A stretch of DNA of 64,000 nucleotides, from assembly GCA_020847535.1 (NCBI GenBank), contig JADLBU010000003.1:29998-93997 (forward strand), in the 5' to 3' direction. Position numbers and translations under genes: made by a program. The stretch comes from Phycisphaerales bacterium. Lineage in GTDB: Bacteria; Planctomycetota; Phycisphaerae; Phycisphaerales; UBA1924. How positions within the stretch are numbered: the stretch's first letter is position 1; the number at the start of each line of letters is the position of its first letter. The notes beneath the pieces are model-generated. The model had not been told where the DNA came from. It worked only from the letters and a program-made list of their open reading frames with translations, and did not search any database. Positions 1 through 64,000 of this stretch are shown here, piece after piece.

Positions 1-1126
1 AGAGGGGGATGAAGTGGTGCATGGGGTACCACTTGGGGATGCGGCGGGCGAGCACACCTCCGGTGACCGCACCGATGCCCATGACACCCAGGAGGACGCC
101 AAAGGTCGCCTCCTCGCGGTGGTAGACATCACGGATGAAGACCGGGAGAAGTTGGATCAGGGGTGTGGCGAAGATCGCGAAGATGACCAGGGCCAGGAAG
201 GCGGCGCGCGGGCCTCGGCGATGAAATACGAAGGAGAGGGCCTCGGCGATGTCGTGCCAGGCCTCGCCGAGGACCGATCGCTCCCCTGCCTTGCGCGGTG
301 GTGCGGGTGAGTCGGGAGTGCGGGCGACCGAGATCAACACACCCAGGAAGCTGAGAGTGTTGATGATGAAAAGCCAGGTCGGTGTGGTCGCCGAGAGGAT
401 GAAGCCGCCCAGGGCCGGACCGATGACGCGGGCGAGGTTGAATTGGATCCCCATGAGGTGGATCGCCTCGGTGAGTTCGTGGCGGGGGACCAGGCGCGGG
501 GTGAGGACCTGCGAGGCGGGGGCATCGAATGCGATCGCGACGCCCTGCAGGCCCGAGAGGATCATGAGGACCAGGGGCGTTGCGATGTTGAAGGCGCTGG
601 CGAACACAAGCGCGAGGGCGATCAGCATCATGAAGATGCGCGTGAGCAGAAGCATCGTCTTGCGGTTCATGCGATCGGCGACCAGTCCGCCGACCATGCC
701 CAGGAAGAGGGATGGGAGCAGGGCGACCGTGGTGAGGTAGCCGAGCATGATGGTGGCATCGGGGTGGCCGGCATCCTTCCAGGCTTGCGACATGGTGATG
801 GTGGTCATCACCCAGCGGATACCGACGTGCTCCATCCATCCGCCGAGGCTGGAGCCGAAGCTGCCGATCCAGACGTTGCGGAAGTGGGCGTGGCGCAATA
901 CTCCCCAGCGCTGGCGCTTGCCGGCGGGGAGAACTCCGTTCATCGTGCTGGCGATCGGGTGGCCGCACTCGGGGCAGGCGGCGGTGGCCTCGAGGCCCTT
1001 GAGGTCGCAGGCGCAGCCGTTGCAGGCGAGGCGATCCGGAATCGCGCCGGGCATTGGCGCGGGGTGCCCTCGCGAAACACCCGTCCGCGCAGAGGCATCC
1101 TCCGTTGTTGTGACGGGTCCTTCCAT
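1..1126 (-). CDS. MFS transporter (EntS/DUF894-like), C-terminus beyond left edge, with N-terminal Cys4 zinc ribbon
   Basis: Absent from the ORF track (no stop in window). Own reverse-strand translation from ATG at 1126: MEGPVTTTEDAS..LACNGCACDLKGLEATAACPECGHPI..FRNVWIGSFGSSLGGWMEHVGIRWVM..LFLGMVGGLVADRMNRKTMLL..ARVIGPALGGFIL. Successive hydrophobic helices and a G-x-L-A-D-R loop motif are typical of MFS. Confidence 0.8.
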   Translation of the reverse strand, partial: MEGPVTTTEDASARTGVSRGHPAPMPGAIPDRLACNGCACDLKGLEATAACPECGHPIASTMNGVLPAGKRQRWGVLRHAHFRNVWIGSFGSSLGGWMEHVGIRWVMTTITMSQAWKDAGHPDATIMLGYLTTVALLPSLFLGMVGGLVADRMNRKTMLLLTRIFMMLIALALVFASAFNIATPLVLMILSGLQGVAIAFDAPASQVLTPRLVPRHELTEAIHLMGIQFNLARVIGPALGGFILSATTPTWLFIINTLSFLGVLISVARTPDSPAPPRKAGERSVLGEAWHDIAEALSFVFHRRGPRAAFLALVIFAIFATPLIQLLPVFIRDVYHREEATFGVLLGVMGIGAVTGGVLARRIPKWYPMHHFIPL

Positions 1127-1254
1127 GGGATCGCGATGGCCTGTGGAGTCTCTTTCCGCCTTCCGCCGTGGCACGCGGCCCACCCGTATGCCGGAGTTAC
1201 GGTAAGCGAGGGCAATGGTATGCGGGTGGGAGTTGTGCGGATGCTCGGTCGGGT

Positions 1255-2064
1255 TCACGCATCGGTGGCGGGCTTGTGCGATGGAGATGCGGCGGGCGGA
1301 TTGGCGAACCGGCATTGGCGGACGCCGATGTAGACGAGGATCTCAAAGACCAGGAGGCCCAGCACGTAGGATCCGCCGACGATGCCCGCCAGTGCTGCAT
1401 CGCCGGTGGAGTAGGTTGCCGTCCCGGAGCCGCCACCGCGGGCGAGCAGGCGATCGAGGAGGCTTGGTCTGCCTCCCGGCGCTGCCCAGAGAATCGCCAT
1501 CGCCATGAGCGGGACAACAGCGCCGACGACCCAGCCGGCCGAGGCGTGGGCGCAGATCTGCCATGCGGCGATCGGGGTCAATCGCCAACCGCGTCTCTTG
1601 GCGAAGAAGAGGATGCCGCGGCACTCGATCGCGGTGAGGGAGAGCAGGATCGCGGCGATCAGGAGGGCCTGGGTGGGGAATACCAGTGCGTAGGCGAGCA
1701 GTTGGATAAGGGGGCCTTGGGCACGTGCAGCCCGCGCGGGATCCCCGACAAGGGTGCCGCTCCATGGAGCGACGAGGAGCGCGCCGGCGAGCGGGAGCGT
1801 GGCGAGCATGAGGGAGAAGATCCCGCGTTTCTCGATCGCCAGTTGGCGGAACCGGATCTTGGGATGACGGATCGTGCCCCAGTGTGTCAGCCACCAGTTG
1901 GTGAGGCTGCGCTTGCGCTGCCAAGGAGAGCCGGGGCGGGCGGAGGAGAGCGAACTGGAAATCGGTGTGCCGCATTCCGGGCATGCGCCGGCGGGGCTTT
2001 CCAATCCGCCGAGCGGGTAGCCGCAGGATTCGCACAGCAGATTGGCATCGATCTGGTCAGGCAT
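1255..2064 (-). CDS. Zn-ribbon membrane protein, unknown function (269 aa)
   Basis: ORF 1255..2526 trimmed to the internal ATG at 2064. The upstream part overlaps ndh and is Ser/Pro/Ala-rich junk. Starts MPDQIDANLLCESCGYPLGGLESPAGACPECGTPI, followed by several hydrophobic helices. The ATG overlaps the ndh stop by 8 nt. Confidence 0.6.
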   Translation of the reverse strand: MPDQIDANLLCESCGYPLGGLESPAGACPECGTPISSSLSSARPGSPWQRKRSLTNWWLTHWGTIRHPKIRFRQLAIEKRGIFSLMLATLPLAGALLVAPWSGTLVGDPARAARAQGPLIQLLAYALVFPTQALLIAAILLSLTAIECRGILFFAKRRGWRLTPIAAWQICAHASAGWVVGAVVPLMAMAILWAAPGGRPSLLDRLLARGGGSGTATYSTGDAALAGIVGGSYVLGLLVFEILVYIGVRQCRFANPPAASPSHKPATDA

Positions 2065-3427
2065 GCGGCACCGACATTGGTTCGCCGCGATCCCGCGGCT
2101 GATCGAGCGGACGCTCGATGCGGAGCTGTGCGGGTCCGGTGATGAGGCGGGCATCGCGCGAGAAGAAGAACCAGTTGAGGATCCAGCTGAACATGACCAG
2201 GAAGCGGTTGCGGAAGGTGATGAGGAAGGCGATGTGGATGCAGCCCCAGAGGAGCCAGGCGAGGAAGCCGCCGAAGTGGAGCTGGCCGATGACGGCGACC
2301 GCCTTGGCGCGGCCAATGGTCGCCATCGTGCCCTTGTCGTTGTAAATGAACGGTTCGCGTCGTGGGATAGGGCCGGGCTTGCCGTCTGGAGTGGGCCAGG
2401 CGAGGGCCGCGAGTTCGCGGGCGAGCGCGCGGCCGGCGTAGCGACCCATCTGGATCGCCGCGGGGGCAACGCCGGGGACGGGCTGGTTGGTGTCGGGTGA
2501 GCGGATCGCGGCGATATCGCCCGCAACCAGGACTTCGGGATGCCCGGGGATGGACAGATCGTGGTTGGCGAGCACGCGGCCGGAAGGGTCGAGAGGGACG
2601 CCGAGGGTGCGGGTGAGTTGGCTTGCCTGGACTCCGGCGGCCCAGAAGACGTTGCGGACGCTCAGGAATTCATCGCCGATGCGGATGCCATCCGGGGAGA
2701 TGTCTGTCACGCGGGCGTTGAGGCGGACCTCGACACCCATGCGTTCGAGGTCGTGCTTGGCGCGGTCGGAGAGGTTGGAGGGGAAGGCGGTGAGGAGGCG
2801 ATCGGCGCCTTCGAGGAGGACGACGCGTGTGGTGGTGGTGTCGATGAAGCGGAAATCGCGCGGGATGGACTGGGCGGCGATCTCTTTGATGGCGCCTGCG
2901 AGCTCGACGCCGGTAGGTCCGCCGCCGATGATCGCGAAGGTGAGGGCAGCGCGGCGAGCGGTGTCGCTGCCTTCGTACTCGGCGGATTCGAACGCGAGCA
3001 GGATGCGCCGGCGGAGCTCGGTGGCATCCTCGATGGTCTTGAGGCCGGGGGCGAGCGTGGCCCAGTTGTCGTGCCCGAAGTAGGAATGGGTGGCGCCGGC
3101 GGCGAGGATGAGGTAGTCGTAGGAGATGGCGATGCCGTCGGGGAACCGGACTTGCCTGGCGGCGAGGTCGATCCCGGACGGTTCGGCGAGCACGATGCTG
3201 GTGTTGGTGCTGCGCCTGAGGATGCGGCGGATGGATGTGGCGATATCGGCGGGTGAGAGGGCGGCGGTGGCGACCTGGTAGAGGAGGGGCTGGAAGACGT
3301 GGTGGTTGCGGCGATCGATGAGGAGGATGCGGGCTCTGGATTTTCGGAGGGCTTTGGCGGCGGCGAGCCCGGCGAAGCCTCCGCCGATGATGATGACGCG
3401 GGGCGGGTCGGGGCGTGGGCCGGTCAT
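2057..3427 (-). CDS. ndh: Type II NADH dehydrogenase (NDH-2), FAD/NAD-binding
   Basis: 456 aa. N-terminal Rossmann motif RVIIIGGGFAGLAAAKAL, second dinucleotide site FAIIGGGPTGVELAG, then GDIA..PGVAPAAIQMG and a C-terminal membrane-anchor helix; a typical NDH-2 layout. Confidence 0.9.
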   Translation of the reverse strand: MTGPRPDPPRVIIIGGGFAGLAAAKALRKSRARILLIDRRNHHVFQPLLYQVATAALSPADIATSIRRILRRSTNTSIVLAEPSGIDLAARQVRFPDGIAISYDYLILAAGATHSYFGHDNWATLAPGLKTIEDATELRRRILLAFESAEYEGSDTARRAALTFAIIGGGPTGVELAGAIKEIAAQSIPRDFRFIDTTTTRVVLLEGADRLLTAFPSNLSDRAKHDLERMGVEVRLNARVTDISPDGIRIGDEFLSVRNVFWAAGVQASQLTRTLGVPLDPSGRVLANHDLSIPGHPEVLVAGDIAAIRSPDTNQPVPGVAPAAIQMGRYAGRALARELAALAWPTPDGKPGPIPRREPFIYNDKGTMATIGRAKAVAVIGQLHFGGFLAWLLWGCIHIAFLITFRNRFLVMFSWILNWFFFSRDARLITGPAQLRIERPLDQPRDRGEPMSVPHA

Positions 3428-4353
3428 GGGCTGACTTTATCAGTGGTCGGAAGCGGTGGAAGTTGCCGCCTTGCCCGCGCGACGGTGCGCTCCAGCCAGA
3501 CGGCTTCCTGCACGCGATGGGGAGTGGAGCTTATGAGATAGAGCACGGCCAGCGCCAAGCCCAGGCCCATGACGCTCCAGGGCGCAGCAGTTCCGTTGAC
3601 GAACCAGGCGATTACTGACCAGACCGGGCCGATGGTGCAGAGGATGAGCATTACAACCAGGTTTGTGCGATCGTTGTGGTGCTTGCGGATGAACTTGGGA
3701 TCCCACGATGAGGTGCGGCGCTCGAGGTGTTCGAAGATTCGGCGGAGTGAGAAGAGGAATGACCAGATCAGGGCGGTGGCGATCAGGCGCGGGAGCGTGT
3801 GCAGCGGAGGCGTGATCGCCGGGATGAGCCGATCGGCGAGCAGGATGAGGGCGGGAATCACGGGGCCGATCCAGCGGACGATATTGCGGTGCGCAGGGGG
3901 CGGGGCAAGTCCGCCGGGGGGCGATTCCGAAATGAACCAGCAGGCGACGATGTAACCCACCGCGCACAGCGGCAGGAGCACCATGTAGCCGACCATGAGC
4001 ACGACCTGAAGGCCATCGAAGATGCTCTTGACGATCGGCTCGCCCGACACCCCTGCGATCAATCCGACGATGACGGAGAGAACCAGAACGGTGAGCATTC
4101 CGAGGACAGGCCAGAGGAGCGAGGCGTGGAAGAGGTGGAGACCGCGGCTGATGCGCAGAACCCAGGGCAGCGGGGCGTGCCGCAAGAGGTTGCCCTGCTG
4201 GGACGACTGGGCGAGCGGGGTTCCGCATTCCGGGCATGGTTGGGTGTTATCGAGGCCCGAAAGGTCGTATCCGCAGTTGATGCAGATCGGGTTGGGGTCG
4301 AGTAGTTCGGGTTCTTCGTGGAGGGGAGTGGGGATAGGGACGGGGGTGGACAT
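3424..4353 (-). CDS. Zn-ribbon membrane protein, unknown function (309 aa)
   Basis: ORF 3424..5109 trimmed to ATG 4353 because the upstream part overlaps the methyltransferase gene and is low-complexity. Starts MSTPVPIPTPLHEEPELLDPNPICINCGYDLSGLDNTQPCPECGTPL, followed by about 6 hydrophobic helices. The stop overlaps the ndh ATG (ATGA, 4 nt). Confidence 0.6.
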   Translation of the reverse strand: MSTPVPIPTPLHEEPELLDPNPICINCGYDLSGLDNTQPCPECGTPLAQSSQQGNLLRHAPLPWVLRISRGLHLFHASLLWPVLGMLTVLVLSVIVGLIAGVSGEPIVKSIFDGLQVVLMVGYMVLLPLCAVGYIVACWFISESPPGGLAPPPAHRNIVRWIGPVIPALILLADRLIPAITPPLHTLPRLIATALIWSFLFSLRRIFEHLERRTSSWDPKFIRKHHNDRTNLVVMLILCTIGPVWSVIAWFVNGTAAPWSVMGLGLALAVLYLISSTPHRVQEAVWLERTVARARRQLPPLPTTDKVSP

Positions 4354-4408
4354 GTGAGCCAGTGGTTGATCGCACCACCTTGGCCGCGGCGGCCAAGGCG
4401 GTGGCACG

Positions 4409-5521
4409 TTACGGAATGAACATCCGGGCGGCGAAACGGTCCTGTTCCCGGGCGAAGTCGATCGGTGGTGGCGGAAGCTCGATGTAGCGCGGCGGCTTGC
4501 CGAGAGCCTTCTTGATCTCGCGATCGAATCGGCCGGGGAGGCAGAGTTCGCGGGTGTTGGTGGAGGCGAAGATGGCGCCCTTGGGTCGAAGGAGCGACGC
4601 GGCTTCGTGGATGAGTTTGGGGTAGTGTTCGGTGGAGGACCAGGCGGGGATCTTTTTCTTCTTGCTTGCGGTCGAGAAGCTTGGTGGGTCGAGGATGATG
4701 AGGTCGTAGGTGAGTTTCTTTCGGCGGGCGTAGCGGAAGAACTCGAAGGTATCCATCTTCGCGAAGCGGTGGGTGTCGGGGAGGGTGGGATCGATGCCGT
4801 TGTGGGCGAAGTTGCGTTTGCCCCAGTCAAGGTACTTGGGGGAGATGTCGACGCTGGTGGTGAGGGCACCGGCGAGCGCGCAGGAGATGGAGAAAGCGCA
4901 GGTGTAGGCGAAGGTGTTGAGGACTTGGAGTGGAGGGGTGGCAGCGCTTCGGTCGGCGGCATTGGAAGTACGAGGAGAACCCTCCCCCGGCCCCTCCCTC
5001 CGGGAAGGGAGCCAAGAGGCGAGAAAGCGGCGGTTGTCGCGCTGGTCGGAGAAGAGGCCGGTGGAGAAGCTATCGAAGAGGCGGACCTCAAATCGGCAGT
5101 TGCGCTCACGGATCACGATCGCTTCATCAAGAGGTTCCCCGGCGGCGGGCGTGGGGTCGGTCAGGACCACGGGAGCGTTGCCGCCGAGGCGCGAGCGGTC
5201 CTTGGCGAACGGCTTGAGGTAGATCGCGGTTACGCCCAGCTCGGCGGTCTGGGCGAGCAGCTCCTTGGCGGCCTTCATCACCTGGAAATCGCCGGGGACT
5301 CGGCCCTCGTAAAGGATGAGCACGCAGCCGGGGCCGTAGCGGTCGATGAAGATGCCATCGATGCCATCGGCAGCGCCGCCGAAGAGGCGGAGGGCTTGGA
5401 TCGCGTCATCTCGCAGCAGGGGGCTTCGACGCTTGATCGCGGCGGCGAGCAGATCGGAGAATGGTCGTGTTGCGGTGGAGGCGGTCGGAGCGATGGGAGT
5501 TTGGAGATGTGGGTGGGGCAT
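4409..5521 (-). CDS. Class I SAM-dependent RNA methyltransferase, RlmI/RlmK-like
   Basis: 370 aa. N-terminal PUA/EEHEE-like part, then VLNTFAYTCAFSISCALAGA..TSVDISPKYLDWGKRNFAHNG..YDLIILDPPSF (SAM motifs I and IV). Carries an extra segment, SRREGPGEGSPRTSNAADRSAATPP, encoded by a palindromic repeat. Confidence 0.8.
   Translation of the reverse strand: MPHPHLQTPIAPTASTATRPFSDLLAAAIKRRSPLLRDDAIQALRLFGGAADGIDGIFIDRYGPGCVLILYEGRVPGDFQVMKAAKELLAQTAELGVTAIYLKPFAKDRSRLGGNAPVVLTDPTPAAGEPLDEAIVIRERNCRFEVRLFDSFSTGLFSDQRDNRRFLASWLPSRREGPGEGSPRTSNAADRSAATPPLQVLNTFAYTCAFSISCALAGALTTSVDISPKYLDWGKRNFAHNGIDPTLPDTHRFAKMDTFEFFRYARRKKLTYDLIILDPPSFSTASKKKKIPAWSSTEHYPKLIHEAASLLRPKGAIFASTNTRELCLPGRFDREIKKALGKPPRYIELPPPPIDFAREQDRFAARMFIP
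4977..5012. repeat. C/G-tract palindromic element, copy inside the methyltransferase CDS
   Basis: gaaccctcccccggcccctccctccgggaagggagcc; about 85 percent identical to 37157-37189. Contains the self-complementary CTCCCT...AGGGAG. Confidence 0.8.
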
Positions 5522-5530
5522 TCAAAGGCA

Positions 5531-5624
5531 GAGTCTTTACCACAGAGGCACAGAGAACACAGAGAAAACCAATTCTCACTGTTTCATCCTCCGCGATTTC
5601 TATGCCTCCGTGGCGAGTCTTTCC
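5531..5624. repeat. CAC(A/G)GAG word-hairpin element, copy 1
   Basis: Left arm gagtctttaccacagaggcacagagaacacagagaaaacc; right arm cctccgcgatttctatgcctccgtggcgagtctttcc. CCACAGAGGCA vs TGCCTCCGTGG are complementary apart from transition mismatches. Lies between the DUF885 stop and the methyltransferase start. Confidence 0.75.
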
Positions 5625-5627
5625 GTC

Positions 5628-7496
5628 CTAATTCGTATCGAACTTCCAGGATGTCTCATAGTCGCGGGTGAGCGGCATGTTGAGGACTGAGGCGCGGACC
5701 ATCTCGACGGGGATGCTGCCCTCGGTGAGGATTCGGTCGTTGAACTGGCGTTCGGTGAATCCCTGCTTGAGCGCTTCATCGTGGAGGGCGGTGATCTGGA
5801 GGCCGCCCATGAGGTAGCCGACCTGGTAGAGGGGGGAATAGTCTCCGTCGATGTAGCGGCGGACTTCGCTGGTGGCGTTGTTGCGTTCGTGGCCGACGCG
5901 ATCGACGAGGAATTCGACCATCTCGGGCGGGGTGATCTGCCCGAGATGGAACTTGAGGCTGACGATGATGCGGGCGCCCCGATGCATGCGCCAGAAGAGC
6001 ATGCCGATGCGGTCCTCGGGGCTCTTGGCCCAGTTGAGGTTCCAGAGCTTGATCTCCCAGGCCAGGCACCAGCCCTCGACGAAGAAGGGGGTGCTGAAGA
6101 TGCCGCGATAGGGGCGGTAGCGCTGGGCCATGTAGCCCTGGAGGTGGTGGCCGGGGATGAGCTCGTGGGGGACGACGATGCGGGAGAAGTGCTTGTTGTT
6201 CCCGCGCATCACCTGAAGCTTGTCCTCGAAGGACTGCTGGTCGGATGCGTAGCCGACGCCGATGTGGAGGCCGCCGTAGTACTGGAAGGGCCAGAACTTC
6301 TGGCGATCGGGCGTGATCATCTCCAGGCGCCACAGCTCGGCGTTGAGGTCCGGGATGGTGATGAGGTCGTTCTTCTTCAGGAACTCGATCTGCTCCCGGA
6401 CGATTTGGGTGCAGTAGTGGGTCTGCTCTCCGGGATCGACATAGCTGTTCTTGACCTTCTCAAGGGCCTTCTTCCAGTCATCACCGAAGCCCATCTCGGT
6501 GGAGGCCTTCTTCATCTCGGCCTCGCACCAGTCGAACTGTGCCTGGCCGATGGCGATCAGTTCCTCGGGGGAGTAGGCGATGAACTCGTTCTTGAGGTCG
6601 GCGAGCAGGGTTTCGCGGCCGATGGGGTCGCCGATCAGGGGATCGGAGTCTTCACCCTTGAGGCCGGCGACCTCCTTGCGGAGGTATTCGGCGTAGTCGG
6701 CGATCGCCTTGTCGGCCTGCTGGTAGGGCTTCTCGACCCACCAGGAGAAGCCCGGGTCGAACTGGTTGTGGTACTCGTACCACCCGCGGAGCGAGCCGCG
6801 GAGGGAGCCGGCAGCGCTGGAGGTGCGCTGCGCGAGCACGGGGGTGGTTGAGATCGGGGCATCGTCGGCGTTGCCGGAGTCGGCGGGCTTTTCGCCCTTG
6901 CGGCTCTTGTCGATGCGTTCACGGAGCTTCTTGATCTGGTTGGGGATCGCGGCGATCTGCTCGGCGGCGTCGCGGGGATCTATGCGCTCCATGCGCCAGC
7001 GCTGCTCTTCGAGGTTGCAGATGGTGCGACGGAAGGGCAGGAGCGGATCCATCTCGTTGAGGCGCCGGCGATCGAGCTGGCTGTAGGCGATGCTGTTGCG
7101 CAGCTTGTTGCGCATCAGGAGATAATCGACCCTTGAATCCTGGGAGAGTGCATCGAAGTCGATCGCGCTGAGCTGGGCCTGGCGATCGGTGTAGAGCTTG
7201 TTGAGGCGATCGAACCGAGATTCGGACCAGGTGATGTTGTAGAAGCGTGAGATGTCGGAGGCATCCTCGGCGTAGAGCTGGATGAAGCTGGGGAGGAGGT
7301 TGACCTGGGCTTCGGTTGCTCGCGCGCTCTGGGCGCTGGGGCGGGCGGTTGGCGTGGAGGCTGTGCTTGGAGAGTTTGGGGAGACCGAGCTTGGCTGCTG
7401 GGCGCTGGTCGGTGTGCTGGGGGCAGCAAGAGTGGTGAGGGAGATCGCCAGCGGAAGGGCGAGCCGGGATGTCAGCGTGCGGTGTGGGGGGTGCAT
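5628..7496 (-). CDS. DUF885 family secreted protein (metallopeptidase-like HExxGH motif)
   Basis: 622 aa. Signal-like N-terminus LALPLAISLTTLAAPSTPTSAQQ; VVPHELIPGHHLQGYMAQ motif and the overall length are characteristic of DUF885. Confidence 0.75.
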   Translation of the reverse strand: MHPPHRTLTSRLALPLAISLTTLAAPSTPTSAQQPSSVSPNSPSTASTPTARPSAQSARATEAQVNLLPSFIQLYAEDASDISRFYNITWSESRFDRLNKLYTDRQAQLSAIDFDALSQDSRVDYLLMRNKLRNSIAYSQLDRRRLNEMDPLLPFRRTICNLEEQRWRMERIDPRDAAEQIAAIPNQIKKLRERIDKSRKGEKPADSGNADDAPISTTPVLAQRTSSAAGSLRGSLRGWYEYHNQFDPGFSWWVEKPYQQADKAIADYAEYLRKEVAGLKGEDSDPLIGDPIGRETLLADLKNEFIAYSPEELIAIGQAQFDWCEAEMKKASTEMGFGDDWKKALEKVKNSYVDPGEQTHYCTQIVREQIEFLKKNDLITIPDLNAELWRLEMITPDRQKFWPFQYYGGLHIGVGYASDQQSFEDKLQVMRGNNKHFSRIVVPHELIPGHHLQGYMAQRYRPYRGIFSTPFFVEGWCLAWEIKLWNLNWAKSPEDRIGMLFWRMHRGARIIVSLKFHLGQITPPEMVEFLVDRVGHERNNATSEVRRYIDGDYSPLYQVGYLMGGLQITALHDEALKQGFTERQFNDRILTEGSIPVEMVRASVLNMPLTRDYETSWKFDTN

Positions 7497-7589
7497 GGGT
7501 GAATCCTACAGGATCGCGGGGATCGCGTTGCGGGTGTGGTCGGCGGGGGGCCTGTACGATACCGCCCAACTTTGCAGGAGGTATCCATC

Positions 7590-10500
7590 GTGCCGCAGCA
7601 GTATGACTGGCTCATCGTGACGGCGGCGAGCCGGGCTCAGGCGCAGGGGTACGAGGCTCAACTCGGCTCTCGGCGAGCGGCGGGGGTGCTGGATGCGTTC
7701 GGGCGGGTGCTGGTGGTGCCGGACCCGGGGGATCGACGGGTGGGATCGGGGGGATCGACGTTGGCAGCACTGACGGAAGTGGTTCGGCGACGGGCCAGGG
7801 AAGCGCAGCGCGGAAGTTCCGGCGCGATCGCGGATCTGCTCGCCGGACAGCGCATCCTGATCATCCACAGCGGCGGGGACAGCCGGAGGCTGCCGGCGTA
7901 CGCAGCACAGGGCAAGGTCTTCGCGCCGCTGCCGTGCGATACGGAGTGGGGCCGGCAGGCGGATCTGTTTGATCTGGTGTTGCAGGATTCGATGACCGTG
8001 CGGCTGCCGGATGTGGGCGGTGTCTTGATTACGGCTGGGGATGCCCTGCTCGGGCTGTCACGGCACCGGGATGCGATCTCGGCGGGGCTGCGCGGAGATG
8101 GGTTGGAGGGTCGGGCGGGGGGCGTGGGGGTGGGGGGATTCGTGGGGGTTGCGTTCCCGACCGATCCTCAGCGCGGGGCGCGGCATGGGGTGTACGTGCT
8201 GGATGAGGTGGGCCGGGTTGTCGATTTTCTTCAGAAGCCCTCGATCGAGCGGCAGCGCGAGATGGGAGCGCTGGATGCACAGGGGCGGACGCTCGTGGAT
8301 ACGGGAATCGTGTATGCCGACCCGCGCACGGCAGCGCAGTGGTTGGAGGGGGTTGGTTTAGAGCTGTCCCCACGCGGACCGGTGATGTCGGGGCTGCTCG
8401 CCGGGATCATCGGGGGCGGAGCGCTGGCGATCGATCTGTACCACCATGTGCTGGCAGCGCTGCCTTCGCGGACGGGGATCGCGGAGTACCTGGGGCAATT
8501 CATCGCCGGTGAAGATCATCGCCAGATGCTGCGGAATCTCTATTCCGTGCTGCACGGGATGCCGCTGCGGGCGGTGGTGATGCCGGATTGCGATTTCCTG
8601 CACATCGGTTCGACGCGGGAGATGATTGGGCTGGTGACCGCCGATGCTCGCGTGCGCAGGCCGAGGGTGGGAGTGGGGGGGGTGGGGGTCGGCGCGGGGC
8701 AGGTGTGCATCTACAACTCGCCGCGGATGCCGGGCGGCGCGGGCGAGGGGCCGGGCACAGGTGCAGGCACTCCACAGGCGAAACGCGTGAGGGGTGAAGC
8801 GGGGAAAGGCAGGAAGCTGCGGGCTGTTGTCGAGGCGTGCGATGTCACACGGCTTTCGCTGGGCGGAGAGAACATCGTGGTGGGTTTGCCGCGCGAGCTA
8901 GAGGGTCGCGTGCATCTGCCGTACGGATGGGGGCTGGCAGCGCTGCCGATCGGAAAGCAGGACTGGGCGTGCATCCTGTTCGGGGATGGGGATGACTGCA
9001 AGACACCCATCGATCGCGGAGGAACGCTGGGCAATCGGCCGCTCGCGGAGCTGCTGCATCGCGGGTGTGCGGACGGAGATGTGTGGGGTCGTCGGGGTGG
9101 GGGTGAGCGGTCGCTGTGGACAGCGCGGCTGTGGGGGATCGGATCAGCGAGCGAGGCGTTTGATGCGGTTGCGTGGTTAATGGATGAGAATCGTGAAGCG
9201 CCGGGGAGCTGGACGAGGATGCGGCGGATGTCGCTGGCGGATCTGCTGCTGGCGGTCAATCACGGGCGGTTGATCGAGCATCGGTCAGCGCTGCTGCGGA
9301 TCGATCGGCTGGCGCGGCTGGGTGAGCGGATCAAGGGGGATTCGTGGCTGCCGGCTTCCGAGATCGCGGCGGATTGCAGGACACCCGCGGAGCGGCGGGC
9401 GGCGATCCGCGTGGTCGCGGAAGCCATTGAACGTGCGGATCCGATCGGCAAGGCGCGGCTGCACACGCTTGCAGCGGAACTGGGGAGCGGAGCCGCGGCA
9501 TCGCGCGAGCGTGCGCGGGCGTTTTCGGCAGTCGCCGATGCCGTGAGGATGGATTTCAAGCTGCCAAGTGTGTCGCCGCGACTTGGCGTGTTGCCTGACC
9601 AAGTCGTGTGGGTGACGACGCCGGTGCGAATCGACCTGGCGGGCGGGTGGTCGGATACACCGCCGATCTGCCACGAGGTAGGTGGGAGCGTGGTGAATAT
9701 GGCGATCACCTTGAACGGGCAGTTCCCGGTGCAGGTGATCGCCCGGCGAGCCGAGGCGCCGGTGATCCGGCTGAGCAGCGTGGATCTGGGAAAGACGGTG
9801 TCGTTCTCGACTTCGAGGGCTGTGTGCGAGTACCGGGATCCGCACGATTGGGCCGCGTTGCCAAAGGCAGCGCTGGTGCTGTCGGGGATCGCGCCCTCGG
9901 ATGGCTCGGTGAGCCTGTCGCGCTGGCTCGAGCGGTTCGGGGGCGGGCTGGAGCTGACGGTCTTCTCAGCACTTCCGAAGGGATCGGGGCTGGGGACAAG
10001 TTCGGTGCTGGGGGCGGCGATCCTGGCGTGCCTGGATCGCGTGGTGGGCCGCGAGAAGATCGATCACGCCTCGATCATTCATCGCACGAGCCTATTGGAA
10101 CAGATGATGAGCACCGCGGGCGGTTGGCAGGACCAGGCCGGGGGGATCACACCCGGGATCAAGATCAACCGGACATCGGCGGGGAAGAACCAGATCCCCG
10201 CGATCACCCCGATCCCGCTGGTGCAGCGGATGGCCGATGAGCTTGGGGAGCGATCGCTGCTGTATTACACGGGGTATCGGCGGCTGGCGAGGGACATCCT
10301 GCAGAACGTGGTCAGCCGGTACCTGTCGCGTGATCGCGAGGCGGTGCGGACGATCCACGAGCTCAAAGCGCTCGCCGAGCGCATGCACGCGGCCCTGCTC
10401 GCCGCGGATGTCGCGGCCTTTGCGGCGTGCGTTCGTCAGAACTGGGAGTTCAAGAAACGGCTGGACCCCGGATCGACCAACGCGCGGATCGAGGGGATCC

Positions 10501-10697
10501 TGCGGCCGATCGAGAAGTTCCTGTCGGGGTACGAGATGCCGGGGGCGGGTGGCGGCGGGTTCCTGTACCTGATCGCCAAGGATGCGGCGGCGGCGAACCG
10601 CGTGCGGAGCGCGCTGGAAAGGCGGCGAACGAATCGGTTGGCGCGGTTCTTTGATGTCGAGGTGGATGGGCGGGGGCTGGCGGTGTCGGTGTTGTAG
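7590..10697 (+). CDS. fkp: Bifunctional L-fucokinase / fucose-1-phosphate guanylyltransferase (Fkp-like)
   Basis: ORF 7536..10697. GTG at 7590 is preferred because AGGAGG lies 7-12 nt upstream. N-terminal nucleotidyltransferase part YDWLIVTAAS..ILIIHSGGDSRRLPAY; C-terminal GHMP kinase with VFSALPKGSGLGTSSVLGAAILACL and GAGGGGFLYLI. Confidence 0.8.
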   Translation: MPQQYDWLIVTAASRAQAQGYEAQLGSRRAAGVLDAFGRVLVVPDPGDRRVGSGGSTLAALTEVVRRRAREAQRGSSGAIADLLAGQRILIIHSGGDSRRLPAYAAQGKVFAPLPCDTEWGRQADLFDLVLQDSMTVRLPDVGGVLITAGDALLGLSRHRDAISAGLRGDGLEGRAGGVGVGGFVGVAFPTDPQRGARHGVYVLDEVGRVVDFLQKPSIERQREMGALDAQGRTLVDTGIVYADPRTAAQWLEGVGLELSPRGPVMSGLLAGIIGGGALAIDLYHHVLAALPSRTGIAEYLGQFIAGEDHRQMLRNLYSVLHGMPLRAVVMPDCDFLHIGSTREMIGLVTADARVRRPRVGVGGVGVGAGQVCIYNSPRMPGGAGEGPGTGAGTPQAKRVRGEAGKGRKLRAVVEACDVTRLSLGGENIVVGLPRELEGRVHLPYGWGLAALPIGKQDWACILFGDGDDCKTPIDRGGTLGNRPLAELLHRGCADGDVWGRRGGGERSLWTARLWGIGSASEAFDAVAWLMDENREAPGSWTRMRRMSLADLLLAVNHGRLIEHRSALLRIDRLARLGERIKGDSWLPASEIAADCRTPAERRAAIRVVAEAIERADPIGKARLHTLAAELGSGAAASRERARAFSAVADAVRMDFKLPSVSPRLGVLPDQVVWVTTPVRIDLAGGWSDTPPICHEVGGSVVNMAITLNGQFPVQVIARRAEAPVIRLSSVDLGKTVSFSTSRAVCEYRDPHDWAALPKAALVLSGIAPSDGSVSLSRWLERFGGGLELTVFSALPKGSGLGTSSVLGAAILACLDRVVGREKIDHASIIHRTSLLEQMMSTAGGWQDQAGGITPGIKINRTSAGKNQIPAITPIPLVQRMADELGERSLLYYTGYRRLARDILQNVVSRYLSRDREAVRTIHELKALAERMHAALLAADVAAFAACVRQNWEFKKRLDPGSTNARIEGILRPIEKFLSGYEMPGAGGGGFLYLIAKDAAAANRVRSALERRRTNRLARFFDVEVDGRGLAVSVL

Positions 10698-10806
10698 AAA
10701 CCAACAGTCACCGCTGAGACATCGAAGTGAAGGTTGAGAAGTCCACGTATGGTGAGTCACAGTGCCGAGCGCCGTGGGTGCGGGCTGATTCATGCCGAGG
10801 GCTGGA

Positions 10807-10829
10807 TTTCAATACACTACGTTCATGAC
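10807..10829 (+). promoter_or_regulatory. Conserved start-region motif TTTCAATACACT-N-CGT-N-CATGAC, copy 1
   Basis: tttcaatacactacgttcatgac. TACACT (10813-18) lies exactly 6 nt before ATG 10825. Same geometry as copy 2. Confidence 0.6.
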
Positions 10830-12309
10830 ACCAGAGGCTGCCCCGAAGATCGCGGTCGGACCTGCCAGGCAGCGCATCGATGCGATTGATGCCTGCAGGG
10901 GGCTTGCGCTCCTGGGCATCTTCATGGTGAACATTGCGTTTTTCTCCGGGCCGATGGGGGAGGTGATCGTCGGGGAGCCGCCGGATGCAGCGCTGGGGAT
11001 TGGGGAACGGGCGGCGTGGTACATCACGGGGATCTTCTTCACGGGCAAGTTCTATCCGCTCTTCTCGATGCTCTTTGGCGCGGGGCTGATCCTGCAGATG
11101 GAGCGGGTGGAGAAGGCGGGGGGCCGGTTCGTGCCGCTGTACCTGCGGCGGCTCGGATTTCTGCTGGTGGTGGGCCTTCTGCACGCGACCTTGCTTTGGT
11201 ATGGCGACATCCTGTTCATCTACGGGATCGCGGGGCTGGCGCTGCTGCTGATGCGGCGGCTGGGGCCACGGACGATGCTGATTGTCGCGGCGGGGTTCTT
11301 CCTCTTCACGATGCTCTTGACGGCGGGGGCGACGGCGCTCTCGGCCGGGTCAAAGGAGGCGGATCAGCCGCCGGCAGCGGAGGTGTCCCAGGAGTCGTCA
11401 TTGGCGGGATCGGAGGCCGGAAATGGCGCCCAGCCGGGAGAGGAATCGGAGAGCAAGCCTGTATCGGCGCCCGCGGCCGAAACCGAGGCTGAAGCGGATC
11501 CCAAGACTGCCTCGGAGTCACCAACAGGCGCGGGTGGAAACGACACGGCGGATGACAAGGCCAAGCGGCCGCTCTTCCGCATGTTCGATGTGATGCAATC
11601 CGGGAATTTTGAAGGACCGATCGACAGGGCTTGGGTGGAGGCCGAGCGAGATGCCTATCGCAACGGCGGGTTTTGGGCGGCGATGCTCATGCGGGGGATG
11701 ACGTGGCTGGGGATGCTGGTGTTCTGCCTGTTCGGTTTCGGATGGCACGTGCCGATGATGTTCCTGATCGGGGCTGCGCTATTGAAGATGGGCTTCTTCA
11801 CGGCGGAGAAGATCCACTGGCACAAGAGGTTTGTGTGGCTCGGGGTGCTGGTGGGGCTGCCGATCGCGGTGTTCTCGGCATGCACATCGACGATTTTCGG
11901 ATCGGGGTTTGTGCGCGAGTTTGTCGCGGTGGGAGGAATGTACATCGGCGGGCCGCTGTTGGCGCTGGCGTACATAGGGGTGATCACGCTGCTGGTGCAT
12001 CGCGGGAGCCTGCGGCCTGTGACGGGAGCGCTGGCCCGGGTGGGGCGGATGGCGCTGACGAACTACCTGATGCAGACGGTGGCGGCGACGTTCATCTTCT
12101 ATTGGTGGGGGCTGGGGCTTTTCGGTGAGGTTTCGGGGGCGGCGTGCGTGGGGATCGTGGTGGGGATTTATCTCGTGCAGGTCGCCTTCAGCGCGGTGTG
12201 GATGAGGTTCTTCCTGTACGGGCCGATGGAGTGGCTGTGGCGGAGCGTGACGTATTTGAGGGTGCAGCCGTTGTTGCGGGGAACGGGGGATGGGAGGGCG
12301 GAGGCGTGA
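10825..12309 (+). CDS. DUF418 (YeiB-like) membrane protein, paralog 1
   Basis: RIDAIDACRGLALLGIFMVNIAFF.., LTNYLMQTVAATFIFYWWGLGLFG, GPMEWLWRSVTY. Start moved to ATG 10825 by homology with paralog 2, which has the identical upstream motif. About 100 aa of acidic low-complexity insert sit mid-protein. Confidence 0.8.
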   Translation: MTPEAAPKIAVGPARQRIDAIDACRGLALLGIFMVNIAFFSGPMGEVIVGEPPDAALGIGERAAWYITGIFFTGKFYPLFSMLFGAGLILQMERVEKAGGRFVPLYLRRLGFLLVVGLLHATLLWYGDILFIYGIAGLALLLMRRLGPRTMLIVAAGFFLFTMLLTAGATALSAGSKEADQPPAAEVSQESSLAGSEAGNGAQPGEESESKPVSAPAAETEAEADPKTASESPTGAGGNDTADDKAKRPLFRMFDVMQSGNFEGPIDRAWVEAERDAYRNGGFWAAMLMRGMTWLGMLVFCLFGFGWHVPMMFLIGAALLKMGFFTAEKIHWHKRFVWLGVLVGLPIAVFSACTSTIFGSGFVREFVAVGGMYIGGPLLALAYIGVITLLVHRGSLRPVTGALARVGRMALTNYLMQTVAATFIFYWWGLGLFGEVSGAACVGIVVGIYLVQVAFSAVWMRFFLYGPMEWLWRSVTYLRVQPLLRGTGDGRAEA

Positions 12310-12345
12310 GAGGGTGAAAGGGTGAGTGGGTGTGGGGGTGAGGCG
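12306..12345 (+). repeat. 5 x 8-nt array GTGAGAGG GTGAAAGG GTGAGTGG GTGTGGGG GTGAGGCG at the DUF418-1 stop
   Basis: Read directly; the TGA at 12307-09 lies inside the first unit. Also a G3+ x4 quadruplex motif. Confidence 0.85.
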
Positions 12346-12359
12346 CGCGTGGTGGGGGT

Positions 12360-12382
12360 TTTCAATACACTGCGTGCATGAC
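12360..12382 (+). promoter_or_regulatory. Conserved start-region motif TTTCAATACACT-N-CGT-N-CATGAC, copy 2
   Basis: tttcaatacactgcgtgcatgac. TACACT (12366-71) lies 6 nt before ATG 12378. An in-frame stop at 12339-41 excludes any upstream start. Confidence 0.6.
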
Positions 12383-13898
12383 TGATCCTGATACTCGGGC
12401 GGAGTTGGTGGGGGGAGTGGGGCCGGTGAGCCAGCGGGTGCACGCGATCGATGCGTGCCGGGGGCTGGCGCTGCTCGGGATCTTCATGGTGAACATGGAT
12501 TTCTTCTCCCGGCCGTTCGGGGAGATGATCACAGGGGCCCCGCCGGAGGGCTCATCGAGCCTTGACACGGGGCTCGCCTTCGTCATCAAGACGATCTTCA
12601 CGGGCAAGTTCGTGGCGCAGTTCTCGATGCTGTTCGGGGCGGGGCTGATCCTGCAGATGCTGCGGGTGGAATCGCGGGGGAAGTCGTTCGTGCCGTTGTA
12701 CCTGCGGAGGCTTGCGTTCCTGGGGGTGATCGGCCTCATTCACGGTGTGTTCATCTGGATCGGTGACATCCTGATGATGTACACGCTCGCGGGGATCGCC
12801 ATGCTTCTGCTGCGCAAGTGCAAACCGAGGACGCTGCTGAAGGTGGCGGCGGGGATCTTCCTGTTCACATGCCTGCTCCAGACCGGAGCGCTGGCGTTGC
12901 AGTCGATGATGACTCGTGGACCACAGGGGGCCACTGAGAAAGAGCCAGCGCAGACATCTGCGCCGGCGGGTGAAAGTGGGCGGGATGCGAGTGAGGGGGG
13001 TGATGGGGGCGAGGCCGGTGATGAGGGGAAGGAGAGCCCGCAGGCCGAGCCTGATGAGCCGGGCGATGGCAAGGCGTCCGACGACGCATCGGCCGCGGGG
13101 ACAGCGGCGACGGAACTGCCGGTCAGCGAGCAGACGCTGGGCAAGACTCCGGTGGAGCGCCTGATCGCCGGGCTGAGCGAGGGCAAGATCCAGGATCCAT
13201 CATCCGCGGAGTGGAAGCAGATCGAGACTGATGTGTACCGCAACGGCGGGTTCTGGTCGGCGGTGGCGCTGCGGCTGATCACCTGGGCGGCGGTGCTGCT
13301 GCCGGCGTACCTGCTGTTCGGTTATCTGCTGATGTTCATGTCGTTCTTCTTCCTGGGGGCAGCGCTGCTCAAGCTCGACTTCTTCTCGCAGGCGCGGACA
13401 TCGTGGCATAAGAGGCTTGTGTTCGCCGGGCTCGCGGTGGGGCTGCCCATGTCGATCGCATCGGCGATCGCGATGCCGGACAAGCCGACGTTTGATGGGC
13501 CATCGGTGGCGGCGGTGCTGGGGTTCAGCGTGTCGGCGATCCTGATGGCGGTGATGTACATGTCGGGGATCGCCCTCTTGACGCATTCGGGGCGTTGCGG
13601 CGTGCTGGTGAAGTGGCTGGCGACCACGGGGCGAATGCCGCTGACGAACTACCTGATGCAGTCGGTGTTCGCGACGTTCATCTTTTACTGGTGGGGGCTG
13701 GGGATGTTCGGGATGTCATCGCAGACGATGAACGTGGCGATCGTGCTGGGGGTGTATATGTGCCAGATCGTGATCAGCAACCTGTGGCTGTCGCGGTTCC
13801 GGTTCGGGCCGACGGAGTGGTTGTGGCGGACGGTAACGTATATGAAGGTGCAGCCGATGCTGGTATCGTCTGCTCGGCACGATGTCGCCGGCAGTTAG
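12378..13898 (+). CDS. DUF418 (YeiB-like) membrane protein, paralog 2
   Basis: 506 aa. RVHAIDACRGLALLGIFMVNMDFF, LTNYLMQSVFATFIFYWWGLGMFG, GPTEWLWRTVTY. Collinear with paralog 1, including the position of the acidic insert. Confidence 0.8.
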   Translation: MTDPDTRAELVGGVGPVSQRVHAIDACRGLALLGIFMVNMDFFSRPFGEMITGAPPEGSSSLDTGLAFVIKTIFTGKFVAQFSMLFGAGLILQMLRVESRGKSFVPLYLRRLAFLGVIGLIHGVFIWIGDILMMYTLAGIAMLLLRKCKPRTLLKVAAGIFLFTCLLQTGALALQSMMTRGPQGATEKEPAQTSAPAGESGRDASEGGDGGEAGDEGKESPQAEPDEPGDGKASDDASAAGTAATELPVSEQTLGKTPVERLIAGLSEGKIQDPSSAEWKQIETDVYRNGGFWSAVALRLITWAAVLLPAYLLFGYLLMFMSFFFLGAALLKLDFFSQARTSWHKRLVFAGLAVGLPMSIASAIAMPDKPTFDGPSVAAVLGFSVSAILMAVMYMSGIALLTHSGRCGVLVKWLATTGRMPLTNYLMQSVFATFIFYWWGLGMFGMSSQTMNVAIVLGVYMCQIVISNLWLSRFRFGPTEWLWRTVTYMKVQPMLVSSARHDVAGS

Positions 13899-13910
13899 AA
13901 CTATGTAAGG

Positions 13911-16900
13911 GTGCTTCGCGACTTCTCACCGCTCTTGGCGGACCGGGCCGATAGTTGCCGAGCTATGGGTAAGTCCGTGAAGTCATCTGCTGCCTCCAAG
14001 CCCGCCTCGGCGGGTGTGTTGGTGTTCCGTCGGATGGTCGTTTTGATCGTCCTGGCGATCTGGACGTTCGTGATCGCGAGCCTGATCGGGTTTGACCCGG
14101 CGGATCCGCCGAGCCACCTGGTGTGGCCTCCCAACGAGCCGGTCGCCAACTGGTGCGGGCCGGTGGGAGCGCACATCGCCTATGGGCTGTACAAGCTCTT
14201 GGGCCTTGGTGTGTGGGTGCTGATGCTGGTGGGGGCGATCGGGATCCTGTCGGCGGCGGCGGGCCAGCGGGTATCGCACTGGGTGGTGCGGGCGTTGGGG
14301 CTGTTGATGCTGACGGCGGCGGCGAGCGGATTCCAGAGGATCGTGATGCCCAACTCGGGTCCGTTTGCGAACCTGCCTGGCGGGCTGGTGGGGGTTGCGG
14401 GTGCGCAGCGGTTGATCGATTCGCTGGGGCCGGTGGGGACGATTCTGTCGCTGGCGATCATGGGTGTGATCGGGGCGATCGTGGCGATGGATGAGTGGGT
14501 GACGGCGCTGGTGGGCTGGATGTGGCGCCGGGGTGCGCCGGCAGCGCTTGCGGCGGGGAAGACGGCGGGGGCAGCGGCGGGGTCGATGGCATTCGAGGCG
14601 AGCAAGTCGACGGCGAAGGCATCGGGGGGTGCGTTGTCGACGTTGTGGAAGCGGCTGTTCCCCGGGCGAGCGGTGACGCGGCTGAACGATCTGGATGATG
14701 ATGCGATGCTGCGGTCGGGGTTGGTTGGCGCGGGGAGAGGTGTGGGGGGTGGGGGTCGGGATTCGGGCCGGCGCCGGCGGAGCGCCAAGCTTGCGGCGGT
14801 TGCCGCGCAGGAAGAGGAGCTGTCGGCGGAAACGGTGGGTGTGACCGATCCGGATGAGGAGGCTGCGCGGATCGTGGAGGAGAAGCCGACGAAGAGGAAG
14901 AAGAAGGAAGAGTTGAACGCGGAGGTCGCAGAGGGCGCGGAGGGACGCGGAGAAGAATCGGAAGAAGAGGGGGATGAGGCGGCCGAGGTTATCGTCGAGA
15001 AGAAGCCGTTGAAGGGGAAGAACCGGCCGACGAAGTATCCGACGCTCGCGGATGCCGCGCGGATGGATGATGAGGGAGTCGAGGGGGCGACGGAAGCGGA
15101 TGACGACGACAAGGATCTTCCCGGGCCGGCGCAGGTGTACACGGAGGCGGAGCTGCGGGCCAAGATCGACAAGCTGCCGGTCTTCTTCAACCAGAACAAC
15201 AAGCAGGTGGCGACCGATGCAGACCTGGCGGGGATGCAGGCGGCATCGAGCCTGGATGACACCACGTACACGGGCGGGAAGCCGTACCAGTTCCCGGGGC
15301 TGGACATCCTGGAGCAGCCGGAGGAGAACTACAACTCCAAGCTCGAGAGCTACGTGCGCGAGCAGGCGGTGGCGCTCGAATCGGCGATGAAGCAGTACGG
15401 GATCGACGGCGAGGTGGTGGGGATCGAGTCGGGGCCGGTGATCACGCTGTATGACGTGCGATTGGCGCCGGGGACGAAGGTCTCGGCGGTCTCGGCGGTG
15501 TCGAGCGACATCGCGCGGGCGCTCAAGGCGGTGAATATCCGCATCGTTTCCAACCAGGTGGGTCGCGACACCATCGGCGTCGAGGTTCCCAACGCGCAGA
15601 AGGAGAAGGTCAGGCTCAAGGAGCTGATGAGCAAGACCGAGTACTTCTCTTCGATGAAGCTGCCCATGTTCATGGGCAAGGATGCATCTGGGGAGCCCCT
15701 GATCGAAGACCTGGCGAAGATGCCGCACATGCTGATCGCCGGCACGACAGGCTCGGGCAAGAGCGTGTGCATGAACACCATCATCATGGGGTTCCTGTAC
15801 ACCAAGAAGCCCAGCGAGCTGAAGATGGTGCTGGTGGATCCCAAGATGGTGGAGATGTCGCAGTTCAAGGACATCCCGCACCTGATGTGCCCGGTGGTGA
15901 CGGAGATGGCCAAGGCGGCGGCGATCCTGGAGTGGGCGTGCGTCAAGATGGATGAGCGTTATGAGCTGCTCGCCGAGGCGGGCTGCCGCGACATCTCCAG
16001 CTACAACGACCTCACCTGGGAGGAGATCAAGGAGCGGTTCAACTGCAAGAGCGATGAGGAGGCAGCGCGGATCCCGCGGAAGCTGCCGTACATGGTATTC
16101 ATCATTGATGAGCTCGCGGACCTGATGATGACCGCCAAGGAGGTCGAGAGCCACATCATCCGGATCGCTCAGAAGGCGCGCGCGGTCGGCATGCACCTGA
16201 TCCTGGCGACCCAGCGGCCGCAGGCCAACGTGGTGACGGGCCTGATCAAGAGCAACATGCCCTGCCGGGTCGCGTTCCGGGTGGCATCGGGGATGGATTC
16301 GCGGATCGTGCTGGATCAGAAGGGTGGGGAGCTGCTGCTGGGCCACGGCGACATGCTGTTCCTCAACCCGCGGACCAACAAGCTGGCGCGGGCGCAGGGG
16401 ACGCTCGTGGATGACCACGAGATTCGCCGCGTGGTGCGGTTCATGCGCGATGTGGCAGCGCCGAGCTTTGAGCGGTCGCTGATGAGCCTGCGCAGGGCCG
16501 AGCAGACCGATGAGGAACGGGCGATGCAGAGCGCCAACAACTCGTCGGCGAGCCTGGCGGCTGCGCAGGAGGATCCGCTCTTCCCCAAGGCGGTGGAGAT
16601 CGTGCTGGAGACCAAGCGCGGGAGCGTTTCGCTGCTTCAGCGAAGGCTGGCGATCGGGTACACGCGGTCATCGCGGCTGATCGACCTGATGGGGATCGCC
16701 GGGATCATCTCGGACCACAAGGGATCGGTGGCGCGTGATGTGCTCATCACGCAGAGCGAGTGGGATGCGATGAAGAAGCTCGCGGCGGAGCAAGGTGTGG
16801 ATATGTCGGGTGAGGTGCAGGGGGATCTGTTTGCCAGCGGTGGAGCGGTGGAGGGAGCGATCGCGGATCGGGCGGAGGAGCCGATGATTCCTTCGGGGCC

Positions 16901-17018
16901 GGAGAATGTGGTTGAGGTGGCGCCGCAGGTTGGGGCTGCGGGCAGGTCGAAGTCATCGCGTGATGTTGAGGAAGAGGCTCCTTTTGTGGCGGATGAGGAT
17001 GACGACCGGCGCGAATAG
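13911..17018 (+). CDS. ftsK: DNA translocase FtsK/SpoIIIE
   Basis: 1035 aa. N-terminal TM helices, long Glu/Lys/Gly-rich linker, motor domain PHMLIAGTTGSGKSVCMNTII (Walker A), VFIIDELADLMM (Walker B), and a C-terminal gamma winged helix VSLLQRRLAIGYTRSSRLIDLM. The start could be ATG 13965. Confidence 0.92.
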   Translation: MLRDFSPLLADRADSCRAMGKSVKSSAASKPASAGVLVFRRMVVLIVLAIWTFVIASLIGFDPADPPSHLVWPPNEPVANWCGPVGAHIAYGLYKLLGLGVWVLMLVGAIGILSAAAGQRVSHWVVRALGLLMLTAAASGFQRIVMPNSGPFANLPGGLVGVAGAQRLIDSLGPVGTILSLAIMGVIGAIVAMDEWVTALVGWMWRRGAPAALAAGKTAGAAAGSMAFEASKSTAKASGGALSTLWKRLFPGRAVTRLNDLDDDAMLRSGLVGAGRGVGGGGRDSGRRRRSAKLAAVAAQEEELSAETVGVTDPDEEAARIVEEKPTKRKKKEELNAEVAEGAEGRGEESEEEGDEAAEVIVEKKPLKGKNRPTKYPTLADAARMDDEGVEGATEADDDDKDLPGPAQVYTEAELRAKIDKLPVFFNQNNKQVATDADLAGMQAASSLDDTTYTGGKPYQFPGLDILEQPEENYNSKLESYVREQAVALESAMKQYGIDGEVVGIESGPVITLYDVRLAPGTKVSAVSAVSSDIARALKAVNIRIVSNQVGRDTIGVEVPNAQKEKVRLKELMSKTEYFSSMKLPMFMGKDASGEPLIEDLAKMPHMLIAGTTGSGKSVCMNTIIMGFLYTKKPSELKMVLVDPKMVEMSQFKDIPHLMCPVVTEMAKAAAILEWACVKMDERYELLAEAGCRDISSYNDLTWEEIKERFNCKSDEEAARIPRKLPYMVFIIDELADLMMTAKEVESHIIRIAQKARAVGMHLILATQRPQANVVTGLIKSNMPCRVAFRVASGMDSRIVLDQKGGELLLGHGDMLFLNPRTNKLARAQGTLVDDHEIRRVVRFMRDVAAPSFERSLMSLRRAEQTDEERAMQSANNSSASLAAAQEDPLFPKAVEIVLETKRGSVSLLQRRLAIGYTRSSRLIDLMGIAGIISDHKGSVARDVLITQSEWDAMKKLAAEQGVDMSGEVQGDLFASGGAVEGAIADRAEEPMIPSGPENVVEVAPQVGAAGRSKSSRDVEEEAPFVADEDDDRRE

Positions 17019-17027
17019 TCGGAGCCG

Positions 17028-17106
17028 CCGGCTTCAGCCGGTGGTCGATGGGGTGTCGAACGTCATAGGTCGTTGTACGCACCGCGACCGACGGCTGAAG
17101 CCGTCG
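17028..17106. repeat. Inverted pair of GGCT(TCA/GAA)GCC tetraloop hairpins at the ftsK / GNAT convergent junction
   Basis: CCGGC-TTCA-GCCGG (17028-41) and CGACGGC-TGAA-GCCGTCG (17089-17106). The about 28-nt units around them are reverse complements of each other. Confidence 0.85.
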
Positions 17107-17128
17107 GCTCTGAACGTTGCGCGATGGG

Positions 17129-18307
17129 TCAATACATGTCTGTGAGCCAGGGTGTTGATTCGCAGAAGATGTTCGCGGCGAGCAGGTCTTTGGGTGTGCC
17201 GTGGGCCCAGCCGAGGATCGCGGCCTGGGTGGGGGTCACGAAGCCACAGTAGATCGAGGCGAGCGCGTTGATGGTGAGCTGGATCGCCCCCGAGCCGCCG
17301 GGGGTTGCGGTCGCCTTGCCGTTCTCGACGGTGATGATGAACTTGCCGTTGTTGGCGGGGATGAGGGGATCGGAGACATCGAAGTGGACCTCGCCGCGGG
17401 TTGTGGGATTGAAGCCGCGGGCGGCGATCGCGGATTTGAGATCGAGGATGCGATTGAGGTGGGTGTCCTTGACGCTCATGCGGTGGCGCTGCTGGGGGAG
17501 GAGGAGGAGCGCGGGGTGCGTGGGGCCGCCATAGAAGCCAAGATCCTCGGCCATGGAACCGAAATCGGCGAGCAAGCCAAGGAGGCGGCGAGCGGCCTCG
17601 GGTGTGGTGAAGACCAGATCCGAGAGTTCGAGGTTGTGGCGGCCACTGTCAGGCCGGCGCTGCTGGCTCAGGTAGAAGTAGCCATCGAGGCCGCCTGCGG
17701 GGTTGCGGACTCCAAAGGGGGAGAACTCGGTGCCGCGGAGGTTGCGGATGCGTTTCCAGATGTAGTCCCCGCGATCGAGGAAGCCATCGTGGACGCGGGC
17801 CATCGCGGCGTAACAGGCGTGGATCCCGGGGATGTCGGTTTCGGAGAGGGGTTCGACCGCGCCCGCGCGGAGGCGCTCGGTGATCCAGGACATGCCGATC
17901 TCGATGCGGAAGCGGTGGGCGGCCTGCTCGAAGCCGATCTGACGATAGAGGGTCTGGGTGGAGGCGTAGAGGCCCGACAGGCCGAAGCCATCGGCGGCGG
18001 CTTCCTGCATGGCGAGCTGCATCATGCGCTTGGCGTAGCCGTTGCCGCGTGATTCGGGAGGGACGGCGACGGCGGCGATCCCCAGGAGGCTGACGGACCG
18101 GCCGCCGAAGTACTGGCCCATGGGGATGCGGACCAGGCATGCAACGGGCTTGCCCTGATCCCGGAGGATGCGGAAGTTCTGGTGCCCTGCACCCTCGATC
18201 CAGGTGATCGCCTGGTCGTGGGCGGAGGTGAAGGCGTGATAGATGAAGCGGGCGATCGCGTGGATGTCGGCGGTGTCGTTGATGCCGGTGAGGATCGGGT
18301 CTGGCAT
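17129..18307 (-). CDS. GNAT N-acetyltransferase with C-terminal SCP2-like domain (Eis-like)
   Basis: 392 aa. GIAAVAVPPESRGNGYAKRMMQLAMQEAAADGF acetyl-CoA-binding motif. Three-domain length and layout as in Eis-type enzymes. Confidence 0.7.
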   Translation of the reverse strand: MPDPILTGINDTADIHAIARFIYHAFTSAHDQAITWIEGAGHQNFRILRDQGKPVACLVRIPMGQYFGGRSVSLLGIAAVAVPPESRGNGYAKRMMQLAMQEAAADGFGLSGLYASTQTLYRQIGFEQAAHRFRIEIGMSWITERLRAGAVEPLSETDIPGIHACYAAMARVHDGFLDRGDYIWKRIRNLRGTEFSPFGVRNPAGGLDGYFYLSQQRRPDSGRHNLELSDLVFTTPEAARRLLGLLADFGSMAEDLGFYGGPTHPALLLLPQQRHRMSVKDTHLNRILDLKSAIAARGFNPTTRGEVHFDVSDPLIPANNGKFIITVENGKATATPGGSGAIQLTINALASIYCGFVTPTQAAILGWAHGTPKDLLAANIFCESTPWLTDMY

Positions 18308-18366
18308 GGGCGGATTGTTGGCGGGGAGGCAGGCCGCGGATTTCGCGGATGACGCGGATCTGAGAA

Positions 18367-18493
18367 GAGTTCACCACGGAGGGCACGGAGAGCCACGGAG
18401 AAAGGCGAAGACGGTGTAAAGACATTGTGATGTTCGTCCGCCTCAATGATCTGTCCCTCTCTGTGGCCCTCTGTGCACTCCGTGGTGAGTCTT
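18367..18493. repeat. CAC(A/G)GAG word-hairpin element, copy 2
   Basis: Left arm gagttcaccacggagggcacggagagccacggagaaagg (18367-18405); right arm ccctctctgtggccctctgtgcactccgtggtgagtctt (18455-18493). Followed by GCTTTTTG (T5 at 18496-18500), 37 nt before the aminopeptidase ATG. Confidence 0.8.
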
Positions 18494-18536
18494 GCTTTTT
18501 GTGCCATCCGAATCGCGATTGAGGTAAGATCGTCGC

Positions 18537-19709
18537 ATGCGCGATCCACGCCTTGGCAAGCTCGCGGATGTGGTGGTTCTGTACAGCACGCGTGTGAAGA
18601 AGGGGGATCTGGTCACGATCGTGGGGGACACTGACTGCATGGCGGCGGTGGAGGCGATCTTTGAATCGACGCTGCGCGCTGGGGGGCATCCGAGCTTTCA
18701 TCCCAAGTGCGACAGCCTGCACGAGATCGTGCTGCGGCATGGGAACTCCGAGCAGATCACTCATGTCTCGCCGTTCGAGGAGCATCGGCTTGCCAACTGC
18801 GATGTCCTGATCGTGCTGTACTACTCGCGGAATACCAAGTACTTGGGACGGGTGGACCCGGCGAAGATCGCCAGCGCACAGTCGGCGCGGCGCGAACTCT
18901 TTGCGCTGTCAACGCGCCGCGAGGCGGCGGGGAAGCTGCGGTATTGCCTGGTTGAGATCCCTGGTCACGCGGCCGCGCAGAACGCGGAGATGTCGCTGAC
19001 GGATTACGAGGAGTGGGTGTATCGGGCGGGGTTCTTGCACATGGCGGATCCGGTGGGGCAGTGGCGCAAGCTGCACGAGCAGCAGCAGCGGGTGTGCGAG
19101 TATCTGGGGAGCAGGAGCGCGCTGCGGTTCACCGCACCGGCGTGCGATGGAGCCGGCGGGGCGCGCCGGCATGACGGGACGGACTTGACGGTGAATGTCT
19201 CGGGTCGGAAATGGATTAGCTGCGCTGGGGCGAGCAACTTCCCGGATGGGGAGGTGTACACCGGGCCGCGCGGGGTGGAGGGAGTCGTGAACTTCACGTT
19301 CACGGTGAACTATCGCGGGGTGGATGTCGAAGGGGTGCGGCTGAAGTTCAAGGCGGGGCGTGTGGTGGAGGCGAGCGCGAGCAAGAACGAGGAGTACCTG
19401 GTCAAGATGCTGGATCTGGATGAGGGGGCTCGCGGCGTCGGCGAGATCGCGATCGGGACCAACTACCAGCTCGATGAGACCTCGCGGAACACGTTCTTTG
19501 ATGAGAAGATCGGCGGGACGTTCCATCTGGCGGTGGGTGGCGGGTTTCCTGAGACGGGGAACACCAACGAATCGGGTATCCACTGGGACATGGTGTGCGA
19601 TCTTCGGCCGGGGAAGGCGTTTGCGGGGAGTGCCGGTGGGCTGATCGAGGCGGATGGGGTCGTGATTCAGCGGGATGGGAGGTTCTTGATGGAGGGGTGG
19701 CCGGGCTGA
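18537..19709 (+). CDS. Aminopeptidase, peptidase family M29 (AmpS/PepS-like)
   Basis: 390 aa. MRDPRLGKLADVVVLYSTRVKKGDLVTI.., GEIAIGTNY, GGTFHLAVGGGF, IHWDMV metal-ligand blocks typical of M29. Confidence 0.8.
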   Translation: MRDPRLGKLADVVVLYSTRVKKGDLVTIVGDTDCMAAVEAIFESTLRAGGHPSFHPKCDSLHEIVLRHGNSEQITHVSPFEEHRLANCDVLIVLYYSRNTKYLGRVDPAKIASAQSARRELFALSTRREAAGKLRYCLVEIPGHAAAQNAEMSLTDYEEWVYRAGFLHMADPVGQWRKLHEQQQRVCEYLGSRSALRFTAPACDGAGGARRHDGTDLTVNVSGRKWISCAGASNFPDGEVYTGPRGVEGVVNFTFTVNYRGVDVEGVRLKFKAGRVVEASASKNEEYLVKMLDLDEGARGVGEIAIGTNYQLDETSRNTFFDEKIGGTFHLAVGGGFPETGNTNESGIHWDMVCDLRPGKAFAGSAGGLIEADGVVIQRDGRFLMEGWPG

Positions 19710-19757
19710 GGACGCGGAGATGCGGGGACGCGCACACGCGGGGACCGGAGACGAGTT
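19708..19757. repeat. GGACGCGGAGA-type word repeat, copy at the aminopeptidase stop
   Basis: gaggacgcggagatgcggggacgcgcacacgcggggaccggagacgagttc; begins inside the TGA stop codon. Confidence 0.7.
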
Positions 19758-19795
19758 CAAAAAAGCAACACGCGCAGCCGCTTGGGCTGCGCGTG
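19757..19795 (-). terminator. Rho-independent terminator (minus strand)
   Basis: 11-bp perfect GC-rich stem CACGCGCAGCC (19769-19779) / GGCTGCGCGTG (19785-19795) with a 5-nt loop. On the minus strand it is followed by TTGCTTTTTTG. Lies about 150 nt downstream of the 19944 stop. Confidence 0.65.
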
Positions 19796-19889
19796 CCACT
19801 CTCCCAGAAGATGAAAAGGGGCTTGGGTTGGGTGCATCCCCGTGAAGCGTGTTGCACGGGGAGATGCGTTGCCCTTGTTGGGATTGTCA

Positions 19890-19924
19890 AAAGCTCAAAG
19901 CTCAAATCGCAAAGCTCAAACAAG
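19890..19924. repeat. 5 x 7-nt array AAAGCTC AAAGCTC AAATCGC AAAGCTC AAACAAG
   Basis: Read directly. Lies 20 nt beyond the stop of the minus-strand gene 19944..20243. AAAGCTCAAAGCT recurs at 51486-51498. Confidence 0.85.
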
Positions 19925-19943
19925 AGCTCGCGGAGTTGGTGGT

Positions 19944-20243
19944 TTAGCGGTCGGCGGCATCGTCGGGGTTCTCATCGGCGGCGGGTCGGCCCTGCTGCTC
20001 GAGGAGCTTGCGGAGGTACTGGTTCTCCCGGCGGGTCGCCTCCAGATCGAAGACCAGGTACTTGATGCTCAGGCGCAGGTAATCGAGGGACTCCTGGAGG
20101 TCGGCGATCGTCTTCTTGACCCTGTCGTGGCGGGCGACGGTCTCGCTGGCGAGCCGCTCCAGCGGGAGACGCTGGCCCTCGGGGAGCTTCTGGATCTGAT
20201 TGATGAGATCCCCCAGGCGCGACTGGAATTCCTGCTCGTTCAT
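19944..20243 (-). CDS. Small coiled-coil protein, unknown function (99 aa)
   Basis: ORF 19944..20429 trimmed to ATG 20243: MNEQEFQSRLGDLINQIQKLPEGQRLPLERLASE..LQESLDYLRLSIKYLVFDLEATRRENQYLRKLLEQQ. Heptad-like, non-repetitive composition. Confidence 0.5.
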   Translation of the reverse strand: MNEQEFQSRLGDLINQIQKLPEGQRLPLERLASETVARHDRVKKTIADLQESLDYLRLSIKYLVFDLEATRRENQYLRKLLEQQGRPAADENPDDAADR

Positions 20244-20529
20244 AGGTCGGTCCTTGTCTTGGGTTGTGGCGACCTGTCCGCTCCGCAGACATCGCACGGG
20301 GAGCCGCTCGCCGGCCCGATCCCGTGCTGGTTGTCCAGCCAGGCGGCCGGACTGGGAACAGGAGGAACAAGAGCCGCGCCGATCCCGGCTGCGCGCGCTG
20401 CCACGGCGCGCCAGAGGCGAAGCGTCCAATAAAACATGGGATGGGAGTGTGTGCGCTGGGATCGGGCCGGAGCTGGGCGCGAGGGGAACCCGTCAGGCCC
20501 GGTCGGGATGTGCGGGATGTTGCGTGGAA

Positions 20530-21129
20530 TCAACGTCCATCGTCGGCCCGACGCAGCGCCTGCCGAGCGCCGGGACGGGCGGCGGAGAGCACTTCGGGGA
20601 CGAGGCTGGGCTCGAGTTTGCGGGCATCCTTGGTGAGTCGGCGGAGGTGCTGGTCGACGTTGGCGATGAATCGCTGGTAGAACTGCTCGAGCTCGTGGCG
20701 GCTGAAGCGGGAGAGCGGGTCTTTGAGACCTGTCTGGCGAGCCGCCCAGTCGAGGAGCCCGCCAGGGGTTTCGCCGTAGAGGTAGAGGTCGAGGGTGGCG
20801 AGGATTCGTTTCTTGAGGCTGACGAAGGGATCGGTCGCGGGTTCGGGGACTTTGGTGAGGGCCTCTCGGATGGAGGATTCATCGTGGGCGGCGAGCAGGG
20901 GATCCTCGGGGATGTGCTCGGGCGCGGTGAAGAAGTCCTCTGCCGCGCGGATGTCGGCGAACGCGGTGGAGAGGGTCTTGTTGCCTGCGCGGTCGAAGCG
21001 GACGGTGAGGCGCTGGCATGGGCTGCCATCCTGGAGGGAGCCATCGGCGGCGATCACGCTTCCGACACCCCATTCCGGCTTGCCCGCGTGGCGAACCTTG
21101 TCGCCAAGCTTCCATTCACGAGTCATCAT
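20530..21129 (-). CDS. Hypothetical protein with DUF3553-like N-terminal domain
   Basis: ORF 20530..21195 trimmed to ATG 21129: MMTREWKLGDKVRHAGKPEWGVGSVIAADG..QRLTVRF (K-x-GD-x-V-x-H..WG-x-G-x-V pattern). The rest is unassigned. Confidence 0.5.
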   Translation of the reverse strand: MMTREWKLGDKVRHAGKPEWGVGSVIAADGSLQDGSPCQRLTVRFDRAGNKTLSTAFADIRAAEDFFTAPEHIPEDPLLAAHDESSIREALTKVPEPATDPFVSLKKRILATLDLYLYGETPGGLLDWAARQTGLKDPLSRFSRHELEQFYQRFIANVDQHLRRLTKDARKLEPSLVPEVLSAARPGARQALRRADDGR

Positions 21130-21580
21130 GTCCCAGGTCCTACATGAAATACCGCAATGGCTGACCATGCGGCATCCCTCCGGGGAAACCCGCAAGCAGA
21201 CAGAAGCGGCTTAGAACAAAGCCGGCAGACTCACTTGAGCCCCCTTCCAGAAAGGAAGAGAGCATGCCGTCCCGGGTGAGGAAGCCTCGGCTTCAAACAG
21301 CGACCATGGCTCAAAGGCCCCGAAACCGCCCATGCGGTGGAGGGGGGATTTGACCCATTTTGCGGTCGGTCCTGTGCAAAGTCGCGGCCCGAGACCCGAG
21401 CCGGCCGCCCCGATTCTGAGGGAATCGTGCGGATGTTGAGGGGAGCCTACCATAACCCCATACTGGACGCAAGCGTGTCGGGCGGCAATCCTTTGGCCCT
21501 TCCCCGGTCAGTCTTGGGAAGAAGGATGTGCAAACGGCTCCCGGGATCGGGAATAGGCCCATCGTATCTGAAGTTACCAA

Positions 21581-21610
21581 CCCCGACCCCCACATCCCCC
21601 ACCTCGCCCC
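21581..21610 (+). other. C-tract block (C4, C5, C5, C4) immediately upstream of rpoZ; G-quadruplex motif on the minus strand
   Basis: ccccgacccccacatcccccacctcgcccc, read directly. G-poor and C-rich on the rpoZ sense strand. Confidence 0.8.
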
Positions 21611-21629
21611 ACATTACCTGGAATACCCA

Positions 21630-21878
21630 ATGATCGAAGCCCTGAAGAGTGATCACATCGTCGAGAAGGTTGGCGGCCGGTTCAAGCTGTGCGCCCTGGT
21701 GCAGCGGCGGCTGGTGCAGTTGATGGAGGGGGCTCGCCCGCTGGTGGAACGGAACGGCCGGTCTGATCTCGAGGTGGCGATCGAGGAGATCCTTCAGGAA
21801 AAGATCACCCTGGATTTCGATCCCTCGACGCTGAAGGTGAGCCATGACCTGGCGGTTGCAAGCAGCATTGAAGACTGA
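21630..21878 (+). CDS. rpoZ: DNA-directed RNA polymerase subunit omega
   Basis: ORF 21528..21878 trimmed to ATG 21630: MIEALKSDHIVEKVGGRFKLCALVQRRLVQLMEGARPLVE..DLEVAIEEILQEKI. Fits the omega pattern (xxRF.L...a.kRa.QL..G..p) and the classic rpoZ-coaBC neighbourhood. Confidence 0.6.
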   Translation: MIEALKSDHIVEKVGGRFKLCALVQRRLVQLMEGARPLVERNGRSDLEVAIEEILQEKITLDFDPSTLKVSHDLAVASSIED

Positions 21879-21884
21879 GTAGAA

Positions 21885-21912
21885 GGCACTGGGCATCGGG
21901 CGCTGGGCACTG
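21885..21912 (+). repeat. 4 x 7-nt array GGCACTG GGCATCG GGCGCTG GGCACTG after the rpoZ stop
   Basis: Read directly. Starts 6 nt after the TGA (21876-78), preceded by AGAA. Confidence 0.9.
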
Positions 21913-21987
21913 GTGGAAGAGCGAGTGCGGCTTGGATGCCCCGGGTGCGGCTACTTCTTTTCGCGGTGTGTTTCGACGAACTGAATC

Positions 21988-22617
21988 ATGAGCGAGCCGA
22001 ATTCCAAGCCGGCATCCTCCGCGGCGGCGGGTGTGCCGGGCGGGGTTGACCTGCGCGCGGTGAACGGTAAGAAGGTGCTCGTGTGCATCTGCGGCGGGAT
22101 CGCGGCGTACAAGACCGCGACCGTCGTGAGCCGGCTGGCGCAGGCGGGGGCCGAGGTGACGGTGGCGATGACGGAGGCGGCGACGAAGTTTGTCGCGCCG
22201 CTGACGTTCCAGGCGCTGTCGGGTCGGGCGGTGTACACCTCGACGTGGGAGCACATCGAATCGCAGGATCCGCAGCACATCGCGCTGGCCTCGCGGGCGG
22301 ATATCGCCGTGGTGGCGCCATGCACGATGGATTGCCTGGCGCGGTTGGCGACTGGGCGAGCGGATGATGTGGTGACGCTGATTGTGTCGGCGATCGATCG
22401 GTCGAAGACGCCGGTGCTTTTGGCGCCGTCGATGAATGCGGTGATGTGGGATCAGCCGGCGACCCAGAGGAATATCGAGACGCTGCGCGGGGATGGATTC
22501 GAGTTCATAGGGCCGGGTGATGGGTGGCAGGCGTGCAGGACGGTGGGGGCGGGGCGGATGAGTGAGGCGGAGGAGATTGTGGGGCGGGTGATGGGGATGT
22601 GTGCGGGGCGTGGGTGA
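21988..22617 (+). CDS. coaC: Phosphopantothenoylcysteine decarboxylase flavoprotein (CoaC domain only)
   Basis: 209 aa. GKKVLVCICGGIAAYKTATVVSRLAQAGAEVTVAMTEAATKFV..PLTFQALS, PCTMDCLARLATGRADD. The CoaB synthetase half is not attached. Confidence 0.85.
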   Translation: MSEPNSKPASSAAAGVPGGVDLRAVNGKKVLVCICGGIAAYKTATVVSRLAQAGAEVTVAMTEAATKFVAPLTFQALSGRAVYTSTWEHIESQDPQHIALASRADIAVVAPCTMDCLARLATGRADDVVTLIVSAIDRSKTPVLLAPSMNAVMWDQPATQRNIETLRGDGFEFIGPGDGWQACRTVGAGRMSEAEEIVGRVMGMCAGRG

Positions 22618-22649
22618 TTCGGTGGGCACGCGTAGCTTGGAAATGGTTT

Positions 22650-22728
22650 GAACGCAGAGGACGCGGAGAACGCGGAGGTAGAACCAAGGATCAATTGGTC
22701 TTGCTCCGTGATGGGGATTGCGTTCCGC
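22650..22728. repeat. GGACGCGGAGA-type word hairpin downstream of coaC
   Basis: Left arm gaacgcagaggacgcggagaacgcggagg (22650-78); right arm ctccgtgatggggattgcgttccgc (22704-28). GAACGC/GCGTTC and CGCGGAG/CTCCGTG pair. Confidence 0.7.
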
Positions 22729-22789
22729 AGGGGCGGTAGGCAGTTGGGGGAGGACGGTTGGGGGTGGGGGTCGGGTCGGAGAATCGCGT

Positions 22790-22879
22790 AGAGACTGTTT
22801 CAGAATCCTACCCGATCTCGTGGCACAGGCATCCTGCCTGTGTTCTACTGCTCTGCTACTTCATTCTGAAACAGTCTCT
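22790..22879. other. 90-nt nested hairpin with perfect 17-bp outer stem in an AT-rich island upstream of the pseudopilin gene
   Basis: AGAGACTGTTTCAGAAT (22790-22806) is the exact reverse complement of ATTCTGAAACAGTCTCT (22863-22879). An inner perfect 8-bp hairpin CACAGGCA-tcc-TGCCTGTG sits at 22824-22842. Confidence 0.9.
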
Positions 22880-22932
22880 TAGAGAACATTCCTTTAGTTG
22901 ATTTAGTTATTAGGGATCGGTACATGTAGGGG

Positions 22933-23715
22933 ATGATGGCGAGCTTTCGACGAACGGGCGGGATGAGGCGCGAGGGCTTTACGCTGATCGAGCTGCTGGT
23001 GGTGATCGCGATCATCGCGATCCTGCTGGCGATGATGCTGCCGGCGTTGAGCAAGTCGAAGATGGCGAGCCAGATGACGGTATGCACGGCGAACCAGAGC
23101 CAGCTCAACAAGGCCAACATCCAGTACATGAACGACAACAAGGATGTGGTCGCTGATCCCGGCTGGCTGTCGAAGATGAAGCCCGTGAACAAGAAGTACG
23201 CGAGCTGGCTGTATAAGGGGAACGCGGCGGGAGGTCCGGATCAGGTGATCAAGGACAAACTGGGCGCTTCGACGGGGACATTCTGGCCGTATCTCTCGGG
23301 AGAGCCCGGGCAGGCGAACGGCGCGATTCAGAAGGTGTACCGCTGCCCCTCGCACAAGGCACCGTTCAAGGGTCCATACACGACCGACAACCTCACCAGC
23401 TACCTGATGAACGGCGGGGTGATCGGGTACGGATACCAGGGTCCCAACGGCAAGATGTACTTCTCATCGTTCCGCGCGGATCGCTTCCGGCCGGATGTGA
23501 TCCTGCTGTGGGAGGCGTGGACGAAGTCGAGTTTCAACGACAGTTCCAGCTATCCGCACGAGGATCGGCTGACGGACCGGCACGGGCCGGGGGCGACGGT
23601 GGCGCTGCTGGATGGCAGTTGCCGGTGGATGTCGCGCGTCCTGTACGATGAGGAGCTTGCCAAGGAGCCGGGCCGGCTGTGGTGCAGTCCCGTGAGGAAG
23701 AACGGCGGGGATTAG
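22933..23715 (+). CDS. Prepilin-type N-terminal cleavage/methylation protein with H-X9-DG C-terminus (pseudopilin-like)
   Basis: MRREGFTLIELLVVIAIIAILLAMMLPAL (true start may be ATG 22963). C-terminal DRHGPGATVALLDGSCRW is an H-X9-DG motif. Confidence 0.85.
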   Translation: MMASFRRTGGMRREGFTLIELLVVIAIIAILLAMMLPALSKSKMASQMTVCTANQSQLNKANIQYMNDNKDVVADPGWLSKMKPVNKKYASWLYKGNAAGGPDQVIKDKLGASTGTFWPYLSGEPGQANGAIQKVYRCPSHKAPFKGPYTTDNLTSYLMNGGVIGYGYQGPNGKMYFSSFRADRFRPDVILLWEAWTKSSFNDSSSYPHEDRLTDRHGPGATVALLDGSCRWMSRVLYDEELAKEPGRLWCSPVRKNGGD

Positions 23716-23816
23716 GCGCTAAGCGCGCGAGAGGGCATCGCGTGGGCGGGCCGGCCGGTGCGCAGTGCGACTGGCCGCGATGAGGCGCTCGGGGTGGCCT
23801 TGATTGTGTTCACGGC

Positions 23817-24116
23817 TTACATCACTTCATCGATCATGCGATCGAGGGCGATGTCGAGCTTGCCATCGATGTCGTAGGTGCCATCGGCGAGCTGTCGCTG
23901 GATGCGATCGACCAGGCCGGCGCGGATGCCGGCGGGGCGATCGACGGGATCCGGGTTTCTGCTGAGCAGCGTGGCCATGTCCGAGACCTCCAGTGTGTCA
24001 TCCGCTCTTCGGACGGGTGATGCCGGTGCGGGCGGGCGGGACTCAGAGTGCTGGCGCACCGAGACCGTGACGGATCCTCGACCCGGGATCGCCGCATTCG
24101 TGGCCGAAACGTTCAT
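23817..24116 (-). CDS. flgM: Anti-sigma-28 factor FlgM
   Basis: ORF 23817..24209 trimmed to ATG 24116 (GGAGG about 10 nt upstream). C-terminal IRAGLVDRIQRQLADGTYDIDGKLDIALDRMIDEV matches the FlgM sigma-28-binding helices. Confidence 0.65.
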   Translation of the reverse strand: MNVSATNAAIPGRGSVTVSVRQHSESRPPAPASPVRRADDTLEVSDMATLLSRNPDPVDRPAGIRAGLVDRIQRQLADGTYDIDGKLDIALDRMIDEVM

Positions 24117-24405
24117 CAATTTTCCAACCTCCGCGCGCGAACACCCCGCTCGAATCCGGACGCGGCCCACTTTCCCTTCCGGCCCGATCAATCGCCGGGA
24201 GGGACCCATTTACCGCCGTGTCCGAACGTCAAGCTGGCGAGGGTTCGCTCGCGATGGTTGTATCGGAGACGCGTGAGGGTGGGCATCAAAGAAGCCGGAT
24301 CTTTTGAGGTTTTTCTAAACTATTGGAGGAAAAGCACTTGCGGTGTGTAACCGCCTGTAACGGCCGGCAAGTCGAGCCAACTGCTTGGGAATATGCTCCT
24401 TGTGG

Positions 24406-25347
24406 ATGAATCGCCAAAAAGCGGACGTTGAGACCGGACGAGCAAAGCCCGCCGGGGGGGCGGTGTTGTGGCTTTGGTTGATCGCCGCGGGCGTGGCCGG
24501 GGGGTGTGCTGGGGATGGCGAAGGTGATCCCAAGCCGGTGGGGATGACGGATGTTTTCGGACGGCGGGTCGTGGATGGGAAGGTGGTTGAAGGTGGGGCT
24601 GGGGGTGGAGGGGGTGAAGAGCAGGCAAGCGGATGGGCGATCTGCCTTGGGGCGTTCAGCCCGGACCAGGATGAGGATGAGGGTGGGGGCGGAAGGTATG
24701 AGGCGGCAGCGCACACGGCGATGTTCCGGGCGCAGGCGATCGCCGGGCTGAACGGGGCGTACCTGGAGAAGCGCGGCAACGGGTTGGTGCTGCTGTACGG
24801 GAGTTACGAATCGGGGACGGCGGGGGAAGCGCAGCGCGATCTGGCGTACGTGCGATCGCTCGAGGTGAACGGGATGCATCCGTACGAGGGTGCGTTCCTT
24901 TCGCCGCCGGGATCGACATCGGGGACGATGCCTGATTACGACCTGGGGACGGTGAAGGCACGGCGCGGGACGCGCAAGCCGCTGTACACGCTTCAGATCG
25001 CCGTGTACGGCAGGCCCGACGATGTCGATGCATCGAAGGAAGATCTGGCGCAGTTCCGGGAACTGGCAGAGAAGGCGGTGGTGGAGCTTCGGCGCGAGGG
25101 AGAGCAGGCGTACTACTACCACGGGCCCAATCGCAGCAGCGTGACGATCGGCGTGTTCACGGAGGATGATGCAGGGTTCGGCCAGCGCGTGCGGATGGAG
25201 GGGGCTGCGCTGACGATCGCACGGCAGAAATTCCCCACCAACCTGCTGAACGGCGAGGCGGTGCGGGAGCGGATCCGGGGACGCGGCGGGGATGCAGCGA
25301 GCGATTACAAGGTGCAGGCATCGCGGTTGGTAGAGGTGCCGGAGTAG
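24406..25347 (+). CDS. Probable lipoprotein with two SPOR-like repeats
   Basis: MNRQKADVETGRAKPAGGAVLWLWLIAAGVAGGCAGD (signal peptide plus Cys). Two segments, WAICLGAFS..AEAQRDLAYVRS and YTLQIAVYG..AEKAVVELRREG..SVTIGVF, resemble SPOR beta-alpha-beta repeats. Confidence 0.5.
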   Translation: MNRQKADVETGRAKPAGGAVLWLWLIAAGVAGGCAGDGEGDPKPVGMTDVFGRRVVDGKVVEGGAGGGGGEEQASGWAICLGAFSPDQDEDEGGGGRYEAAAHTAMFRAQAIAGLNGAYLEKRGNGLVLLYGSYESGTAGEAQRDLAYVRSLEVNGMHPYEGAFLSPPGSTSGTMPDYDLGTVKARRGTRKPLYTLQIAVYGRPDDVDASKEDLAQFRELAEKAVVELRREGEQAYYYHGPNRSSVTIGVFTEDDAGFGQRVRMEGAALTIARQKFPTNLLNGEAVRERIRGRGGDAASDYKVQASRLVEVPE

Positions 25348-25354
25348 GGGAGGC

Positions 25355-25393
25355 GGGACGCGGAGATGGGGAGACGCGGGGATGGAGAGGCGG
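25355..25393. repeat. GGACGCGGAGA-type word repeat after the lipoprotein stop
   Basis: gggacgcggagatggggagacgcggggatggagaggcgg, 8 nt after the TAG at 25345-47. Confidence 0.7.
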
Positions 25394-25445
25394 TGAATAT
25401 CGTGTGCATGCGTTGATGGGAATGGCTGAAGCCTTGATTCGGGGA

Positions 25446-25554
25446 AGTCCGTTGAAACGGACTGAGATTGCAAGCGAGCCGTGCTGTGTGTGGTTGCTTG
25501 TCATTCACGGCTGAAGCCGTGGCCTATGAGCGGGCAAGGCCGTTGGAACGGCCT
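25446..25554. repeat. Cluster of three tetraloop hairpins at the lipoprotein / comEC convergent junction
   Basis: AGTCCGT-TGAA-ACGGACT (25446-63), CACGGC-TGAA-GCCGTG (25506-21), AGGCCGT-TGGA-ACGGCCT (25537-54). Confidence 0.85.
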
Positions 25555-25614
25555 GAAATACAGCCACATTCGATAATGACGCTCTCTGTGTGGCGCTGCC
25601 TGTGCATCATTTGA

Positions 25615-28158
25615 TCAACGATGAGATGTGATCGAGAGCTGACCGTCGGTGGTCCAGCGGAGTCGGATGTGGCCGTGCGTGCTGGTATGCAGGATTGTGG
25701 GATCTTCGGGTTCGGCGGAGTATGGGGGATGTTGGTTGCTGCAGATGTAGAAGCGGGCGTGGGTTTCGCGGAGGAGCTGCGCAAGGCCGTTTTCGGTGGC
25801 GGCGTTGGCGGCGGCGAGCACGGTATCGGTGGTGATTGGGGTTGCGGGGGCATCGTGCGTGATGAGCAGGTGCGTGGATGCATCGGCGATGTTGATGATG
25901 CGGGCTCGCAGATCCTCAGCGCCTTGATCGAACTCGATCGCGAGCGTGTCTGAGATCGGCAGGCGATCCCCGGGGTCGATGGGTGTGATCGCGATACCGC
26001 GGGCTTCGAGTGCGCGGAGGAAGGCGGCGTGGATCCCGCCGGGATCGAGCTTGGCTTCATCGAGGAGCGATTGAGGCATGAAGGTCTGTTGCAGATCGAC
26101 CGCGCGGGCGATGTCGGGGAGGGATGAGAAGCAGCGCGGTGATTTGCCCAGGATGATCGCCGTCGGGATTCGCCAGCAGCCGAGATTGCGGATGGTCTCG
26201 GGGATGAGACGCAGACCCAGGCCGGGCTGGGTCGAGCCGGCATCGATGAGGATCGCGGTGGTTCGGTCGTCTGTCCGGGCGCGGATGAGCGTGCTGTCGC
26301 CATCGCCGACGGCGAGCGCATCGGCGGTGAGCGTTGTGCGGGGTGGGAGACCTTGTGAGTGCCAGGATGTCGTGGCTGAGATCGCGAGCCAGATGATGAC
26401 GGCGGCGGTCGCGAGCCAGGCACGCACATCGCGGAGATGGCCGCGTGTGAACCAGTAAATGAGCGTGAGTGTTGCGGCGAGCATCCAGGGGAGGCCCAGC
26501 GGCGGGATGCGGAGGCTCGAGAGGGGGAGCTGATCGAAGAAGTCGGCGAGCCTGAGGATGATCGCGGCGAATTGCTCGAGAAAACCGGCGAACGATTGGG
26601 AGATCGGGGCGGAGAGTTCGGGGGCGAGCAGTGAGGCGAGTGTTCCCAGGAGCATCGCGGCCAGCCCAGCACCGAGGAGGATGGAGCATGCGGGGACGAG
26701 GATGAGCGACGCGGGGAGCGTGATGGGAGAGGCGATCCCGGTCCACCAGGCGATCAGCGGAAGCGAAATTGACCAGCAGAGGAGCGTGGCGGTTGAGAAG
26801 CGCGAGAGGTAGTCGAATGTTGAGGTGATGATGGTTCGGCGTCTGGGGATGAGGCCGCGGAGGCGCGGGCGGGTGAGCCGACGATGCGTGCGCTCGGCGA
26901 GCATGAGGAGGGCGATGCAGAGTCCGAAGCTGAGGATGTATCCGAGGGAGAAGGCATCGACGGGTTTCCAGAGTGCAAGCAGGCTCGCGGTCCACAGGAG
27001 CGTGCAGATGGGGTCGTAACGTCGGCCGAGTGCGCGGGTCGCCAGGAGTGCGAGCACGCAGACGACCGCGCGGAGGACGGGGGCCGAGCTTGGCACGATG
27101 ATCGCATAGGCGAGGATGACCAGCGTGATCGCGAGCGATTCGAAGCGGCCGGGATCTGTGGCGAGGCGCAGGAGGCCGCCGGTGAGCATCGTGAGGATGA
27201 CGATGTGGTAGCCGGAGATCGCGAGGATGTGGATAATGCCGAGGCGCGTGAAGCGCTGCTGGATCTGGTCTTCGCGCTGGTCATCGAGGCCCAGGACCAG
27301 GGAGCGGAGGAGTGCGCGGGCTTCCTGGCGGCGCAGCGAGGCGGGATCGGCGGGGTTGAGCCAGTCGTTGGGGTTTGAAATCAGCGTTTGCTGGGCGGTG
27401 TGGATGAGTGTGGCGCGTGCGGCGAGCAGTTGGCGATGGATGCGCGATGGGAGCGATTGCTCGCCGGGGGGTGTGAGCGCGATGAGCGCGGGGTTGTCGG
27501 CGAGCAGGGTGCCCGCGTGGCCTTCCTGTGCGGCCCATTGGCGAGCATCGAACTGGCCGGGGTTGGCGGCGGTGGGGATGGGCGCAGCCAGGCCCGTGAT
27601 GGTCACGAGATCGCCTGCGCCCGGTGCATCGCGGGATGATCCGATGGTTCCGCGATCGATTCCATCGATGCCGCTGATGCGGGCGCGGAGGATGCCGGAG
27701 ACGGGGATCCAGCCATCATCGGTGAGGATCTGGTGGATGGCGAGCCGGAAACGTGCGGCGGGTGTGTAGGGGATGAAGGGGGCGAGCTCTCCGCGGGTGG
27801 TGTTGGAGACATCGGGGCGATCGAGGATTCGGCCCTGGACGGTGAGGATGGTGGTCTGGTACGCGCGTGATTGGAGGAGGCTGGCGAGCGAGTGGGCGGG
27901 GGTGGAGATGCGGATGGTCCACCAGGCTGCGCCGACTGAGAAGACGGCCAGTGAGAGGGCGACTGTGCGGATGAGTCGATGGTTGAAGGGGATCGCCAGC
28001 AGCGCAGCGAGCGCGGCAAGCGCGAAGAGGTGTGTGGGGCTGAATGTGTTAGAAGGAAACCGCCGGATCAGGAGCATTCCGCCGAGCAGGAGGAAAAGGG
28101 CAGAGGCAGCGCGCTTGCGTGCGGCGTAGATGCCGGCGCGTTGGTCGTTCTCCCCCAT
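25615..28158 (-). CDS. comEC: ComEC/Rec2 DNA internalisation channel (DUF4131 + competence + metallo-beta-lactamase domains)
   Basis: 847 aa. FTRLGIIHILAISGYHIVIL core motif, many TM helices, C-terminal MBL-like part ILIDAGS.. Confidence 0.9.
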   Translation of the reverse strand: MGENDQRAGIYAARKRAASALFLLLGGMLLIRRFPSNTFSPTHLFALAALAALLAIPFNHRLIRTVALSLAVFSVGAAWWTIRISTPAHSLASLLQSRAYQTTILTVQGRILDRPDVSNTTRGELAPFIPYTPAARFRLAIHQILTDDGWIPVSGILRARISGIDGIDRGTIGSSRDAPGAGDLVTITGLAAPIPTAANPGQFDARQWAAQEGHAGTLLADNPALIALTPPGEQSLPSRIHRQLLAARATLIHTAQQTLISNPNDWLNPADPASLRRQEARALLRSLVLGLDDQREDQIQQRFTRLGIIHILAISGYHIVILTMLTGGLLRLATDPGRFESLAITLVILAYAIIVPSSAPVLRAVVCVLALLATRALGRRYDPICTLLWTASLLALWKPVDAFSLGYILSFGLCIALLMLAERTHRRLTRPRLRGLIPRRRTIITSTFDYLSRFSTATLLCWSISLPLIAWWTGIASPITLPASLILVPACSILLGAGLAAMLLGTLASLLAPELSAPISQSFAGFLEQFAAIILRLADFFDQLPLSSLRIPPLGLPWMLAATLTLIYWFTRGHLRDVRAWLATAAVIIWLAISATTSWHSQGLPPRTTLTADALAVGDGDSTLIRARTDDRTTAILIDAGSTQPGLGLRLIPETIRNLGCWRIPTAIILGKSPRCFSSLPDIARAVDLQQTFMPQSLLDEAKLDPGGIHAAFLRALEARGIAITPIDPGDRLPISDTLAIEFDQGAEDLRARIINIADASTHLLITHDAPATPITTDTVLAAANAATENGLAQLLRETHARFYICSNQHPPYSAEPEDPTILHTSTHGHIRLRWTTDGQLSITSHR

Positions 28159-28239
28159 GGTTCGAGCTTACGAGAAAAAGAAAGTGCCGTGCGTGGAGCA
28201 CGGCTCTTCGATGGCTGCATTGTCTTGAACCTAGAGCGC

Positions 28240-29409
28240 TTACGAGCCGCCGGAGACGATCTGGTCATCGAAGGCCTTGGCGACATCGAGGGTGGTGGGC
28301 TTGCCGGCATCGTCGAGCCGGAGTTTGTTGGGGCTGCCTGGATCGACGAAGTTGTAGCCATAGTCCATGGCGTTGTTGAGGAACTGGGCGCGCCCGCGAC
28401 CATCGCCCTTGTTGAGGTAGATGCCATCAGCGCCGGCAGACATGATGGTGATCTTGCCGCGTGAGGCGGTGGGGATGATCTGGTTGGCGGGAGTGGCGGC
28501 GGTGGGCGAGCCGAGGTCGGATGGGCCAGCGAGGCTGCCGAGAAGGCCCATGAGCGTGCGGGCGCGTTCTTCGGCCGAAGCGCCACCGGAGCCGAGCAGG
28601 CTTTCGGCCTTGGCATCGGTGTTGAGCTTGCCGAGGCTGTTTGCCTCAAGGAAGCAGGCGTTGGCGTTCCAGTAGTGGCGTGCGGGGGGATCGTTGCCTG
28701 TGGAGGTGATGCGTGCGAAGTTGTTGGGCCCGCTGTTGCTGCTGTCGAACTTGATCCTGCCGACGACGGTCTCATCTTCGACCCAGATGACCAAGGGCTG
28801 GCCGAAGGCATCGACCAGATCGGGGAAGGTGGGCTTGCCGTTGTCGCTGTCACCGGAAGAGCCGGCCTGCTTGGTGGTGGTGGCCGAGGCGTTCACCTGC
28901 TGGATGAAGTACTTGGGATCGGGGGTGAAGTAGCCCTTGCCGTTGCGGGTCGACTGGCCGATGAGGCCGGTGTCGATCCAGCAGGCTTCCTGGGAGATGC
29001 GGCTGGAGGATGAGCCGCCGAAGGGGTGGACGGCGATAGCGCCGGTTCCGGGGTCAGCGCCTCCAACCTGGGCGATCCCGCTGCCGAGGTCGACCATGAC
29101 ATTCTCGGCCATGGACATGCCGCGGGTATTGCCGTTGTCATCGTTGCCCATGTCCCGGACCGAGTAGCGGCCGGGGAGTCGGCGTTCATCGTTCTGGAAG
29201 GAGAGCGATGAGTTGAGGATGTTGGACATGAAGGCTTCGGTGGCGGCGATCTTGGTGGTCTTGCGGACCTTGGCGAGCGCGGGGACCACGATGGAGATGA
29301 CCAGCACGATGATGAACATGACGACCAGCAGCTCGATGAGGCTGAAGGCGGGGCGCTGGTTGGCGTGGGCGTTACGGGGGCGGGACTGCAAGGAAGAGGG
29401 CTGGCTCAT
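28240..29409 (-). CDS. Prepilin-type N-terminal cleavage/methylation protein (pseudopilin-like)
   Basis: 389 aa. QRPAFSLIELLVVMFIIVLVISIVVPAL N-terminus followed by a large globular domain. Confidence 0.8.
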   Translation of the reverse strand: MSQPSSLQSRPRNAHANQRPAFSLIELLVVMFIIVLVISIVVPALAKVRKTTKIAATEAFMSNILNSSLSFQNDERRLPGRYSVRDMGNDDNGNTRGMSMAENVMVDLGSGIAQVGGADPGTGAIAVHPFGGSSSSRISQEACWIDTGLIGQSTRNGKGYFTPDPKYFIQQVNASATTTKQAGSSGDSDNGKPTFPDLVDAFGQPLVIWVEDETVVGRIKFDSSNSGPNNFARITSTGNDPPARHYWNANACFLEANSLGKLNTDAKAESLLGSGGASAEERARTLMGLLGSLAGPSDLGSPTAATPANQIIPTASRGKITIMSAGADGIYLNKGDGRGRAQFLNNAMDYGYNFVDPGSPNKLRLDDAGKPTTLDVAKAFDDQIVSGGS

Positions 29410-29807
29410 GACATACTCCTATGTGCGCTCCGTCATTGGCGATGGCCATCAGCATCTCAGCGCCAGCAGCATGCCGGATGCGACCTATTGTTCGGTTTTT
29501 GGACGGCCAGCGGTCTATGGGCGTCCGTTGGGTGCTGGACGTGACTGGGCGCACGCTGTCGCACGCGTCCCCCGTGCGACCGCCCATCAGATGTTCGATA
29601 CACGGCCGGGGTGCGGTTCCTGCGAGTCACCGGGAACAGCGCTCGTGGCGGGGTTCTCGGGAGGACCCGTGGGGTTCACGCCCGGTGCGCGAAGGGTCGC
29701 AAGACCCTGCACGTATCATACCAGAACGAACCAGCCCTGGTTCTTTCCGGTGGGGAATCCGGTCGATAGAGCGAGGGCGGAACGGGTGGGGATGGCCCTG
29801 ATTTGGT

Positions 29808-31049
29808 ATGTTGCCAGTCGGGGGGCCCGCCAAGGCGGCCCGGTTTGGGAAGGGAGTGCTTGAGAGCCTGCGTGACATGAAGACCGCCAGACCCATTCTT
29901 ACGCGGATGTCGGCCCGGCAGCGGGATGAGCATCTCAAGGCCGCCGCCAAGTCGTTGCGCGATGGGCACTTGGTGGTGTTGCCGACCGAGACGGTGTACG
30001 GGGTGGCGGCGAGCGCTGCATCGACGGCGGCCCTGGATGCGATGGAGGCGTTGATCGAGGCGGGTGAGCAGCAGACGGGCCTTCCGACGCCGGCGTTGAC
30101 GGGTCACACGCTGCACGCGGCGGATACGGATGACCTGGAGGCCCGGCTGGCGATCTCGCACCCGATTCACAGGCGGCTTTTTGCGCGGCTGGCGCCGGGT
30201 CCGGTGCGGTTTGCGATCGAGAAGTCGGCCGAGGACATCGCGCGGATAGTTTCAGGCCTGGGAGCCCTTCCGGGCGTCGTGGACGATGGTCGGACGCTGT
30301 ACGTGCGTGTTCCAAACCACTCGGCGACCCAAGAAGTGCTCAAGTCCGTCGGCGTGCCGATTGTGCTGCGGCGGCTGTCGCTGTTCGGGTGGGGATCCGG
30401 CAAAGATATCGGGCTGCTCTCGGAGGAGGGTGTTGCCGAGCGAGCGGGGATTTCGATGGTGGTTGATGACGGAGCGACGGCGACCGGGAAGCACTCGACG
30501 ACCGTTTATCTCAAGCCCGCGGGCGGGTTCTCGGTGGATCCGGGGGGGATGTTGACGGAGGCTGAAATCACACGGCAGGTGGAGCGAAACGTGCTGTTTG
30601 TATGCACGGGCAACACCTGCCGGAGCCCGATGGCTGAAGGGATAGCGCAGTCGGTGCTCGCGGAAGTTCCAGCGCTGGCGGTGACGACGCGGGTGCATTC
30701 GGCGGGCATTTCGGCGGGCGCTTCACAGGCCGCCACTCCCGAGGCGGTGCAGGCGCTCTCCGAGGCGGGTGTGCGCGGCTCGGCGGGGCAGGGCCCGCTG
30801 GCGGGCTTCCGATCCCGGCAACTGACGAGGACGATGGTGGAACAGGCGGATGTGATCTACGCGATGACGCGGGGTCACGCTCAGACTGTGATCGCCAAGT
30901 ATCCGTTCGCTGCGGATCGCGTGGTGCTCCTGGATCCGGCGGGGATGGATGTGCTGGATCCGATCGGCGGATCGATGGATCTGTACCGTCAGACGGCCAG
31001 GCGGCTGGGTGAGTTGATTCGTCGCCGCCTGGCGGAATTGGACCGCTAG
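29808..31049 (+). CDS. Fusion protein: L-threonylcarbamoyladenylate synthase (TsaC/YwlC, YrdC domain) + low-molecular-weight protein phosphatase (YwlE-like)
   Basis: N-terminal part DGHLVVLPTETVYGVAA (YrdC signature). From about nt 30588, NVLFVCTGNTCRSPMAEG (C-X5-R(S/T) P-loop) and ..DPIG. The start may be ATG 29877. Confidence 0.85.
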   Translation: MLPVGGPAKAARFGKGVLESLRDMKTARPILTRMSARQRDEHLKAAAKSLRDGHLVVLPTETVYGVAASAASTAALDAMEALIEAGEQQTGLPTPALTGHTLHAADTDDLEARLAISHPIHRRLFARLAPGPVRFAIEKSAEDIARIVSGLGALPGVVDDGRTLYVRVPNHSATQEVLKSVGVPIVLRRLSLFGWGSGKDIGLLSEEGVAERAGISMVVDDGATATGKHSTTVYLKPAGGFSVDPGGMLTEAEITRQVERNVLFVCTGNTCRSPMAEGIAQSVLAEVPALAVTTRVHSAGISAGASQAATPEAVQALSEAGVRGSAGQGPLAGFRSRQLTRTMVEQADVIYAMTRGHAQTVIAKYPFAADRVVLLDPAGMDVLDPIGGSMDLYRQTARRLGELIRRRLAELDR

Positions 31050-31144
31050 GGTCATCCCAGGCGCTCTTCCAAAAGCGGGTGCGGGATTGCTAGAGTTGAC
31101 CGATGGCACACCGGGCAGGCCGGTGCGCTGCGGAGGCCTTGAGC

Positions 31145-31609
31145 ATGCGGATTGCCTTGGGAGCGGATCATCGCGGCTCGTCATCCATCCGCCAGGTGGC
31201 GGACATGCTGGCTCGTGATGGACACCAGGTCGAGATCCTGGGGGACCAGAGCGGGCAGCCGTGCGACTATCCGGAGCCGGCGTTCGCGGTGGGCAAGGCG
31301 ATCTCGGAGAAGCGTGCGGACCTGGGTGTCCTGCTGTGCGGCACGGGCATCGGGATGAGCATCGCTGCGAATAAGGTCAAGGGTGTTCGCGCGGCGGTGG
31401 CGCATGACGAGCTGACTGCCCAGCTTTCGCGCAGCCATAACGACTCGAACGTGCTGTGCCTGTCGGCGGACCTGCTCGGCCAGCGGCTGATCGAGAAGAT
31501 TGTCTCGACGTGGCTGGGGACGGAATTCAGCGGTGGGCGGCACGCCCGGCGGATTCATAAGATCATGGCGATCGAGCAGGGGAAGGATCCGGCGAGCGTT
31601 CAGGAATGA
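31145..31609 (+). CDS. rpiB: Ribose-5-phosphate isomerase B
   Basis: ORF 31103..31609 trimmed to MRIALGADHRGSS..LLCGTGIGMSIAANKVKGVRAA..HNDSNVLCL..GGRHARRI; canonical RpiB/LacAB blocks. Confidence 0.9.
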   Translation: MRIALGADHRGSSSIRQVADMLARDGHQVEILGDQSGQPCDYPEPAFAVGKAISEKRADLGVLLCGTGIGMSIAANKVKGVRAAVAHDELTAQLSRSHNDSNVLCLSADLLGQRLIEKIVSTWLGTEFSGGRHARRIHKIMAIEQGKDPASVQE

Positions 31610-31656
31610 GCAACCGGCCTGGTGTCGGGAACAATTGGCGGGATGCGGGCGTTATC

Positions 31657-31685
31657 TTGACTTTGGGTGGGGGGTATCGCACAAT
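31657..31685 (+). promoter_or_regulatory. Candidate sigma-70-type promoter for the rho leader
   Basis: TTGACT (31657-31662), 17-nt spacer, CACAAT (31680-31685). Lies in the gap after rpiB, about 700 nt upstream of the rho start. Confidence 0.3.
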
Positions 31686-32388
31686 GTGTCGATGAAGCCG
31701 TGAGCGGCGTTCTGCCCGGAGCTGGATTTCGAAGCTCCGCCGCCCTGAGAGAGGGGCTTCTTCCTGACAAGATCTCGCGGGTGGGTCTGCGAAAGACCTC
31801 TTTGCCGTCCGGAGCTTGTCACGAGTGGGCGTCGTGAGCGGGGGACTGTCTTGATCGGGCGCGTGCGATGGGCGCCGTTGGGTATTGCCGCGAGCGTGGT
31901 GTGGTGCGCCGAGGGCGCTTTTCCCAATCACCTGTGGCGAAGGCCCACGACAAAGATCGATTCCGGGCCGGGTTGTGACCGGCCGTGTGTTTGGAAGGGG
32001 TTGGCAGGAAGGAATCGGGTTGAGTGCTTCCCGCGATCGCGGGGCTCACATCATGCGGGGATCTGATCGCGGCGTGGGCTTGTGCCCGGCTGAGATGGCA
32101 AGTCGGCAGCGCCCGGATGAGGGAGGCTGTCGTGGATCCCGAGAGGTTTTGGCGGTGAAAGCGGGTTGACCGGGCGCTTGCAGCGCTGCCGGCCTCATGC
32201 TCATCACGGGCCGCATGTTCGGATTGATCGCGCCCGTTCCACGTAAGGAACCGGTGACGCTTGGCCGCGATGGATCCCTTTCGACGGGATCCCGCTCGCG
32301 GGGACTGATTGCGCTTGGGAGCTTGTCCAGCCGCGGCGGGTGAACCGTCCGCGCGAGCGCTGTCTCAAATGCGGAGGCATGGCTGAAA

Positions 32389-33762
32389 GTGGGACCACGG
32401 CGTTCACGACGGGGCGGACGGAACCAGGGAAGCAACTCTGGCGGCCAGTATTACCACGGCCCGAGAGCGGGCGGTGGTGGTGGTGGAGGTGGGGGTAGCG
32501 GTGGAAGTGGTGGCGGTGGTGGGGGTGGAGGCGGCGGCCGCGGTCATCGCGGTGGGTATGGAGGTGGGGGTGGAGGCGGTAGTGGAGGTGGTGGTGGCGG
32601 AGGTGGGGGAGGTGGGGGGCGATACAGGTCGAATGGGCAGCCTGGCGGGCATCGCCGGGGCGGTCCGTTCCGCAGCGGGGGATATGGTGGGGGCGGCGGG
32701 CATGGCGGAGGTCGTGGCGGGGACAGGGGCGGCGGATACGGTGGGCCGTTGCGGATCACCGAGCTCGAATCGCTGTCTTTGGATGGCCTGGCGCCGATCA
32801 AGCCGTTCGAGGAATTGACGAGCATCGATCCACAGCCACGGCTGACGCTCGAGTACCCGGGGTGCCCGGCCTCGTGCCGGCTGATCGATCTGTTCTGCCC
32901 GATCGGACGCGGCCAGCGCGGGTTGATCGTGAGCCCGCCCAAGGCGGGCAAGACGACGCTGCTCAAGGACATCGCCGGGTCGATCCTTCGGAATCACCCG
33001 GAGATGGAGGTCGTCGTCCTGCTGGTGGATGAGCGGCCCGAAGAGGTGACGGATTTCCGCAGGACGTTCGCGCCCAGGCCGGCGCGGGCGATGGCGGCGG
33101 GAGAGTCAGCGCTCAACGCGTTGCTCGAGGCCGCGGTCGATCCGGTGCAGCAGATGCCGTTCAACCCGGCGCGCGTACGGGTGATCGCCAGCAGCAACGA
33201 CCACGATGTCGACACCCACGTGCAGGTGGCGATGCAGACGATCGAGCGCTGCAAGCGGCTGGTCGAGTGCGGCAGGCACATCGTCGTGGTCCTGGATTCG
33301 CTGACGCGATTGGGGAGGGCGTTCAACAACAGCCGCAGGTTCGCCAGCAGCGGCAGGACTATGACGGGCGGGCTTGATTCGCGGGCGCTGGAGATTCCCA
33401 AGCAGCTCTTCGGGAGCGCTCGCAACACCGAGGAGGCGGGCTCCTTGACGATCATCGCCTCGTGCCTTGTCGATACCGGCAGCGCGGGGGACCAGGTGAT
33501 TTTCGAGGAGTTCAAGGGGACGGGGAACATGGAGCTGATTTTGGATCGGAAGATCAGCGATCAGCGGCTGTTCCCGGCGATCAACCTGGCGGCGAGCGGG
33601 ACGCGGAAAGAGAACCTCTTGATGAGCGATGCGGAGCTGAAGACGATGACAGCGCTGCGCCGGCGGCTGATGACAATGCATCCGCCGCAGCAGGTGGAGC
33701 AGCTCTTGGCGGCGCTAAAGAGGTTTCCGACGAACGCGGCGCTGGTAGGGAGTGTGGGGTAG
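32389..33762 (+). CDS. rho: Transcription termination factor Rho, atypical: Gly/Arg/Tyr-rich N-terminus in place of the OB-fold RNA-binding domain
   Basis: 457 aa, GTG start (GGAGG 11 nt upstream). The C-terminal about 335 aa is collinear with the E. coli Rho ATPase domain: CPIGRGQRGLIVSPPKAGKTTLL, VVLLVDERPEEVT, VVLDSLTRLGRAFN, GSLTIIASCLVDTGS..DQVIFEEFKGTGNMEL.L.R, FPAINLAASGTRKE. The first about 120 aa are (G)n/RGG/YGG only. Confidence 0.85.
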   Translation: MGPRRSRRGGRNQGSNSGGQYYHGPRAGGGGGGGGGSGGSGGGGGGGGGGRGHRGGYGGGGGGGSGGGGGGGGGGGGRYRSNGQPGGHRRGGPFRSGGYGGGGGHGGGRGGDRGGGYGGPLRITELESLSLDGLAPIKPFEELTSIDPQPRLTLEYPGCPASCRLIDLFCPIGRGQRGLIVSPPKAGKTTLLKDIAGSILRNHPEMEVVVLLVDERPEEVTDFRRTFAPRPARAMAAGESALNALLEAAVDPVQQMPFNPARVRVIASSNDHDVDTHVQVAMQTIERCKRLVECGRHIVVVLDSLTRLGRAFNNSRRFASSGRTMTGGLDSRALEIPKQLFGSARNTEEAGSLTIIASCLVDTGSAGDQVIFEEFKGTGNMELILDRKISDQRLFPAINLAASGTRKENLLMSDAELKTMTALRRRLMTMHPPQQVEQLLAALKRFPTNAALVGSVG

Positions 33763-33767
33763 GGTGA

Positions 33768-33809
33768 GGCCAAAGGGCAAATGGCAAAGGGCAAACAGGA
33801 CGGGGCAAG
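33768..33809 (+). repeat. 6 x 7-nt array (N)GGCAAA after the rho stop
   Basis: ggccaaa gggcaaa tggcaaa gggcaaa caggacg gggcaag; fills the gap between the rho TAG (33760-62) and GTG 33810. Confidence 0.85.
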
Positions 33810-34049
33810 GTGCGGAGTGTCGTTCAGGCGTTGAAAGAGGCATTTGCTCCTGAGCCCTTTGTTCCGTTCACGCTCAAGCTGGCGAGCGGGCAGGATGCTC
33901 ATTTCCCGCATTCTGAGGCGCTATTGGTTCCGCCTCATCTCCGCTCGGTCGCGTTGTGGGAGGATGGGGGCTTTCGTGCGATCGACCTTCTGTTGGTTGA
34001 GGAGCTTCGGCTCGGCCGGGAGCGCAAGCCGCAGCGGCGAGCGGGGTGA
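33810..34049 (+). CDS. Hypothetical small protein (79 aa)
   Basis: GTG start. Non-repetitive, balanced composition (VQALKEAFAPEPFVPFTLKLASGQDAHFPHSEALLVPPHLRSVALWEDGGFRAIDLLLVEEL). No recognisable family. Confidence 0.35.
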   Translation: MRSVVQALKEAFAPEPFVPFTLKLASGQDAHFPHSEALLVPPHLRSVALWEDGGFRAIDLLLVEELRLGRERKPQRRAG

Positions 34050-34287
34050 GGGCGGGGCGCCGTCGCAAGGCACGGGTGAGTGTGGGAATGATCGCCATCG
34101 ATGGGCCGGCACGCCGGGTCAGGTCGTGCATCCTGTAGGGCCTGTGTGTGCAGCGCAGATCCCCTTTTCCGCGCCCTGGGCAAAGTTGGACCTTCGGACG
34201 ACCGATAGCGCCCCATAGGGAAAGCTGCACCTTCCAGGCAGCCCGAGTTGCTCGCCTGCGCTGGAGGTTGTGCCGGGAGGCTGATTC

Positions 34288-34707
34288 ATGTCCGGGACCG
34301 CGACCCTTTCGACCGCCGACACCAACCCGATCAATCGCCGCCAGCACGAGCGCTTCACGGTGAGCCCGATGTACTGCCCGGTCTCGCTGCGGCCCATCAC
34401 CGAGGACCGGTTCAGCTACGAGGGCCACGCCTACGACGTCAGCGAGGGCGGGGTGATGTTCGAGATGGACCAGGGTTTCGAGCCGGGCACGGGTGTGGCG
34501 CTGCAGATCACGCTGCCGGGGGATCACCCCCACGAGCTGGATTCGGATCGCAGCATCTACGTCATGGGGAACGTGATCTGGATGGATGATTCGGAGCCGG
34601 GCCCCGTGCGGATGGCGATCGCGTTCACGCGGTTCGCAAGGTTCGGGGACCGGGAGCGCCTGCTCCGGGGTCTGAGCCGCGGGACGTTGATGCGGCGAGC
34701 GGCTTGA
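34288..34707 (+). CDS. PilZ domain protein (putative c-di-GMP receptor)
   Basis: 139 aa. RRQHERF (RxxxR) followed by DVSEGGVMF (D-x-S-x-x-G). GGGAGG lies 8 nt upstream of the ATG. Confidence 0.75.
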   Translation: MSGTATLSTADTNPINRRQHERFTVSPMYCPVSLRPITEDRFSYEGHAYDVSEGGVMFEMDQGFEPGTGVALQITLPGDHPHELDSDRSIYVMGNVIWMDDSEPGPVRMAIAFTRFARFGDRERLLRGLSRGTLMRRAA

Positions 34708-34822
34708 GAAAGCCTAAAGCAGCAACGCTCAGTGCAGCAAATGCAAGCCGGATGACAGCCGCCATCGATTTGGGCGGTGGTGTGTATTTGAGCTTTGCTG
34801 CTTTCTCCTCCTACCCTCCCCC

Positions 34823-35878
34823 GTGTTCGTAGACCAAGCAATCATCACGGTCCGCGCCGGCACCGGCGGGGGTGGTCGGGTTTCGTTCCGCCGCGAAAAG
34901 GGGGAGCCCAAGGGCGGCCCCAACGGCGGGGATGGCGGCAAGGGCGCCGATGTCGTCCTCCAGGCGGAAGATGGCATGCACACGCTGTATGACTTCCGCG
35001 GGGTGCCGCTGGTGGAAGCCCCGCACGGGGAGGATGGCGGCAAGAAGCAGTGCCACGGCGGGGATGCACCTGACATGGTGATCAAGCTTCCCGCCGGGAC
35101 GCTTATCTACAACGATGAGACCGGGGAGCTGATGGCGGACCTGAAGCCATCGGACCGCATCGTGATTGCCAAGGGCGGCAAGGGCGGTTGGGGCAACGAG
35201 CACTTCAAATCATCGACCAACCAGACGCCGCGGAGGGCGACCCCGGGGGCTGAGGGTGAGAGCTTTCGGCTGCGCTTTGAATTGAAGCTGATCGCCGATG
35301 TCGGGTTCGTCGGCCTGCCCAACGCGGGCAAGAGCACGCTGCTCGCCGCGCTGACGCGAGCAACGCCCAAGATCGCCGATTACCCGTTCACGACGCTGTC
35401 GCCGCAGCTTGGGATCTGCGAGCTCGATGCGATGCGACGAATCGTGATGGCGGACATCCCGGGGCTGATCGAGGGCGCTTCCAAGGGCGCGGGGCTTGGG
35501 CTGGATTTCCTGCGGCACATCGAGCGGACGCGCGTCTTGGTGCACCTGCTCGATGCCCAGCCGCCGGATGGATCGACGCCGGCGGAGAACTACCGCACGG
35601 TGCGACACGAGCTGACGCAGCACTCCGAGGAGCTTGGGAACAAGCCCGAGCTGATCGTGCTGAACAAGGTGGATCTGCTCGATCCGGATGAGGCGGGCAA
35701 GGTCGCCAAGAAGCTGGCGCGGGAGCTGGATGTGGATGCCAAGCAGGGGATGCTGGCGATCTCGGGGGCTGCGCACACGGGGCTCAAGCCGCTGCTGGAG
35801 CGGTTGTGGGTGATGCTGCATCCCAAGGGTGGGGGGGTGGAGAATTGGAAGGCGGTTGGTGGGGCGGCGGAGACGTGA
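34823..35878 (+). CDS. obg: GTPase Obg/CgtA
   Basis: 351 aa. MFVDQAIITVRAGTGGGGRVSFRREKGEPKGGPNGGDGGKGADVV (Obg fold), GLPNAGKSTLL (G1), DIPGLIEGA (G3), NKVD (G4). Confidence 0.95.
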   Translation: MFVDQAIITVRAGTGGGGRVSFRREKGEPKGGPNGGDGGKGADVVLQAEDGMHTLYDFRGVPLVEAPHGEDGGKKQCHGGDAPDMVIKLPAGTLIYNDETGELMADLKPSDRIVIAKGGKGGWGNEHFKSSTNQTPRRATPGAEGESFRLRFELKLIADVGFVGLPNAGKSTLLAALTRATPKIADYPFTTLSPQLGICELDAMRRIVMADIPGLIEGASKGAGLGLDFLRHIERTRVLVHLLDAQPPDGSTPAENYRTVRHELTQHSEELGNKPELIVLNKVDLLDPDEAGKVAKKLARELDVDAKQGMLAISGAAHTGLKPLLERLWVMLHPKGGGVENWKAVGGAAET

Positions 35879-35897
35879 TCGTGCGGCATGGCGCCGA

Positions 35898-36332
35898 TCA
35901 GCCGTCGAGCTCCGCTTCCACCTCATACTCATCCGGTAATCCGTAGTGCCGCTTGAGGACGATGTCGGCGGCGATCGCCAGCTCTTCGGGGGTGGCATCG
36001 CGCAGCTCGAAGAGGCCGACATCTTTGCGTACGGCGTGGTCGGCGAGCACGTTCATTCCTTCTTCGATGAGGAGCTGCGGGAGCGGGATGTCCTCCTGGA
36101 GGAGGTTGAGAACACGGCCGGAGATCTGGAGGTTGAATTCGCGCTTGGAGCCGTGCTCTTTGGCGCGGATGTCGATCCAGCCGGCGCTATCGGCGCTGGT
36201 TTCGTGATGCTTGACGATCGCGGCGATCAGGGCGGAGATGGGGTGCTTGTAGAGGTCTGAGGGGCTTTTGAAGATGATGCGCTCGGGGGCGAGTCCGCGG
36301 ATGGTTCGTTTGAGTCGGTTGATGAAATCCAT
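35898..36332 (-). CDS. Hypothetical protein (144 aa)
   Basis: ORF 35898..36635 trimmed to ATG 36332 (the upstream part overlaps tlyA and is Pro/Ser junk): MDFINRLKRTIRGLAPERIIFKSPSDLYKHPISALIAAIVKHHE..; balanced composition. Confidence 0.5.
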   Translation of the reverse strand: MDFINRLKRTIRGLAPERIIFKSPSDLYKHPISALIAAIVKHHETSADSAGWIDIRAKEHGSKREFNLQISGRVLNLLQEDIPLPQLLIEEGMNVLADHAVRKDVGLFELRDATPEELAIAADIVLKRHYGLPDEYEVEAELDG

Positions 36333-36351
36333 CGCGGAGATGGTATCGCGG

Positions 36352-37020
36352 TCAGCGCGGCGGCTGGGTGTCGATGGGAGAGAGCAGGGCGAGCCACTCC
36401 AGGTTTCCATCGGCTTTGCTGCCGCCTCGCAGCGGGGAGCGCGTGAAGCCGTCGATCGATACACCCATCGCGGGGAGTTGGGCGAGCACGTAGTCGGCGA
36501 TCTGCTCGGCGAGATCATCGGGGAGGATGCCTCGGGAGCCCTCGGCTTTGGCAGCGAACGGGGAGTGCTTGGCTTCGTAGTGCGGTTTGATGAGGGTGAG
36601 GATCGCGGGGGTCGGTGGGCCGGTGATGGGAGCACCGACTTGCTCAGAGCCGCAAGTCGGTGGCACGGGTTTGTGGATGGGTTTGAGCCACTTGAGCGCC
36701 ACGGGGATCAGCGACTTCTGCGGGGTCCAGCCGAGATCGACGACGACGAGGTCGACGGGCGCGGGGGGTTCGGTGTGCAGGGCGTTTGTGCGCTCCATCA
36801 CCACCACGCGAGGATCCTTGCGGAGTTTCCAGGCGAGCTCGCCGTAGGCGGTGTCGATCGCGTAGACCTTGGCAGCGCCGGCCTGGAGCAGGCAGTCGGT
36901 GAAGCCGCCGGTGCTGCAGCCCAGATCGGCGCAGGTCAGTCCCGTGACATCGACATTGAATTCATCGAGGGCGTGGCGGAGTTTGGCACCGCCGCGGCTG
37001 ACGTAAGGGCCGGTGCTCAT
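36352..37020 (-). CDS. tlyA: TlyA-family rRNA 2'-O-methyltransferase (FtsJ-like), no S4 domain
   Basis: 222 aa. YVSRGGAKLRHALDEFNVDVTGLTCADLGCSTGGFTDCLLQAGAAKVYAIDTAYGELAWKLRKDPRVVVMERTNA. Confidence 0.8.
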   Translation of the reverse strand: MSTGPYVSRGGAKLRHALDEFNVDVTGLTCADLGCSTGGFTDCLLQAGAAKVYAIDTAYGELAWKLRKDPRVVVMERTNALHTEPPAPVDLVVVDLGWTPQKSLIPVALKWLKPIHKPVPPTCGSEQVGAPITGPPTPAILTLIKPHYEAKHSPFAAKAEGSRGILPDDLAEQIADYVLAQLPAMGVSIDGFTRSPLRGGSKADGNLEWLALLSPIDTQPPR

Positions 37021-37050
37021 GCCAGACCCCTCCCCGAGGGAGGTGCCAGG
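37021..37050. repeat. C/G-tract palindromic element, related copy abutting the tlyA start
   Basis: gccagacccctccccgagggaggtgccagg, with CCTCCC / GGGAGG stem (37029-34 / 37038-43). Confidence 0.6.
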
Positions 37051-37156
37051 GATGGGTTGCGTGTGGCAACAGCAGCCGTGATGTGAAAACGGTTGCGTAC
37101 AGGCAGAGATGCTGACGTCAGGGATTCGTGAGATGAAGGCTTGGGGTGGATGAAGG

Positions 37157-37189
37157 GAACCCTCCCCAACCCCTCCCTCGGGGAGGGGC
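37157..37189. repeat. C/G-tract palindromic element, intergenic copy just downstream of the lpxI stop
   Basis: gaaccctccccaacccctccctcggggaggggc. Perfect 8-bp stem CCCCTCCC (37170-77) / GGGAGGGG (37181-88), loop TCG. Confidence 0.8.
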
Positions 37190-37192
37190 TCT

Positions 37193-38080
37193 TCAAGGCT
37201 GCGCGGTCGGGATGCCTACGACGGAGATCCCGACCTCATCGGCCAAGTCGAGAACCTTCTGCTTCTCGAGCATGATGACATCCCCGGCGGCGAGCGCCAG
37301 GCAGCCTCCGCCATTGGCGGCCATGTTCTCGATGGTCTTGGTGCCGATGGTGGGGACATCGGAGCGGCGATCGTGGCCGGCGCGGGCGCCCTTGCAGAGG
37401 GTCCAGCCCTTGGCTTTGCAGATGTGTCCGACGCGTTCGATCATGCGGTCGGTGCCTTCGACGGCCTCGACGGCGACCACATCGTGCTCCCGAACGACCA
37501 TCGCCTGTCCGATGTCCAAGCGGAGGATCTCGGTGAGCATGGGCCAGACGAACTCGACATCCCCCATCTGGGCGGGGGTGGGCCGGCGCTGGGTCATCAC
37601 GCCCGGGGTCGCGATCTCATCCGGGATCGAGGAGGTCGAATCCAGCAGGGCGACCCCGCAGCGGTCGAGCTCCTCGGCGATCGCCGAGAGGACGGCATGG
37701 GAGCGGTGGTCCTTGCGGAGGTGGCGATACCAGGCGACCACGGTTCGGATGTCGGGGATGTTGCGCACGAGCCTGAATGGATCGTGCATGATCTTGGCCT
37801 TGTCTACGCGACCGACCATGATTGCGTGGCGGACACCCATGCGGGCCAGGATGCGCCCCCAGGTGCCGACCTTGAGCACCCCGACTTCCCGGAATGAGGA
37901 GCAGAGGACGGGGAGTTCGGCTTCGTACTGGCGGAAGAGGCCCAGGGCGTGGACAGGGTGCCCGGCATCCCGCAGGCCGCGGGCGACCAGGACCGGGAGC
38001 TGCCCTCCCCCCGCGATCAGACCGACGGGGGTCGGCGGAGGTGGTGGATCGGGCAGGATCGTGAGTGCGGACGCAATCAT
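37193..38080 (-). CDS. lpxI: UDP-2,3-diacylglucosamine pyrophosphatase LpxI (DUF1009)
   Basis: 295 aa. GLIAGGGQLPVLVARGLRDAGHPV.., DIGQAMVVRE, VPTIGTKTIENMAANGGGCLALAAGDVIMLE..ADEVGISVVGI. Matches the LpxI two-domain pattern as I recall it. Confidence 0.7.
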   Translation of the reverse strand: MIASALTILPDPPPPPTPVGLIAGGGQLPVLVARGLRDAGHPVHALGLFRQYEAELPVLCSSFREVGVLKVGTWGRILARMGVRHAIMVGRVDKAKIMHDPFRLVRNIPDIRTVVAWYRHLRKDHRSHAVLSAIAEELDRCGVALLDSTSSIPDEIATPGVMTQRRPTPAQMGDVEFVWPMLTEILRLDIGQAMVVREHDVVAVEAVEGTDRMIERVGHICKAKGWTLCKGARAGHDRRSDVPTIGTKTIENMAANGGGCLALAAGDVIMLEKQKVLDLADEVGISVVGIPTAQP

Positions 38081-38365
38081 GTCAGCGTGTCAGACTCCCC
38101 CGGCAGCCGGAACTGGTCATTATCGGCGATTGTTCGAGCACAGGATCGCAGTTTTCGCACGTGGCTGCATTCCCTGGCGGGAACTAACACCCTCAAACCT
38201 TCCTCAGGCTTGCACTGATCCGACTCCCAACCCCTTTCACAGATCCCGGCGAGAACGCCCGAAACGTGAGAGTCGGAGTATACCCGGTTGAGCGGGTTCA
38301 TGGGCATCGATAGGGATTTGACCGGGGTGGGGTCCGGGCGTTTGGCAAGCCGATACAGAAGAACG

Positions 38366-38638
38366 ATGGCAAGCGACCAGGGCGATTCAGCAGGTTCTGA
38401 GCCCTTGAGCGGGCTGGATGTCACCGAAGGTGGGGGCGCTGGTCGCGGTTCGGGGGGCCGGCAGGGTGATCGCCCGTTTCTTCGGGTTTTCTTCCGGTGC
38501 GCCAACCAGTACCTGCGTGTCTATCGCACCGTGGATGGGACGGGCTACCGAGCGATCTGTCCGTTGTGCAGAAAGCGGATGAACTTCATCGTGGGGCCGG
38601 GTGGGACCAGCGAGCGGTTCTTCGAGGTGAGTTGTTGA
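38366..38638 (+). CDS. Hypothetical small Cys-containing protein (90 aa)
   Basis: ORF 38288..38638, ATG 38366 preferred. Disordered N-terminus, then FLRVFFRCANQYLRVYRTVDGTGYRAICPLCRKRMNFIVGPGGTSERFFEVSC (C..CPLC..C). Confidence 0.45.
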   Translation: MASDQGDSAGSEPLSGLDVTEGGGAGRGSGGRQGDRPFLRVFFRCANQYLRVYRTVDGTGYRAICPLCRKRMNFIVGPGGTSERFFEVSC

Positions 38639-38724
38639 ACTCTGGTGGGGGCGGGCGGGGTAGCGTAGAGCGGGGTGGTTGTTGGTAGTCCGGCGGGCCG
38701 ATCCATCATCTCTATAGTGGTCCC

Positions 38725-39321
38725 ATGCTCGCACCAGGCGCATCGGCGTACACCATTGCTCGGCCTACGGGTCAGTGTGCTTCCACGGGGAAGCCGATCC
38801 CGGTGGGTGAGCGGTTCACCGCGTGCCTGGTCGAGGTGGAGGGGGAGCAGGAGCTTCGCCGCATCGATTTCTGCCAGGAAGCCTGGGACCATGGCACCCG
38901 GCCCGTTGAGGGTCGCGTGTTCGCGGCGTGGTCGAGCACGATGGCCGAGCCCAACTCCAAGAAGCGGCCGCTCTTGGGTGATGATGAACTGGTGGATATC
39001 TTCGAGCAGCTTGGGACTGCCGTCGAGCATCGCCAGCAGGTGTTCAGGTACCTGCTGACACTGGCGCTCGTGCGTCGGCGCATGCTCAAGTACGAGGGGA
39101 TGAAGGGGTCGGTGATGATGGTTCGGCCGCGAACACCGGCGGGTTCGGAGCCGGCAGCGCTGGTGGAGGTGGTCGATCCGGGGATGGATGAGACGGCGAT
39201 CGGGGAGGCGATGGAGGAATTGGCGAAGGTGATCCCGCTGGATGAGCCGGCGGCGGGTAGTGGGGGTAGTGGGGGTAGTGGGGGTAGTGGGGGTAGTGGG
39301 GGTAGTGGGGGTCAGGCGTGA
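38725..39321 (+). CDS. Hypothetical protein with C-terminal (GSG)n tail
   Basis: 198 aa. Balanced globular sequence (..RQQVFRYLLTLALVRRRMLKYEG..) ending AAGSGGSGGSGGSGGSGGSGGQA, which is encoded by the 9-bp tandem repeat. Confidence 0.55.
   Translation: MLAPGASAYTIARPTGQCASTGKPIPVGERFTACLVEVEGEQELRRIDFCQEAWDHGTRPVEGRVFAAWSSTMAEPNSKKRPLLGDDELVDIFEQLGTAVEHRQQVFRYLLTLALVRRRMLKYEGMKGSVMMVRPRTPAGSEPAALVEVVDPGMDETAIGEAMEELAKVIPLDEPAAGSGGSGGSGGSGGSGGSGGQA
39255..39312 (+). repeat. Perfect 9-bp tandem repeat (GGGTAGTGG)6 plus a partial copy = (GGGGGTAGT)n
   Basis: Read directly: gggtagtgg x6 from 39255 to 39308, then gggt. In frame with CDS 38725..39321. Ends 6 nt before the GTG (39318) of the next gene. 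Confidence 0.95.
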
Positions 39322-40262
39322 ATCGGTATTTTGCGGCGATTGCGGGGATCGTGGCGGTCATCGTGTGCGCGGGGCTCATCGGCTGCGCGGATCAGAACAA
39401 GGTTGGCGAGGAGCCGGTCGATGTGGAGCCCGCGGGGCCCCCGCTTTCACCGGAGGCGATCGCATCGGCGTACAACCCATCGGTGGTGAAGGTCGATCGC
39501 CTGTGGGCGCGCACGGAGCTGCGCATCACCGGCACCGATGACAAGGGTGAGGCGTTCGATGAGACCGCCGAGGGGCACTTCCAGTTCATTCGCCCCCGAG
39601 GGCTGGCGCTGACGGTCAACAAGCTGGGTGAGACGTATTTCTGCCTGGGATCCAACGACACCCAGTACTGGTGGATGGACCTGCGCAAGCCGCGCAACGC
39701 GCTCTTGGGGGATCATGCCAAGGCCTCGCCGCGGATCGCCGCGCGCTTCGGGGTGCCGGTGCATCCGCTGGATCTGATCGACCTGATGGGCATCCTGCCG
39801 GTGCAGGCCAAAGGTTCGCGGACGGCCTGGTCGAAGGATGGCAGGCACATCGTGCTGTCGGGTCCGAGCCGGTGGGGTCGCAAGGAGATGTTGTTTTCCT
39901 CCGATGGACGCACGCTGATGGGCGTGCGGCTCTTGACAAGCCGCAACGAGCTGTTGTGCGAATCGGAGCTGGGGGAGACTTCGCCGGTCGAGTTCCGGGA
40001 AGCGCCGGATGCGACCGCGATCGTGCCCGTCCGCATCACGCTGCACATCCCATCGCGGGGGACGGAAGTGTCGATCCGTCTGTACGATCCGCAGAATCGC
40101 GGGGCCGCGATGAAGAAGACGGTGTTCGATCCGCAGGCGCTGCTCTCGGCGTACAACATCGAATCATCGCGCGTGCGGCTGATCGACCAGGAGCCATCCG
40201 CTACTCCGGCCCGCACCATCCCGCCCACCTCCCCCTCCGCCGCCACGCCTGACCGTGATTGA
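39318..40262 (+). CDS. Lipoprotein, unknown function
   Basis: 314 aa. MNRYFAAIAGIVAVIVCAGLIGCADQN (lipobox LIGC). GTGA overlap with the upstream stop. Confidence 0.6.
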   Translation: MNRYFAAIAGIVAVIVCAGLIGCADQNKVGEEPVDVEPAGPPLSPEAIASAYNPSVVKVDRLWARTELRITGTDDKGEAFDETAEGHFQFIRPRGLALTVNKLGETYFCLGSNDTQYWWMDLRKPRNALLGDHAKASPRIAARFGVPVHPLDLIDLMGILPVQAKGSRTAWSKDGRHIVLSGPSRWGRKEMLFSSDGRTLMGVRLLTSRNELLCESELGETSPVEFREAPDATAIVPVRITLHIPSRGTEVSIRLYDPQNRGAAMKKTVFDPQALLSAYNIESSRVRLIDQEPSATPARTIPPTSPSAATPDRD

Positions 40263-40280
40263 CCTTCGAAGCAGCTTTGC

Positions 40281-42098
40281 ATGTTGAGAACGATCCGAAC
40301 TCTCCTGAGATCCGCGCGGCCGATCGCGTGGGTGTGCGCGCTTGCAGTGATCGGCACATGCATCGCGCCGGCGCTGGCGGCCCCGCAGTCAAGCCTGGCG
40401 CCCGTGTTGCCGGGGGCGGGGAGCCTGGACAGCCCGGACCTGGGGCGAGCCGGGACCTCGCACGGTTGGATGGTCGTGCAATCGGGCGACACGCTGGCGC
40501 TGATCCATATCCCGCCGCGGACCAGCGCGCAGGCCGGCGCATCGGGAGTGCTCGCCGCCGGGGGCGGCAGCGTGCGGCTGGTGATGCCGCTCGAACGCTC
40601 CCCCGAGGGGATCGCGGCGATCGATGAGCGGGTGTACCTGGCGTTTGATGTCCGCGACTCGACCGGTCAGTTGATTCAGCGCGAGGTGCGCTCGGTCGCG
40701 GCGATCCGTTCCGGGCTTGGGGCTTTGTGGAGGTTCGAGCCGGCGGCGGATCTCTTGACGCACCCTGTGTTGCCGACGTCGGGGCGGCTCTTGGGGATGG
40801 GCGCGGCGGGGCAGACGCTGGTGGCGATCATGTCGGAGCGATCCCGGCGCGGGGAATCATCGCCGGTGATCCACGCGCTCGATCAGGATCGCTGGCGAGA
40901 GGCGCAGTTGCCGGATGAGCTTGCCGGGTTGATCAGCGGGCAGCCATCGCCGCTGCGCGTGGTCTCGATGCGAGGCGGAGTGGGTCTGGCGGTGGCATCG
41001 TCGCGGGAGCGGCTTGATGTGTGGGTGGGGCAGGTGCGGTTTCCGAGGCCAACCTCTTCGCGGCGATTCGGGGACTTTGATGATGGACCGGTGCTGACGC
41101 GACCGGCGAACCCTCGGCCGGTCGAGGCGCCGCCGGAGGAGGCTCCGGAGTGGACATGGACCAGGCGATCGCTGAGCCTGGATCCGGCGCAGGTGGATGT
41201 GATCGCGGCCGGAACACTGCTGGAGTGCTCGGGGGCGCTGGTTTGGGTCGAGCCGATCCCCGGGGGTCGCGTGCGGCTGACCGAACTGACCGAGGCGGGC
41301 TCGTTCCCGATCGCGACCATTGATGGTGTTGCTCCTCCGGTAACCGCTGCCTCGCTCGATGGGGATGGCCGGATCGCCCTGGTCTGGTCACAGCTTGATG
41401 AGCCTGGGAGCGAGGATTCACCGCTCAAGCCCTCAAGCCCCAAGCGCAGGTACGAGGTCCGGGAGATCTCCGCGCACACGGGACGGGTACTGTACGCGGG
41501 GCCGGCCAAGAGCCTGGGGCCTGTGAGCCCGACGGACCTGCGGCTGCTCTCGACCGCGCTCTTGGCGACCATGGGGGTGGTGTTGCTCCTGGTCCTGCGG
41601 CCGGATCCCAGCGATGGGGTGGTCACGATCCCGCCGGGGTTTGCGCTCGCCGAGGCGGGGCGGCGGTTCTTTGCCGCGCTCGCGGACACGGCGATGGCTC
41701 TGTGGATCTCGTCGGTGCTGTGGGGGATCGACATGGGCACGATCCTCTCCCCGGATGGGATGATCGGGGGGGAGACGTGGGTGGTGGTGGGGTCGGGGAT
41801 AGGGATCGCAATCGTGATGGGGACGATCGGCGAGTGGAGGACGGGCCGGTCCCCCGGGAAGCTCTTGACCGGGTGCGAGGTGATCTCGATCGCTCGCACG
41901 GGGCTCGTGGGAGAGGCCGGGCATGTCCCCCGGCCGGGATTCTGGCGTGCCCTGGAGCGGAATGTCCTCAAGTGGCTGCTTCCGCCGATGGCGATGCTGG
42001 GGTTGTTTGACCAGCAGGGCCGGCACCGCGCGGACATGATGGCCCGGACGCTGGTGGTGGTGCGTTGGGAAGAGGATCAGGACCAGGATGAGTCGTGA
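40281..42098 (+). CDS. RDD-family membrane protein with large N-terminal extracytoplasmic domain
   Basis: 605 aa. Signal peptide ARPIAWVCALAVIGTCIAPALAAPQ; C-terminal TM segments with GRSPGKLLTGCEV and RHRADMMARTLVVV, typical of RDD domains. Confidence 0.65.
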   Translation: MLRTIRTLLRSARPIAWVCALAVIGTCIAPALAAPQSSLAPVLPGAGSLDSPDLGRAGTSHGWMVVQSGDTLALIHIPPRTSAQAGASGVLAAGGGSVRLVMPLERSPEGIAAIDERVYLAFDVRDSTGQLIQREVRSVAAIRSGLGALWRFEPAADLLTHPVLPTSGRLLGMGAAGQTLVAIMSERSRRGESSPVIHALDQDRWREAQLPDELAGLISGQPSPLRVVSMRGGVGLAVASSRERLDVWVGQVRFPRPTSSRRFGDFDDGPVLTRPANPRPVEAPPEEAPEWTWTRRSLSLDPAQVDVIAAGTLLECSGALVWVEPIPGGRVRLTELTEAGSFPIATIDGVAPPVTAASLDGDGRIALVWSQLDEPGSEDSPLKPSSPKRRYEVREISAHTGRVLYAGPAKSLGPVSPTDLRLLSTALLATMGVVLLLVLRPDPSDGVVTIPPGFALAEAGRRFFAALADTAMALWISSVLWGIDMGTILSPDGMIGGETWVVVGSGIGIAIVMGTIGEWRTGRSPGKLLTGCEVISIARTGLVGEAGHVPRPGFWRALERNVLKWLLPPMAMLGLFDQQGRHRADMMARTLVVVRWEEDQDQDES

Positions 42099-42123
42099 GT
42101 GCTGAGTCCTGAGTCGTGGGTCG
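42089..42123 (+). repeat. 5 x 7-nt array GAGTCGT GAGTGCT GAGTCCT GAGTCGT GGGTCGT straddling the RDD-gene stop
   Basis: Read directly; the TGA at 42096-98 lies inside the array. Confidence 0.85.
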
Positions 42124-42263
42124 TGTGCCGATTGCGCAAACTTGGCCCGTCGGGGTGAAGACAAGCCCCTGGTTTACCCGATAACTCCACCAAGTCGCGG
42201 CGGATGTTGCGCGTTTTTGTGAATGGGCGGGCCTCCGGTGCGGCTTGAAGTCGGGATGGCTCC

Positions 42264-44906
42264 TTGTGCGGAGCACGGTCGTCCGCGGCGGGTCCGGGGC
42301 ATGGATGCCCCGGTGCGGTGCGATGTTCCGTCCTCGGGGCGGATCCGGGAAGGCGGTCGGTGCCGGACGTGTCGGACCAGGCGGCTCCATCTGATGTCAA
42401 GGCCGGGTTGTCAGGGGCTGATCCTGCGCGCAGGCCGTCGTTGCGGCTGGCCTGGCAGATCCCGGCGATGGCGATCGGCCTGGCGGGCCTGATCGGCGGC
42501 GCCCTCTACGCCTTCAAGACCTCGCCGCTTCCCGACTTCCCCGGGGCGATGGATGTCGCCGAGTCGATGCTTGAGAAGGGTGAGCACGAGCGGGCGATCA
42601 ACTACGCCAACGAGAACATCTATCCGTACGTGTCCCAGGGGGTTGTCGGGGTTGAAGAGATCAAGCGGTATCACCTTCTGCTGGGCCGGGGGATCGGCCG
42701 GGCGCAGCGCGACCAGTCGCTCAACGTCGAAGAGAACCACCGCAACCTCTTGAACTCCTACGAGGAGGCCCAGAAGCTGGGTGCAGCGCTGACGCCCGAG
42801 GATCTGGTGGAGATCGCCGGGGCGGAGCTGGCCCTTGGCGACCTGGATGCGGCGATCGAAAAGGCGAACCAGATCCCCGCCAGCGAGCGTCACAAGCGTG
42901 ATGCGATCACCCGCAAGGTCATCGAGCGGACGATCCACGGGCCCAAGGCCGAGCGCGGCCGAGCGGTCGAGATGCTCGCGGGGATGCTCTCGGACACGCA
43001 GATGCCCGTTGCCGATCGGCTGTGGGCGCTTGCCCGGCAGTCGGAGATCCTGATCGACCAGGGATACCCGGAAGAGGCGATCGACAAGCTGCTGCGGGCG
43101 ATGCCGCGGTTGCCGGCAGAGCAGGATTCGGCCGAGGCGGCGGCGATCGGAGAGCTGTACGTGTGGCTTGCGCGGGCGTACATGGATATCCGGGACTTGC
43201 CGGCGTCGGCGATCCAGCTCGAGCGAGCGGCGGAGATCCTGCCCGAGACTGATCCGCTGATGGCCAAGGTGGACCTGATGGCCGCGGGCATCCTGGAGAG
43301 CCGCAACGAGCTCTCGGAGGCGCGGGAACGCTACCAGCACGTGATCTCGGCATTTGCCGACTCGCCCGAGGAGCTCGAAGCGCTGCTGGGGCTTGCCGGT
43401 GTGTACGCCCAGCGCGAGGAGCACCAGGAGGCCGCCGATACGTACGCCGAGCTGGTGACCCGCTTCGTCAAGGGCGCTAAGCACGCGCGGGTATCACCGG
43501 CGACCGTCGGCCAGAGCCTGATGTCGCGGTTCCATGAGCGATTCGAGGCCGAGGATGAGCAGACCGCCCACCGCTACGCGACCATGGCCGAGGATCTCTT
43601 TGGATCCGAGCAGGCGCCCGATGAGGTGATCCTGGCGCAGGCGGAGGTCAACCGCCGGCTTGCCGTGCAGACCTCGGGCGGGCCTTCGAGCGTGCTGGCG
43701 AAGATGGATATGGATCCGTCGACGCTGTCGCAGGTGCAGCGGTATTATAAGTCGGCGGGACGGTATTTCCGGATCATGGCCGACCGGTCGGTGGTCAGCG
43801 ACCAGGCGGCGTACCTGACAGCGCTGTGGTCGGCGGCGGACTGCTTCGACCGCGCGGGGGACCGCGAGGGGGCGATCGCGGCGTTCGATGAGTTCAGCAA
43901 GAGCGCACCGGAAGATCCCAAGCAACCCGAGGCGGTCTTCCGGCTCGCCGAGGCGTACAAGGCGATCGGGGATCTGGAGCGGGCCGCGGAACTCTATCGC
44001 ACGCTGATCGATTCCAGCGAGCGCGGCAACAAGACCGCCGCCGGGCCGTACGCCGATGCCAGCTACGTGCCGCTGGCGCAGACATACCTCCTCGACAACG
44101 ACCCGGCCAACGACAAGGAGGCCGAGGAGAAGCTGCTGGAGGTCGCCAGCGGCCGCCTGGGCGGGACCAACACCGAGAGTTTCCGCGAGGCGGTCATCGA
44201 GCTGGGGAACCTCTTCTTCCAGACCGCGCAGTACGAGCAGGGGATCGAGCGTCTGCGCGAGGCGCTGGCAAGGTATCCGGACGATCCGCGGGCTGGGCAG
44301 ATCCGCTTCCGGCTCGCCGAGTGCGGGCGGATGTCGGCGACGGCGATCGAGAAGGAGCTGGAGGAAGCGATGCCCGAGACGCGCCGGCGGGATCTGATCG
44401 CGGCTCGGGAGGAGCGGCTGCGCGATTCGGCGGCGGCGTACGAGCAGGTGCGGCGAGGGCTTGAATCCAAGGACTCGCGGCGGCGATCGGCGATGGATGA
44501 GCTGATGATGCGCAACGCGAGCTTTTACGTGGCGGACTGCGCGTTCGACCTGGGGCAGTACGACACGGCGATCCGGCTGTATGACGCTGCGCGGGAGAAG
44601 TATCCCAAGGATCCGGCCTCGCTGGTGGCGATGGCGCAGATCGTCAGCGCTCATCTCAAGCAGGGGGATGTCAAGCGTGCGGCGACCGCGAACGAGCGGG
44701 CCCGGCGGTTCTACGCGAGCCTGCCCGAGAGCGCATGGGAGGATCCCAACCTCCCGATGACGCGGCGGGAATGGGAGCGATGGCTGGAGGCGACGGCGGA
44801 GCTCGGATCGCTGTCGGAGGAGGGGAAGAAGTCGGGTCGGGAGAGCGGCGGACAGAACAGTGGCGGTCAGAGCGCGGCGGCGGATGAAGGCAAGGGCGCC
44901 GGCTAA
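42264..44906 (+). CDS. TPR-repeat protein with N-terminal membrane anchor
   Basis: 880 aa; start uncertain (GTG 42369 or later). TM segment AMAIGLAGLIGGALYAF followed by many 34-residue A/L/Y-patterned repeats (..AEAYKAIGDLERAAELYRTLI.., ..YDTAIRLYDAAREKYPKDP..). Confidence 0.7.
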   Translation: MCGARSSAAGPGHGCPGAVRCSVLGADPGRRSVPDVSDQAAPSDVKAGLSGADPARRPSLRLAWQIPAMAIGLAGLIGGALYAFKTSPLPDFPGAMDVAESMLEKGEHERAINYANENIYPYVSQGVVGVEEIKRYHLLLGRGIGRAQRDQSLNVEENHRNLLNSYEEAQKLGAALTPEDLVEIAGAELALGDLDAAIEKANQIPASERHKRDAITRKVIERTIHGPKAERGRAVEMLAGMLSDTQMPVADRLWALARQSEILIDQGYPEEAIDKLLRAMPRLPAEQDSAEAAAIGELYVWLARAYMDIRDLPASAIQLERAAEILPETDPLMAKVDLMAAGILESRNELSEARERYQHVISAFADSPEELEALLGLAGVYAQREEHQEAADTYAELVTRFVKGAKHARVSPATVGQSLMSRFHERFEAEDEQTAHRYATMAEDLFGSEQAPDEVILAQAEVNRRLAVQTSGGPSSVLAKMDMDPSTLSQVQRYYKSAGRYFRIMADRSVVSDQAAYLTALWSAADCFDRAGDREGAIAAFDEFSKSAPEDPKQPEAVFRLAEAYKAIGDLERAAELYRTLIDSSERGNKTAAGPYADASYVPLAQTYLLDNDPANDKEAEEKLLEVASGRLGGTNTESFREAVIELGNLFFQTAQYEQGIERLREALARYPDDPRAGQIRFRLAECGRMSATAIEKELEEAMPETRRRDLIAAREERLRDSAAAYEQVRRGLESKDSRRRSAMDELMMRNASFYVADCAFDLGQYDTAIRLYDAAREKYPKDPASLVAMAQIVSAHLKQGDVKRAATANERARRFYASLPESAWEDPNLPMTRREWERWLEATAELGSLSEEGKKSGRESGGQNSGGQSAAADEGKGAG

Positions 44907-44957
44907 GGGATCGATCGATGGAGCGCTGGAGGATTCAGCGCTGGAGCTCGAGTCAGG

Positions 44958-45467
44958 ATGACCAACGGAAACCTTCGGCACCACGATCAATTGCACTCCG
45001 GGATCGCCTCCGCGCACGGCATGCCCGGGGTGGCGGCGGTCGAACGCCTCCTGGAATCGCAGCATCGCCTGCACGTGGAGCTGCGCGACCTGAGCCTGCG
45101 CCAGTCGGCCCTGATCAAGGCGGAAGAAACCGATGAGCTGCTCACCGTCCTGGGGGAGCGAGAACGCATCATCGGCGGAATCCAGGGGATCAACGACTCG
45201 CTCTCGGGCGTGCGGGCTCGCTGGAGCGAGTTCATCGCGGGGCTGGATCCGGCGCAGAAGTCCAGGATCGCCGAGCGGGTCATCGCCATCACGACACTGA
45301 TCGAGGCTGTTGCGCAGCGTGATCGTGAGGACCGGGAGCTCCTGCGCGGCAAGTGCGATCGGGTCGCCGGTGAGCTCAGCGGGCTGGATCGCTCACGCAG
45401 GGCCGCGGCGGCGTACGGCCCGGGCAAGGGCGGATCGTCACCCCTTTTCCAGGATCGGGAGGCATGA
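44958..45467 (+). CDS. FlgN-like flagellar chaperone (tentative)
   Basis: 169 aa. All-helical LLESQHRLHVELRDLSLRQSALIKAEETDELLTVLGERERII..; resembles the FlgN family pattern. The stop overlaps the kinase start (ATGA). Confidence 0.4.
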   Translation: MTNGNLRHHDQLHSGIASAHGMPGVAAVERLLESQHRLHVELRDLSLRQSALIKAEETDELLTVLGERERIIGGIQGINDSLSGVRARWSEFIAGLDPAQKSRIAERVIAITTLIEAVAQRDREDRELLRGKCDRVAGELSGLDRSRRAAAAYGPGKGGSSPLFQDREA

Positions 45468-46471
45468 TGCCCGGGGCCGAGCAGATACAACACCCGCAGA
45501 TGCAGGCCGGCCTGACCGGGGGCCTTGCCGCCGGCGGCAAGGTCTCACCGACGGACCTGGCCGAGTTGATCGGCGCGTTCAACGAGGTGACCGCTCGCCT
45601 GCAGGGCACGCACGAGCAACTGCACGCCCAGGTGGCTTGTCTGTCGGCGGAGTTGCGGTCGGCGAACGAGCAGCTCGAGCGCTCACGCAGGCTCGCCGCG
45701 CTGGGAGAGATGGCTGCCGGGATCGCCCACGAGGTCCGTAACCCGCTTGGGTCGATCCGCCTCTACGCCCGCATGCTCGATGAGGATCTCGAGGATCGCC
45801 CCGCCGAGCGCGAGACGGTCGGGAAGATCGACCGCGCTGCCAAGGGGCTGGCGGGAATCGTCGAGGACATGCTGATGTTCGCACGCGAGTTCAAGATCCG
45901 CCGGGAGCCGACATCGCCCGCGGGGCTCTTTAATGCGGCGGTCGAGGCCTGCAGGGAAGATCTGGTCCCGGGGCTGGAGTCGGTGGGGATCGTGCGGGCG
46001 CCGGGAACGGATGAATCGGATGTGCTGCTGGATGCCGATCGCGGGCTGGTGATCCGGGCGCTGGTGAACGTGGTGCGAAACGCGATCGAGGCGATGGTGG
46101 AATCGGGGTGCCGCCATCGGCGGATCACGCTGGGCCATCGGTGTGCGGCAGGGGAGCCTTCGGTGTGCATCCTGACGGTGGCCGACAGCGGCCCGGGCGT
46201 TCCCGCGGAGGTGATCCCGCGGATGTTCAACCCGTTCTTTACGACGCGGCAGACGGGGACGGGGCTGGGATTGGCGATCGTGCATCGGATCGTCGAGGCG
46301 CACGGGGGGCAGGTGTCGGTCCGCAACATGTCCGAGGGCGGGGCGTGCGTGGAGCTGCGCCTGCCGGCGGTGATCGCGGATCGGAACGAATCAACGGATG
46401 GTCCGGAGTTCGGGTCTCTCAAGGCAATCACCCGCGCCGATCAGCGCGGGATCGCGGAGGTTCGCGCATGA
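45464..46471 (+). CDS. Cytoplasmic sensor histidine kinase (FlrB/FleS/FlgS-like)
   Basis: 335 aa, no TM segment. H-box MAAGIAHEVRNPLGSI, N-box VNVVRNAIEAM, G-boxes DSGPGVP and TGTGLGLAIVHRIVEAHGG. Confidence 0.85.
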   Translation: MMPGAEQIQHPQMQAGLTGGLAAGGKVSPTDLAELIGAFNEVTARLQGTHEQLHAQVACLSAELRSANEQLERSRRLAALGEMAAGIAHEVRNPLGSIRLYARMLDEDLEDRPAERETVGKIDRAAKGLAGIVEDMLMFAREFKIRREPTSPAGLFNAAVEACREDLVPGLESVGIVRAPGTDESDVLLDADRGLVIRALVNVVRNAIEAMVESGCRHRRITLGHRCAAGEPSVCILTVADSGPGVPAEVIPRMFNPFFTTRQTGTGLGLAIVHRIVEAHGGQVSVRNMSEGGACVELRLPAVIADRNESTDGPEFGSLKAITRADQRGIAEVRA

Positions 46472-48051
46472 GGACGGTATTGGTCGTCGATGACAAGGAA
46501 ATGATGCGGGACAGCGTCGCCGGAACGCTTCGGCGGGCCGGGATGGAGGTCATCACCGCAAACGATGGGGCCGCAGCACTGGAGGCGATCGCCCAGAAGC
46601 GGCCGGATGCGGTGATCACGGACCAGAAGATGCCCGGGATGGGCGGGATCGAGCTACTCGAGAAGATCCGGCAGATCGACGATGAGCTGCCGGTGGTGGT
46701 GATGACCGCGTTCGGCTCGATCGAGACGGCTGTCCGCGCGATGCGGCTGGGGGCGTTTGACTATCTCACCAAGCCCTTCGAGGGGGATGAACTGCTCATC
46801 ACCGCCAAGCGGGCGATCGAGCACGCTGCGCTGCTGCGCGAGCACGCGGTGCTGCGGGCGACGGTCTCGGCGAGCGAGCCGGCGCGGACGGGAGATGGCG
46901 CTGCTGGGACTTCGCGCGAGTGTCGCCGGGGCGTCGATCGGCTGATCGGATCATCGGTGGCGATGCGCGATCTGCGGCGGCATGTCGCGGCGGTTGCCGG
47001 ATCCCAGGGGACGGTGCTGATCTGCGGTGAGTCGGGCGTGGGCAAGGAGGTGGTGGCCAGGGCGATCCACGAGAGCAGCGGCCGGTCCTCGGCGGCGTAC
47101 CTGGGGGTCAACTGCGCAGCGCTGTCGGAGTCGCTCCTGGAGAGCGAGCTCTTCGGCCACGAACGCGGGGCGTTCACGGGCGCGGAGAAGATGCGCAAGG
47201 GCCGATTCGAGCTTGCCGATGGCGGCACGCTGGTGCTGGATGAGGTGTCGGAAGTTCCCGCCCAGATCCAGGCCAAGCTGCTGCGGATCCTTCAGGAGCG
47301 GGCGTTCGAGCGCGTCGGATCGAGCATCACCATCGGCGTCGATGTCCGTGTGGTCGCCACCAGCAACCGGGACCTCCAGAAGTCGATCGACCACGGCCAG
47401 TTCCGTCAAGATCTGTTCTTCCGGCTCAATGTGCTGCCGGTGCATGTCCCTTCCCTGCGCGAGCGTCGGGAGGACATCCCCGAGCTGGCAGCCCACTTCG
47501 TCGGCCAGATCGCCCGACGCGAGGGACGCGGGAACGTCGGCTTTGATACCGGCGCGGTCGATCTGCTCCAGCAGTATCACTGGCCCGGGAATGTGCGCGA
47601 GCTGCAGAATATCTGCGAGCGGGCGGTGGTGCTGACGGCGGAGGTTGCCGGCGGCGGCGGGGCGGTGACGGTCGGGGCGGAGGTCATCGAGCCCTGGCTG
47701 CGGACGGGTTCGTTGAGCGGCACGTTCCCCGGTTCGAACGGCACTTCGGCGTTCCACGGCACAAGCAACGGCTCGCTCCCGGAGATCAAGTCCCTGCATG
47801 GTCCCGTCAACGGCTTGAACAACGGGCTGACCAATGGGGTGGGCAATGGGGCTGCCAACGGGATTGCAAACGGTGTGCATGCCAGCCACCGCACCCTTGA
47901 AGAGATCGAGCGCGATGCCATCGTCCAGACGCTGGTCCGCCATAACGGTCATCGCCAACGGACGGCAAGCGCCCTGGGGATCGGAGTTCGGACCCTGGGC
48001 CTCAAGCTCAAGCGCTGGAAGGAGCTGCACCTGGTCGAGTCCAACCTGTAG
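46468..48051 (+). CDS. Sigma-54-dependent response regulator (NtrC/FlrC/FleR family)
   Basis: ORF 46108..48051 trimmed to ATG 46468 (ATGA overlap with the kinase stop). MRTVLVVDDKEMMRDS..DAVITDQKMPGMGG receiver; GESGVGKEVVARAIH Walker A; ESELFGHERGAFTGA (GAFTGA); C-terminal Fis-type HTH RTASALGIGVRTL. Confidence 0.9.
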   Translation: MRTVLVVDDKEMMRDSVAGTLRRAGMEVITANDGAAALEAIAQKRPDAVITDQKMPGMGGIELLEKIRQIDDELPVVVMTAFGSIETAVRAMRLGAFDYLTKPFEGDELLITAKRAIEHAALLREHAVLRATVSASEPARTGDGAAGTSRECRRGVDRLIGSSVAMRDLRRHVAAVAGSQGTVLICGESGVGKEVVARAIHESSGRSSAAYLGVNCAALSESLLESELFGHERGAFTGAEKMRKGRFELADGGTLVLDEVSEVPAQIQAKLLRILQERAFERVGSSITIGVDVRVVATSNRDLQKSIDHGQFRQDLFFRLNVLPVHVPSLRERREDIPELAAHFVGQIARREGRGNVGFDTGAVDLLQQYHWPGNVRELQNICERAVVLTAEVAGGGGAVTVGAEVIEPWLRTGSLSGTFPGSNGTSAFHGTSNGSLPEIKSLHGPVNGLNNGLTNGVGNGAANGIANGVHASHRTLEEIERDAIVQTLVRHNGHRQRTASALGIGVRTLGLKLKRWKELHLVESNL

Positions 48052-48108
48052 TTCCAGTTCACGCTTCTCCTTTACTCGCTGACCCGTTTGCCCCCTCACT
48101 TGCCTCCT

Positions 48109-48123
48109 TGGCCTGGCCTTTGC
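48109..48123 (+). promoter_or_regulatory. Candidate sigma-54 (-24/-12) promoter upstream of flgB
   Basis: TGGCCTGGCCTTTGC. GG at positions 2-3 and GC at positions 14-15 have exactly the TGGCAC-N5-TTGC spacing. Lies 19 nt upstream of the flgB ATG and 58 nt downstream of the sigma-54 activator gene. Confidence 0.4.
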
Positions 48124-48141
48124 GATTCACCCCTTCACCCG

Positions 48142-48594
48142 ATGTTCATTGACGACATCACCAACTCAGGCGCGATCCCGGTTCTTGAAGCCTCGATGCG
48201 CTTCGCGGCCCAGCGTCAGCGCATGATCGCCGGCAACATCGCCAACATCTCAACTCCGGACTACCGCCAGAAGGATGTCTCGGTGAAGGGCTTCGAGCAT
48301 GAGCTGGCCCGCGCGGTCGATGCCCGCCGTGACCGCTCGGGCGGCGAGAGCGGCAGGCTGGAGTTGCGCAGCACGCAGGAATTGCGCATCAAGGATGGTC
48401 CAAACGGGCAGGAGATGACACTTTCCCCGCGGACCTCATCGGGCAACATCCTCTTCCACGACCGCAACAACCGGGACATCGAGCGGCTGATGCAGGACAT
48501 GGTCGAGACCGCCGAGACGTTCCGGACGGCATCTGAGTTCATGCGGGGGCGGTTGTCGCTCCTGAGGTCGGCGATCGCCCAACGGGCGGGGTGA
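48142..48594 (+). CDS. flgB: Flagellar basal-body rod protein FlgB
   Basis: ORF 48088..48594 trimmed to ATG 48142: MFIDDITNSGAIPVLEASMRFAAQRQRMIAGNIANISTPDY. Confidence 0.85.
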   Translation: MFIDDITNSGAIPVLEASMRFAAQRQRMIAGNIANISTPDYRQKDVSVKGFEHELARAVDARRDRSGGESGRLELRSTQELRIKDGPNGQEMTLSPRTSSGNILFHDRNNRDIERLMQDMVETAETFRTASEFMRGRLSLLRSAIAQRAG

Positions 48595-48641
48595 TGGTGA
48601 GTGATTGACAGACCCCTCGGCGGCCTGATTTCGGAGGTTTG

Positions 48642-49070
48642 ATGTACGGCACGTTGGATATTTCGACGGGTGGAATGATCGCCCAGCGGACCCGGATGGC
48701 GGTGATCGCCTCCAATATCGCCCATGCCCACACGGTCCTGGATGAGAACGGGAACGTAAATCCCTGGCGGAGGCGCATCGTGCAGTTCGCCCCCGGGGAT
48801 CCTTCGGCGGGCTCGTCCGAGGCCCGCTCCCTGGGTGTGCATGTCGCCGACATCACCCTCGACGATGCCCCGTTCAAGCTACGGGAAGATCCGGGCCATC
48901 CCCATGCGTACAAGGATGGCCCGTTCGCGGGGTATGTGCCCGAACCCAACATCGATCCGGTGACCGAGCAGGTCAACGCGATGGAGGCTGCGAGGGCCTA
49001 TGAGGCGAACCTGGCCGCCGCCGAGGCGACCAAGCAGATGATGGCATCGGCCTTGCGACTGCTCGCGTAG
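48642..49070 (+). CDS. flgC: Flagellar basal-body rod protein FlgC
   Basis: MYGTLDISTGGMIAQRTRMAVIASNIAHAHT.. and C-terminal VTEQVNAMEAARAYEANLAAAEATKQMMASALRL. GGAGG lies 4 nt upstream. Confidence 0.9.
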   Translation: MYGTLDISTGGMIAQRTRMAVIASNIAHAHTVLDENGNVNPWRRRIVQFAPGDPSAGSSEARSLGVHVADITLDDAPFKLREDPGHPHAYKDGPFAGYVPEPNIDPVTEQVNAMEAARAYEANLAAAEATKQMMASALRLLA

Positions 49071-49110
49071 AGAAGATGAGGGTTCCGCTGCGGGCGGGCC
49101 GGAGTGAGCG

Positions 49111-49425
49111 ATGACCGATCCACTTGGATTGATCCGACCGACAGATTCGACCGGCCCCGCCGCGGGCCCCGTCAGGGGGTCGGCCGGTGGTCCCGCGGTT
49201 CCGGGTGCCGAATTCAAGGATGTCCTGCTCGAGAACCTCAAGAAGGTCAACGAGCTTCAGCAGGATGCCACCAAGGCGATGGAAGACCTGCACACGGGTC
49301 GCCGCACCGACTATGAGGGTGTGATCATCGCAACCCAGAAGGCCGACACGGCGTTTCACATGCTGCAGGCGCTGCGGAACAAGGTGATGGAGGCCTACGA
49401 CGAGATCAAGCAGATGCGGGTGTGA
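49111..49425 (+). CDS. fliE: Flagellar hook-basal body complex protein FliE
   Basis: 104 aa. FKDVLLENLKKVNELQQDATKAMEDLHTG..VIIATQKADTAFHMLQALRNKVMEAYDEIKQMRV. Confidence 0.85.
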   Translation: MTDPLGLIRPTDSTGPAAGPVRGSAGGPAVPGAEFKDVLLENLKKVNELQQDATKAMEDLHTGRRTDYEGVIIATQKADTAFHMLQALRNKVMEAYDEIKQMRV

Positions 49426-49430
49426 GAGAA

Positions 49431-49458
49431 GGCGCTGGGCACTGGGCATCGGGCACTG
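49431..49458 (+). repeat. 4 x 7-nt array GGCGCTG GGCACTG GGCATCG GGCACTG after the fliE stop
   Basis: Same three heptamer words as 21885-21912 in permuted order. Starts 5 nt after the TGA (49423-25), preceded by AGAA. Confidence 0.9.
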
Positions 49459-49732
49459 GTGCGAGCCGCTTTGCTTGCTCGTACCGCATTGACCTGATTA
49501 CAAGCGCAGTGCCTGGCTGAGTGCAAGCGGGCTGAATGAAAGCGCGGGGTGTGCGCGTTGTCGCGGGACGACATTGCGCATCTCGGCAACCCTTTCAAGC
49601 TCCGGTGACCCGGTATCCGAAATGAGCAATTGAGGCCTGCGCGGGCGATGTCTGCCGCGCTGGCGATTGCACCCGCGCAAGGAGTGCGCGAGAGCCGGTG
49701 TTCTACCGGTGCCGGGATTCCCGGTTTGCGGC

Positions 49733-51481
49733 ATGGAGGCCCGCCACGTGGCTGCGCTCGAACGCGTCATCAACCAGGTCACCGTCTTCACGGGCAGGCT
49801 CACACCCACCCACAAGCTCTTGATCGCCTCGGCGGTGATCATCGGGGTGCTGGCCTGGTTCCTGGTTGCCCAGTACTCATCAAAGGGTTCAACGCAGACG
49901 CTCGCCGTCGGCGGAAGCCCGGAGGAGCTGGGCCAGCGGGTGGCGATCCTTCAGAACGCGGGGATCAACGCCCAGATCACTCCGGCGGGTATCACCGTCC
50001 CCAAGGGCAAAGAGGCCGAGGCGATGGCCAAGCTCGGCGAGGCCAAGCTCCTGCCCGCCGACACGCAGTACCTCTTCCGCAACCTGCTCGAGGGTCAGAA
50101 CTGGTGGTCGAGCCGGGAGCAGAACAACCGCCAGTACATGCTCGCCCTGCGCGGGGAGCTGGCCCGCCAGATCAGTCAGTACGCCGGTGTCCGCACGGCG
50201 GTCGTGAACCTCGATGTCCCGGAGGTGCAGGGCCTGGGCAGCGCGGCGATCAAGCCGACGGCCTCGGTCAGCGTCCAGACGCGGGATGGCTCAGCCCTGG
50301 CGCAGGGAACGGTCGATGCGATCGCCGCCCATGTCGCCGGCGCGGTGGCGGGGATGGACATCGAGCGCGTCCAGGTCATCGATGCCTCGAGCGGCCGCTC
50401 GCGCAAACCCTCGGCCAAGAGCGAGATGCTGTCGACGACGTACTTGGATCATGCGAACAAGGTCGAGATGCAGACCCGGGAGAAGATCTCGGAGCTGCTG
50501 TCCTACATCCCCGGCGTGGGTGTCGCGGTGACGGCCCAGGTCGATGTGACGCAGGTGACGGCCCGCGTCGAGAAGGCGATGAACAAGGGCGAGGGCACGG
50601 TCTCCCTTCCCAAGCGCAGCACCAGCCAGACGACCGCCCAGAACGAGAAGTCGGCATCGGGTGAGCCGGGTCTGCGGTCCAACACGGCGGCCGACATTGC
50701 ACGGGGCGGCGGCCCGGCGAGCGTGCTGGACCAGTCGCAGGAAGAGAACGAGTTCGAGAACCGCGTGGGGAGCCGGACCGAGAGCATCGTCGATCCGCGC
50801 GGGATGCCGACGCGGTTGGCGGTCTCGGTGAACGTGCCGCGCGGGTACATCGTGTCGCTGCTCGACAAGGAGAAGGTCGCGACGGATCCTGCCGCTGCCG
50901 CCGGCGGCAACGCGCCCGCCGTGGCGGCCAGCGCGCCGAGCGATGCCGATATCACCCGCAAGTTCGATGATGAGAAGGCCAAGATCGTCGCCAGCCTGAC
51001 GCCGCACGTGCGGACCGCCGATGCGCAGGGGCAGTTGGTCGATGGGGATGTCGTCGTCTCGATGATCGCCGCCGATCTGCCGCCCACGCCGGTGAACGGG
51101 GGCGGCGGGCTTCTGGGCACGATCGGGCTCGGCGGTGGAAGTGGGGGCGGCTTCTCGCTGGGCGGAGGCATGCTGGACACCGTCGTACTCGGCCTGCTGG
51201 CGGCGGTGGCGCTCTTCATGATGATCTCGATGGTCAAGAAGTCAGCCAAGCGGATGGAGCTGCCCACGGCAGAGGAGCTGGTCGGAGTGCCGCCGACGAT
51301 CGAGATCAAGGGTGAGACGATCGGCGAGGCGGCCGAGGGCGAGATGGCGATGTCGGGCATCGAGGTCAACGACCAGGACATGAAGCTCCAGAAGATCCTG
51401 GAGAGCGTCGGGGAGATGGTGGAGGAGGATCCAGACTCGGCGGCCAAGCTGCTCAACCGCTGGGTGCAGGTGGAGGAGTAG
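49733..51481 (+). CDS. fliF: Flagellar M-ring protein FliF
   Basis: ORF 49667..51481, ATG 49733 preferred. N-terminal TM helix LLIASAVIIGVLAWFLV, YscJ/FliF ring domains (LRGELARQISQYAGVRTAVVNLDVPE), second TM VVLGLLAAVALFMMI, acidic C-terminus. Confidence 0.9.
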   Translation: MEARHVAALERVINQVTVFTGRLTPTHKLLIASAVIIGVLAWFLVAQYSSKGSTQTLAVGGSPEELGQRVAILQNAGINAQITPAGITVPKGKEAEAMAKLGEAKLLPADTQYLFRNLLEGQNWWSSREQNNRQYMLALRGELARQISQYAGVRTAVVNLDVPEVQGLGSAAIKPTASVSVQTRDGSALAQGTVDAIAAHVAGAVAGMDIERVQVIDASSGRSRKPSAKSEMLSTTYLDHANKVEMQTREKISELLSYIPGVGVAVTAQVDVTQVTARVEKAMNKGEGTVSLPKRSTSQTTAQNEKSASGEPGLRSNTAADIARGGGPASVLDQSQEENEFENRVGSRTESIVDPRGMPTRLAVSVNVPRGYIVSLLDKEKVATDPAAAAGGNAPAVAASAPSDADITRKFDDEKAKIVASLTPHVRTADAQGQLVDGDVVVSMIAADLPPTPVNGGGGLLGTIGLGGGSGGGFSLGGGMLDTVVLGLLAAVALFMMISMVKKSAKRMELPTAEELVGVPPTIEIKGETIGEAAEGEMAMSGIEVNDQDMKLQKILESVGEMVEEDPDSAAKLLNRWVQVEE

Positions 51482-51485
51482 GAAA

Positions 51486-51538
51486 AAAGCTCAAAGCTGC
51501 AAATAGATCGCAGCACTCAGGAATCGCAGCACTCAGGA
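51486..51538 (+). repeat. AAAGCTC/AAAGCTG words followed by 2 x 16-nt tandem ATCGCAGCACTCAGGA after the fliF stop
   Basis: Read directly: 16-mers at 51507-22 and 51523-38. Lies between the fliF TAG and the fliG TTG start. Confidence 0.9.
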
Positions 51539-51545
51539 CTCTCGC

Positions 51546-52586
51546 TTGACTCGCAAGCCCAACGAAAAACTCCCCGACGATCCGTCGCAGTTGGATGGCA
51601 TGACCAAGGCGGCGATCCTGCTGCTGGCGATCGGCACCGAACGGTCGGCGATGATCCTCAAGAAGATGGCGCCGGATGCAGTGCAGGAGTTGACGCGTGA
51701 GCTGGCGAGCCTGGGCCGGGTGCCGCGCCCGCTGCAGGATGCGGTGGTCGAGGAGTATTACGGGTTGTCGATGGCCTCGCAGTACGCAACCGAGGGCAAC
51801 CTCGACTTTGCCAAGCAGCTGCTGATGGAGTCGATGGATCCCAAGGCCGCCGAGAAGGTGCTCGCCGGCATCCAGGTGCAGGTCCAGAAAACACCCTTTG
51901 CGTTCCTCCAGCGGGCCGAGAGCGAGAACCTGCTGACGTTCATCCAGGATGAGCACCCCCAGACGATCGCCCTGATCGTGTGCCACCTGCCGCATCACAA
52001 GGCCGCCGAGATCCTCGGGGGCCTGCCCATGCAGAAGCAGATCGAGGTCATCAAGCGGATCGCCAACATGGAGCAGACCAACCCGGAGGTCATCCGTGAG
52101 GTCGAGAAGGGCCTGGAGAGCCGGCTGGCGAACATGCTTGCGCAGAGCATGGAGAAGGCCGGCGGCGTGCCGACGGTTGCCGAGATCCTGAACCTGGCCG
52201 ACCGCGCAACCGAGAAGGCGATCCTGGAGGGGCTCGAGTCCGACGATCCGGACCTGGTCGAGCAGATCCGGCGGCTGATGTTCGTCTTCGAGGACATCAT
52301 GCTGGTGAACGACAAGGGCATCCAGGGTGTGCTCAAGGAGGTGGACAACGAGGAGCTGGCGCTGGCGCTCAAAACGGCATCCTCGGACCTTCAGAACAAG
52401 ATCTTCAAGAACATGTCCGAGCGGGCGGCCCAGCTCATCAAGGAGGACATGGAGTTCATGGGTCCGGTGCGGGTCACGGATGTCGAATCGGCACAGCAGC
52501 GGATCGTCGACATCGTGCGCCGGCTCGAGGAATCCGGGGATGTCATCATCCAGGGCCGCGGTGGAGATTCGGACCTGGTCGTGTAG
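51546..52586 (+). CDS. fliG: Flagellar motor switch protein FliG
   Basis: 346 aa, TTG start. KAAILLLAIGTERSAMILKKM, EHPQTIALIVCHL, MFVFEDIMLVNDKGIQGVLKEV, ERAAQLIKEDMEFMGPVRVTDVESAQQRIVDIVRRLEESG. Confidence 0.92.
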   Translation: MTRKPNEKLPDDPSQLDGMTKAAILLLAIGTERSAMILKKMAPDAVQELTRELASLGRVPRPLQDAVVEEYYGLSMASQYATEGNLDFAKQLLMESMDPKAAEKVLAGIQVQVQKTPFAFLQRAESENLLTFIQDEHPQTIALIVCHLPHHKAAEILGGLPMQKQIEVIKRIANMEQTNPEVIREVEKGLESRLANMLAQSMEKAGGVPTVAEILNLADRATEKAILEGLESDDPDLVEQIRRLMFVFEDIMLVNDKGIQGVLKEVDNEELALALKTASSDLQNKIFKNMSERAAQLIKEDMEFMGPVRVTDVESAQQRIVDIVRRLEESGDVIIQGRGGDSDLVV

Positions 52587-52689
52587 CGAAGCGGCGGGTG
52601 GGCCAGGCGGGGAGGTCGTGGAGGAGATTGGGGGGTTGGCGGAGTGCGTGCGTGATGGAGCGGCAACGTGAACCAAAGGCCCACCGGAT

Positions 52690-53415
52690 ATGGCGCTGAT
52701 ACGAAGAGCCGATGCACTGACCGCCACCCGCGATGCACTGGTGCTCGACCTGGGCGATCTTGCCAGGCAGGGCGAGGCGATCATGCAGAATGCTCGCCAG
52801 CGGGCTTCGGGCGTGATCGAGGATGCCCTGCGCGAGCGCGACAAGCTGCTCGGCGGCGCCCGAGAAGCCGGTCGTACGGAAGGGATTTCGATCGGCCATG
52901 CCGAAGGCTTCGCCAAGGGGCGTGAGGAGGGCAAGACCTCCGCGATCGCGGAATCCAAGCAGAAGATCGCCGCGATCATCGCCGCGTGGACCGCTGCGCT
53001 CGAGCGGTTTGCCGCCGAGCGCGACATGCTTCTGGCCGAGGCGCGCCAGGATGTCCTCCAACTGGCGCTCGAGATCGCCGCACGCATCACGCGGCGAACG
53101 ATCGCCGCCGATCCCACCATCGTCGCGGAGCAGATGGAGGCCGTCCTCTCGCTGGTCGCCAAGCCGACGCGGGCCCGGATCCTCGTACACCCGGAGGATG
53201 AAGCGCTCGCCAAGGACCTCCTACCGGGGATGCTCCCCCGGCTGGTGAACATCCGTCACGTCGATATCACTGCCGATCCCGCGGTCGAGCGCGGCTCCTG
53301 CCGCATGCACTCCGACGGCGGCGCCACCATTGATGCCGACATCGCGATGCAACTCGACAGGATCGCTCAGGCACTCGTGCCCGAAAGGAAGCCGCCCGAG
53401 GGCAGGTCCGAATGA
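52690..53415 (+). CDS. fliH: Flagellar assembly protein FliH
   Basis: 241 aa. Charged coiled-coil N-terminal half, C-terminal VLQLALEIAARITRR..ILVHPEDEALAKD..GSCRMHSDGGATIDADI. Position between fliG and fliI. Confidence 0.75.
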   Translation: MALIRRADALTATRDALVLDLGDLARQGEAIMQNARQRASGVIEDALRERDKLLGGAREAGRTEGISIGHAEGFAKGREEGKTSAIAESKQKIAAIIAAWTAALERFAAERDMLLAEARQDVLQLALEIAARITRRTIAADPTIVAEQMEAVLSLVAKPTRARILVHPEDEALAKDLLPGMLPRLVNIRHVDITADPAVERGSCRMHSDGGATIDADIAMQLDRIAQALVPERKPPEGRSE

Positions 53416-54905
53416 GCGCGGCGACCCACGAAGCTTCGATGGTCCCGGTTATCCCGCTGCTCGCGGGCGCGCGGGAGGTCCTGCGTGGCTTCCAGCCGTT
53501 GCGGGCGGCCGGGGTCGTCACGGCCCTGCGCGGCCTGACGGTCCTGGTCGATGAGCTGCCCGTGCCCGCAGGCTCGCTGGTGTCGATCCGCGCCCGGGGA
53601 GGTCATCCGCACGCGGCCCCGAAAGTCCTCGGCGAGGTCATCGGCTTCACGCGCGAGCACTCGGTTGTGATGACGCTGGGAGACACCGCGGGCATTCGAC
53701 CCGGCGATGAGGTCGTCGGGGAGCAGATCACCCAGACCGCACTGGTGGGCGAGAGCATGCTGGGCCGCTGCATCGATGGCCTCTGCCGGCCGATCGATGG
53801 CGCTGGCCCCATCCACGGACGCATCCCGCTCCAGCTCACCCCGCCGCCCATCGGCTCCCTGAGCCGTCGGCGGATCGTTGAGCCCATGTACACCGGCGTG
53901 CGGGCGATCGACCTGTTCACCACGCTGGGCGGCGGCCAGCGCATGGGCATCTTCGCGGGCCCCGGCGTCGGCAAGAGCACGCTCTTGGGAACGATCGCGG
54001 CGCGGTCGGATGCCGATGTCAACGTGATCGCCCTCATCGGTGAGCGAGGCCGGGAGGTCAAGGATTTCATCGAGCACAGCCTCGGACCCGCGGGCCTGGG
54101 CCGTTCGGTCGTCTTTGTCGCGACCGGGGATGAGTCCCCGCTGATGCGGATCCGCGCTGCCAAAGCGGCCTGCACGCAGGCCGAGTACTTCCGTGCCCGC
54201 GGCAAGCGCGTCATGCTGATGATGGATTCGATCACGCGCTTCGCCCACGCCCAGCGCCAGATCGGCCTGTCGGTCGGAGAGCCCCCGGCGACCAAGGGAT
54301 ACACACCCAGCGTATTCGCGCAGATGGCGCTGCTCTTGGAGAGGGCGGGGGCGATCGAGGGGGGCGCTAGAGACGAAGAGACAAAGAGACAGAGAGACGA
54401 AGCGGCGACTTCTTCCACTCCGTCTCTTCGGGACTCCGTCTCTGCATCTCTTTCCGGCTCCATCACCGGCCTCTACACCATCCTCGTCGAGGGTGATGAC
54501 ATGACCGAGCCGGTCGCGGATGCAGCTCGCGGCATCCTGGATGGTCATCTGATTCTCTCGAGGGCGCTCGCGCAGAAGGCGCATTTCCCGGCGATCGATG
54601 TCCTCGACTCGGTCAGCCGGGTCGCCGACGATGTCTGCGAATCCAAGCACATGGATGCCCGCCGCCAGGTCGTGCGGTTGCTCGCCCTCTACAAGGAAGT
54701 CGAGGACCTGGTCCAGATCGGGGCCTACGCCCGCGGCGCCAAGCCCGAGACCGACATCGCGATCGATCTGCACGATGACATCATCCGCGTGCTGCGCCAG
54801 GGCAAGGCCGATGCGACACCCTTCGACCAGGCGCGGGAATCACTCATCAAGATCGCCCAGCGGTCCGTCGAGCTGCTCGGCAAGGGCGCCAAGGGCCGCA
54901 GGTAA
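53412..54905 (+). CDS. fliI: Flagellum-specific ATPase FliI, with about 29-codon repeat-derived insertion
   Basis: 497 aa. GQRMGIFAGPGVGKSTLLG Walker A, VMLMMDSITRFA Walker B, GSITGLYTILVEGDDMTEPVADAARGILDGHLILSRALA. Extra segment ARDEETKRQRDEAATSSTPSLRDSVSASLS before GSIT. Confidence 0.92.
   Translation: MSAATHEASMVPVIPLLAGAREVLRGFQPLRAAGVVTALRGLTVLVDELPVPAGSLVSIRARGGHPHAAPKVLGEVIGFTREHSVVMTLGDTAGIRPGDEVVGEQITQTALVGESMLGRCIDGLCRPIDGAGPIHGRIPLQLTPPPIGSLSRRRIVEPMYTGVRAIDLFTTLGGGQRMGIFAGPGVGKSTLLGTIAARSDADVNVIALIGERGREVKDFIEHSLGPAGLGRSVVFVATGDESPLMRIRAAKAACTQAEYFRARGKRVMLMMDSITRFAHAQRQIGLSVGEPPATKGYTPSVFAQMALLLERAGAIEGGARDEETKRQRDEAATSSTPSLRDSVSASLSGSITGLYTILVEGDDMTEPVADAARGILDGHLILSRALAQKAHFPAIDVLDSVSRVADDVCESKHMDARRQVVRLLALYKEVEDLVQIGAYARGAKPETDIAIDLHDDIIRVLRQGKADATPFDQARESLIKIAQRSVELLGKGAKGRR
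54369..54455. repeat. AGAC(R)(R)AG word-hairpin element embedded in frame in fliI
   Basis: Left arm agagacgaagagacaaagagacagagagacgaag (54369-54402, 8-nt period); right arm cttccactccgtctcttcgggactccgtctctgcatctctttcc (54412-54455) is its imperfect reverse complement. Confidence 0.8.
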
Positions 54906-54923
54906 CCCAGGAGTCGATTTCGC

Positions 54924-55487
54924 GTGGCAAAGTTCATCTTCAAGCTCGAAGCCGTCCTCGATCAGCGGATCGCCATCGAGCGTCAGAAGCAGCTCGTGGT
55001 TGCCCAGATCGAGCGGGAAAGGCTCGATGCCGAGGAGGACATCCGGGCCCATCAGCGGGCGATCGAGCGCGAGCGCGATGAGCTGCGCGACATGCTCGCC
55101 AGCGAGCAGGCGGCCGTCGATGAAGGCGAGTTCGGCGGTCGTGTCGTCAATCTCGCGGGAGCGCGGTTTCAGGCCGCGGCGGCGATCCGTTTGACGGCCC
55201 GGGCCCAGCAGGCGGTCCTCAGGCTCGCGGGGATTCATCGCCGTCTGGATACCGCCCGGCTCGATCTGCTGCACGCGGCGACCCAGCGCAAGGCCGTCGA
55301 GTTGTTGCGCGAGAAGCAGTACGGGGCATGGCGGATGGAACAGAACCGCAAGGATGCGGCGGGGATCGATGAGATCGCGATCATCCGCGCCGGCCGCGCC
55401 GATCGCGACCGGGACGGCGATGCGGAAACCGGCGATGGCGCTGCCGGGCGCCCCAGTGCCGCCCATGACGAATCGGAGGCCGCATGA
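54924..55487 (+). CDS. fliJ: Flagellar export chaperone FliJ
   Basis: 187 aa, GTG start. MAKFIFKLEAVLDQRIAIERQKQLVVAQIERERLDAEEDI.., coiled coil. Position after fliI. Confidence 0.7.
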   Translation: MAKFIFKLEAVLDQRIAIERQKQLVVAQIERERLDAEEDIRAHQRAIERERDELRDMLASEQAAVDEGEFGGRVVNLAGARFQAAAAIRLTARAQQAVLRLAGIHRRLDTARLDLLHAATQRKAVELLREKQYGAWRMEQNRKDAAGIDEIAIIRAGRADRDRDGDAETGDGAAGRPSAAHDESEAA

Positions 55488-56209
55488 AGACTCTCCTCAC
55501 CGCTCTAACCGTGATCGCGATCGCCAACCTGCTGGCGATCCTCGGCTTCGTCGGCTGGCTCGCCGGTACGGATCGGCTCGACCGCGCCCGCATCGACAAA
55601 ATCCGCACCATGTTCGCCGAGACGATCCCGGCTCAGAACGCGCGAGAGTCCGACGAAGCGGCCAAGATCCAGGCCGCCGCCGCCGCCCAGGAGCAGGCAA
55701 AGAAGGATGCACGGCCGCCCTTGACCGCCTCCGAGCAGCTTGCAGCGCGCGTCGAGGCGACCGAGATTGATCGCCAGCGCGCTGAGCGCCTGCGCCGGGA
55801 GATCACCGACCTTCAGAAGGGCCTGGTCGAGCGCGAAGCACAGGTCGAGAAGCACAAGCAGGAACTGGAGAAGGAGAAGGCCGAGTTTGTAAGGATGCGC
55901 CAGGAGGTGATGGCGACCGAGTCCGATGCACAATTCAAGAAGACACTGACCATCCTCGAGGGGCTCAAGCCCGCCGAGTGCAAGACGACCCTCAAGGAAG
56001 TCATGGCGGCGACCCCCAAGGGGCTGGACCAGGTGGTGTCGTACCTCAACGCGATGGATGACCGTGTCCGCACCAAGGTGATCGGAGAGTTCATCAAGGA
56101 GGATCCCAAGCTGGCCGCCAATTTGCTGGAGCGTCTGCGGGTGCGTGGCACGGAGGTGCCGCCGCCGGTGGAGACGCTCGCCAATGGTGCGGTGGGATCC
56201 AGCAAGTGA
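55484..56209 (+). CDS. YlxF/MotE(FlbB)-like flagellar protein (N-terminal TM, coiled coil, MgtE_N-like C-terminus)
   Basis: 241 aa. TM helix LLTALTVIAIANLLAILGFVGWL, long E/K/Q coiled coil, then ILEGLKPAECKTTLKEVM..VVSYLNAMDDRVRTKVIGEF. Occupies the same position as ylxF in the B. subtilis fla/che operon. Confidence 0.55.
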   Translation: MKTLLTALTVIAIANLLAILGFVGWLAGTDRLDRARIDKIRTMFAETIPAQNARESDEAAKIQAAAAAQEQAKKDARPPLTASEQLAARVEATEIDRQRAERLRREITDLQKGLVEREAQVEKHKQELEKEKAEFVRMRQEVMATESDAQFKKTLTILEGLKPAECKTTLKEVMAATPKGLDQVVSYLNAMDDRVRTKVIGEFIKEDPKLAANLLERLRVRGTEVPPPVETLANGAVGSSK

Positions 56210-56282
56210 ATCTGTCGTATCCGGGCGATTGATCGCCCCGGGTGATGTGCCATCCGGCAACGGTGGCGATGGCTTCCAACCG

Positions 56283-57572
56283 ATGCTCGCCGCGTCGTCC
56301 GATCCTCCCAAGAAGGCAAAGACCGCCCAGTCCGCGCAAATCGAGCGCGACTCCCGCGCCGAAACCGCGGTCGAGGGGCTTGCGGGCATCGATGTCGCGA
56401 TGCTTGCCGCTCACGAACTCTCGCAGCGAGGGAGTGTCAAGCCGACGGTGAACAAGGCGATCAAGGCTGGCCAGGAGCGCAGCGCTGGCTCGCAACACCG
56501 ACAGCCGGCCACCGCCCAGTCGACGGATCAGCGGTCGGGTGAGAGCCTCGCAAGCGCCAATGCTGACCCAGCGACATTGGCCGAACCTACCGGACGGAAG
56601 CGAGTGGCTGCTGAGCATCCGCGTGAAGCGAGATCCGGATCCGCGGTTGAACAGTCTCAGGGCAACCGCAGCCGTGACGGTTCCACTCCGTCCTCATCAC
56701 CAGGCAGCGCCTCACGCTCGTCCGCATCGGGGACTCAGCCTTTCCCGGTACAGGCACCGCAGCGCAGCCCAGCGACGAACCAATTGCCGGTTGCGGTTGG
56801 CGCGATCCCCGCGGCTCCGGCAACACCCGGCCTCGCAAGCCAGTCGCTTGCCAAGCCCGCGACCGCAGCCACCACGGCGATCACCGGTGTTTCGGGGGCT
56901 GGAAGCACCGGCAGGGGTTCCGCGCAGGCGACCCTTGCCAGGCTCGCCAACTCGCGCGGCGGGATGCACTGGGCCGGGGAGCAGGCTCCCGAGTCGGCCC
57001 CCGGCGTACGAGGACAAGCGATGCGCGGGATGTTCGCGGCCTTGCGAACAGGCGGTGATGGGGAGCGTGCAGGATCGGTGACCATGCGGCTGATGCCCGA
57101 GGTGCTGGGAGATCTGAAGGTCTCGATGAGCGTCCGGGATGGTCATGTACGGGCGGCGTTCACTGTCGCGACCGCCGAAGCGCACGCTTCGCTGACCGAG
57201 TCGCTGCCGGAACTGCGCCACCGGCTGGAAGAGCGCGGCCTCATCGTTGACTCGATCCAGATCGAGCATCGGCCATCGGAGGAAGGTTTGGCAAGCAGTT
57301 CGCGGAGCGAGTCGGGGCGCCATGCAGCGCATGAAGGCCCTTCGGGCCAAGACCCGGGTCTGGCCGACAGGGCCGGGGAGGATTGTGCGGGGGATGGGCG
57401 TGGGGCCGGAGGGCGTGGGGGTGGCGGTGGAACCGCCGATGGCAGGGATCGCGATCCGGAGGGTCGTGATCGCCGGGTGCCGGAAGCTCTGATCGCGGAG
57501 GCGATCGGGGATCCAAGCGACATCACGATGTCCAGCGCCGGCCGGAGGCTGAGCCTGGACCTGACGGCTTGA
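56283..57572 (+). CDS. fliK: Flagellar hook-length control protein FliK
   Basis: ORF 56145..57572; start uncertain (GTG 56247 or ATG 56283). Pro/Ala/Ser-rich N-terminal half, C-terminal Flg_hook-type domain VTMRLMPEVLGDLKVSMSVRDGHVRAAFTVATAEAHASLTESLPELRHRLEERGLIVDSIQIEH. Confidence 0.75.
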   Translation: MLAASSDPPKKAKTAQSAQIERDSRAETAVEGLAGIDVAMLAAHELSQRGSVKPTVNKAIKAGQERSAGSQHRQPATAQSTDQRSGESLASANADPATLAEPTGRKRVAAEHPREARSGSAVEQSQGNRSRDGSTPSSSPGSASRSSASGTQPFPVQAPQRSPATNQLPVAVGAIPAAPATPGLASQSLAKPATAATTAITGVSGAGSTGRGSAQATLARLANSRGGMHWAGEQAPESAPGVRGQAMRGMFAALRTGGDGERAGSVTMRLMPEVLGDLKVSMSVRDGHVRAAFTVATAEAHASLTESLPELRHRLEERGLIVDSIQIEHRPSEEGLASSSRSESGRHAAHEGPSGQDPGLADRAGEDCAGDGRGAGGRGGGGGTADGRDRDPEGRDRRVPEALIAEAIGDPSDITMSSAGRRLSLDLTA

Positions 57573-57622
57573 AGGGATCCGAGCGCGGCCGATGCAATCC
57601 CGCGCTGCGGAGGGAGTGCGCC

Positions 57623-58054
57623 ATGAGTCTGGTCGATTCCTTGGGTGGAAGTTCGAGCACGGGAGGCACGCAGGCCTCCGCGTTCAGTTCCCTGGACAGC
57701 GAGGACTTCTTCAAGCTGATCCTGACCGAGTTGACGCAGCAGGATCCGATGCAGCCCAACGACACCCAGGCGCTGCTCGATCAGCTTTCGACCGTCTACA
57801 ACATCCAGTCGTCGATGGACCTCTCCAAGAGCATGAGCACGCTCATCGATCGCGATGAGCTGGCCTCCGCCTCGGGGCTCATCGGCATGTATGTCACAGG
57901 CCTGAGCGAGGACACGCAACGCGTCGAGGGGATGGTCGCCGCCGTCACCAAGACCGACCAGCACGGAGCGGTGCTGATCCTTGAGGATGGGACTCGCGTG
58001 CCCATGGATGAGGTCGATGGCATCGTCCGTGCCCTTGAGGAGGATGGCCAGTGA
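57623..58054 (+). CDS. flgD: Flagellar hook capping/assembly protein FlgD
   Basis: ORF 57569..58054 trimmed to ATG 57623 (GGAGGGA upstream): SSLDSEDFFKLILTELTQQDPMQPNDTQALLDQLSTVYNIQS. Confidence 0.85.
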   Translation: MSLVDSLGGSSSTGGTQASAFSSLDSEDFFKLILTELTQQDPMQPNDTQALLDQLSTVYNIQSSMDLSKSMSTLIDRDELASASGLIGMYVTGLSEDTQRVEGMVAAVTKTDQHGAVLILEDGTRVPMDEVDGIVRALEEDGQ

Positions 58055-58581
58055 CCACCACCGCCAACTCGGCAAGTCCGGGCCCGCTTGATCTGCTCAA
58101 GACTCTCGGCGGCACCGGCAGCGCTGCCCGTGCCCGGGCGTACGCCGAGCCCGACCGGCTCTCGACCGGGGAACTGACCCGCACCGGCACCTTCGCCGAG
58201 CTGCTCGCCAAGGCCCGTTCGGGCGAGATCCAGAGCAACGTGCCCATCACCATCGCGCGCAACAGCGGCGTCGAGCTCTCCCCCGATCAGCTCCAGCGAC
58301 TCTCGGTCGCCGCCGACATGGCGCAATCCGCGGGCGCCACGCGCTGCCTCGTACACATCGACGGCCAGTCGTTGATGCTCGATGTCGGGGCTCGGCAGAT
58401 CACGGGCAAGGCATCGGCGAGCCCCGGCGAGGTCATCACCGGGATCGATGCCGTCCTGGAAGTCCCGGCCGCCCCGGGCATGCCGACGCTTGGGACGCTT
58501 GGCGCCAATAAGCCCCGCACCCCGGCGATCCCGATGGGCATCAGTCCGTCACTCCTGGAAGCCCTGACCGCAGCCTCTTGA
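58051..58581 (+). CDS. Flagellar operon protein of the TIGR02530 type (found between flgD and flgE in Firmicutes/spirochaetes)
   Basis: 176 aa, GTGA overlap with flgD. FAELLAKARSGE..ITIARNSGVELSPDQLQRLSVAADMAQSAGATRCLVHIDGQSLMLDVGARQITGK..VITGIDAVLEV follows the family pattern as I recall it. Confidence 0.5.
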   Translation: MTTTANSASPGPLDLLKTLGGTGSAARARAYAEPDRLSTGELTRTGTFAELLAKARSGEIQSNVPITIARNSGVELSPDQLQRLSVAADMAQSAGATRCLVHIDGQSLMLDVGARQITGKASASPGEVITGIDAVLEVPAAPGMPTLGTLGANKPRTPAIPMGISPSLLEALTAAS

Positions 58582-58582
58582 T

Positions 58583-58624
58583 CCTCTCCGCTTCGTCTCT
58601 TCATCTCTCCGTCTCTGCTTTCGC
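58583..58624. repeat. Half-copy (CGTCTCT-arm type) of the fliI-embedded element, upstream of flgE
   Basis: cctctccgcttcgtctcttcatctctccgtctctgctttcgc. Compare ccactccgtctcttcgggactccgtctctgc in fliI. Confidence 0.7.
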
Positions 58625-58636
58625 GAAGGTCTCCAC

Positions 58637-60394
58637 ATGGCATCCACGACCGCGATGTTCACCGCTCTCTCGGGAATGACCGCCAATTCCCGCAGCCTCG
58701 ATGTGGTCGGCAACAACATCGCCAACGTCAACACGACCGCGTACAAGTCCAACCGGCTCCTGTTCTCGACGCAGTTCAGCCGCACCTACAGCGCCGGCAG
58801 CGCTCCCAGCGACACCACCGGCGGCACCAACCCGTTCCAGGTCGGCCTGGGCGTGTCGATCGCCGGCACGCAGCGCAACTTCACCGGCGGCACGATCTCG
58901 GCGACCGGGGATTCGCGCGACCTGGCGATCGAGGGGGATGGCTTCTTCATCGTGAACCGCGGAGGTGAGCAGCTCTACACCCGCGCCGGTGCCTTCCGCA
59001 CCAACGCCACCAACGACCTGATCTCCATAACCGGGGATCGCCTCCAAGGCTGGACGGTCGATGCCAACAACAACATCATCGAAGGGGGCCTGGTCAACCT
59101 GAACATCCCCCTGGGCACGATGACGCTCGCGGAGGCAACCGAGAACGTGCGTTTTTCGGGCAATCTCAACGCCAGCGGAGCGCTGGCCAGCCAGGGATCG
59201 GCGATCCGGATCATGGGCACATCGACCACGGGCATGCGGGCGATCGCGACCGCCAGCCCGCCGCCCGGGCCTGGCAATGTGCTCGAAGCCGTCACCCGGC
59301 TCATCGATATTGAGGATCCGGCCCAGCCCGGCAGCGGCACACCGATGCTGAGCGTCGGGCAGTCGCTCTCGTTCACGGGGATTGAGAAGGGCGGCAAGAC
59401 GCTGCGCCCGGCCGAGCTGGCGATCGATGCCACCACGACTGTGCAGGACCTCAACGATTTCCTCACCGATCTCTTGGGGATTGACACCGCATCGGGGGCA
59501 AACCCCGACGGCGCCACCCCCGGTGTTGCCCTCGATCCGGTCACGGGGATCCTGACCGCGACCGGCAACGTGGGCACCGTGAACGACCTGGAGATTGAGG
59601 CCTCCGACATCCAGATCCTGGATTCGGCCGGCGCGTTCGTGCGATCACCGCTCCTCACCGACAAAACCGCCAACGCCGATGGCGAGGCGGTGCGTACGAC
59701 GTTCATCGCCTACGACTCGCTGGGCACTCCGGTCTCCGTCGATGTCGCGATGGTCCTGGACGGCCGCTCGAGCACCGGCACCACCTGGCGATACTTTGTC
59801 GAATCTGCCGACGATACCGATCCATCCACCTTCATCGCCTCGGGCACGCTGGAGTTTGACACAGTCGGTCAGCTCGCGACCCGGGATCCCATCCCGATTA
59901 CCGTCGACCGCGCCAACACCGGCGCTCAGACGCCGCTGACCATCGATCTCTCGTTCGCGGGGGATGAGGACAACGTGACATCCCTGACCGACGACAGCTC
60001 GGCGATCGCCGCAACCTTTGCCGATGGCTCCCCGATCGGCACGCTGACGTCGTACGCGGTGGGAACCGATGGCGTCATCATCGGCTCGTTCACCAACGGC
60101 CTGACCCGCACCATCGGCCAGGTCGTGCTCGCCAAGTTCCCAAACTCCGAGGGTCTGGTCGATGTCGGATCCAACCTCTTCCGGGTTGGATCCAACAGCG
60201 GCACCCCCCTGATCGCCGCCGCCGGCACGCTGGGTTCGGGTCGCCTGGTTGGCGGCGCTCTGGAGCTCTCCAACGTGGACCTGAGCCAGGAGTTCATCAA
60301 CATGATCCTGGCCTCGACCGGCTACTCGGCCTCCTCCCGCGTCATCCGGACCACCGATGAGCTCATGCAGCAACTCCTGGTCCTGGGCCGGTGA
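58637..60394 (+). CDS. flgE: Flagellar hook protein FlgE
   Basis: 585 aa. MFTALSGMTANSRSLDVVGNNIANVNTTAYK.. N-terminus and C-terminal GGALELSNVDLSQEFINMILASTGYSASSRVIRTTDELMQQLL. Confidence 0.92.
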   Translation: MASTTAMFTALSGMTANSRSLDVVGNNIANVNTTAYKSNRLLFSTQFSRTYSAGSAPSDTTGGTNPFQVGLGVSIAGTQRNFTGGTISATGDSRDLAIEGDGFFIVNRGGEQLYTRAGAFRTNATNDLISITGDRLQGWTVDANNNIIEGGLVNLNIPLGTMTLAEATENVRFSGNLNASGALASQGSAIRIMGTSTTGMRAIATASPPPGPGNVLEAVTRLIDIEDPAQPGSGTPMLSVGQSLSFTGIEKGGKTLRPAELAIDATTTVQDLNDFLTDLLGIDTASGANPDGATPGVALDPVTGILTATGNVGTVNDLEIEASDIQILDSAGAFVRSPLLTDKTANADGEAVRTTFIAYDSLGTPVSVDVAMVLDGRSSTGTTWRYFVESADDTDPSTFIASGTLEFDTVGQLATRDPIPITVDRANTGAQTPLTIDLSFAGDEDNVTSLTDDSSAIAATFADGSPIGTLTSYAVGTDGVIIGSFTNGLTRTIGQVVLAKFPNSEGLVDVGSNLFRVGSNSGTPLIAAAGTLGSGRLVGGALELSNVDLSQEFINMILASTGYSASSRVIRTTDELMQQLLVLGR

Positions 60395-60804
60395 TCGATT
60401 CGATGGTTGAGGCGCATCTCGGGGTCAAGTGGCCCACCCCTGTTCCCGATAACTCCTCTACCGAGGCGGTGCTGTGCGCACAGCCCGGTCAGCCCCAGAC
60501 GATGGGAGAGGGAGCCGGCGAGATGGCGAGCACTCCGACACGCGCGATCCGGACCGTCTGCACCGTCGGCCGCCTGCTGGCGGTCGTCGGCCTGCTGCTC
60601 GCCGCGGCGACGATGGCGCGGGCGATCGCCGATCCGGCCCGAATGAGCACCTTGACCGCGGGGGCGGTCCTGGGCGTCATCTTCCTGGCGTTCCTGGCCG
60701 ACCGTTTCCTGGGATCGGTGATGGATCGGATCGACCGCTTCAACCCCGGCTCGGCGACGGGCCAGCCCACTGCCGACGCGACGGAACTTCGGGATGCAGC
60801 CTGA
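60391..60804 (+). CDS. Hypothetical two-TM membrane protein coupled to flgE
   Basis: 137 aa, GTGA overlap with the flgE stop (or ATG 60523). Two hydrophobic helices, VGRLLAVVGLLLAAATMA and LTAGAVLGVIFLAFLA. No family recognised; coding status unproven. Confidence 0.35.
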   Translation: MIDSMVEAHLGVKWPTPVPDNSSTEAVLCAQPGQPQTMGEGAGEMASTPTRAIRTVCTVGRLLAVVGLLLAAATMARAIADPARMSTLTAGAVLGVIFLAFLADRFLGSVMDRIDRFNPGSATGQPTADATELRDAA

Positions 60805-61003
60805 TGGTCCGGTAATGCCCGGCCCGGGCCGGTCCTTCGGTCTGTGACAGACGGCAGACACCTTCAAGTCGTCCCAGGGCATCTGTTCAGGCAAGCCTTG
60901 CCCCGCGAACGCCGACGCAAGGCTGGAAGCCCATCCGTGCGCTCACGCAGGATGGTCGCGGCTGTCCTGACCGATTCCCCCCACCTCACAGGCGGAGCAC
61001 ATC

Positions 61004-61555
61004 GTGGCCGACAAGGAAAAGAAGGATGAATCGGCGGAGGCAACTGCGGCAGGGGCCGAGGCTCCCGCCAAGAAGAAGTCTCCGATTATGACGATCGCGA
61101 TCGTTGCGGTGGTGATGATCCTGGAGGCGGTGGGGATCTTCGCGGTTGTCGGCATGACCGGGCGCGGCGCGGGTGATGCGGCGGCTGCGGGCCTCGAGCA
61201 TGAGGGCCACGACGATGCCGACGACCTCGTCGAGCTACCCCTAGTCTCCGACCGGTTCCAGAACTTGCAGACGGGCAAGACCTGGATCTGGAACGTCGAG
61301 ATCGTCCTGAGCGTCAAGAAGAAGAACGAGGCGGCGGTGACCCAGGCCGTCCAGGCCAAGTCGGCCGAGATCCTTGAGGGCGTCTCGATGATCTTCAGCC
61401 GCGCTCAGCTCAGCCAGCTCAAAGAGCCCGGCCGGCAGACGATCAACCGCCAGATCATCGCCTACATCAACCGCATCGTCGGCCCCGATGCCGAGGACCA
61501 CCCCCGCATCGACAGGATCCTCTTTCCGAAGTTCGTGGGCTTCGAGGCGGATTGA
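61004..61555 (+). CDS. fliL: Flagellar basal body-associated protein FliL
   Basis: 183 aa, GTG start with GGAG 6 nt upstream. Lys-rich N-terminus, TM helix IMTIAIVAVVMILEAVGIFAVVG, then WNVEIVLSVKKKNEAAV..ILEGVSMIFSRAQLSQLKEPGRQTINRQIIAYINRIVG. Confidence 0.8.
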   Translation: MADKEKKDESAEATAAGAEAPAKKKSPIMTIAIVAVVMILEAVGIFAVVGMTGRGAGDAAAAGLEHEGHDDADDLVELPLVSDRFQNLQTGKTWIWNVEIVLSVKKKNEAAVTQAVQAKSAEILEGVSMIFSRAQLSQLKEPGRQTINRQIIAYINRIVGPDAEDHPRIDRILFPKFVGFEAD

Positions 61556-61572
61556 GCAGGTTTCCAGAGAGC

Positions 61573-61642
61573 AGATGGCCAGGGGGCCAGATTCAAGGCA
61601 TTGAGTACTGTGCCGTTGCTGAATCTGGCAATCTGGCCATCT
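61573..61642 (+). other. 70-nt interrupted hairpin between fliL and fliN
   Basis: AGATGGCCAG (61573-82) pairs with CTGGCCATCT (61633-42). GCCAGATTCA (61586-95) pairs with TGAATCTGGC (61620-29). Symmetric 3x3 internal loop; the apical 24 nt contains a further GGCA/TGCC stem. Confidence 0.85.
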
Positions 61643-61790
61643 CGCCTTTGCGCTTCCCCACGCGGAAAAGTGCTGTCCATTCAAGGCCTTGTCCGATCGG
61701 AAGCGACAGGCGGGAGGATCTCGCCATATCGAGCCTGCGGCACTCGCGCACAATCTGCGCAAGCGCCCGGGGGGCTCGGAGGAAGTCAGG

Positions 61791-62357
61791 ATGACGGACC
61801 GCAGATCACCACATCGATCCGCCGAGCCGCCCGAGGATGGGGGCGGTGGCGAACCTGTGAACTCGAATCAATCCCCGCCGCCGTCCGCCGATGCTGAGGG
61901 CGTCAGCGATGACCAGGCGGCTGCGCTTCAGAGCGCTGCCGATCAGCTCGCCGGACTGGCCGAGGAGGCCGCGGCGGGGGCGATCCCAACGTCTCCTCCG
62001 TCTTCGGTCGTCAAGCAGGGGGCCGGCCGGACGGCGGCGACACCTCAGCAGTTCGACATGCCGACGTTCGAGCAGACCCGGCAGGCGCAGGCGAGCAAGG
62101 CGATCGATCTGCTTTCGGATGTCAACCTGAATGTCAAGATCGAGCTGGGGCGCACCCGGATGCTCGTGAGCGATGTCCTGCGGCTGTCAGAGGGGTCGGT
62201 GGTCGAGCTCGACAAGCTCGCCGGCGATCCGGTGGACATCTACGTGAACGACCGGCCGATTGCTCGCGGGGAAGTGCTCGTGCTCAACGAGAACTTCTGC
62301 GTGCGCATCAACGAGATCCTGACTCAGAAGATCGAGCCCGGCAAGGCCGCGGGCTAA
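61791..62357 (+). CDS. fliN: Flagellar motor switch protein FliN
   Basis: ORF 61689..62357 trimmed to ATG 61791 (GGAGGA 9 nt upstream). C-terminal SpoA domain [65 protein letters not shown]. Confidence 0.88.
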
Positions 62358-62413
62358 GCAAGCAAGGAAGCGGGCGGCGGAGCCGTCTGGAAGTCCCCAG
62401 CCAGGAAGGCGCG

Positions 62414-63529
62414 ATGCGGTGCAAGCTCGGTCGGATGCTGCCGGTGGTTGTCGGATGCCTGCTCGCCGCGCCGTGGGCGAACGCGGGTGATCCGGCACAC
62501 TTCATGGGTCCGATGCCGGATACGGCTCCGGCCCAGCCGCTCCAGCTCCAGCCACCAGTGCTAGAACAGGTAGCTGCCGAACCGGCATCCCCCGTGAACA
62601 CGGGTGAAGCGTCTGCCGAGGCGACACGATCGCCTCCGCGACCGGATGCGGCTTCGAACCAGCCGGCGAACACCGGCGCTCCCGAAAGGCCCGCGAGCGA
62701 GCTGCGAACCCTCGGACCCGCGCCGCGAGCGGCGGTCGATGCAACCGGGGCAGCCGCCGGCGTTGCGGCCAAGGTTGATCAGTCGGGCGCAGCACTGAAC
62801 GAGAGTTCCCTTGGCATCGGGCGCACAGCGCTGGCGCTGGTCGGCGTCGTCACGCTTGCGCTCCTGCTGGCCGCGGCGTTCCGGGCGATCGTCGCCCGCA
62901 GGGGTGGGATCGCCATGGCGCTGGGGCCTGGGGGCAGAGCACCGGCGGGAGTCGTCCATGTGCTGGCGCGATATCCCCTTCAGCGTGGCCAGCTCCTGGT
63001 GCTGATGAAGGTCGGCCCGCGAGTGCTGCTGGTCTGCCAGTCCAAGGCGGGCAGGCTCTCGGCGGCGGGCATGACCACGCTCGCCGAGTTCAGCGATCCC
63101 GATGAGGTTGCGCAGCTTGTCCGGCTGACCGCCGATGGCTCTGCTGAGTCGGCGGTGGGCAAGTTCAACGCGGTACTGGAGCGAGCGGCAGCGCTTCCCG
63201 TGCCAGGGATTCCTTCCCGCCCGGCAACCCGGAACACCGAGTTCGAACCTCCCGCCCGGGTTGTTTCGTCGGAGTCGGGCGATCGTGCGGAGATCTCCGG
63301 ATCTGCCGATCGGCTCGCGGGAGAGCAGGCTTCGCGGGCGATCCGGCGTACGACTCGCAGCGCTGGCGGCTTCGCAGCGCGGCCCGAGCCATCGATCACG
63401 TATTCAAGCCCCGATCAGCCGCAGACACCTCACACGCACCACGTGCCGCACGGGATGGATGGCGCGGAGATGCTCCGCCAACGGCTGGCCAAGCTTCGCT
63501 CGGGCAATGCTCGCGGGGGGCAGGCGTGA
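62414..63529 (+). CDS. fliO: FliO-domain flagellar biosynthesis protein, unusually long
   Basis: 371 aa. Signal peptide [17 protein letters not shown], Pro/Ala-rich region, TM helix [18 protein letters not shown], then the FliO core [38 protein letters not shown], followed by about 130 aa of C-terminal extension. Confidence 0.65.
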
Positions 63530-64000
63530 GCGTCATCGCCCGCCACATTCTCCGAGTGATGGTGCTCGCAATGCTGCTGGCGAGCACCGTGACGGTTGCG
63601 AAGGGCCAGGGCTACGGCCCGCCCGTCAACGGTGTGCCCCGGTCCATCGATCTGCCGGAGCTGAAGAAGCCCACCGTGCTGACACCGGCGGACCTGCTGG
63701 TGAGCCAGGAGCTCAACCCGCTGGTGATGCTCGATTCGGCGGCAAGCGTGCTGCCGGGCGCTTCGACGCCGAATCTGCCGACGCCTTCCACCGGTTCGCA
63801 GGGCTCGCGCTCCGGCGGGCTCTCATCGGCGATCAACATCCTGGTGGTCCTGACGGTGCTGTCGCTGGCGCCGTCGATCATGCTGATGACGACGTGCTTC
63901 ATGCGGATCACGATCGTCCTTGGGATGCTCAAGCAGGCGATGGGCACGCAGTCGATCCCGCCACCGCAGGTGACGATCGCCCTGTCGCTGTTCATGACGC
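63526..64000 (+). CDS. fliP: Flagellar biosynthetic protein FliP (N-terminal part, runs off right edge)
   Basis: Not in the ORF track (no stop). Own translation from GTG 63526 (GTGA overlap with the fliO stop): signal-like N-terminus, then [60 protein letters not shown], the canonical FliP motif block. Confidence 0.9.

Follow-up and report, generated by a model that had tools for sequence, protein, structure and literature searches.

Is the C/G-tract segment that lies in frame within a conserved methyltransferase gene the same DNA element that occupies an intergenic spacer of the same genome, and if so, what did it do to its host protein? The question is raised by a stretch of DNA of 64,000 nucleotides (the window), which corresponds to positions 29998 to 93997 of contig C3 (JADLBU010000003.1) in assembly G000. 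This assembly, a MAG that is 91% complete, comprises 4.94 Mb in 134 contigs with a GC content of 64.8%, and the names of the closest database proteins indicate that it belongs to the Phycisphaerae, Planctomycetota. It is compared here with a sister species (G001), with further relatives (other G numbers), and with an independent Logan assembly (L074). The first-pass annotation described a palindromic repeat within an RlmI-like methyltransferase gene, with sister copies between tlyA and lpxI, and proposed that the same element is both extragenic and intragenic. The features of the window that bear on this proposal are listed below.

4409..5521, minus strand: class I SAM-dependent rRNA methyltransferase of the RlmI/RlmK-like PF10672 family (370-aa ORF and Pfam match).
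4955..5008, C-rich element strand plus, antisense to the coding sequence: probable decayed in-frame copy of the repeat (nhmmer, PWM, pairwise identity).
36352..37020, minus strand: FtsJ-like (TlyA-type) methyltransferase without an S4 domain (PF01728, 6.7e-27).
37021..37046, minus strand: copy C, a partial variant comprising the hairpin core only (nhmmer, E = 0.021).
37134..37193, plus strand: copy B, a full-length intergenic copy (nhmmer, 63.5 bits, E = 5e-17).
37193..38080, minus strand: lpxI, UDP-2,3-diacylglucosamine hydrolase LpxI (PF06230, 2.3e-43; PF17930, 1.6e-24).

Short-word BLAST searches with copy B return more than 20 near-identical matches of 30 to 33 nt across the genome, and alignment of these copies together with their flanks reveals a unit of 55 to 57 nt. 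The unit starts with a 20-nt 5′ arm (consensus CTTGGGATGGATGGAGGCAA), which is followed by CCCTCCCCAA, a perfect hairpin CCCCTCCC-TCG-GGGAGGGG with an 8-bp stem and a 3-nt loop, and CTTT. The arm is G/C-poor and pairs with the first C tract, which results in a double hairpin. Thus, the element of 33 to 36 nt that was originally described is real as a core, but the full unit, with its 5′ arm, is about 57 nt long. An nhmmer profile, which was built from 22 BLAST copies and from which the methyltransferase segment was left out, detects 24 to 26 strong copies (E < 1e-5) and 4 to 6 weaker ones (E < 0.03) in G000, 30 in all. A second round of profile searches with all 30 copies included retrieves no further members in this assembly, and when the genome is compared with itself, the repeat forms its own cluster of 22 regions, apart from other repeat families. 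The approximately 30 copies of the double-hairpin repeat make up a real family, and the further genome copies whose presence had been proposed as a check on the initial reading do exist.

The family is restricted in its distribution. With up to 3 mismatches allowed, the 30-nt core pattern gives 20 matches in G000 and a single one in the sister species, and 39 other relatives have none; by BLAST, two copies are present in the sister species, and four other congeners yield none. These counts indicate that the family is as old as the genus and has been amplified in this species. The consensus carries no stop codon in any of the six frames. On the G-rich strand, 16 of the 30 copies contain a canonical four-tract G-quadruplex motif that overlaps the hairpin. 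A tiny ORF (ATG...TGA) within the element was considered and dropped, as neither its start nor its stop is conserved among the copies.

In the window, the intergenic copies sit between two genes whose identities, lpxI and a tlyA-like gene, are borne out by their Pfam domains. Copy B is antisense to lpxI, with its hairpin end adjoining the LpxI stop codon, which reads TCA on the plus strand (37192-37194) and lies 7 nt ahead of the hairpin on the gene-sense strand. The perfect 8-bp hairpin that the first-pass annotation saw directly after this stop, at 37157-37189, is present with both of its arms and a 3-nt loop, and the predicted fold of the entire copy comprises two hairpins with a free energy of -31 to -32 kcal/mol. 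Its core aligns with the core of the methyltransferase segment with 30 identities in 36 columns (83%, three gaps), close to the “about 85 percent” noted at first. A related copy, placed initially at 37021-37050, is also found, but it is only partial: copy C (37021-37046) shares with the family an identical 17-nt hairpin core and nothing beyond it. It ends 4 to 6 nt ahead of the start codon (ATG) of the FtsJ/TlyA-like gene, is oriented head-to-head with copy B, and represents a variant (CCTGGCACCTCCCTC...) that is also seen in the copy at G000:C97:16830. A tblastx hint that the copy on contig C43 of G001 occupies the orthologous lpxI locus was rejected, as neither LpxI nor the FtsJ-like protein gave a tblastn match.

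The position of copy B is typical of the family. On the G-rich strand, about 10 of the 22 strong intergenic copies start 2 to 20 nt past the stop codon of a convergent gene-like ORF that leads into their hairpin end, and one stop codon lies inside the hairpin loop. The junction shows a loose consensus CTTYTRAAAG, followed by CCCCTCCCC; its stop-like TRA may be part of the element itself or of a preferred target. In the intragenic copies, the junction triplet is a sense codon (CGA, TCA, CAG, or TGG). Judging from the placement next to stop codons, the family likely serves as, or at least occupies the niche of, a 3′-UTR stem-loop.

The host of the intragenic copy in the window matches the PF10672 profile at 1.5e-13 (51 bits versus a cut-off of 27). 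The NCBIfam models for RlmK/L, RlmI, and the m5C1962 and m5C2499 methyltransferases match it as well, all far under their equivalog cut-offs: the best of them, RlmK/L, scores 121 versus 466, and the RlmI model NF011707 scores 71 bits versus 712, so there is no equivalog-level match. An AlphaFold (AF2) model of the protein, with a mean pLDDT of 85.7, is superposed by Foldseek on SMU.776 (3ldf/2b78), 3vse, and E. coli RlmI (3c0k) with TM values of 0.70 to 0.73. The enzyme is therefore predicted to combine a PF10672 domain with an RlmI-like fold, in agreement with the initial description of 4409..5521 as an RlmI-like methyltransferase gene. The 36-nt string first noticed in it, at 4977-5012, encodes part of ..SWLPSRREGPGEGSPRTSNAADRS.. 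and proves to be the core of the intragenic copy, which spans about 51 nt and corresponds to residues ~172/173 to 188/189 (PSRREGPGEGSPRTSNA).

These residues fall within the linker that connects the motifs DQRxNRR and VLNTFAYT. In G000 this linker measures 31 residues, as against the following lengths in its relatives.

Distant orthologs: 7 to 10 residues.
PDB relative 2b78: 11 residues.
Broad Phycisphaerae family, consensus W-V-x-x-R-x-x-x-x-G-x-x-P-x: about 15 residues.
Same-genus orthologs: 14 to 65 residues, hypervariable, with expansion of no detectable repeat origin.

Distant orthologs align with the protein as two blocks and skip query residues ~172-198; a homologous segment in orthologs, which had been named as the observation that would speak against an insertion, is absent. 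Sliding deletions of 9 to 26 residues show that the loss of 15 to 17 residues within 171-192 raises the score against the ortholog profile by 13 to 14 bits, and the optimum coincides, at a resolution of only a few codons, with the repeat match (residues 172-188). Once PSRREGPGEGSPRTSNA is taken out, the remainder, ..SWL-ADRSAATPP.., resembles the ..DWVKDRARASGKPP.. of the family, as far as can be judged by sequence. Thus, the extra segment claimed by the first-pass annotation is real, but it amounts to 15 to 17 residues compared with a family linker of about 15, rather than to about 20 residues compared with a short turn. In the AF2 model, the insert is a coil between the helix formed by residues 158-173 of the N-terminal domain and Rossmann strand 1 (residues 199-203). 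The pLDDT is 69/51 over residues 171-190 and falls below 50 for residues 181-184. The structure model, which had been suggested as a further check, places the insert in a low-confidence loop, as would be expected of a tolerated surface loop immediately ahead of Rossmann strand 1.

There is no empty site in the databases: the nearest insert-free relative is only 67 to 70% identical in protein sequence, and therefore the boundaries of the insert carry a margin of a few codons and no target-site duplication can be read from them. Every same-genus ortholog has an expanded linker, and another expansion process is evidently active at this site. When the linker DNA of the relatives is compared by BLAST with their own genomes, it has no repeat match; the insert in G000 fails the same test, too, so that this comparison carries no information. 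Among 13 orthologous linkers compared with the repeat profile, the one from G000 is the only one that matches.

When the intragenic copy is used as a plain BLAST query, the family is not recovered (the best match covers 20 nt at E = 0.036, and the others are C tracts of 12 to 20 nt), so the link between the two relies on profile, PWM, and pairwise evidence. The nhmmer profile matches positions 4959-5008 over model positions 4-52 of 60 with 17.9 bits (genome-wide E = 0.0084). An obvious concern is that a hypervariable linker rich in Pro, Gly, and Arg, encoded in a 65% GC genome and grown by slippage and indels, might resemble the repeat by chance. The variation in linker length within the genus and the BLAST failure are both in keeping with such an origin, as are the sizeable scores that C-tract symmetry alone can produce: in the reversed genome, scores above 9 bits, and up to 17.3 bits, occur, all of them on true copies read in reverse, an effect of the near symmetry of the C-tract core. 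However, outside the true copies the reversed genome yields at most 8.5 bits, and ten block shuffles that keep the local composition yield at most 12.9 bits, both well under the 17.9 bits of the segment.

The arm provides an independent comparison. The 20 nt upstream of the intragenic C tracts, CATTGGAAGTACGAGGAGAA, are neither low-complexity sequence nor a C/G tract, and a PWM of the arm, derived from 24 strong copies with the intragenic one excluded, assigns them 12.3 bits. With a 2-nt shift allowed either way, this score is reached by 41 of 200,000 random genomic sites (p ~2e-4). The word GAAGTACG in this arm is common to three other copies (C70:14481, C70:18708, and C106:44165). Although the intragenic copy is identical to the family consensus at only 36 of 54 positions (67%), it shares 36 of 42 positions (86%) across core and arm with the variant copy on contig C43 of G001, whose arm reads GGGTTCTCCYCGTAC; it therefore looks like a member of an older sub-family common to the two species. 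The arm score and this identity argue against chance resemblance, as does the fact that the repeat match falls on the very residues by which the protein exceeds the ortholog profile; together with the four unambiguous in-frame copies described below, which demonstrate that the process occurs in this genome, they make a chance origin unlikely. The segment 4955-5008 is thus, with good confidence, an old, decayed in-frame insertion of the repeat. The decay qualifies the description of this copy as palindromic: the family does have an 8-bp hairpin, but the intragenic one has been reduced to 5 to 6 bp, so that this copy can hardly be called a palindrome any more, and shuffled sequences fold at least as well as either strand does (z = +1.2 to +1.6).

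Every copy in the genome was screened for a coding-like open frame around it, followed by Pfam and ortholog comparisons. In addition to the methyltransferase, this screen identifies the following proteins.

C106:60817-63243, GH2-like hydrolase: two copies head-to-head (159 nt), residues ~468-521; the orthologs in G001-G004 and G012 skip residues ~472-521.
C93:101075-103873, GH38-like hydrolase: one copy, residues ~831-849; the segment is missing from G003 and G026.
C106, Wzy_C/O-antigen-ligase-like protein: one copy, residues ~707-725, between predicted membrane segments; the segment is absent or shorter in orthologs.

In total, there are 5 in-frame copies in 4 genes, compared with ~25 intergenic ones. 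The encoded peptides match those predicted from the consensus: LPNPSLGEGL in frame +0 (twice), QPSPTPPSGRG in frame +1, and PLPEGG in frame -1. The methyltransferase copy is read in frame -2 and, after an internal indel, in frame -1, so that the five intragenic copies cover both orientations and at least four frames. Several other cases in which an ORF covers a repeat (LeuRS, ArgG, DUF1570, and ORFs on C83 and C2) were not accepted as intragenic, as their Pfam domains start downstream and the repeat lies in the 5′ leader. The three further genes, with in-frame copies that are missing from orthologs, reinforce the reading that the same element is both extragenic and in-frame intragenic.

The following sequence of events best accounts for these observations. 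A small non-autonomous interspersed repeat was amplified in this Phycisphaerae species to ~30 copies, which usually occupy the first bases past a stop codon, with the gene in question leading into the hairpin end. Arrival by transposition appears plausible, and one of the HUH/Y1 transposases of the genome, acting on the hairpin, is possibly the enzyme involved. One copy probably landed, or became fixed, within the linker that precedes Rossmann strand 1, in frame and antisense to the gene, adding ~17 residues to a loop that was already variable in length. The consensus being free of stop codons in all six frames, any frame-keeping insertion would leave the gene open, and selection would retain only those insertions that hit tolerant loops. 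Since then, the hairpin has decayed, and indels have shifted the internal frame. The GH2-like, GH38-like, and O-antigen-ligase-like genes have undergone the same process. Rather than serving as a functional module, the insert in the methyltransferase is most likely a passenger that the protein tolerates.

It is conceivable that the copy has instead been kept for a regulatory RNA or DNA structure, with a G-quadruplex opposed to the hairpin, or for some use of the peptide to the enzyme. The mRNA-sense strand of the insert retains a four-tract G motif (GGGAGGGGCCGGGGGAGGG) of the kind seen in more than half of the copies, and the stop-adjacent placement of the intergenic copies suggests an RNA-level role for the family. 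In L074, which derives from another run and is 99.4% identical to G000 over 4.6 kb, the same 51 nt are identical and in the same context, whereas the methyltransferase gene has 14 differences elsewhere. However, two strains this similar give no power to detect constraint. The decay of the hairpin, with a fold weaker than that of shuffled sequences, argues against a retained structure; the location of the peptide in a low-confidence coil and its absence from all orthologs, along with the differing frames and orientations of the intragenic copies, which leave no common peptide conserved, argue against a retained peptide. Exaptation is accordingly improbable, and the reading of the insert as a passenger is preferred. 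The agreement with L074 also bears on the possibility that a repeat was misjoined into the gene during assembly or binning. A MAG in 134 contigs might invite such a suspicion, but the frame is intact, the copy has diverged from every other one, which argues against a collapsed read pile, and the independent assembly has the identical sequence in the identical context, so an artefact is hardly credible.

The genome contains other hairpin repeats. A FliI site in the window carries a hairpin of GAGACG words, which is unrelated in its sequence architecture to the C/G-tract element. A third family consists of ~100-nt hairpins built from GGCACTG-type heptamers and is represented at ~70 loci, 12 of which are within coding-like frames; one such hairpin is found in the GH38 gene, too, at residues ~203-240, and is common to the orthologs from G001, G002, and G003. 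These word hairpins, ~90 to 100 nt long and made of heptamer words, differ from the double hairpin of the C/G-tract element and are unrelated to it, but they share with it the genome and the occurrence of both intergenic copies and in-frame copies in protein loops. Since other repeat families are also found in frame, in-frame repeat insertion is a general trait of the genus, which raises the prior for the methyltransferase case. A much bolder proposal would be that the genus carries several unrelated hairpin-repeat families (C/G-tract, GGCACTG, and GAGACG words), all with frames kept open, that routinely seed surface loops in housekeeping and envelope proteins and double as stop-adjacent hairpin/G-quadruplex mRNA switches, so that loop innovation would be shaped by selection on the elements and not by accident. 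As a whole, this picture is doubtful. For annotators, insertions of this kind explain low-complexity loop inserts that are specific to a lineage and occur in enzymes that are conserved elsewhere, and the family draws attention to a repeat with an end that falls on stop codons at many sites.

Selfish DNA that colonizes coding genes has classically been tied to reduced intracellular genomes, such as those of Rickettsia and Coxiella; the present case extends its entry into coding genes, with at least three repeat families, to a large, high-GC, environmental genome of the Planctomycetota. The first-pass annotation had compared the element with the Rickettsia palindromic elements (RPEs), many of which are intragenic and whose hosts have reduced, AT-rich, intracellular genomes. 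Like the RPEs, the C/G-tract element is a short hairpin repeat that occupies intergenic sites and also lies in frame in unrelated housekeeping genes, at sites compatible with the fold. However, RPEs are ~100 to 150 bp long, and each family corresponds to a conserved peptide in one frame (PMC10969869, summarising Ogata et al. 2000). The C/G-tract element, in contrast, is ~57 nt long, is used in varied frames and orientations, and encodes no one conserved peptide; most of its copies are intergenic, and its host is a high-GC member of the Phycisphaerae. It is not a member of an RPE family, being set apart by its size and frame use, and relatedness in sequence is not to be expected.

REP elements, with a usual length of 20 to 40 bp, are known to sit close to stop codons. 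Intragenic REPs have been described in several species, and REP families are present in Planctomycetes (PMC3733652, Di Nocera et al. 2013). The C/G-tract element is similar to REPs and BIMEs in being a small GC-rich stem-loop that shows species-specific amplification, is found mostly at gene 3′ ends and in some cases within genes, and occasionally forms head-to-head dimers (copy B with copy C and the GH2 pair are the only two such loci). Unlike REPs, it has a second, 5′ arm and hairpin, a longer unit, and only ~30 copies. REP super-families are marked at one end by a conserved tetranucleotide, GTAG or CGTC (PMC3733652); neither tag is found at the consensus ends or in the alignment of the copies. 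As for a REPtron, in which copies flank the gene for the mobilising RAYT (a Y1 transposase), G000 contains seven matches to PF01797 (Y1_Tnp), two of them full-length transposases (C35:110591 and C83:11136), and none of the seven has a copy of the repeat within 1.5 kb; at 91% completeness, a REPtron might lie in the missing part of the genome. An Rfam search with the element returns only a sub-threshold snoRNA match.

In-frame fusions of MITEs have also been documented, e.g., Coxiella QMITE1 (PMC5896051; reviewed in PMC10969869). Like a MITE, the C/G-tract element is short and non-autonomous, and where it inserts, an ORF can be lengthened or interrupted in frame. Unlike a MITE, it is a single unit without terminal inverted repeats, as its two ends, the arm and the hairpin, differ; its size is at the lower limit for MITEs, and no parent IS was found for it in a search limited to Y1 transposases. 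As to target-site duplication, the flanks show just the shared CTTYTRAAAG-like end, in a comparison with relatives that are at most 70% identical. The phenomenon itself is thus known, from intragenic REPs and in-frame MITE fusions, whereas the element and the lineage are new. For research on repeats, it adds a compact element that has neither the REP tag nor terminal inverted repeats and that behaves like an RPE, a REP, and a MITE, yet canonically belongs to none of these classes.

About 10 intergenic copies of the C/G-tract element adjoin the stop codon of a convergent gene: the stop is 2 to 20 nt ahead of the hairpin and falls in a junction with the loose consensus CTTYTRAAAG. Examples of such stop-adjacent copies, one in the window and six elsewhere in the genome (G000, by contig), are as follows.

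Window 37186-37196
G000:C50:59172
G000:C82:2923
G000:C37:14619
G000:C70:14536
G000:C6:90489
G000:C42:122161

Either the element carries a stop-like triplet at its own end or it targets stop-codon contexts. At a gene start (window 37015-37030), the ATG of the FtsJ/TlyA-like gene is located 4 to 6 nt beyond the end of the partial copy C. On the mRNA strand, the GGGGAGGGG of this copy places a GGAGG ~8 nt ahead of the start codon, and the repeat may thereby supply the ribosome-binding site of this gene.

A canonical G-quadruplex motif (GGGAGGGG-TT-GGGGAGGG) is present on the G-rich strand in 16 of the 30 C/G-tract copies, including two in the window.

4975-5000, - strand, G-quadruplex motif
37160-37180, - strand, G-quadruplex motif

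This motif overlaps the 3' half of the element's hairpin, so that the hairpin and the predicted G4 fold would be mutually exclusive.

Comparison of the methyltransferase linkers of relatives (loci L002 to L008 and proteins P0004, P0006, and P0008) shows that this segment has been lengthened independently in every same-genus ortholog, to 14 to 65 residues (~65 in P0004), with unrelated sequences. When these linkers were searched by BLAST against the genomes that carry them, no repeat source emerged, and such searches likewise missed the insert of G000. Directly upstream of the methyltransferase start, the window contains a CACAGAG-word hairpin (5531-5624), which is another type of word-hairpin repeat and shares that intergenic space.

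The second repeat family in G000 consists of ~100-nt hairpins with arms composed of GGCACTG/GGGCACT heptamer words. It is found at ~70 loci across the genome, 12 of them within coding-like open frames, including the following.

L032:2565-2714 (G000:C93:103139-103288), in-frame copy in the GH38 gene, residues ~203 to 240

This copy is shared by the orthologs in G001 (the sister species), G002, and G003 and is absent from those in G026 and G034. Self-comparison of G000 reveals at least five further families of small palindromic repeats, with 6 to 13 detected copies each, among them units with GCTGAAGC or GGCGCAGCC loops.

One open frame was compared with its counterparts in relatives.

L033/L046 (G000:C106:43553-46339), Wzy_C-domain open frame of 928 codons

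Relatives have two adjacent genes in its place: G002 to G005 contain stops between query residues ~372 and 388, and G001 yields two separate matches. In G000 the frame reflects either a fusion of these genes or the chance absence of stops.

The C/G-tract element also occurs as a head-to-head doublet of two copies.

L031:1366-1524 (G000:C106:61682-61840), doublet in a GH2-like gene

Its arms face inward and its hairpins outward, and its length is exactly 159 nt, or 53 codons. Copies B and C (window 37021-37193) share this arrangement. The doublet in the GH2-like gene resembles a REPIN.

Follow-up and report, generated by a model that had tools for sequence, protein, structure and literature searches.

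Does a Rho homolog without a recognisable OB fold imply that a bacterium has found a new way of loading RNA onto its termination factor, or does such a protein stand beside a conventional Rho? The OB-fold primary site of Rho is regarded as selecting rut sites and positioning the RNA for ring closure. The question is raised by one gene in a 64,000-nucleotide stretch of a Phycisphaerales genome, the whole of which we call the window. An earlier note on this DNA had suggested that the encoded protein may be a Rho with an undescribed mode of substrate recognition. Our analysis favours a different answer, namely that the gene is quite probably a functional second Rho paralog (here Rho2), typical of Phycisphaerales, an order of Planctomycetota. 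The features of the locus are as follows.

31657..31685, + strand: promoter-like element TTGACT-17 nt-CACAAT, about 700 nt 5' of the Rho2 start codon
31686..32388, + strand: long 5' leader/intergenic region, unconserved in sequence, over which the orthologs align poorly
32373-32377, + strand: GGAGG, Shine-Dalgarno sequence ahead of the Rho2 GTG start
32389..33762, + strand: Rho2 gene in its OB-less form, a Rho homolog of 457 aa with a GTG start
32389..32424, + strand: conserved N-terminal basic motif M/V-G-P-R-R-S-R-R-G-G-R-N
32389..32739, + strand: disordered Gly/Arg/Ser/Tyr/His-rich region, residues 1-117, defined by composition and pLDDT <50
32740..32868, + strand: what is left of the final OB strand (PLRITEL) with the linker to the ATPase domain, residues 118-160, defined by alignment
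32878..33597, + strand: RecA-type ATPase domain (Pfam PF00006), residues 164-403
32935-32958, + strand: Walker A motif PPKAGKTT within the ATPase domain
33067..33174, + strand: family-specific ATPase insertion of about 36 aa, residues 227-262, a gap against all solved Rho structures
33325..33378, + strand: Q-loop region NNSRRFASSGRTMTGGLD, with two inserted basic residues that canonical Rho lacks
33469..33492, + strand: R-loop region VDTGSAGD, with Ala in place of the Lys equivalent to E. coli K326

The ATPase motor of the window protein resembles that of well-studied Rho factors. Its core is 47% identical to residues 133-409 of E. coli Rho with every motif aligned, and besides Walker A it holds DERPEEV (catalytic Glu/Arg), the Walker B LDS and SGTRK (Arg finger). 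These four motifs are invariant in 60 members of the Rho2 family, and among four orthologs the core has a dN/dS of about 0.05 (0.04-0.08) at a dS of about 1, which is saturating. Judged by motifs and substitution rates, the Rho2 motor is complete and under strong purifying selection, its Q-loop and C-terminal region included. Peculiarities were found as well. The insertion at residues 227-262, which the earlier note had overlooked, differs in length among Rho2 members and is predicted to form three short helices (pLDDT 62-68). The family also shows Cys-rich, family-specific positions in or near the ATPase domain. The Q-loop SGR..TGGLD is present, and the R-loop Lys that is replaced here is retained in the canonical Rho of Phycisphaerales. 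The Q-loop insertion and the Lys-to-Ala exchange may therefore alter the function of the secondary site. In NCBIfam the protein scores 372 bits against PRK09376 (cutoff 315) and 363 bits against TIGR00767 (cutoff 509); since the former cutoff is passed, annotation pipelines name it Rho.

Upstream of the motor the picture is different from that of known Rho factors. Pfam reported PF00006 alone, even at E<=10, and at this threshold neither Rho_N (PF07498) nor Rho_RNA_bind (PF07497) matched the window protein, as the earlier note had expected. Alignments to solved Rho structures start at residue 117-123, which corresponds to residue 121 of Thermus Rho, close to the residue of about 125 from which collinearity with Rho had been proposed. 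In BLASTP the match to E. coli Rho starts at residue 140 (E. coli 133). AlphaFold2, run with a 60-sequence alignment, left residues 1-116 without secondary structure (pLDDT <50) and placed the first helix not before residue 124, and in Foldseek only about 322 columns of the model align to Rho. The claim that the recognisable OB-fold domain is gone is thus borne out by Pfam, profile search and structure prediction, none of which gave Rho_N or an OB fold. What remains is the last OB strand with its linker (PLRITELESL...), a detail absent from that note. In alignments this stretch pairs with 'ALLKVNEV...FENLTPLH..' of E. coli and, in OB-bearing relatives, with the fifth strand.

Could the missing segment have been cut off by an error? 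GGN repeats are error-prone, and 780 nt without a convincing gene lie ahead of the reading frame, as would be expected if a frameshift or assembly fault within the GGN tract had separated a true upstream OB-coding segment from the gene. However, neither the OB-like segment of the relatives nor an E. coli-like N-terminal domain was found in the six frames of the 64-kb window, and the same holds for OB-like or Rho N-terminal segments in the loci L001-L003. This agrees with the observation already made from the letters that frames of 31690-32388 encode no Rho_N or cold-shock-like segment. Moreover, the same architecture occurs in four independent assemblies and in 23 further species. We regard an artefact of this kind as hardly credible. 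In the leader itself, 31686..32388, no ORF in any frame had Rho-related content, and no Rfam family was found there or in the rest of the window. The TTGACT-17 nt-CACAAT element is the sole sigma-70-like match within 31500-34300 and the only upstream block that is conserved in the four orthologs (window, L001, L004 and L005), and we infer that it acts as the promoter.

The position of the OB fold is taken by a tail of unusual composition. Residues 1-120 comprise 72 Gly, 15 Arg, 8 Ser, 6 Tyr and 4 His with 1 Asp and neither Glu nor Lys, and they include 5 RGG and 3 YGG motifs; the tail proper (residues 1 to about 117) is 60% Gly and 12% Arg, contains 10 RG/GR motifs and has a net charge of about +14, acidic residues being almost nil. 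Its DNA shows GGN periodicity, with G at 62% of first and 77% of second codon positions and a mixed third position, and it includes imperfect GGN repeats, among them 2.6 copies of a 42-nt unit (32469-32579). The Gly codons are biased away from GGG, and no canonical four-run G3+ quadruplex motif was found in the GGN tract. Tails of the four orthologs measure 120, 112, 63 and 67 aa and differ by whole codons only. Their Arg count stays at 13-15 while Gly ranges from 20 to 72; the tails of close orthologs have much less Gly and no Tyr with Arg unchanged. Because Arg is constant across the orthologs and Gly and Tyr are not, the conserved feature of the tail is its basic charge rather than an RGG/YGG grammar. 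The GTG start and the motif x(P/Q)RRSRR(R)G are kept in L001, L004 and L005, where Arg codons change synonymously, and this N-terminal motif is the equivalent of the poly-Arg motif in other Rho2 members.

Is this stretch translated at all? Translation might start at the in-frame TTG (Leu119) or downstream of it, leaving 32389-32748 as a 5' UTR; gene callers picked internal starts in several homologs (e.g. P0002 and P0001), and the G-rich DNA is free of stops in several frames. Nevertheless, such a start is extremely improbable. The GTG and its Shine-Dalgarno sequence are conserved and the N-terminal peptide motif survives synonymous changes, tail lengths differ by multiples of three throughout while the number of Arg is constant, the DNA has codon periodicity and a biased choice of Gly codons, and in OB-bearing relatives the poly-Arg/Gly stretch is internal to the protein. 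By these coding signatures the tail is translated, as the earlier note had argued from the GGN periodicity, to which the conserved start and motif and the whole-codon length changes can now be added. An in-frame stop lies immediately 5' of the GTG at 32389. The TTG codon lies at 32743-32745; it had previously been placed near 32749. The data also support the Gly/Arg region as the only candidate N-terminal RNA-contacting element of the window protein.

The protein is not an isolated case. More than 120 homologs with 69-93% identity were found, all from Phycisphaerae/Phycisphaerales and each with PF00006 only. The Rho2 family forms about 9 clusters at 50% identity, and beyond it similarity falls to 57% or less; identity to the canonical Phycisphaerales Rho is about 45%. 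The gene was present in 80 of 80 Phycisphaerales species retrieved. A survey of the architecture, which had been suggested earlier, showed that both forms are common: among 78 species genomes, 50 carry a 54-aa OB-like segment in frame, 23 have it in no frame within 2.5 kb, and in the remaining 5 the locus is interrupted by a contig end. In an OB-bearing relative, AlphaFold modelled residues 1-82 as an OB topology of five strands and one helix (pLDDT 81-90), and Foldseek aligned this model to Rho over about 401 of 405 columns. Basal members give weak Pfam Rho_RNA_bind matches and TIGR00767 alignments that begin at model position 52-53. A profile of the OB-like segment searched against PDB sequences returned no Rho and lamin noise only (E of about 0.3). 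As modelled, the OB-like segment of the relatives is a real OB fold. In these proteins the poly-Arg/Gly stretch is a loop inside the OB fold, and some OB-less genes retain a 'LEVRVRVGS' remnant directly upstream of the poly-Arg motif. OB-less Rho2 occurs in at least three clades, that of the window among them, and the basal branches of the tree bear the OB fold; as this is a neighbour-joining tree without support values, the number of independent losses is approximate.

These distributions suggest how the OB-less form may have arisen. The ancestral Rho2 would have lacked the Rho_N helix bundle and possessed a divergent OB fold without the canonical GFGF motif, with a disordered poly-Arg/Gly-rich loop inserted in front of its final strand. 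The four strands that precede this loop would then have been lost in the lineage of the window and independently in at least two others. After this loss translation would begin at the Arg-rich loop, and the poly-Gly tracts would have expanded later. The earlier note had held that known Gly/Arg-rich insertions supplement the OB fold and never replace it. This is true of the proposed ancestral state; the lineage of the window, however, has lost the strands that preceded the insertion.

Loss of a domain may also signal decay. A non-functional duplicate, whose Gly-rich stretch is slippage junk accumulated in replication after the N-terminal domain was lost, would be consistent with the missing OB fold and the replaced R-loop Lys, with the unstable length of the tail (63-120 aa in close relatives) and with its imperfect tandem repeats. 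In addition, Moreira et al. classed ATPase-only sequences as 'not functional Rho factors' (PMC11347177). We nonetheless consider decay very improbable: core dN/dS is 0.04-0.08 at saturating dS and the catalytic motifs are invariant in 60 homologs, the gene occurs in every one of the 80 species, and conservation extends to the start codon, the promoter block and the amount of Arg in the tail.

The remaining question is whether Rho2 is the main Rho of its host. Searches of related genomes gave dozens of matches with the complete set PF07498, PF07497 and PF00006, named Phycisphaerales or Phycisphaeraceae. On WGNV01000004.1 a canonical rho within 69092-76561 and an OB-less Rho2 within 235291-241253 lie on the same contig, and a JGI contig of 4,141,776 bp carries a canonical Rho (P0435) together with a paralog that is OB-less at the DNA level (P0007). 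By tblastn no canonical rho was found within the 64-kb window, and an exact search with the window protein met no recorded entry. The assemblies of the eight canonical Rho matches that were looked up are others than those of L004 and L005, and when metagenomes were scanned with canonical Rho P0329, the L001 contig of 4.63 Mb was not among the matches listed. One could argue from the latter results, in which no canonical rho is tied to the window, L001, L004 or L005, that the protein is the organism's only Rho and that, in general termination, its RGG/YGG region does the primary RNA loading in place of an OB fold; its intact and strongly conserved motor and the PRK09376 score would fit. However, canonical Rho is widespread in Phycisphaerales and stands beside OB-less Rho2 on one contig in two genomes, and Rho2 stands apart as a family whose identity does not exceed 57% with any other Rho and is only about 45% with the canonical Rho of its own order. 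A sole Rho of this kind is therefore quite improbable, and the earlier idea of an undescribed substrate recognition by the organism's Rho is not supported. With canonical Rho seen in related bacteria, the window protein is most likely an unusual paralog rather than a main Rho that works in a new way. It had also been foreseen that a canonical rho elsewhere would show this copy to be a degenerate paralog. At the level of the clade such a rho exists, as the two shared contigs show; 'degenerate' is unfitting because core dN/dS is about 0.05.

Second rho genes have been described before. Group B Rho paralogs (Type 4 / subtype 2d) are known from Actinomycetota and from PVC bacteria (D'Heygere et al. 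2013, as cited in PMC11347177). According to that source, Group B proteins have a Pfam-detectable RNA-binding domain in which small insertions occur, and in PVC and Actinomycetota an Arg/Gly/Gln-rich 'RNP3 insertion' has been described that goes along with the absence of GFGF. Similarly, the Rho2 family is a second rho beside a complete Group A Rho in related genomes, it lacks the Rho_N helix bundle while conserving the ATPase catalytic residues, and its OB-bearing members match the description of an RNA-binding domain with insertion. In contrast to Group B, the window protein has no RNA-binding domain, and the insertion in the Rho2 family lengthens from some 20 aa or less up to 190 aa. Phycisphaerales genomes are absent from the survey of Moreira et al. 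(NAR 2024; PMC11347177) as far as its accessible portion extends. Rho2 is probably a variant of the Group B paralogs, its putative orthology with Group B Rho of other Planctomycetota being read from tree position among short forms only.

In the same survey a 'Rho-like ATPase domain' class comprises 28 scattered sequences from Pseudomonadota, Lacunisphaera and Ktedonosporobacter, which were dismissed as non-functional (PMC11347177). The window protein has the defining composition of this class (Rho ATPase, no Rho_N, no RNA-binding domain), and the essential ATPase residues are conserved in both. Unlike these sequences, Rho2 is found throughout an order, its path from OB fold plus loop to loop alone can be traced, it is under strong purifying selection, and its cationic disordered N-terminus is conserved. 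The curated NCBIfam model NF041509 (paralog_Rho2, Rho short form) describes a shortened Rho paralog whose sequence begins with the OB domain. With 324 bits against a cutoff of 628 the window protein does not belong to it, and no family member or neighbour tested reached the cutoff (344-514 bits).

Low-complexity N-terminal regions are known from main Rho factors, too. Disordered insertion domains rich in Arg, Gly, Gln or Asn lie beside the primary RNA-binding site in Rho of M. tuberculosis, Micrococcus luteus, Bacteroides thetaiotaomicron, B. fragilis and Clostridium botulinum, and they are reported to strengthen RNA binding, to influence which rut sites are chosen or to promote phase separation (PMC11347177; PMC13650167). 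The window protein shares the low-complexity disordered N-terminal region. In those factors, however, disorder supplements an intact OB fold of the cell's main Rho, whereas the window protein is a paralog in which the tail alone remains N-terminal of the last OB strand. A further parallel is offered by eukaryotic proteins such as FUS, hnRNP and nucleolin, which bind RNA through RGG/RG-motif regions. The window tail is likewise Gly-rich with Arg and Tyr, clusters RGG/RG motifs and is disordered; the composition is convergent, and there is no homology.

How would a functional second paralog without OB fold work? Its cationic tail with RG/RGG motifs would bind RNA irrespective of sequence, possibly forming condensates, and would hand it on to the central channel. 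The ring could be a Rho2 homohexamer or a mixed one, in which canonical Rho would supply OB sites in trans. Non-specific RNA binding by the Arg-rich tail is probable, whether Rho2 acts alone or shares a hexamer with canonical Rho. A likely role of Rho2 would be that of an auxiliary or specialised RNA translocase or terminator, with general termination left to canonical Rho. A stronger version, which we put forward tentatively, is that OB-less Rho2 is an autonomous RNA translocase/terminator whose cationic disordered tail is its only primary RNA-binding element, and that this design has arisen at least three times. Somewhat more doubtful still is the opposite idea that Rho2 has no autonomous activity and serves only as a subunit of mixed hexamers, in which canonical Rho lends its OB sites and the tail modulates the affinity of the mixed ring for RNA or its phase behaviour. 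Both genes do occur in the same genomes, hetero-hexamers have been proposed for Group A/B Rho pairs by Moreira et al. 2024 (PMC11347177), and repeated loss suggests that the OB fold is dispensable. Nevertheless, the paralogs are only about 45% identical, and the 36-aa insertion and the Cys-rich positions might hinder co-assembly.

As a probable functional second paralog, Rho2 is of interest beyond this locus. Both paralogs are annotated 'transcription termination factor Rho', a label that can be misleading when Rho architecture is surveyed across Planctomycetota. The family forms a natural series from OB fold with Arg/Gly loop to loop alone, with a motor under strong purifying selection throughout. 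It is therefore suited to asking whether a disordered cationic tail can stand in for a folded primary site, and it bears on the role of second Rho paralogs and on the existence of mixed Rho hexamers. If OB-less Rho2 does act autonomously, a Rho ring could load RNA without any folded primary site, a design that would have emerged at least three times in Phycisphaerales by deletion of the OB fold that surrounded an Arg/Gly loop already present. Such bacteria would then possess two Rho systems, a canonical one directed to YC-rich rut sites and a Rho2 that would capture RNA by charge or structure or through condensates.

The window protein, a Rho homolog, had been described in the earlier note as lacking the N-terminal OB fold. 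In our analysis PF00006 (residues 164-403) was its sole Pfam match even at E<=10, so that neither Rho_N (PF07498) nor Rho_RNA_bind (PF07497) was matched. The protein passes the NCBIfam model PRK09376 (Rho), scoring 372 bits where 315 are required, and misses TIGR00767, for which its 363 bits fall short of the cutoff of 509. Solved Rho proteins align from residues 117-123 onward, matching residue 121 of Thermus Rho, and E. coli Rho aligns in BLASTP from residue 140 (E. coli 133; 47% identity). Ahead of the linker only the counterpart of the last OB strand survives, PLRITEL compared with ALLKVNEV in E. coli. AlphaFold2, run on a 60-sequence alignment, predicted a well-folded motor but left residues 1-116 without secondary structure (pLDDT <50), and in Foldseek Rho structures matched the motor only (about 322 columns). 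Moreover, no Rho N-terminal or OB-like segment was found in any frame of the 780-nt upstream region, as the earlier note had also read the upstream frames, or of the remaining window. Pfam, both structure-based analyses and the frame scan therefore confirm the initial observation. The gene, its parts and its surroundings are as follows:

29808-31049: Sua5/YrdC-LMW phosphatase fusion, upstream of Rho2
31103-31609: RpiB, upstream of Rho2
31657-31685: promoter-like TTGACT-17-CACAAT, the only block conserved among four orthologs in the upstream spacer of about 780 nt
31966-31984: weak terminator-like hairpin in the leader
32389-33762, + strand: Rho2 ORF, GTG start, 457 aa
32469-32579: 2.6 copies of a 42-nt unit, one of the imperfect repeats within the Gly tract
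33067-33174 (residues 227-262): insertion of about 36 aa particular to the family, following EEVTDFRRTF within the ATPase domain
34288-34707: small ORF, PilZ-like by eye (RRxxxR ... DxSxxG), downstream of Rho2
34823-35878: Obg-type GTPase, downstream of Rho2

With the ATPase part of the window protein as query, a family search yielded more than 120 proteins that are 69-93% identical to it, each with PF00006 only; the named ones all belong to Phycisphaerae or Phycisphaerales. This family, Rho2, forms about nine clusters among 1.84 billion representatives clustered at 50% identity, and since similarity falls to 57% or less beyond them, it is distinct from every other Rho. Its members start in two ways, either with an OB-like segment (MTTLTGILEWPQRAEGRVRQ...DDDPFVPL...LEVTVEVG.R, then a poly-Arg/Gly/Gln-rich stretch, then RPVVESI) or directly with a poly-Arg motif, as in the window protein. 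Scanning one genome per GTDB species yielded 80 loci, all from Phycisphaerales and one per genome. At the DNA level, counted over 78 species genomes, the 54-aa OB-like segment was present in frame in 50 and in no frame within 2.5 kb in 23, the other 5 being cut by a contig end. Several OB-less genes carry a 'LEVRVRVGS' remnant in an open frame right before the poly-Arg motif.

For P0061, an OB-bearing Rho2 protein, AlphaFold predicted residues 1-82 as strand-strand-strand-helix-strand, a poly-Arg/Gly loop and a final strand (pLDDT 81-90), and about 401 of the 405 columns of this model aligned to Rho in Foldseek. Basal members show weak Rho_RNA_bind matches (E ~2e-4), and their TIGR00767 alignments begin at model position 52-53. 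These results identify the 54-aa segment as a divergent Rho OB fold, without the GFGF motif or an equivalent of Tyr110, in which the loop preceding the last strand has turned into a disordered Arg/Gly region at the position of the 'RNP3 insertion' in Rho of PVC and Actinomycetota (PMC11347177). In a neighbour-joining tree, which carries no support values, the OB fold sits on basal branches and OB-less forms in at least three separate clades, the window's among them. Together these data show repeated loss of the OB fold around an Arg/Gly loop that was already in place.

The earlier note had suggested a new mode of substrate recognition by Rho, which our data do not support for the primary Rho of these bacteria. 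A profile built from 'initial region + Rho_N + OB + ATPase' representatives among the Rho2 family neighbours matched 120 proteins, all with PF07497 and PF00006 and nearly all with PF07498, many of them named Phycisphaerales, Phycisphaeraceae, Phycisphaerae or Tepidisphaera. The canonical Phycisphaerales Rho keep DGFGFLRS, DDIYVSPTQ and ERYFALLRV; their identity to the window protein is about 45%. On WGNV01000004.1 (650,812 bp) the canonical P0332 lies within 69092-76561 and an OB-less Rho2 (L034) within 235291-241253; a 4,141,776-bp JGI contig holds the canonical P0435 and the Rho2 P0007/L174, whose locus has no OB segment in any frame. Canonical Rho is thus present in related genomes, and Rho2 is a second, order-wide paralog coexisting with it. 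The 64-kb window contains no canonical rho; by inference from the relatives, its own genome should encode one too. A second RecA-type ATPase in the window (53898-54713, + strand), 24% identical to the Rho core, is not a further rho copy and probably belongs to the FliI/type III secretion type. Canonical Phycisphaerales Rho range from 416 to 782 aa, and P0332 (L084 3001-4470) and others have an Arg/Lys/Gly-rich N-terminal extension (MGFGRRKKKRRKGGGMGMGPG...) before Rho_N, so that basic disordered regions decorate both paralogs. Besides, the neighbourhood of canonical rho is conserved in four loci (L084, L085, L086, L171), with a bPH_2-CoaE fusion gene upstream and genes of about 100 and 840 aa downstream, neither matching Pfam.

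What stands in place of the OB fold is translated. The window ORF has GGAGG 11 nt before its GTG and an in-frame stop immediately upstream, and codon periodicity in the tail DNA is clear (G at 62% of first and 77% of second positions, third position mixed). Residues 1-120 comprise 72 Gly, 15 Arg, 8 Ser, 6 Tyr, 4 His, 1 Asp and neither Glu nor Lys, with five RGG and three YGG motifs. We compared three orthologs from independent assemblies, L001 (a 4.63-Mb JGI contig with the Sua5/RpiB synteny of the window) and the MAG loci L004 and L005, whose cores are 90-93% identical. Each of the three starts at a GTG behind a purine-rich Shine-Dalgarno sequence and opens with V-x-(P/Q)-R-R-S-R-R-(R)-G, a motif whose Arg codons differ synonymously. 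Their tails measure 112, 63 and 67 aa and that of the window protein 120 aa; the lengths thus differ by whole codons only. Across the four, Arg is constant at 13-15 with 0-1 acidic residues, and Gly ranges from 20 to 72. In the tract (32389-32748) GGT (35%) and GGA (19%) are favoured and GGG (19%) is avoided relative to neighbouring genes (GGT 14%, GGG 47%), and the longest G run is 6. This bias fits a translated Gly tract held free of long G runs and suggests selection against long G homopolymers; the imperfect repeats point to growth by slippage or duplication. The N-terminus is thus a translated cationic disordered tail. What it conserves is its Arg content and its lack of acidic residues rather than Gly, Tyr or the RGG/YGG pattern. 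Tail chemistry in OB-less Rho2 is highly lineage-specific, and some tails are much longer: the putative tail of L174 has about 190 aa rich in Pro/Ala/Gln/His/Asn, and that of L065 lies in an open frame of >450 aa with Lys/Ala/Pro-rich and then Gln/Asn-rich stretches.

The RecA motor is intact in sequence and strongly constrained, and the window gene is most likely functional. Core dN/dS is 0.04-0.08 at dS ~1, and across 60 homologs no variation occurs in Walker A/B, DERPEEV, the core of the Q-loop or the Arg finger SGTRK. The window protein deviates in the Q-loop, by a basic insertion of 2 aa, and in the R-loop, where Ala replaces the Lys equivalent to E. coli K326. Three short helices are predicted for the insertion at residues 227-262 (pLDDT 62-68). 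Its length varies across Rho2, and as cores range from 277 to 346 aa, some members are without it altogether.

The promoter-like site implies a leader of about 700 nt (31686-32388), which has no Rfam family and no sequence conservation among four orthologs. Rho-dependent attenuation is seen for rho genes elsewhere, and one may speculate that this leader is regulatory in such a way. The upstream gene pair is syntenic in L001-L003, and the downstream genes differ; in L001, FlgM is encoded close to rho2.

According to Moreira et al. (NAR 2024, PMC11347177), rho occurs twice in many PVC genomes, once as a complete Group A gene and once as a Group B gene without the N-terminal domain; 28 scattered 'Rho-like ATPase-only' sequences were called non-functional, mixed rings were speculated for A/B pairs, and the data set contained no Phycisphaerales. 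The Group B (Type 4/2d) paralogs and the ATPase-only sequences are the closest known. The window protein departs from the Group B definition in one tested feature, having no RNA-binding domain, and scores below the cutoff of the NCBIfam 'Rho short form' (324 bits vs 628). Our literature search for papers linking Phycisphaerae and Rho found none.

What is new is a Rho paralog spread across an order, in which the change from an OB fold plus disordered loop to a disordered tail alone can be traced. In the OB-bearing ancestor the Arg-rich loop would already have assumed much of the RNA contact, which would have made the OB fold dispensable. The tail of the OB-less form may capture RNA electrostatically, perhaps in condensates by analogy with Bacteroides Rho, for which they have been shown, and pass it to the ring, which may be a homohexamer of Rho2 or may combine Rho2 with canonical Rho. 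Rho2 would then serve as an auxiliary or specialised terminator or translocase.

Follow-up and report, generated by a model that had tools for sequence, protein, structure and literature searches.

The Foldback (FB) transposons of Drosophila have long inverted arms made of short tandem subrepeats; they are kilobase-sized and transposase-linked. The cyanobacterial STRR sequences consist of tandem 7-nt words in the intergenic DNA of one bacterial lineage and are described as direct arrays, not as hairpins; we know of none that lies in frame in an essential gene. The Rickettsia palindromic elements (RPEs) of Rickettsia genomes are, in the part of their description used here, short palindromic repeats of about 150 bp that lie in frame in unrelated, often essential genes, where they are translated without destroying the protein, each family encoding its own conserved peptide (PMC10969869). 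The same part of that source characterizes bacterial MITEs (Correia, ERIC, Chunjie and others) as small, non-autonomous stem-loop elements with occasional in-frame fusions (PMC10969869). REP sequences are short, palindromic and extragenic, share a common consensus, occur in many copies per genome and are found between cistrons or at gene ends, where they are co-transcribed (PMC12306157).

The segment considered here lies in the flagellar gene fliI of a Phycisphaerales planctomycete, within a window (the whole stretch of DNA analysed) of 64 kb. The gene, the insert and its parts are as follows:

53412-54905, plus strand: fliI, encoding the flagellar type III ATPase of 497 aa, the host gene (Pfam domains, 2dpy match, AF2 model).
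54366-54455, plus strand: in-frame insert of 90 nt, encoding ARDEETKRQRDEAATSSTPSLRDSVSASLS, residues 319-348 of FliI (unmatched in 2dpy).
54369-54405, plus strand: left purine-rich arm, AGAGACGA AGAGACAA AGAGACAG AGAGACGA AGCGG (Tandem Repeats Finder, inverted repeat).
54406-54414, plus strand: spacer (loop) of 9 nt between the arms (inverted-repeat search).
54415-54451, plus strand: right arm, rich in pyrimidines and containing ACTCCGTCTCT twice (direct and inverted repeat).

By its domains, fold and placement the host gene encodes FliI, a type III secretion ATPase. The protein contains ATP-synt_ab (PF00006) at residues 162-402 (E 3.2e-80) and T3SS_ATPase_C (PF18269) at 410-478 (E 1.8e-19), matches Salmonella FliI (2dpy) at E 2.5e-93 and is encoded between FliH (PF02108) upstream and FliJ (PF02050) downstream; the closest FliI among GTDB representatives is a 71% match. 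The AF2 model has a pLDDT of 91.3 and superimposes on 2dpy_A with a TM score of 0.96 and an rmsd of 1.7 A, so that the remainder of the protein is modelled as a normal FliI fold. The means of 10-residue pLDDT blocks drop to 64-72 across the insert only, which is modelled as a helix (320-332) plus coil, with values below 50 at 340-343.

The insert, ARDEETKRQRDEAATSSTPSLRDSVSASLS, is placed between ..ERAGAIEGG and GSITGLY. The preliminary description had stated that these segments are close together in characterised FliI proteins, and the alignment to 2dpy bears this out: query residues 319-347 are unmatched and ERAGNGIHGG of Salmonella joins GSIT directly. Invariant FliI residues flank the insert on both sides (E310, R311, A312 and G313; G349, T352, G353 and Y355), and the insert lies outside every invariant catalytic residue. 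Read-through in frame, also claimed before, is evident from the sequence, as the 90 nt contain no stop codon and the ORF 53412-54905 stays open. The insert has a GC content of 0.54 and a GC3 of 0.47, compared with 0.69 and 0.87 in the rest of fliI; GC3 was likewise below that of the flanks in all eight other FliI inserts tested. Tryptic peptides of the insert derived from the sequence are DEAATSSTPSLR and DSVSASLSGSITGLYTILVEGDDMTEPVADAAR.

The insert is real and not a mis-assembly, because the Logan contig L204 (SRR11577118), an independent assembly of a strain 98.77% identical over 5.4 kb, contains it unchanged. Judging from the reading frame, it is probably translated as a hydrophilic, poorly ordered surface excursion. 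The canonical AGTGACG word brings a TGA into every frame within 24 nt. TGA is missing from the words of the window insert (AGAGAC) and of the insert of the relative L205 (AGTGGC), the position of the in-frame TGA is altered in the inserts of L003 (GGA) and L206 (TGG), and in none of the orthologs examined does the insert shift the frame or bring in a stop.

The hairpin built of words that the preliminary description had reported (8-nt period, 9-nt spacer, imperfect complement) was recovered by two approaches. Tandem Repeats Finder reported the left arm at 54369-54402 with a period of 8, 4.2 copies and 84% matches, and the inverted-repeat search paired 54369-54405 with 54415-54451 (arms of 37 nt, 70% complementary, 9 nt apart). 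Hence, four 8-nt AGAGACRR words are followed by a 9-nt spacer and then by their imperfect complement. With up to three mismatches, AGAGACNNAGAGACNNAGAGAC occurs five times in the window, with 0.04 matches expected from shuffles, and all five are in the two insert arms or at 58595-58616. The AGAGAC word array has just one further copy in the 64 kb, in front of a second flagellar gene:

58588-58618, plus strand: one-armed copy of the word array, CCGCTTCGTCTCTTCATCTCTCCGTCTCTGC, in the flgE leader (Tandem Repeats Finder, pattern match).
58637-60394, plus strand: flgE, hook protein, 585-aa ORF downstream of the one-armed copy (ORF and orthologs).

On the sense strand the insert RNA folds at -40.9, compared with -33.5 for shuffles (z -2.0), and 11 of 200 shuffles were equally good; a more stable fold is obtained for the antisense strand (-48.8, z -4.4). 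In the closest relative, the sister L001, the orthologous segment aligns to the insert and keeps a G.GAC trace of period 8, and the fold is lost (z +1.3): there, the insert has decayed. A functional sense-strand RNA hairpin was therefore dropped as the main reading, and the idea that it acts on fliI-fliJ translation, raised in the preliminary description, found no support on the same three grounds. Rfam gave no match in the whole window at the gathering score; the insert, searched permissively, gave no more than faint similarities to generic hairpins (miRNA models), which scored far under that threshold. A plain slippage tandem repeat, consisting of head-to-tail copies only, does not describe the segment, which has a complementary arm and words that recur at other loci.

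Among 120 FliI orthologs from Phycisphaerales, this loop is 4-48 residues long, with at most 12 residues in 69 and at least 25 in 22 of them. In close relatives the loop is either short or differs from this one; on these grounds we rejected an ancient insert conserved among the orthologs. In a neighbour-joining tree, unbootstrapped, the long loops split over several separate groups, and most long-loop FliI proteins are closer to some short-loop relative than to the long-loop proteins of the other groups. P0008 (loop of 33 residues) and P0037 (loop of 11), for instance, are 91% identical outside the loop. Filled and empty sites could be compared directly for L002 and L209, which have almost identical flanks and, with the loop excluded, 91% amino-acid identity, and for L003/L207 versus L210; these alignments showed no clear target-site duplication, and no IS was seen near the insert. 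A 3-nt duplication would be unrecognisable, because glycine codons (GGC/GGG) flank the insert on both sides.

The DNA of ten long loops was compared, a set from which P0017 and P0064 are absent. Clear word-hairpins are present in five of the ten, with three or more distinct words among them (AGAGAC, AGTGAC/AGTGGC and GGGATC). The loops of relatives were:

L003 loop: GTGACGRA words, -59/-61 kcal/mol, z -5 to -8.
L205 loop: AAGTGGCR words, -58/-71.
L206 loop: CAGTGRCR words, -47/-67.
L021 loop: a different word, GGGATCNA, -48.
L002 and L207 loops: decayed.
L208 loop: one-armed array.

The L008 loop consists of a tandem peptide repeat. The sequences indicate that the same FliI loop was hit several separate times in related bacteria, with different words; within the AGWGRCG word group, one shared old insertion followed by many losses would be a less likely alternative.

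Word-hairpins also occur outside fliI. Of three intergenic elements that the preliminary description had considered to be of the same architecture, two stood and the third, at 22650, is a weak hairpin (z -1 to -2). The two are:

18371-18488, plus strand: word-hairpin in the intergenic region between divergent genes, with three CACGGAG words in one arm and CTCTGTG/CTCCGTG opposite (-68.9 kcal/mol, z -6.1).
5541-5612, minus strand: intergenic word-hairpin with three CACAGAG words, flanked on either side by a minus-strand gene (fold).

Flanking ORFs of both were taken from the GC3 map. The former has arms of 31 nt that are 87% complementary, and it shares its termini, TCACCACGGAG...CTCCGTGGTGA, with L020 7525-7750; the latter folds at -44.1 (z -7.1) on the minus strand and at -25.2 on the plus strand. 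Words differ between hairpins (CACGGAG, GGATGT, GGGATC, AATGGCA and others), an observation that could also indicate a local mutational process in place of one family. The same word family was found on high-GC metagenome contigs in at least about 25 clean copies, all of them intergenic among the matches listed; about half of the pattern matches listed, being low-GC (GTCTCTCT)n microsatellites, were left out. No convincing in-frame copy emerged from the GC3 test among the metagenome matches listed. The word of the window insert, AGAGACGR/YCGTCTCT, is a variant of the commoner AGTGACGR/YCGTCACT. The contig L188 carries an intergenic hairpin with AGAGACGAAGAGACAAAGAGACGAAGAGACGAAG and a left arm nearly identical to that of the window, next to a gene whose sole named relative is from Tepidisphaeraceae; both L188 and L205 17607-17660 agree with the window arm in every word. 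Custom periodic inverted-repeat scans were too strict or caught codon-periodic GC noise, and hits were trusted only from an arm length of 32 nt upwards. A literature search found no account of such word-hairpin repeats in Planctomycetota, and a search for cyanobacterial STRR hairpins returned nothing relevant.

We consider it likely that the 90 nt in fliI belong to a short interspersed word-hairpin repeat of an undescribed family, one copy of which sits there in frame as a tolerated and translated passenger. The class, as we envisage it for Phycisphaerae, would have one arm of tandemly repeated 7-10-nt words and another of the complementary word, likewise in tandem, and would usually be intergenic, flagellar-gene spacers included, the window copy having entered the ERAG-GSITGLY loop of the FliI ATPase domain. 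There it would be tolerated rather than useful, a passenger that decays with time. Spread was probably local, from site to site in the operon, given that every genome has its own word at several neighbouring sites; copies might be mobilised in trans or arise by replication template switching from a nearby copy. The loop may have been hit repeatedly because it is among the few places in a dense flagellar operon where an insertion is not lethal. For the window insert we found neither a transposase nor a terminal signature or target-site duplication. As had been proposed, a palindromic element thus appears to have colonised an essential ATPase in frame, comparably to RPEs: the insert is lineage-specific in the ortholog alignment, it recurs identically in an independent assembly, and further copies exist at 58588-58618, in related FliI genes and in the metagenomic intergenic hairpins.

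The array in the flgE leader raises the alternative that the insert is kept for a role in RNA. The preliminary description had noted a related arm upstream of flgE at 58583-58624; the array is slightly narrower and ends about 19 nt ahead of the start codon at 58637. Tandem Repeats Finder delimited it to 58591-58616 (period 8, the AGAGACNNAGAGACNNAGAGAC pattern with one mismatch). Its first part, 58588-58600, is a 13-nt exact reverse complement of 54393-54405 in the left arm, and the 12-nt CTCCGTCTCTGC of the right arm (54434-54445) is directly repeated at 58607-58618. The purine arm could pair with this pyrimidine-rich leader about 4 kb away on the same polycistronic transcript, and the duplex might control flgE translation or create a site for a double-strand-specific RNase, with the local hairpin as a competing fold. 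Indeed, the leader, 4.2 kb downstream of the insert, is the best plus-strand partner of the left arm window-wide: the duplex reaches -48.6 kcal/mol (z -4.7), compared with -35.4 (z -2.3) for the arm's own right arm and -34.5 for the next unrelated partner. In the independent lineage L021 a different word, GGGATC, links the fliI loop, the fliI-fliJ spacer and the flgE leader, with a spacer-leader duplex of -64 to -72 kcal/mol (z -6.0) across 3.9 kb. Moreover, fliI loop and flgE leader share 14 and 11 8-mers in the window and L021 loci and 0-4 in the other 61 (the noise in a 10-mer comparison was too high for use). This complementarity, paralleled in L021, is unaccounted for by a pure passenger model.

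However, across 63 loci flgE leaders showed no general pairing with upstream sequence, the best partner from the own locus and that from a mismatched locus both reaching -52.0. In relatives, the leader sequence ahead of flgE shows no relation to that of the window (flgE itself being recognisable in L001, L003 and L205 by its Flg_bb_rod, FlgE_D2 and Flg_bbr_C domains). L003, L205, L207 and L208 have a fliI insert but no matching leader, the sister L001 has neither the hairpin nor the leader array, and copying between nearby sites would yield the same pattern without any function. We therefore regard retention of the insert for such a role as unlikely, and it is equally doubtful that insert and leader are two halves of an RNA duplex of about 4 kb span that evolved independently here and in the L021 lineage. 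If so, the duplex would tie the expression of FlgE, or the processing of the mRNA, to the export-apparatus genes upstream, and the protein insert would be the cost of an RNA pairing site within fliI.

Alternatively, there may be no element family at all but a hypervariable low-complexity loop, in which words arise by replication slippage and the inverted arm by fold-back or template-switch synthesis. The variation of loop length in nearly every lineage, the one-armed array of L208 and the peptide repeat of L008 are compatible with this, as are the change of words from hairpin to hairpin and the lack of a recognised target-site duplication or transposase. Yet the same words occur elsewhere in the operon and, as clean intergenic hairpins, on unrelated contigs, with L188 and L205 as word-for-word cases, and common termini link the element at 18371-18488 to that of L020. 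The foreign composition of all inserts, together with the clean alignments of filled and empty sites, is easier to reconcile with the uptake of a ready-made unit than with gradual lengthening, so that we give purely local origin little credence.

Absence of the segment from the protein would require an assembly artefact, ribosome skipping or removal from RNA. Hairpins do cause assembly errors, and ribosomes hop at one in phage T4 gene 60, where a stop directly follows the take-off codon and matching take-off and landing codons surround the hairpin. This is highly improbable here, as the diverged strain assembled independently has the identical insert, no stop follows a take-off codon, and the specific editing of in-frame TGAs in orthologous inserts would be needless were the segment skipped.

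The preferred reading, a tolerated word-hairpin passenger, bears on both the protein and the repeats. One loop of a conserved motor ATPase has repeatedly taken up 20-45 extra residues, marking a natural permissive site in FliI and related type III secretion ATPases, and loop inserts account for the spread of FliI length within Phycisphaerales (442-508 residues). Hairpins with tandem-word arms in flagellar-operon spacers of Phycisphaerae apparently constitute an undescribed repeat class, which may act in mRNA stability or in processing, or may do neither.

Compared with known systems, the word-hairpins may be likened to FB elements, which have the same arm architecture but are eukaryotic and far larger, and to STRRs, which have similar tandem words but in direct arrays. 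The REP/BIME/REPIN elements are short, hairpin-forming, multi-copy and mostly extragenic, a placement that the intergenic word-hairpins fit. However, REPs measure 14-40 nt, have one consensus per genome, carry a conserved 5' GTAG-type tetranucleotide and are linked to a RAYT (TnpA-REP) transposase, whereas word-hairpins have periodic arms, varying words and one intragenic copy; the window insert itself is palindromic and short, with extragenic related copies, and two word arrays occur in 64 kb. Like MITEs, word-hairpins are small and stem-loop-forming, with an in-frame fusion, but the terminal inverted repeats, target-site duplications, parent IS and usual AT-richness of MITEs were not seen in them. 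With RPEs, the window insert shares its palindromic nature, its in-frame position within a protein gene and its read-through. Measured against the RPE description as far as it was drawn on, it falls outside those families: the host, a Phycisphaerales planctomycete, is from another phylum, 90 nt with arms of 8-nt words stand against about 150 bp, and the peptide is set by the word alone. Repeated independent hits on one loop, a feature of the FliI inserts, are not mentioned for RPEs in the part of the source considered (PMC10969869). The fliI insert would thus be a second, phylogenetically remote case of palindromic repeats written into essential proteins, in free-living planctomycetes as opposed to the reduced intracellular parasites that harbour RPEs.

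The window has a G+C content of 65.6%, and its FliI has named relatives only among Phycisphaerales or Phycisphaerae MAGs. The gene lies between fliH upstream and fliJ downstream, and its product matches Salmonella FliI (2dpy) at E 2.5e-93. The HMMER alignment to 2dpy is interrupted exactly at the insert (query 30-318 to chain 7-301; 348-477 to 301-430), which leaves residues 319-347 without a partner in 2dpy. The relevant features are:

53412-54905, plus strand: fliI, with Pfam ATP-synt_ab at residues 162-402 (E 3e-80) and T3SS_ATPase_C
54366-54455, plus strand: the insert, 90 nt, encoding ARDEETKRQRDEAATSSTPSLRDSVSASLS
54369-54402, plus strand: 8-nt tandem array AGAGACGA AGAGACAA AGAGACAG AGAGACGA (TRF, 4.2 copies)
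54415-54451, plus strand: imperfect complement arm, 9 nt after the left arm; 37-nt arms, 70% complementary
58588-58618: single-arm AGAGAC/GTCTCT array in the leader of flgE, the only other such array in the window

The tandem array, its complementary arm and the gap against 2dpy confirm the in-frame word-hairpin reported in the preliminary description, and the related arm described upstream of flgE is present as well. The three-word pattern, with ≤3 mismatches, occurs five times in the window against 0.04 expected, and all five matches fall in the two insert arms or at 58595-58616.

An AlphaFold2 model built with 70 sequences (mean pLDDT 91.3, pTM 0.89) can be superimposed on Salmonella FliI (TM 0.96, rmsd 1.7 Å). 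In this model the insert is helical at 320-332 (block pLDDT about 72) and continues as coil (64-65; <50 at 340-343), between strands 313-315 and 350-358, both with pLDDT >90. Invariant FliI residues occur on both flanks and none within. A Logan contig (run SRR11577118) encodes a protein identical to the window FliI; this contig must represent a different strain, given 64 mismatches and 2 gaps (98.77% identity) against window 51741-57114. Its loop DNA equals that of the window base for base, which bears out that the insert is real.

Among 120 FliI orthologs (60-100% BLASTP identity), the stretch from ERAG to GSITGLY is 4 to 48 residues long, being ≤12 in 69 and ≥25 in 22; in most of 80 GTDB species representatives it measures 5-15 residues, as in Salmonella. 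Long loops are scattered over several separate groups of an NJ tree, and most long-loop proteins are closer to some short-loop protein than to any long-loop protein of other groups. P0008, with 33 residues, shares 91% identity with P0037, which has 11, and P0011 and P0022 (43 and 48) are 84-85% identical to P0052 (5). The exception is the window's own clade, with nearest relatives carrying loops of 14-28 residues: a different 28-residue loop in P0002 (81% to the window FliI) and 14-residue loops in P0003, P0005 and P0006 (77-79%). In DNA alignments of long- and short-loop pairs, filled and empty sites stood out cleanly between almost unchanged flanks. The insert is thus lineage-specific, as had been proposed for checking by ortholog alignment, and the fliI loop is a repeated target. 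At locus L008, 10883-10945, the loop consists of peptide repeats in tandem (AIETS AIQTS AIANT) and lacks a hairpin, a different route to lengthening the same loop.

Judged from their DNA, the long loops are word-hairpins, with words differing between lineages:

L003 (P0011): GTGACGRA / YCGTCACT; folds at -59.1 (plus) and -60.6 (minus) kcal/mol, z -5.2 and -7.7
L205 (P0058): AAGTGGCR / CGCCACTY; -57.7 (plus) and -71.3 (minus) kcal/mol
L206 (P0086): CAGTGRCR; -46.8 (plus) and -66.7 (minus) kcal/mol
L021 (P0104): GGGATCNA, an unrelated word; -47.8 kcal/mol (plus), z -3.5
L208 (P0013): CACCCTCT, single arm only
L002 (P0008) and L207 (P0022): word structure decayed
L001 (P0002) and L068: word structure gone

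The L001 insert can be aligned to that of the window, with a G.GAC trace at period 8, and no longer folds (z +1.3). The insertion is thus older than the split of the two genomes, with decay under way in one. The motif TPSLRHSV is common to distant orthologs. It is no evidence for common descent, since an 8-nt word runs through every reading frame within 24 nt and any in-frame reading of (CGTCACTC)n yields the cyclic peptide RHSVTPSL.

The inserts are presumably translated, and the frame is kept in every insert-bearing ortholog examined. A perfect (GAGTGACG)n has an in-frame TGA in every frame; the word that would place it in frame is altered to GGA in L003 and TGG in L206, and TGA is missing from the whole word in the window (AGAGAC) and L205 (AGTGGC), matched by a change in the opposite arm (GTCTCT and GCCACT). 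The inserts have foreign codon usage, with GC3 of 0.47 for the window insert versus 0.87 for the remaining fliI, and 0.49-0.79 for eight others versus 0.88-0.95 for their flanks. Relative to fliI, folding is clearly better on the antisense strand in the window, L205 and L206 and marginally better in L003, with L021 as the exception; where the antisense strand pairs G with U, A faces C on the sense strand. The residues encoded by the A-rich purine arm and the C-rich pyrimidine arm are K/E/R/D/T/Q and S/T/P/L, and the opposite orientation would give F/L/C/V-rich peptides, from which we infer that a surface loop retains just one of the two orientations. This explanation by the encoded peptide argues against selection for a sense-RNA hairpin, and the suggested effect of such a hairpin on fliI-fliJ translation found no support.

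Outside fliI, the architecture described near 5531 and 18367 was recovered in two hairpins built like the insert and located between GC3-supported ORFs:

5541-5612: CACAGAG-word hairpin; minus strand -44.1 kcal/mol, z -7.1
18371-18488: CACGGAG-word hairpin; arms 87% complementary, -68.9 kcal/mol

The latter shares the termini TCACCACGGAG...CTCCGTGGTGA with a CACGGAG hairpin at L020 7525-7750, which hints at a conserved element end; the two hairpins come from two genomes, each encoding a FliI with about 64% identity to that of the window. Word-hairpins also occupy flagellar-operon spacers of relatives, namely fliG|fliH (L003), after fliI (L206) and fliF|fliG (L208). In L003 a GGATGT-word hairpin (6186-6334) fills the spacer, with its right arm ending at the fliH ATG, and could mask that start site. 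A metagenome scan for GTCWCT words returned at least 120 matches. About half of those listed were low-GC microsatellites, and clean (AGWGACGR)n...(GTCWCTYC)n hairpins were present on about 25 high-GC contigs, in every case between ORFs and often between convergent genes; none of these listed copies was convincingly coding. One, L188, carries AGAGACGAAGAGACAAAGAGACGAAGAGACGAAG, nearly identical to the window left arm, beside a gene whose sole named relative is from Tepidisphaeraceae. Rfam gave no matching family, and a literature search found no description of such repeats.

Other arrays occur in the window. Since intergenic ones lie at 12301-12342 ((GAGGGTGA) x 5), 42089-42125 ((TGAGTCC) x 4) and 61573-61642 (a hairpin of CCAGATT words, 23-nt arms), word arrays are common in the spacers of this genome. 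A perfect array, (GGGTAGTGG) x 6.4 with 100% matches (39255-39312), lies directly upstream of, or overlaps, the start of ORF 39306-40262. ORF 13899-17018 contains a one-armed ACGCGGAG-type array (14918-14952), its word shared with the intergenic element at 22650. This array keeps the reading frame, giving LNAEVAEGAEGRGEE within the FtsK linker between the 4TM and alpha domains, and is possibly a second in-frame word array of this genome. A long degenerate GGT/GGN-rich repeat (32469-32618; periods 6, 9, 12 and 42) in ORF 32344-33762 is probably a glycine-rich protein segment.

The flgE-leader array repeats 54393-54405 as an exact reverse complement and 54434-54445 in direct orientation. A functional long-range RNA duplex between insert and leader would accord with the pairing of the fliI left arm, which reaches -48.6 (z -4.7) with the leader versus -35.4 (z -2.3) with its own right arm; no rival site in the window comes close. 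L021 repeats the arrangement with a different word, having GGGATC arrays in the fliI loop, the fliI-fliJ spacer and the flgE leader, and its spacer-leader duplex reaches -64 to -72 kcal/mol (z -6.0) across 3.9 kb. There, a purine array just after the fliI stop codon (4838-4880) is almost perfectly complementary to the leader at 8695-8753, and the segment that the two enclose starts immediately 3' of fliI and reaches the flgE leader. However, across 63 loci the flgE leader found no better upstream partner in its own locus than in a mismatched one, and the other insert-bearing genomes have no matching leader; we regard such a duplex as improbable. More economically, the pattern reads as local copying from one neighbouring site to another, with a word 'dialect' per operon. 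The words of L205 and L207 recur at other spacers of their clusters. Downstream of the gene after flgE, L205 has a single-arm array TTCGTCCCTCTGTCCCTTTGTCCCTCTATCCCT (17607-17660), the reverse complement of the window left arm word for word except for a C/T swap; a small CGCCAC...GTGGCG hairpin precedes it, with two more copies at 12747-12790.

No MITE hallmarks were seen in the filled/empty fliI alignments. Rickettsia palindromic elements are palindromic repeats translated as an extra peptide in an essential protein (PMC10969869). The insert differs from them in phylum, size and architecture, and on these grounds we do not class it with that family. Being lineage-specific, recurrent in the same loop and present in a second strain, it supports the interpretation put forward earlier, and we consider it quite likely to be a tolerated in-frame repeat. 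Its intergenic relatives are placed like REPs (as defined in PMC12306157), and the insert itself resembles the Rickettsia elements (PMC10969869) in being a palindromic repeat read through in an essential protein.
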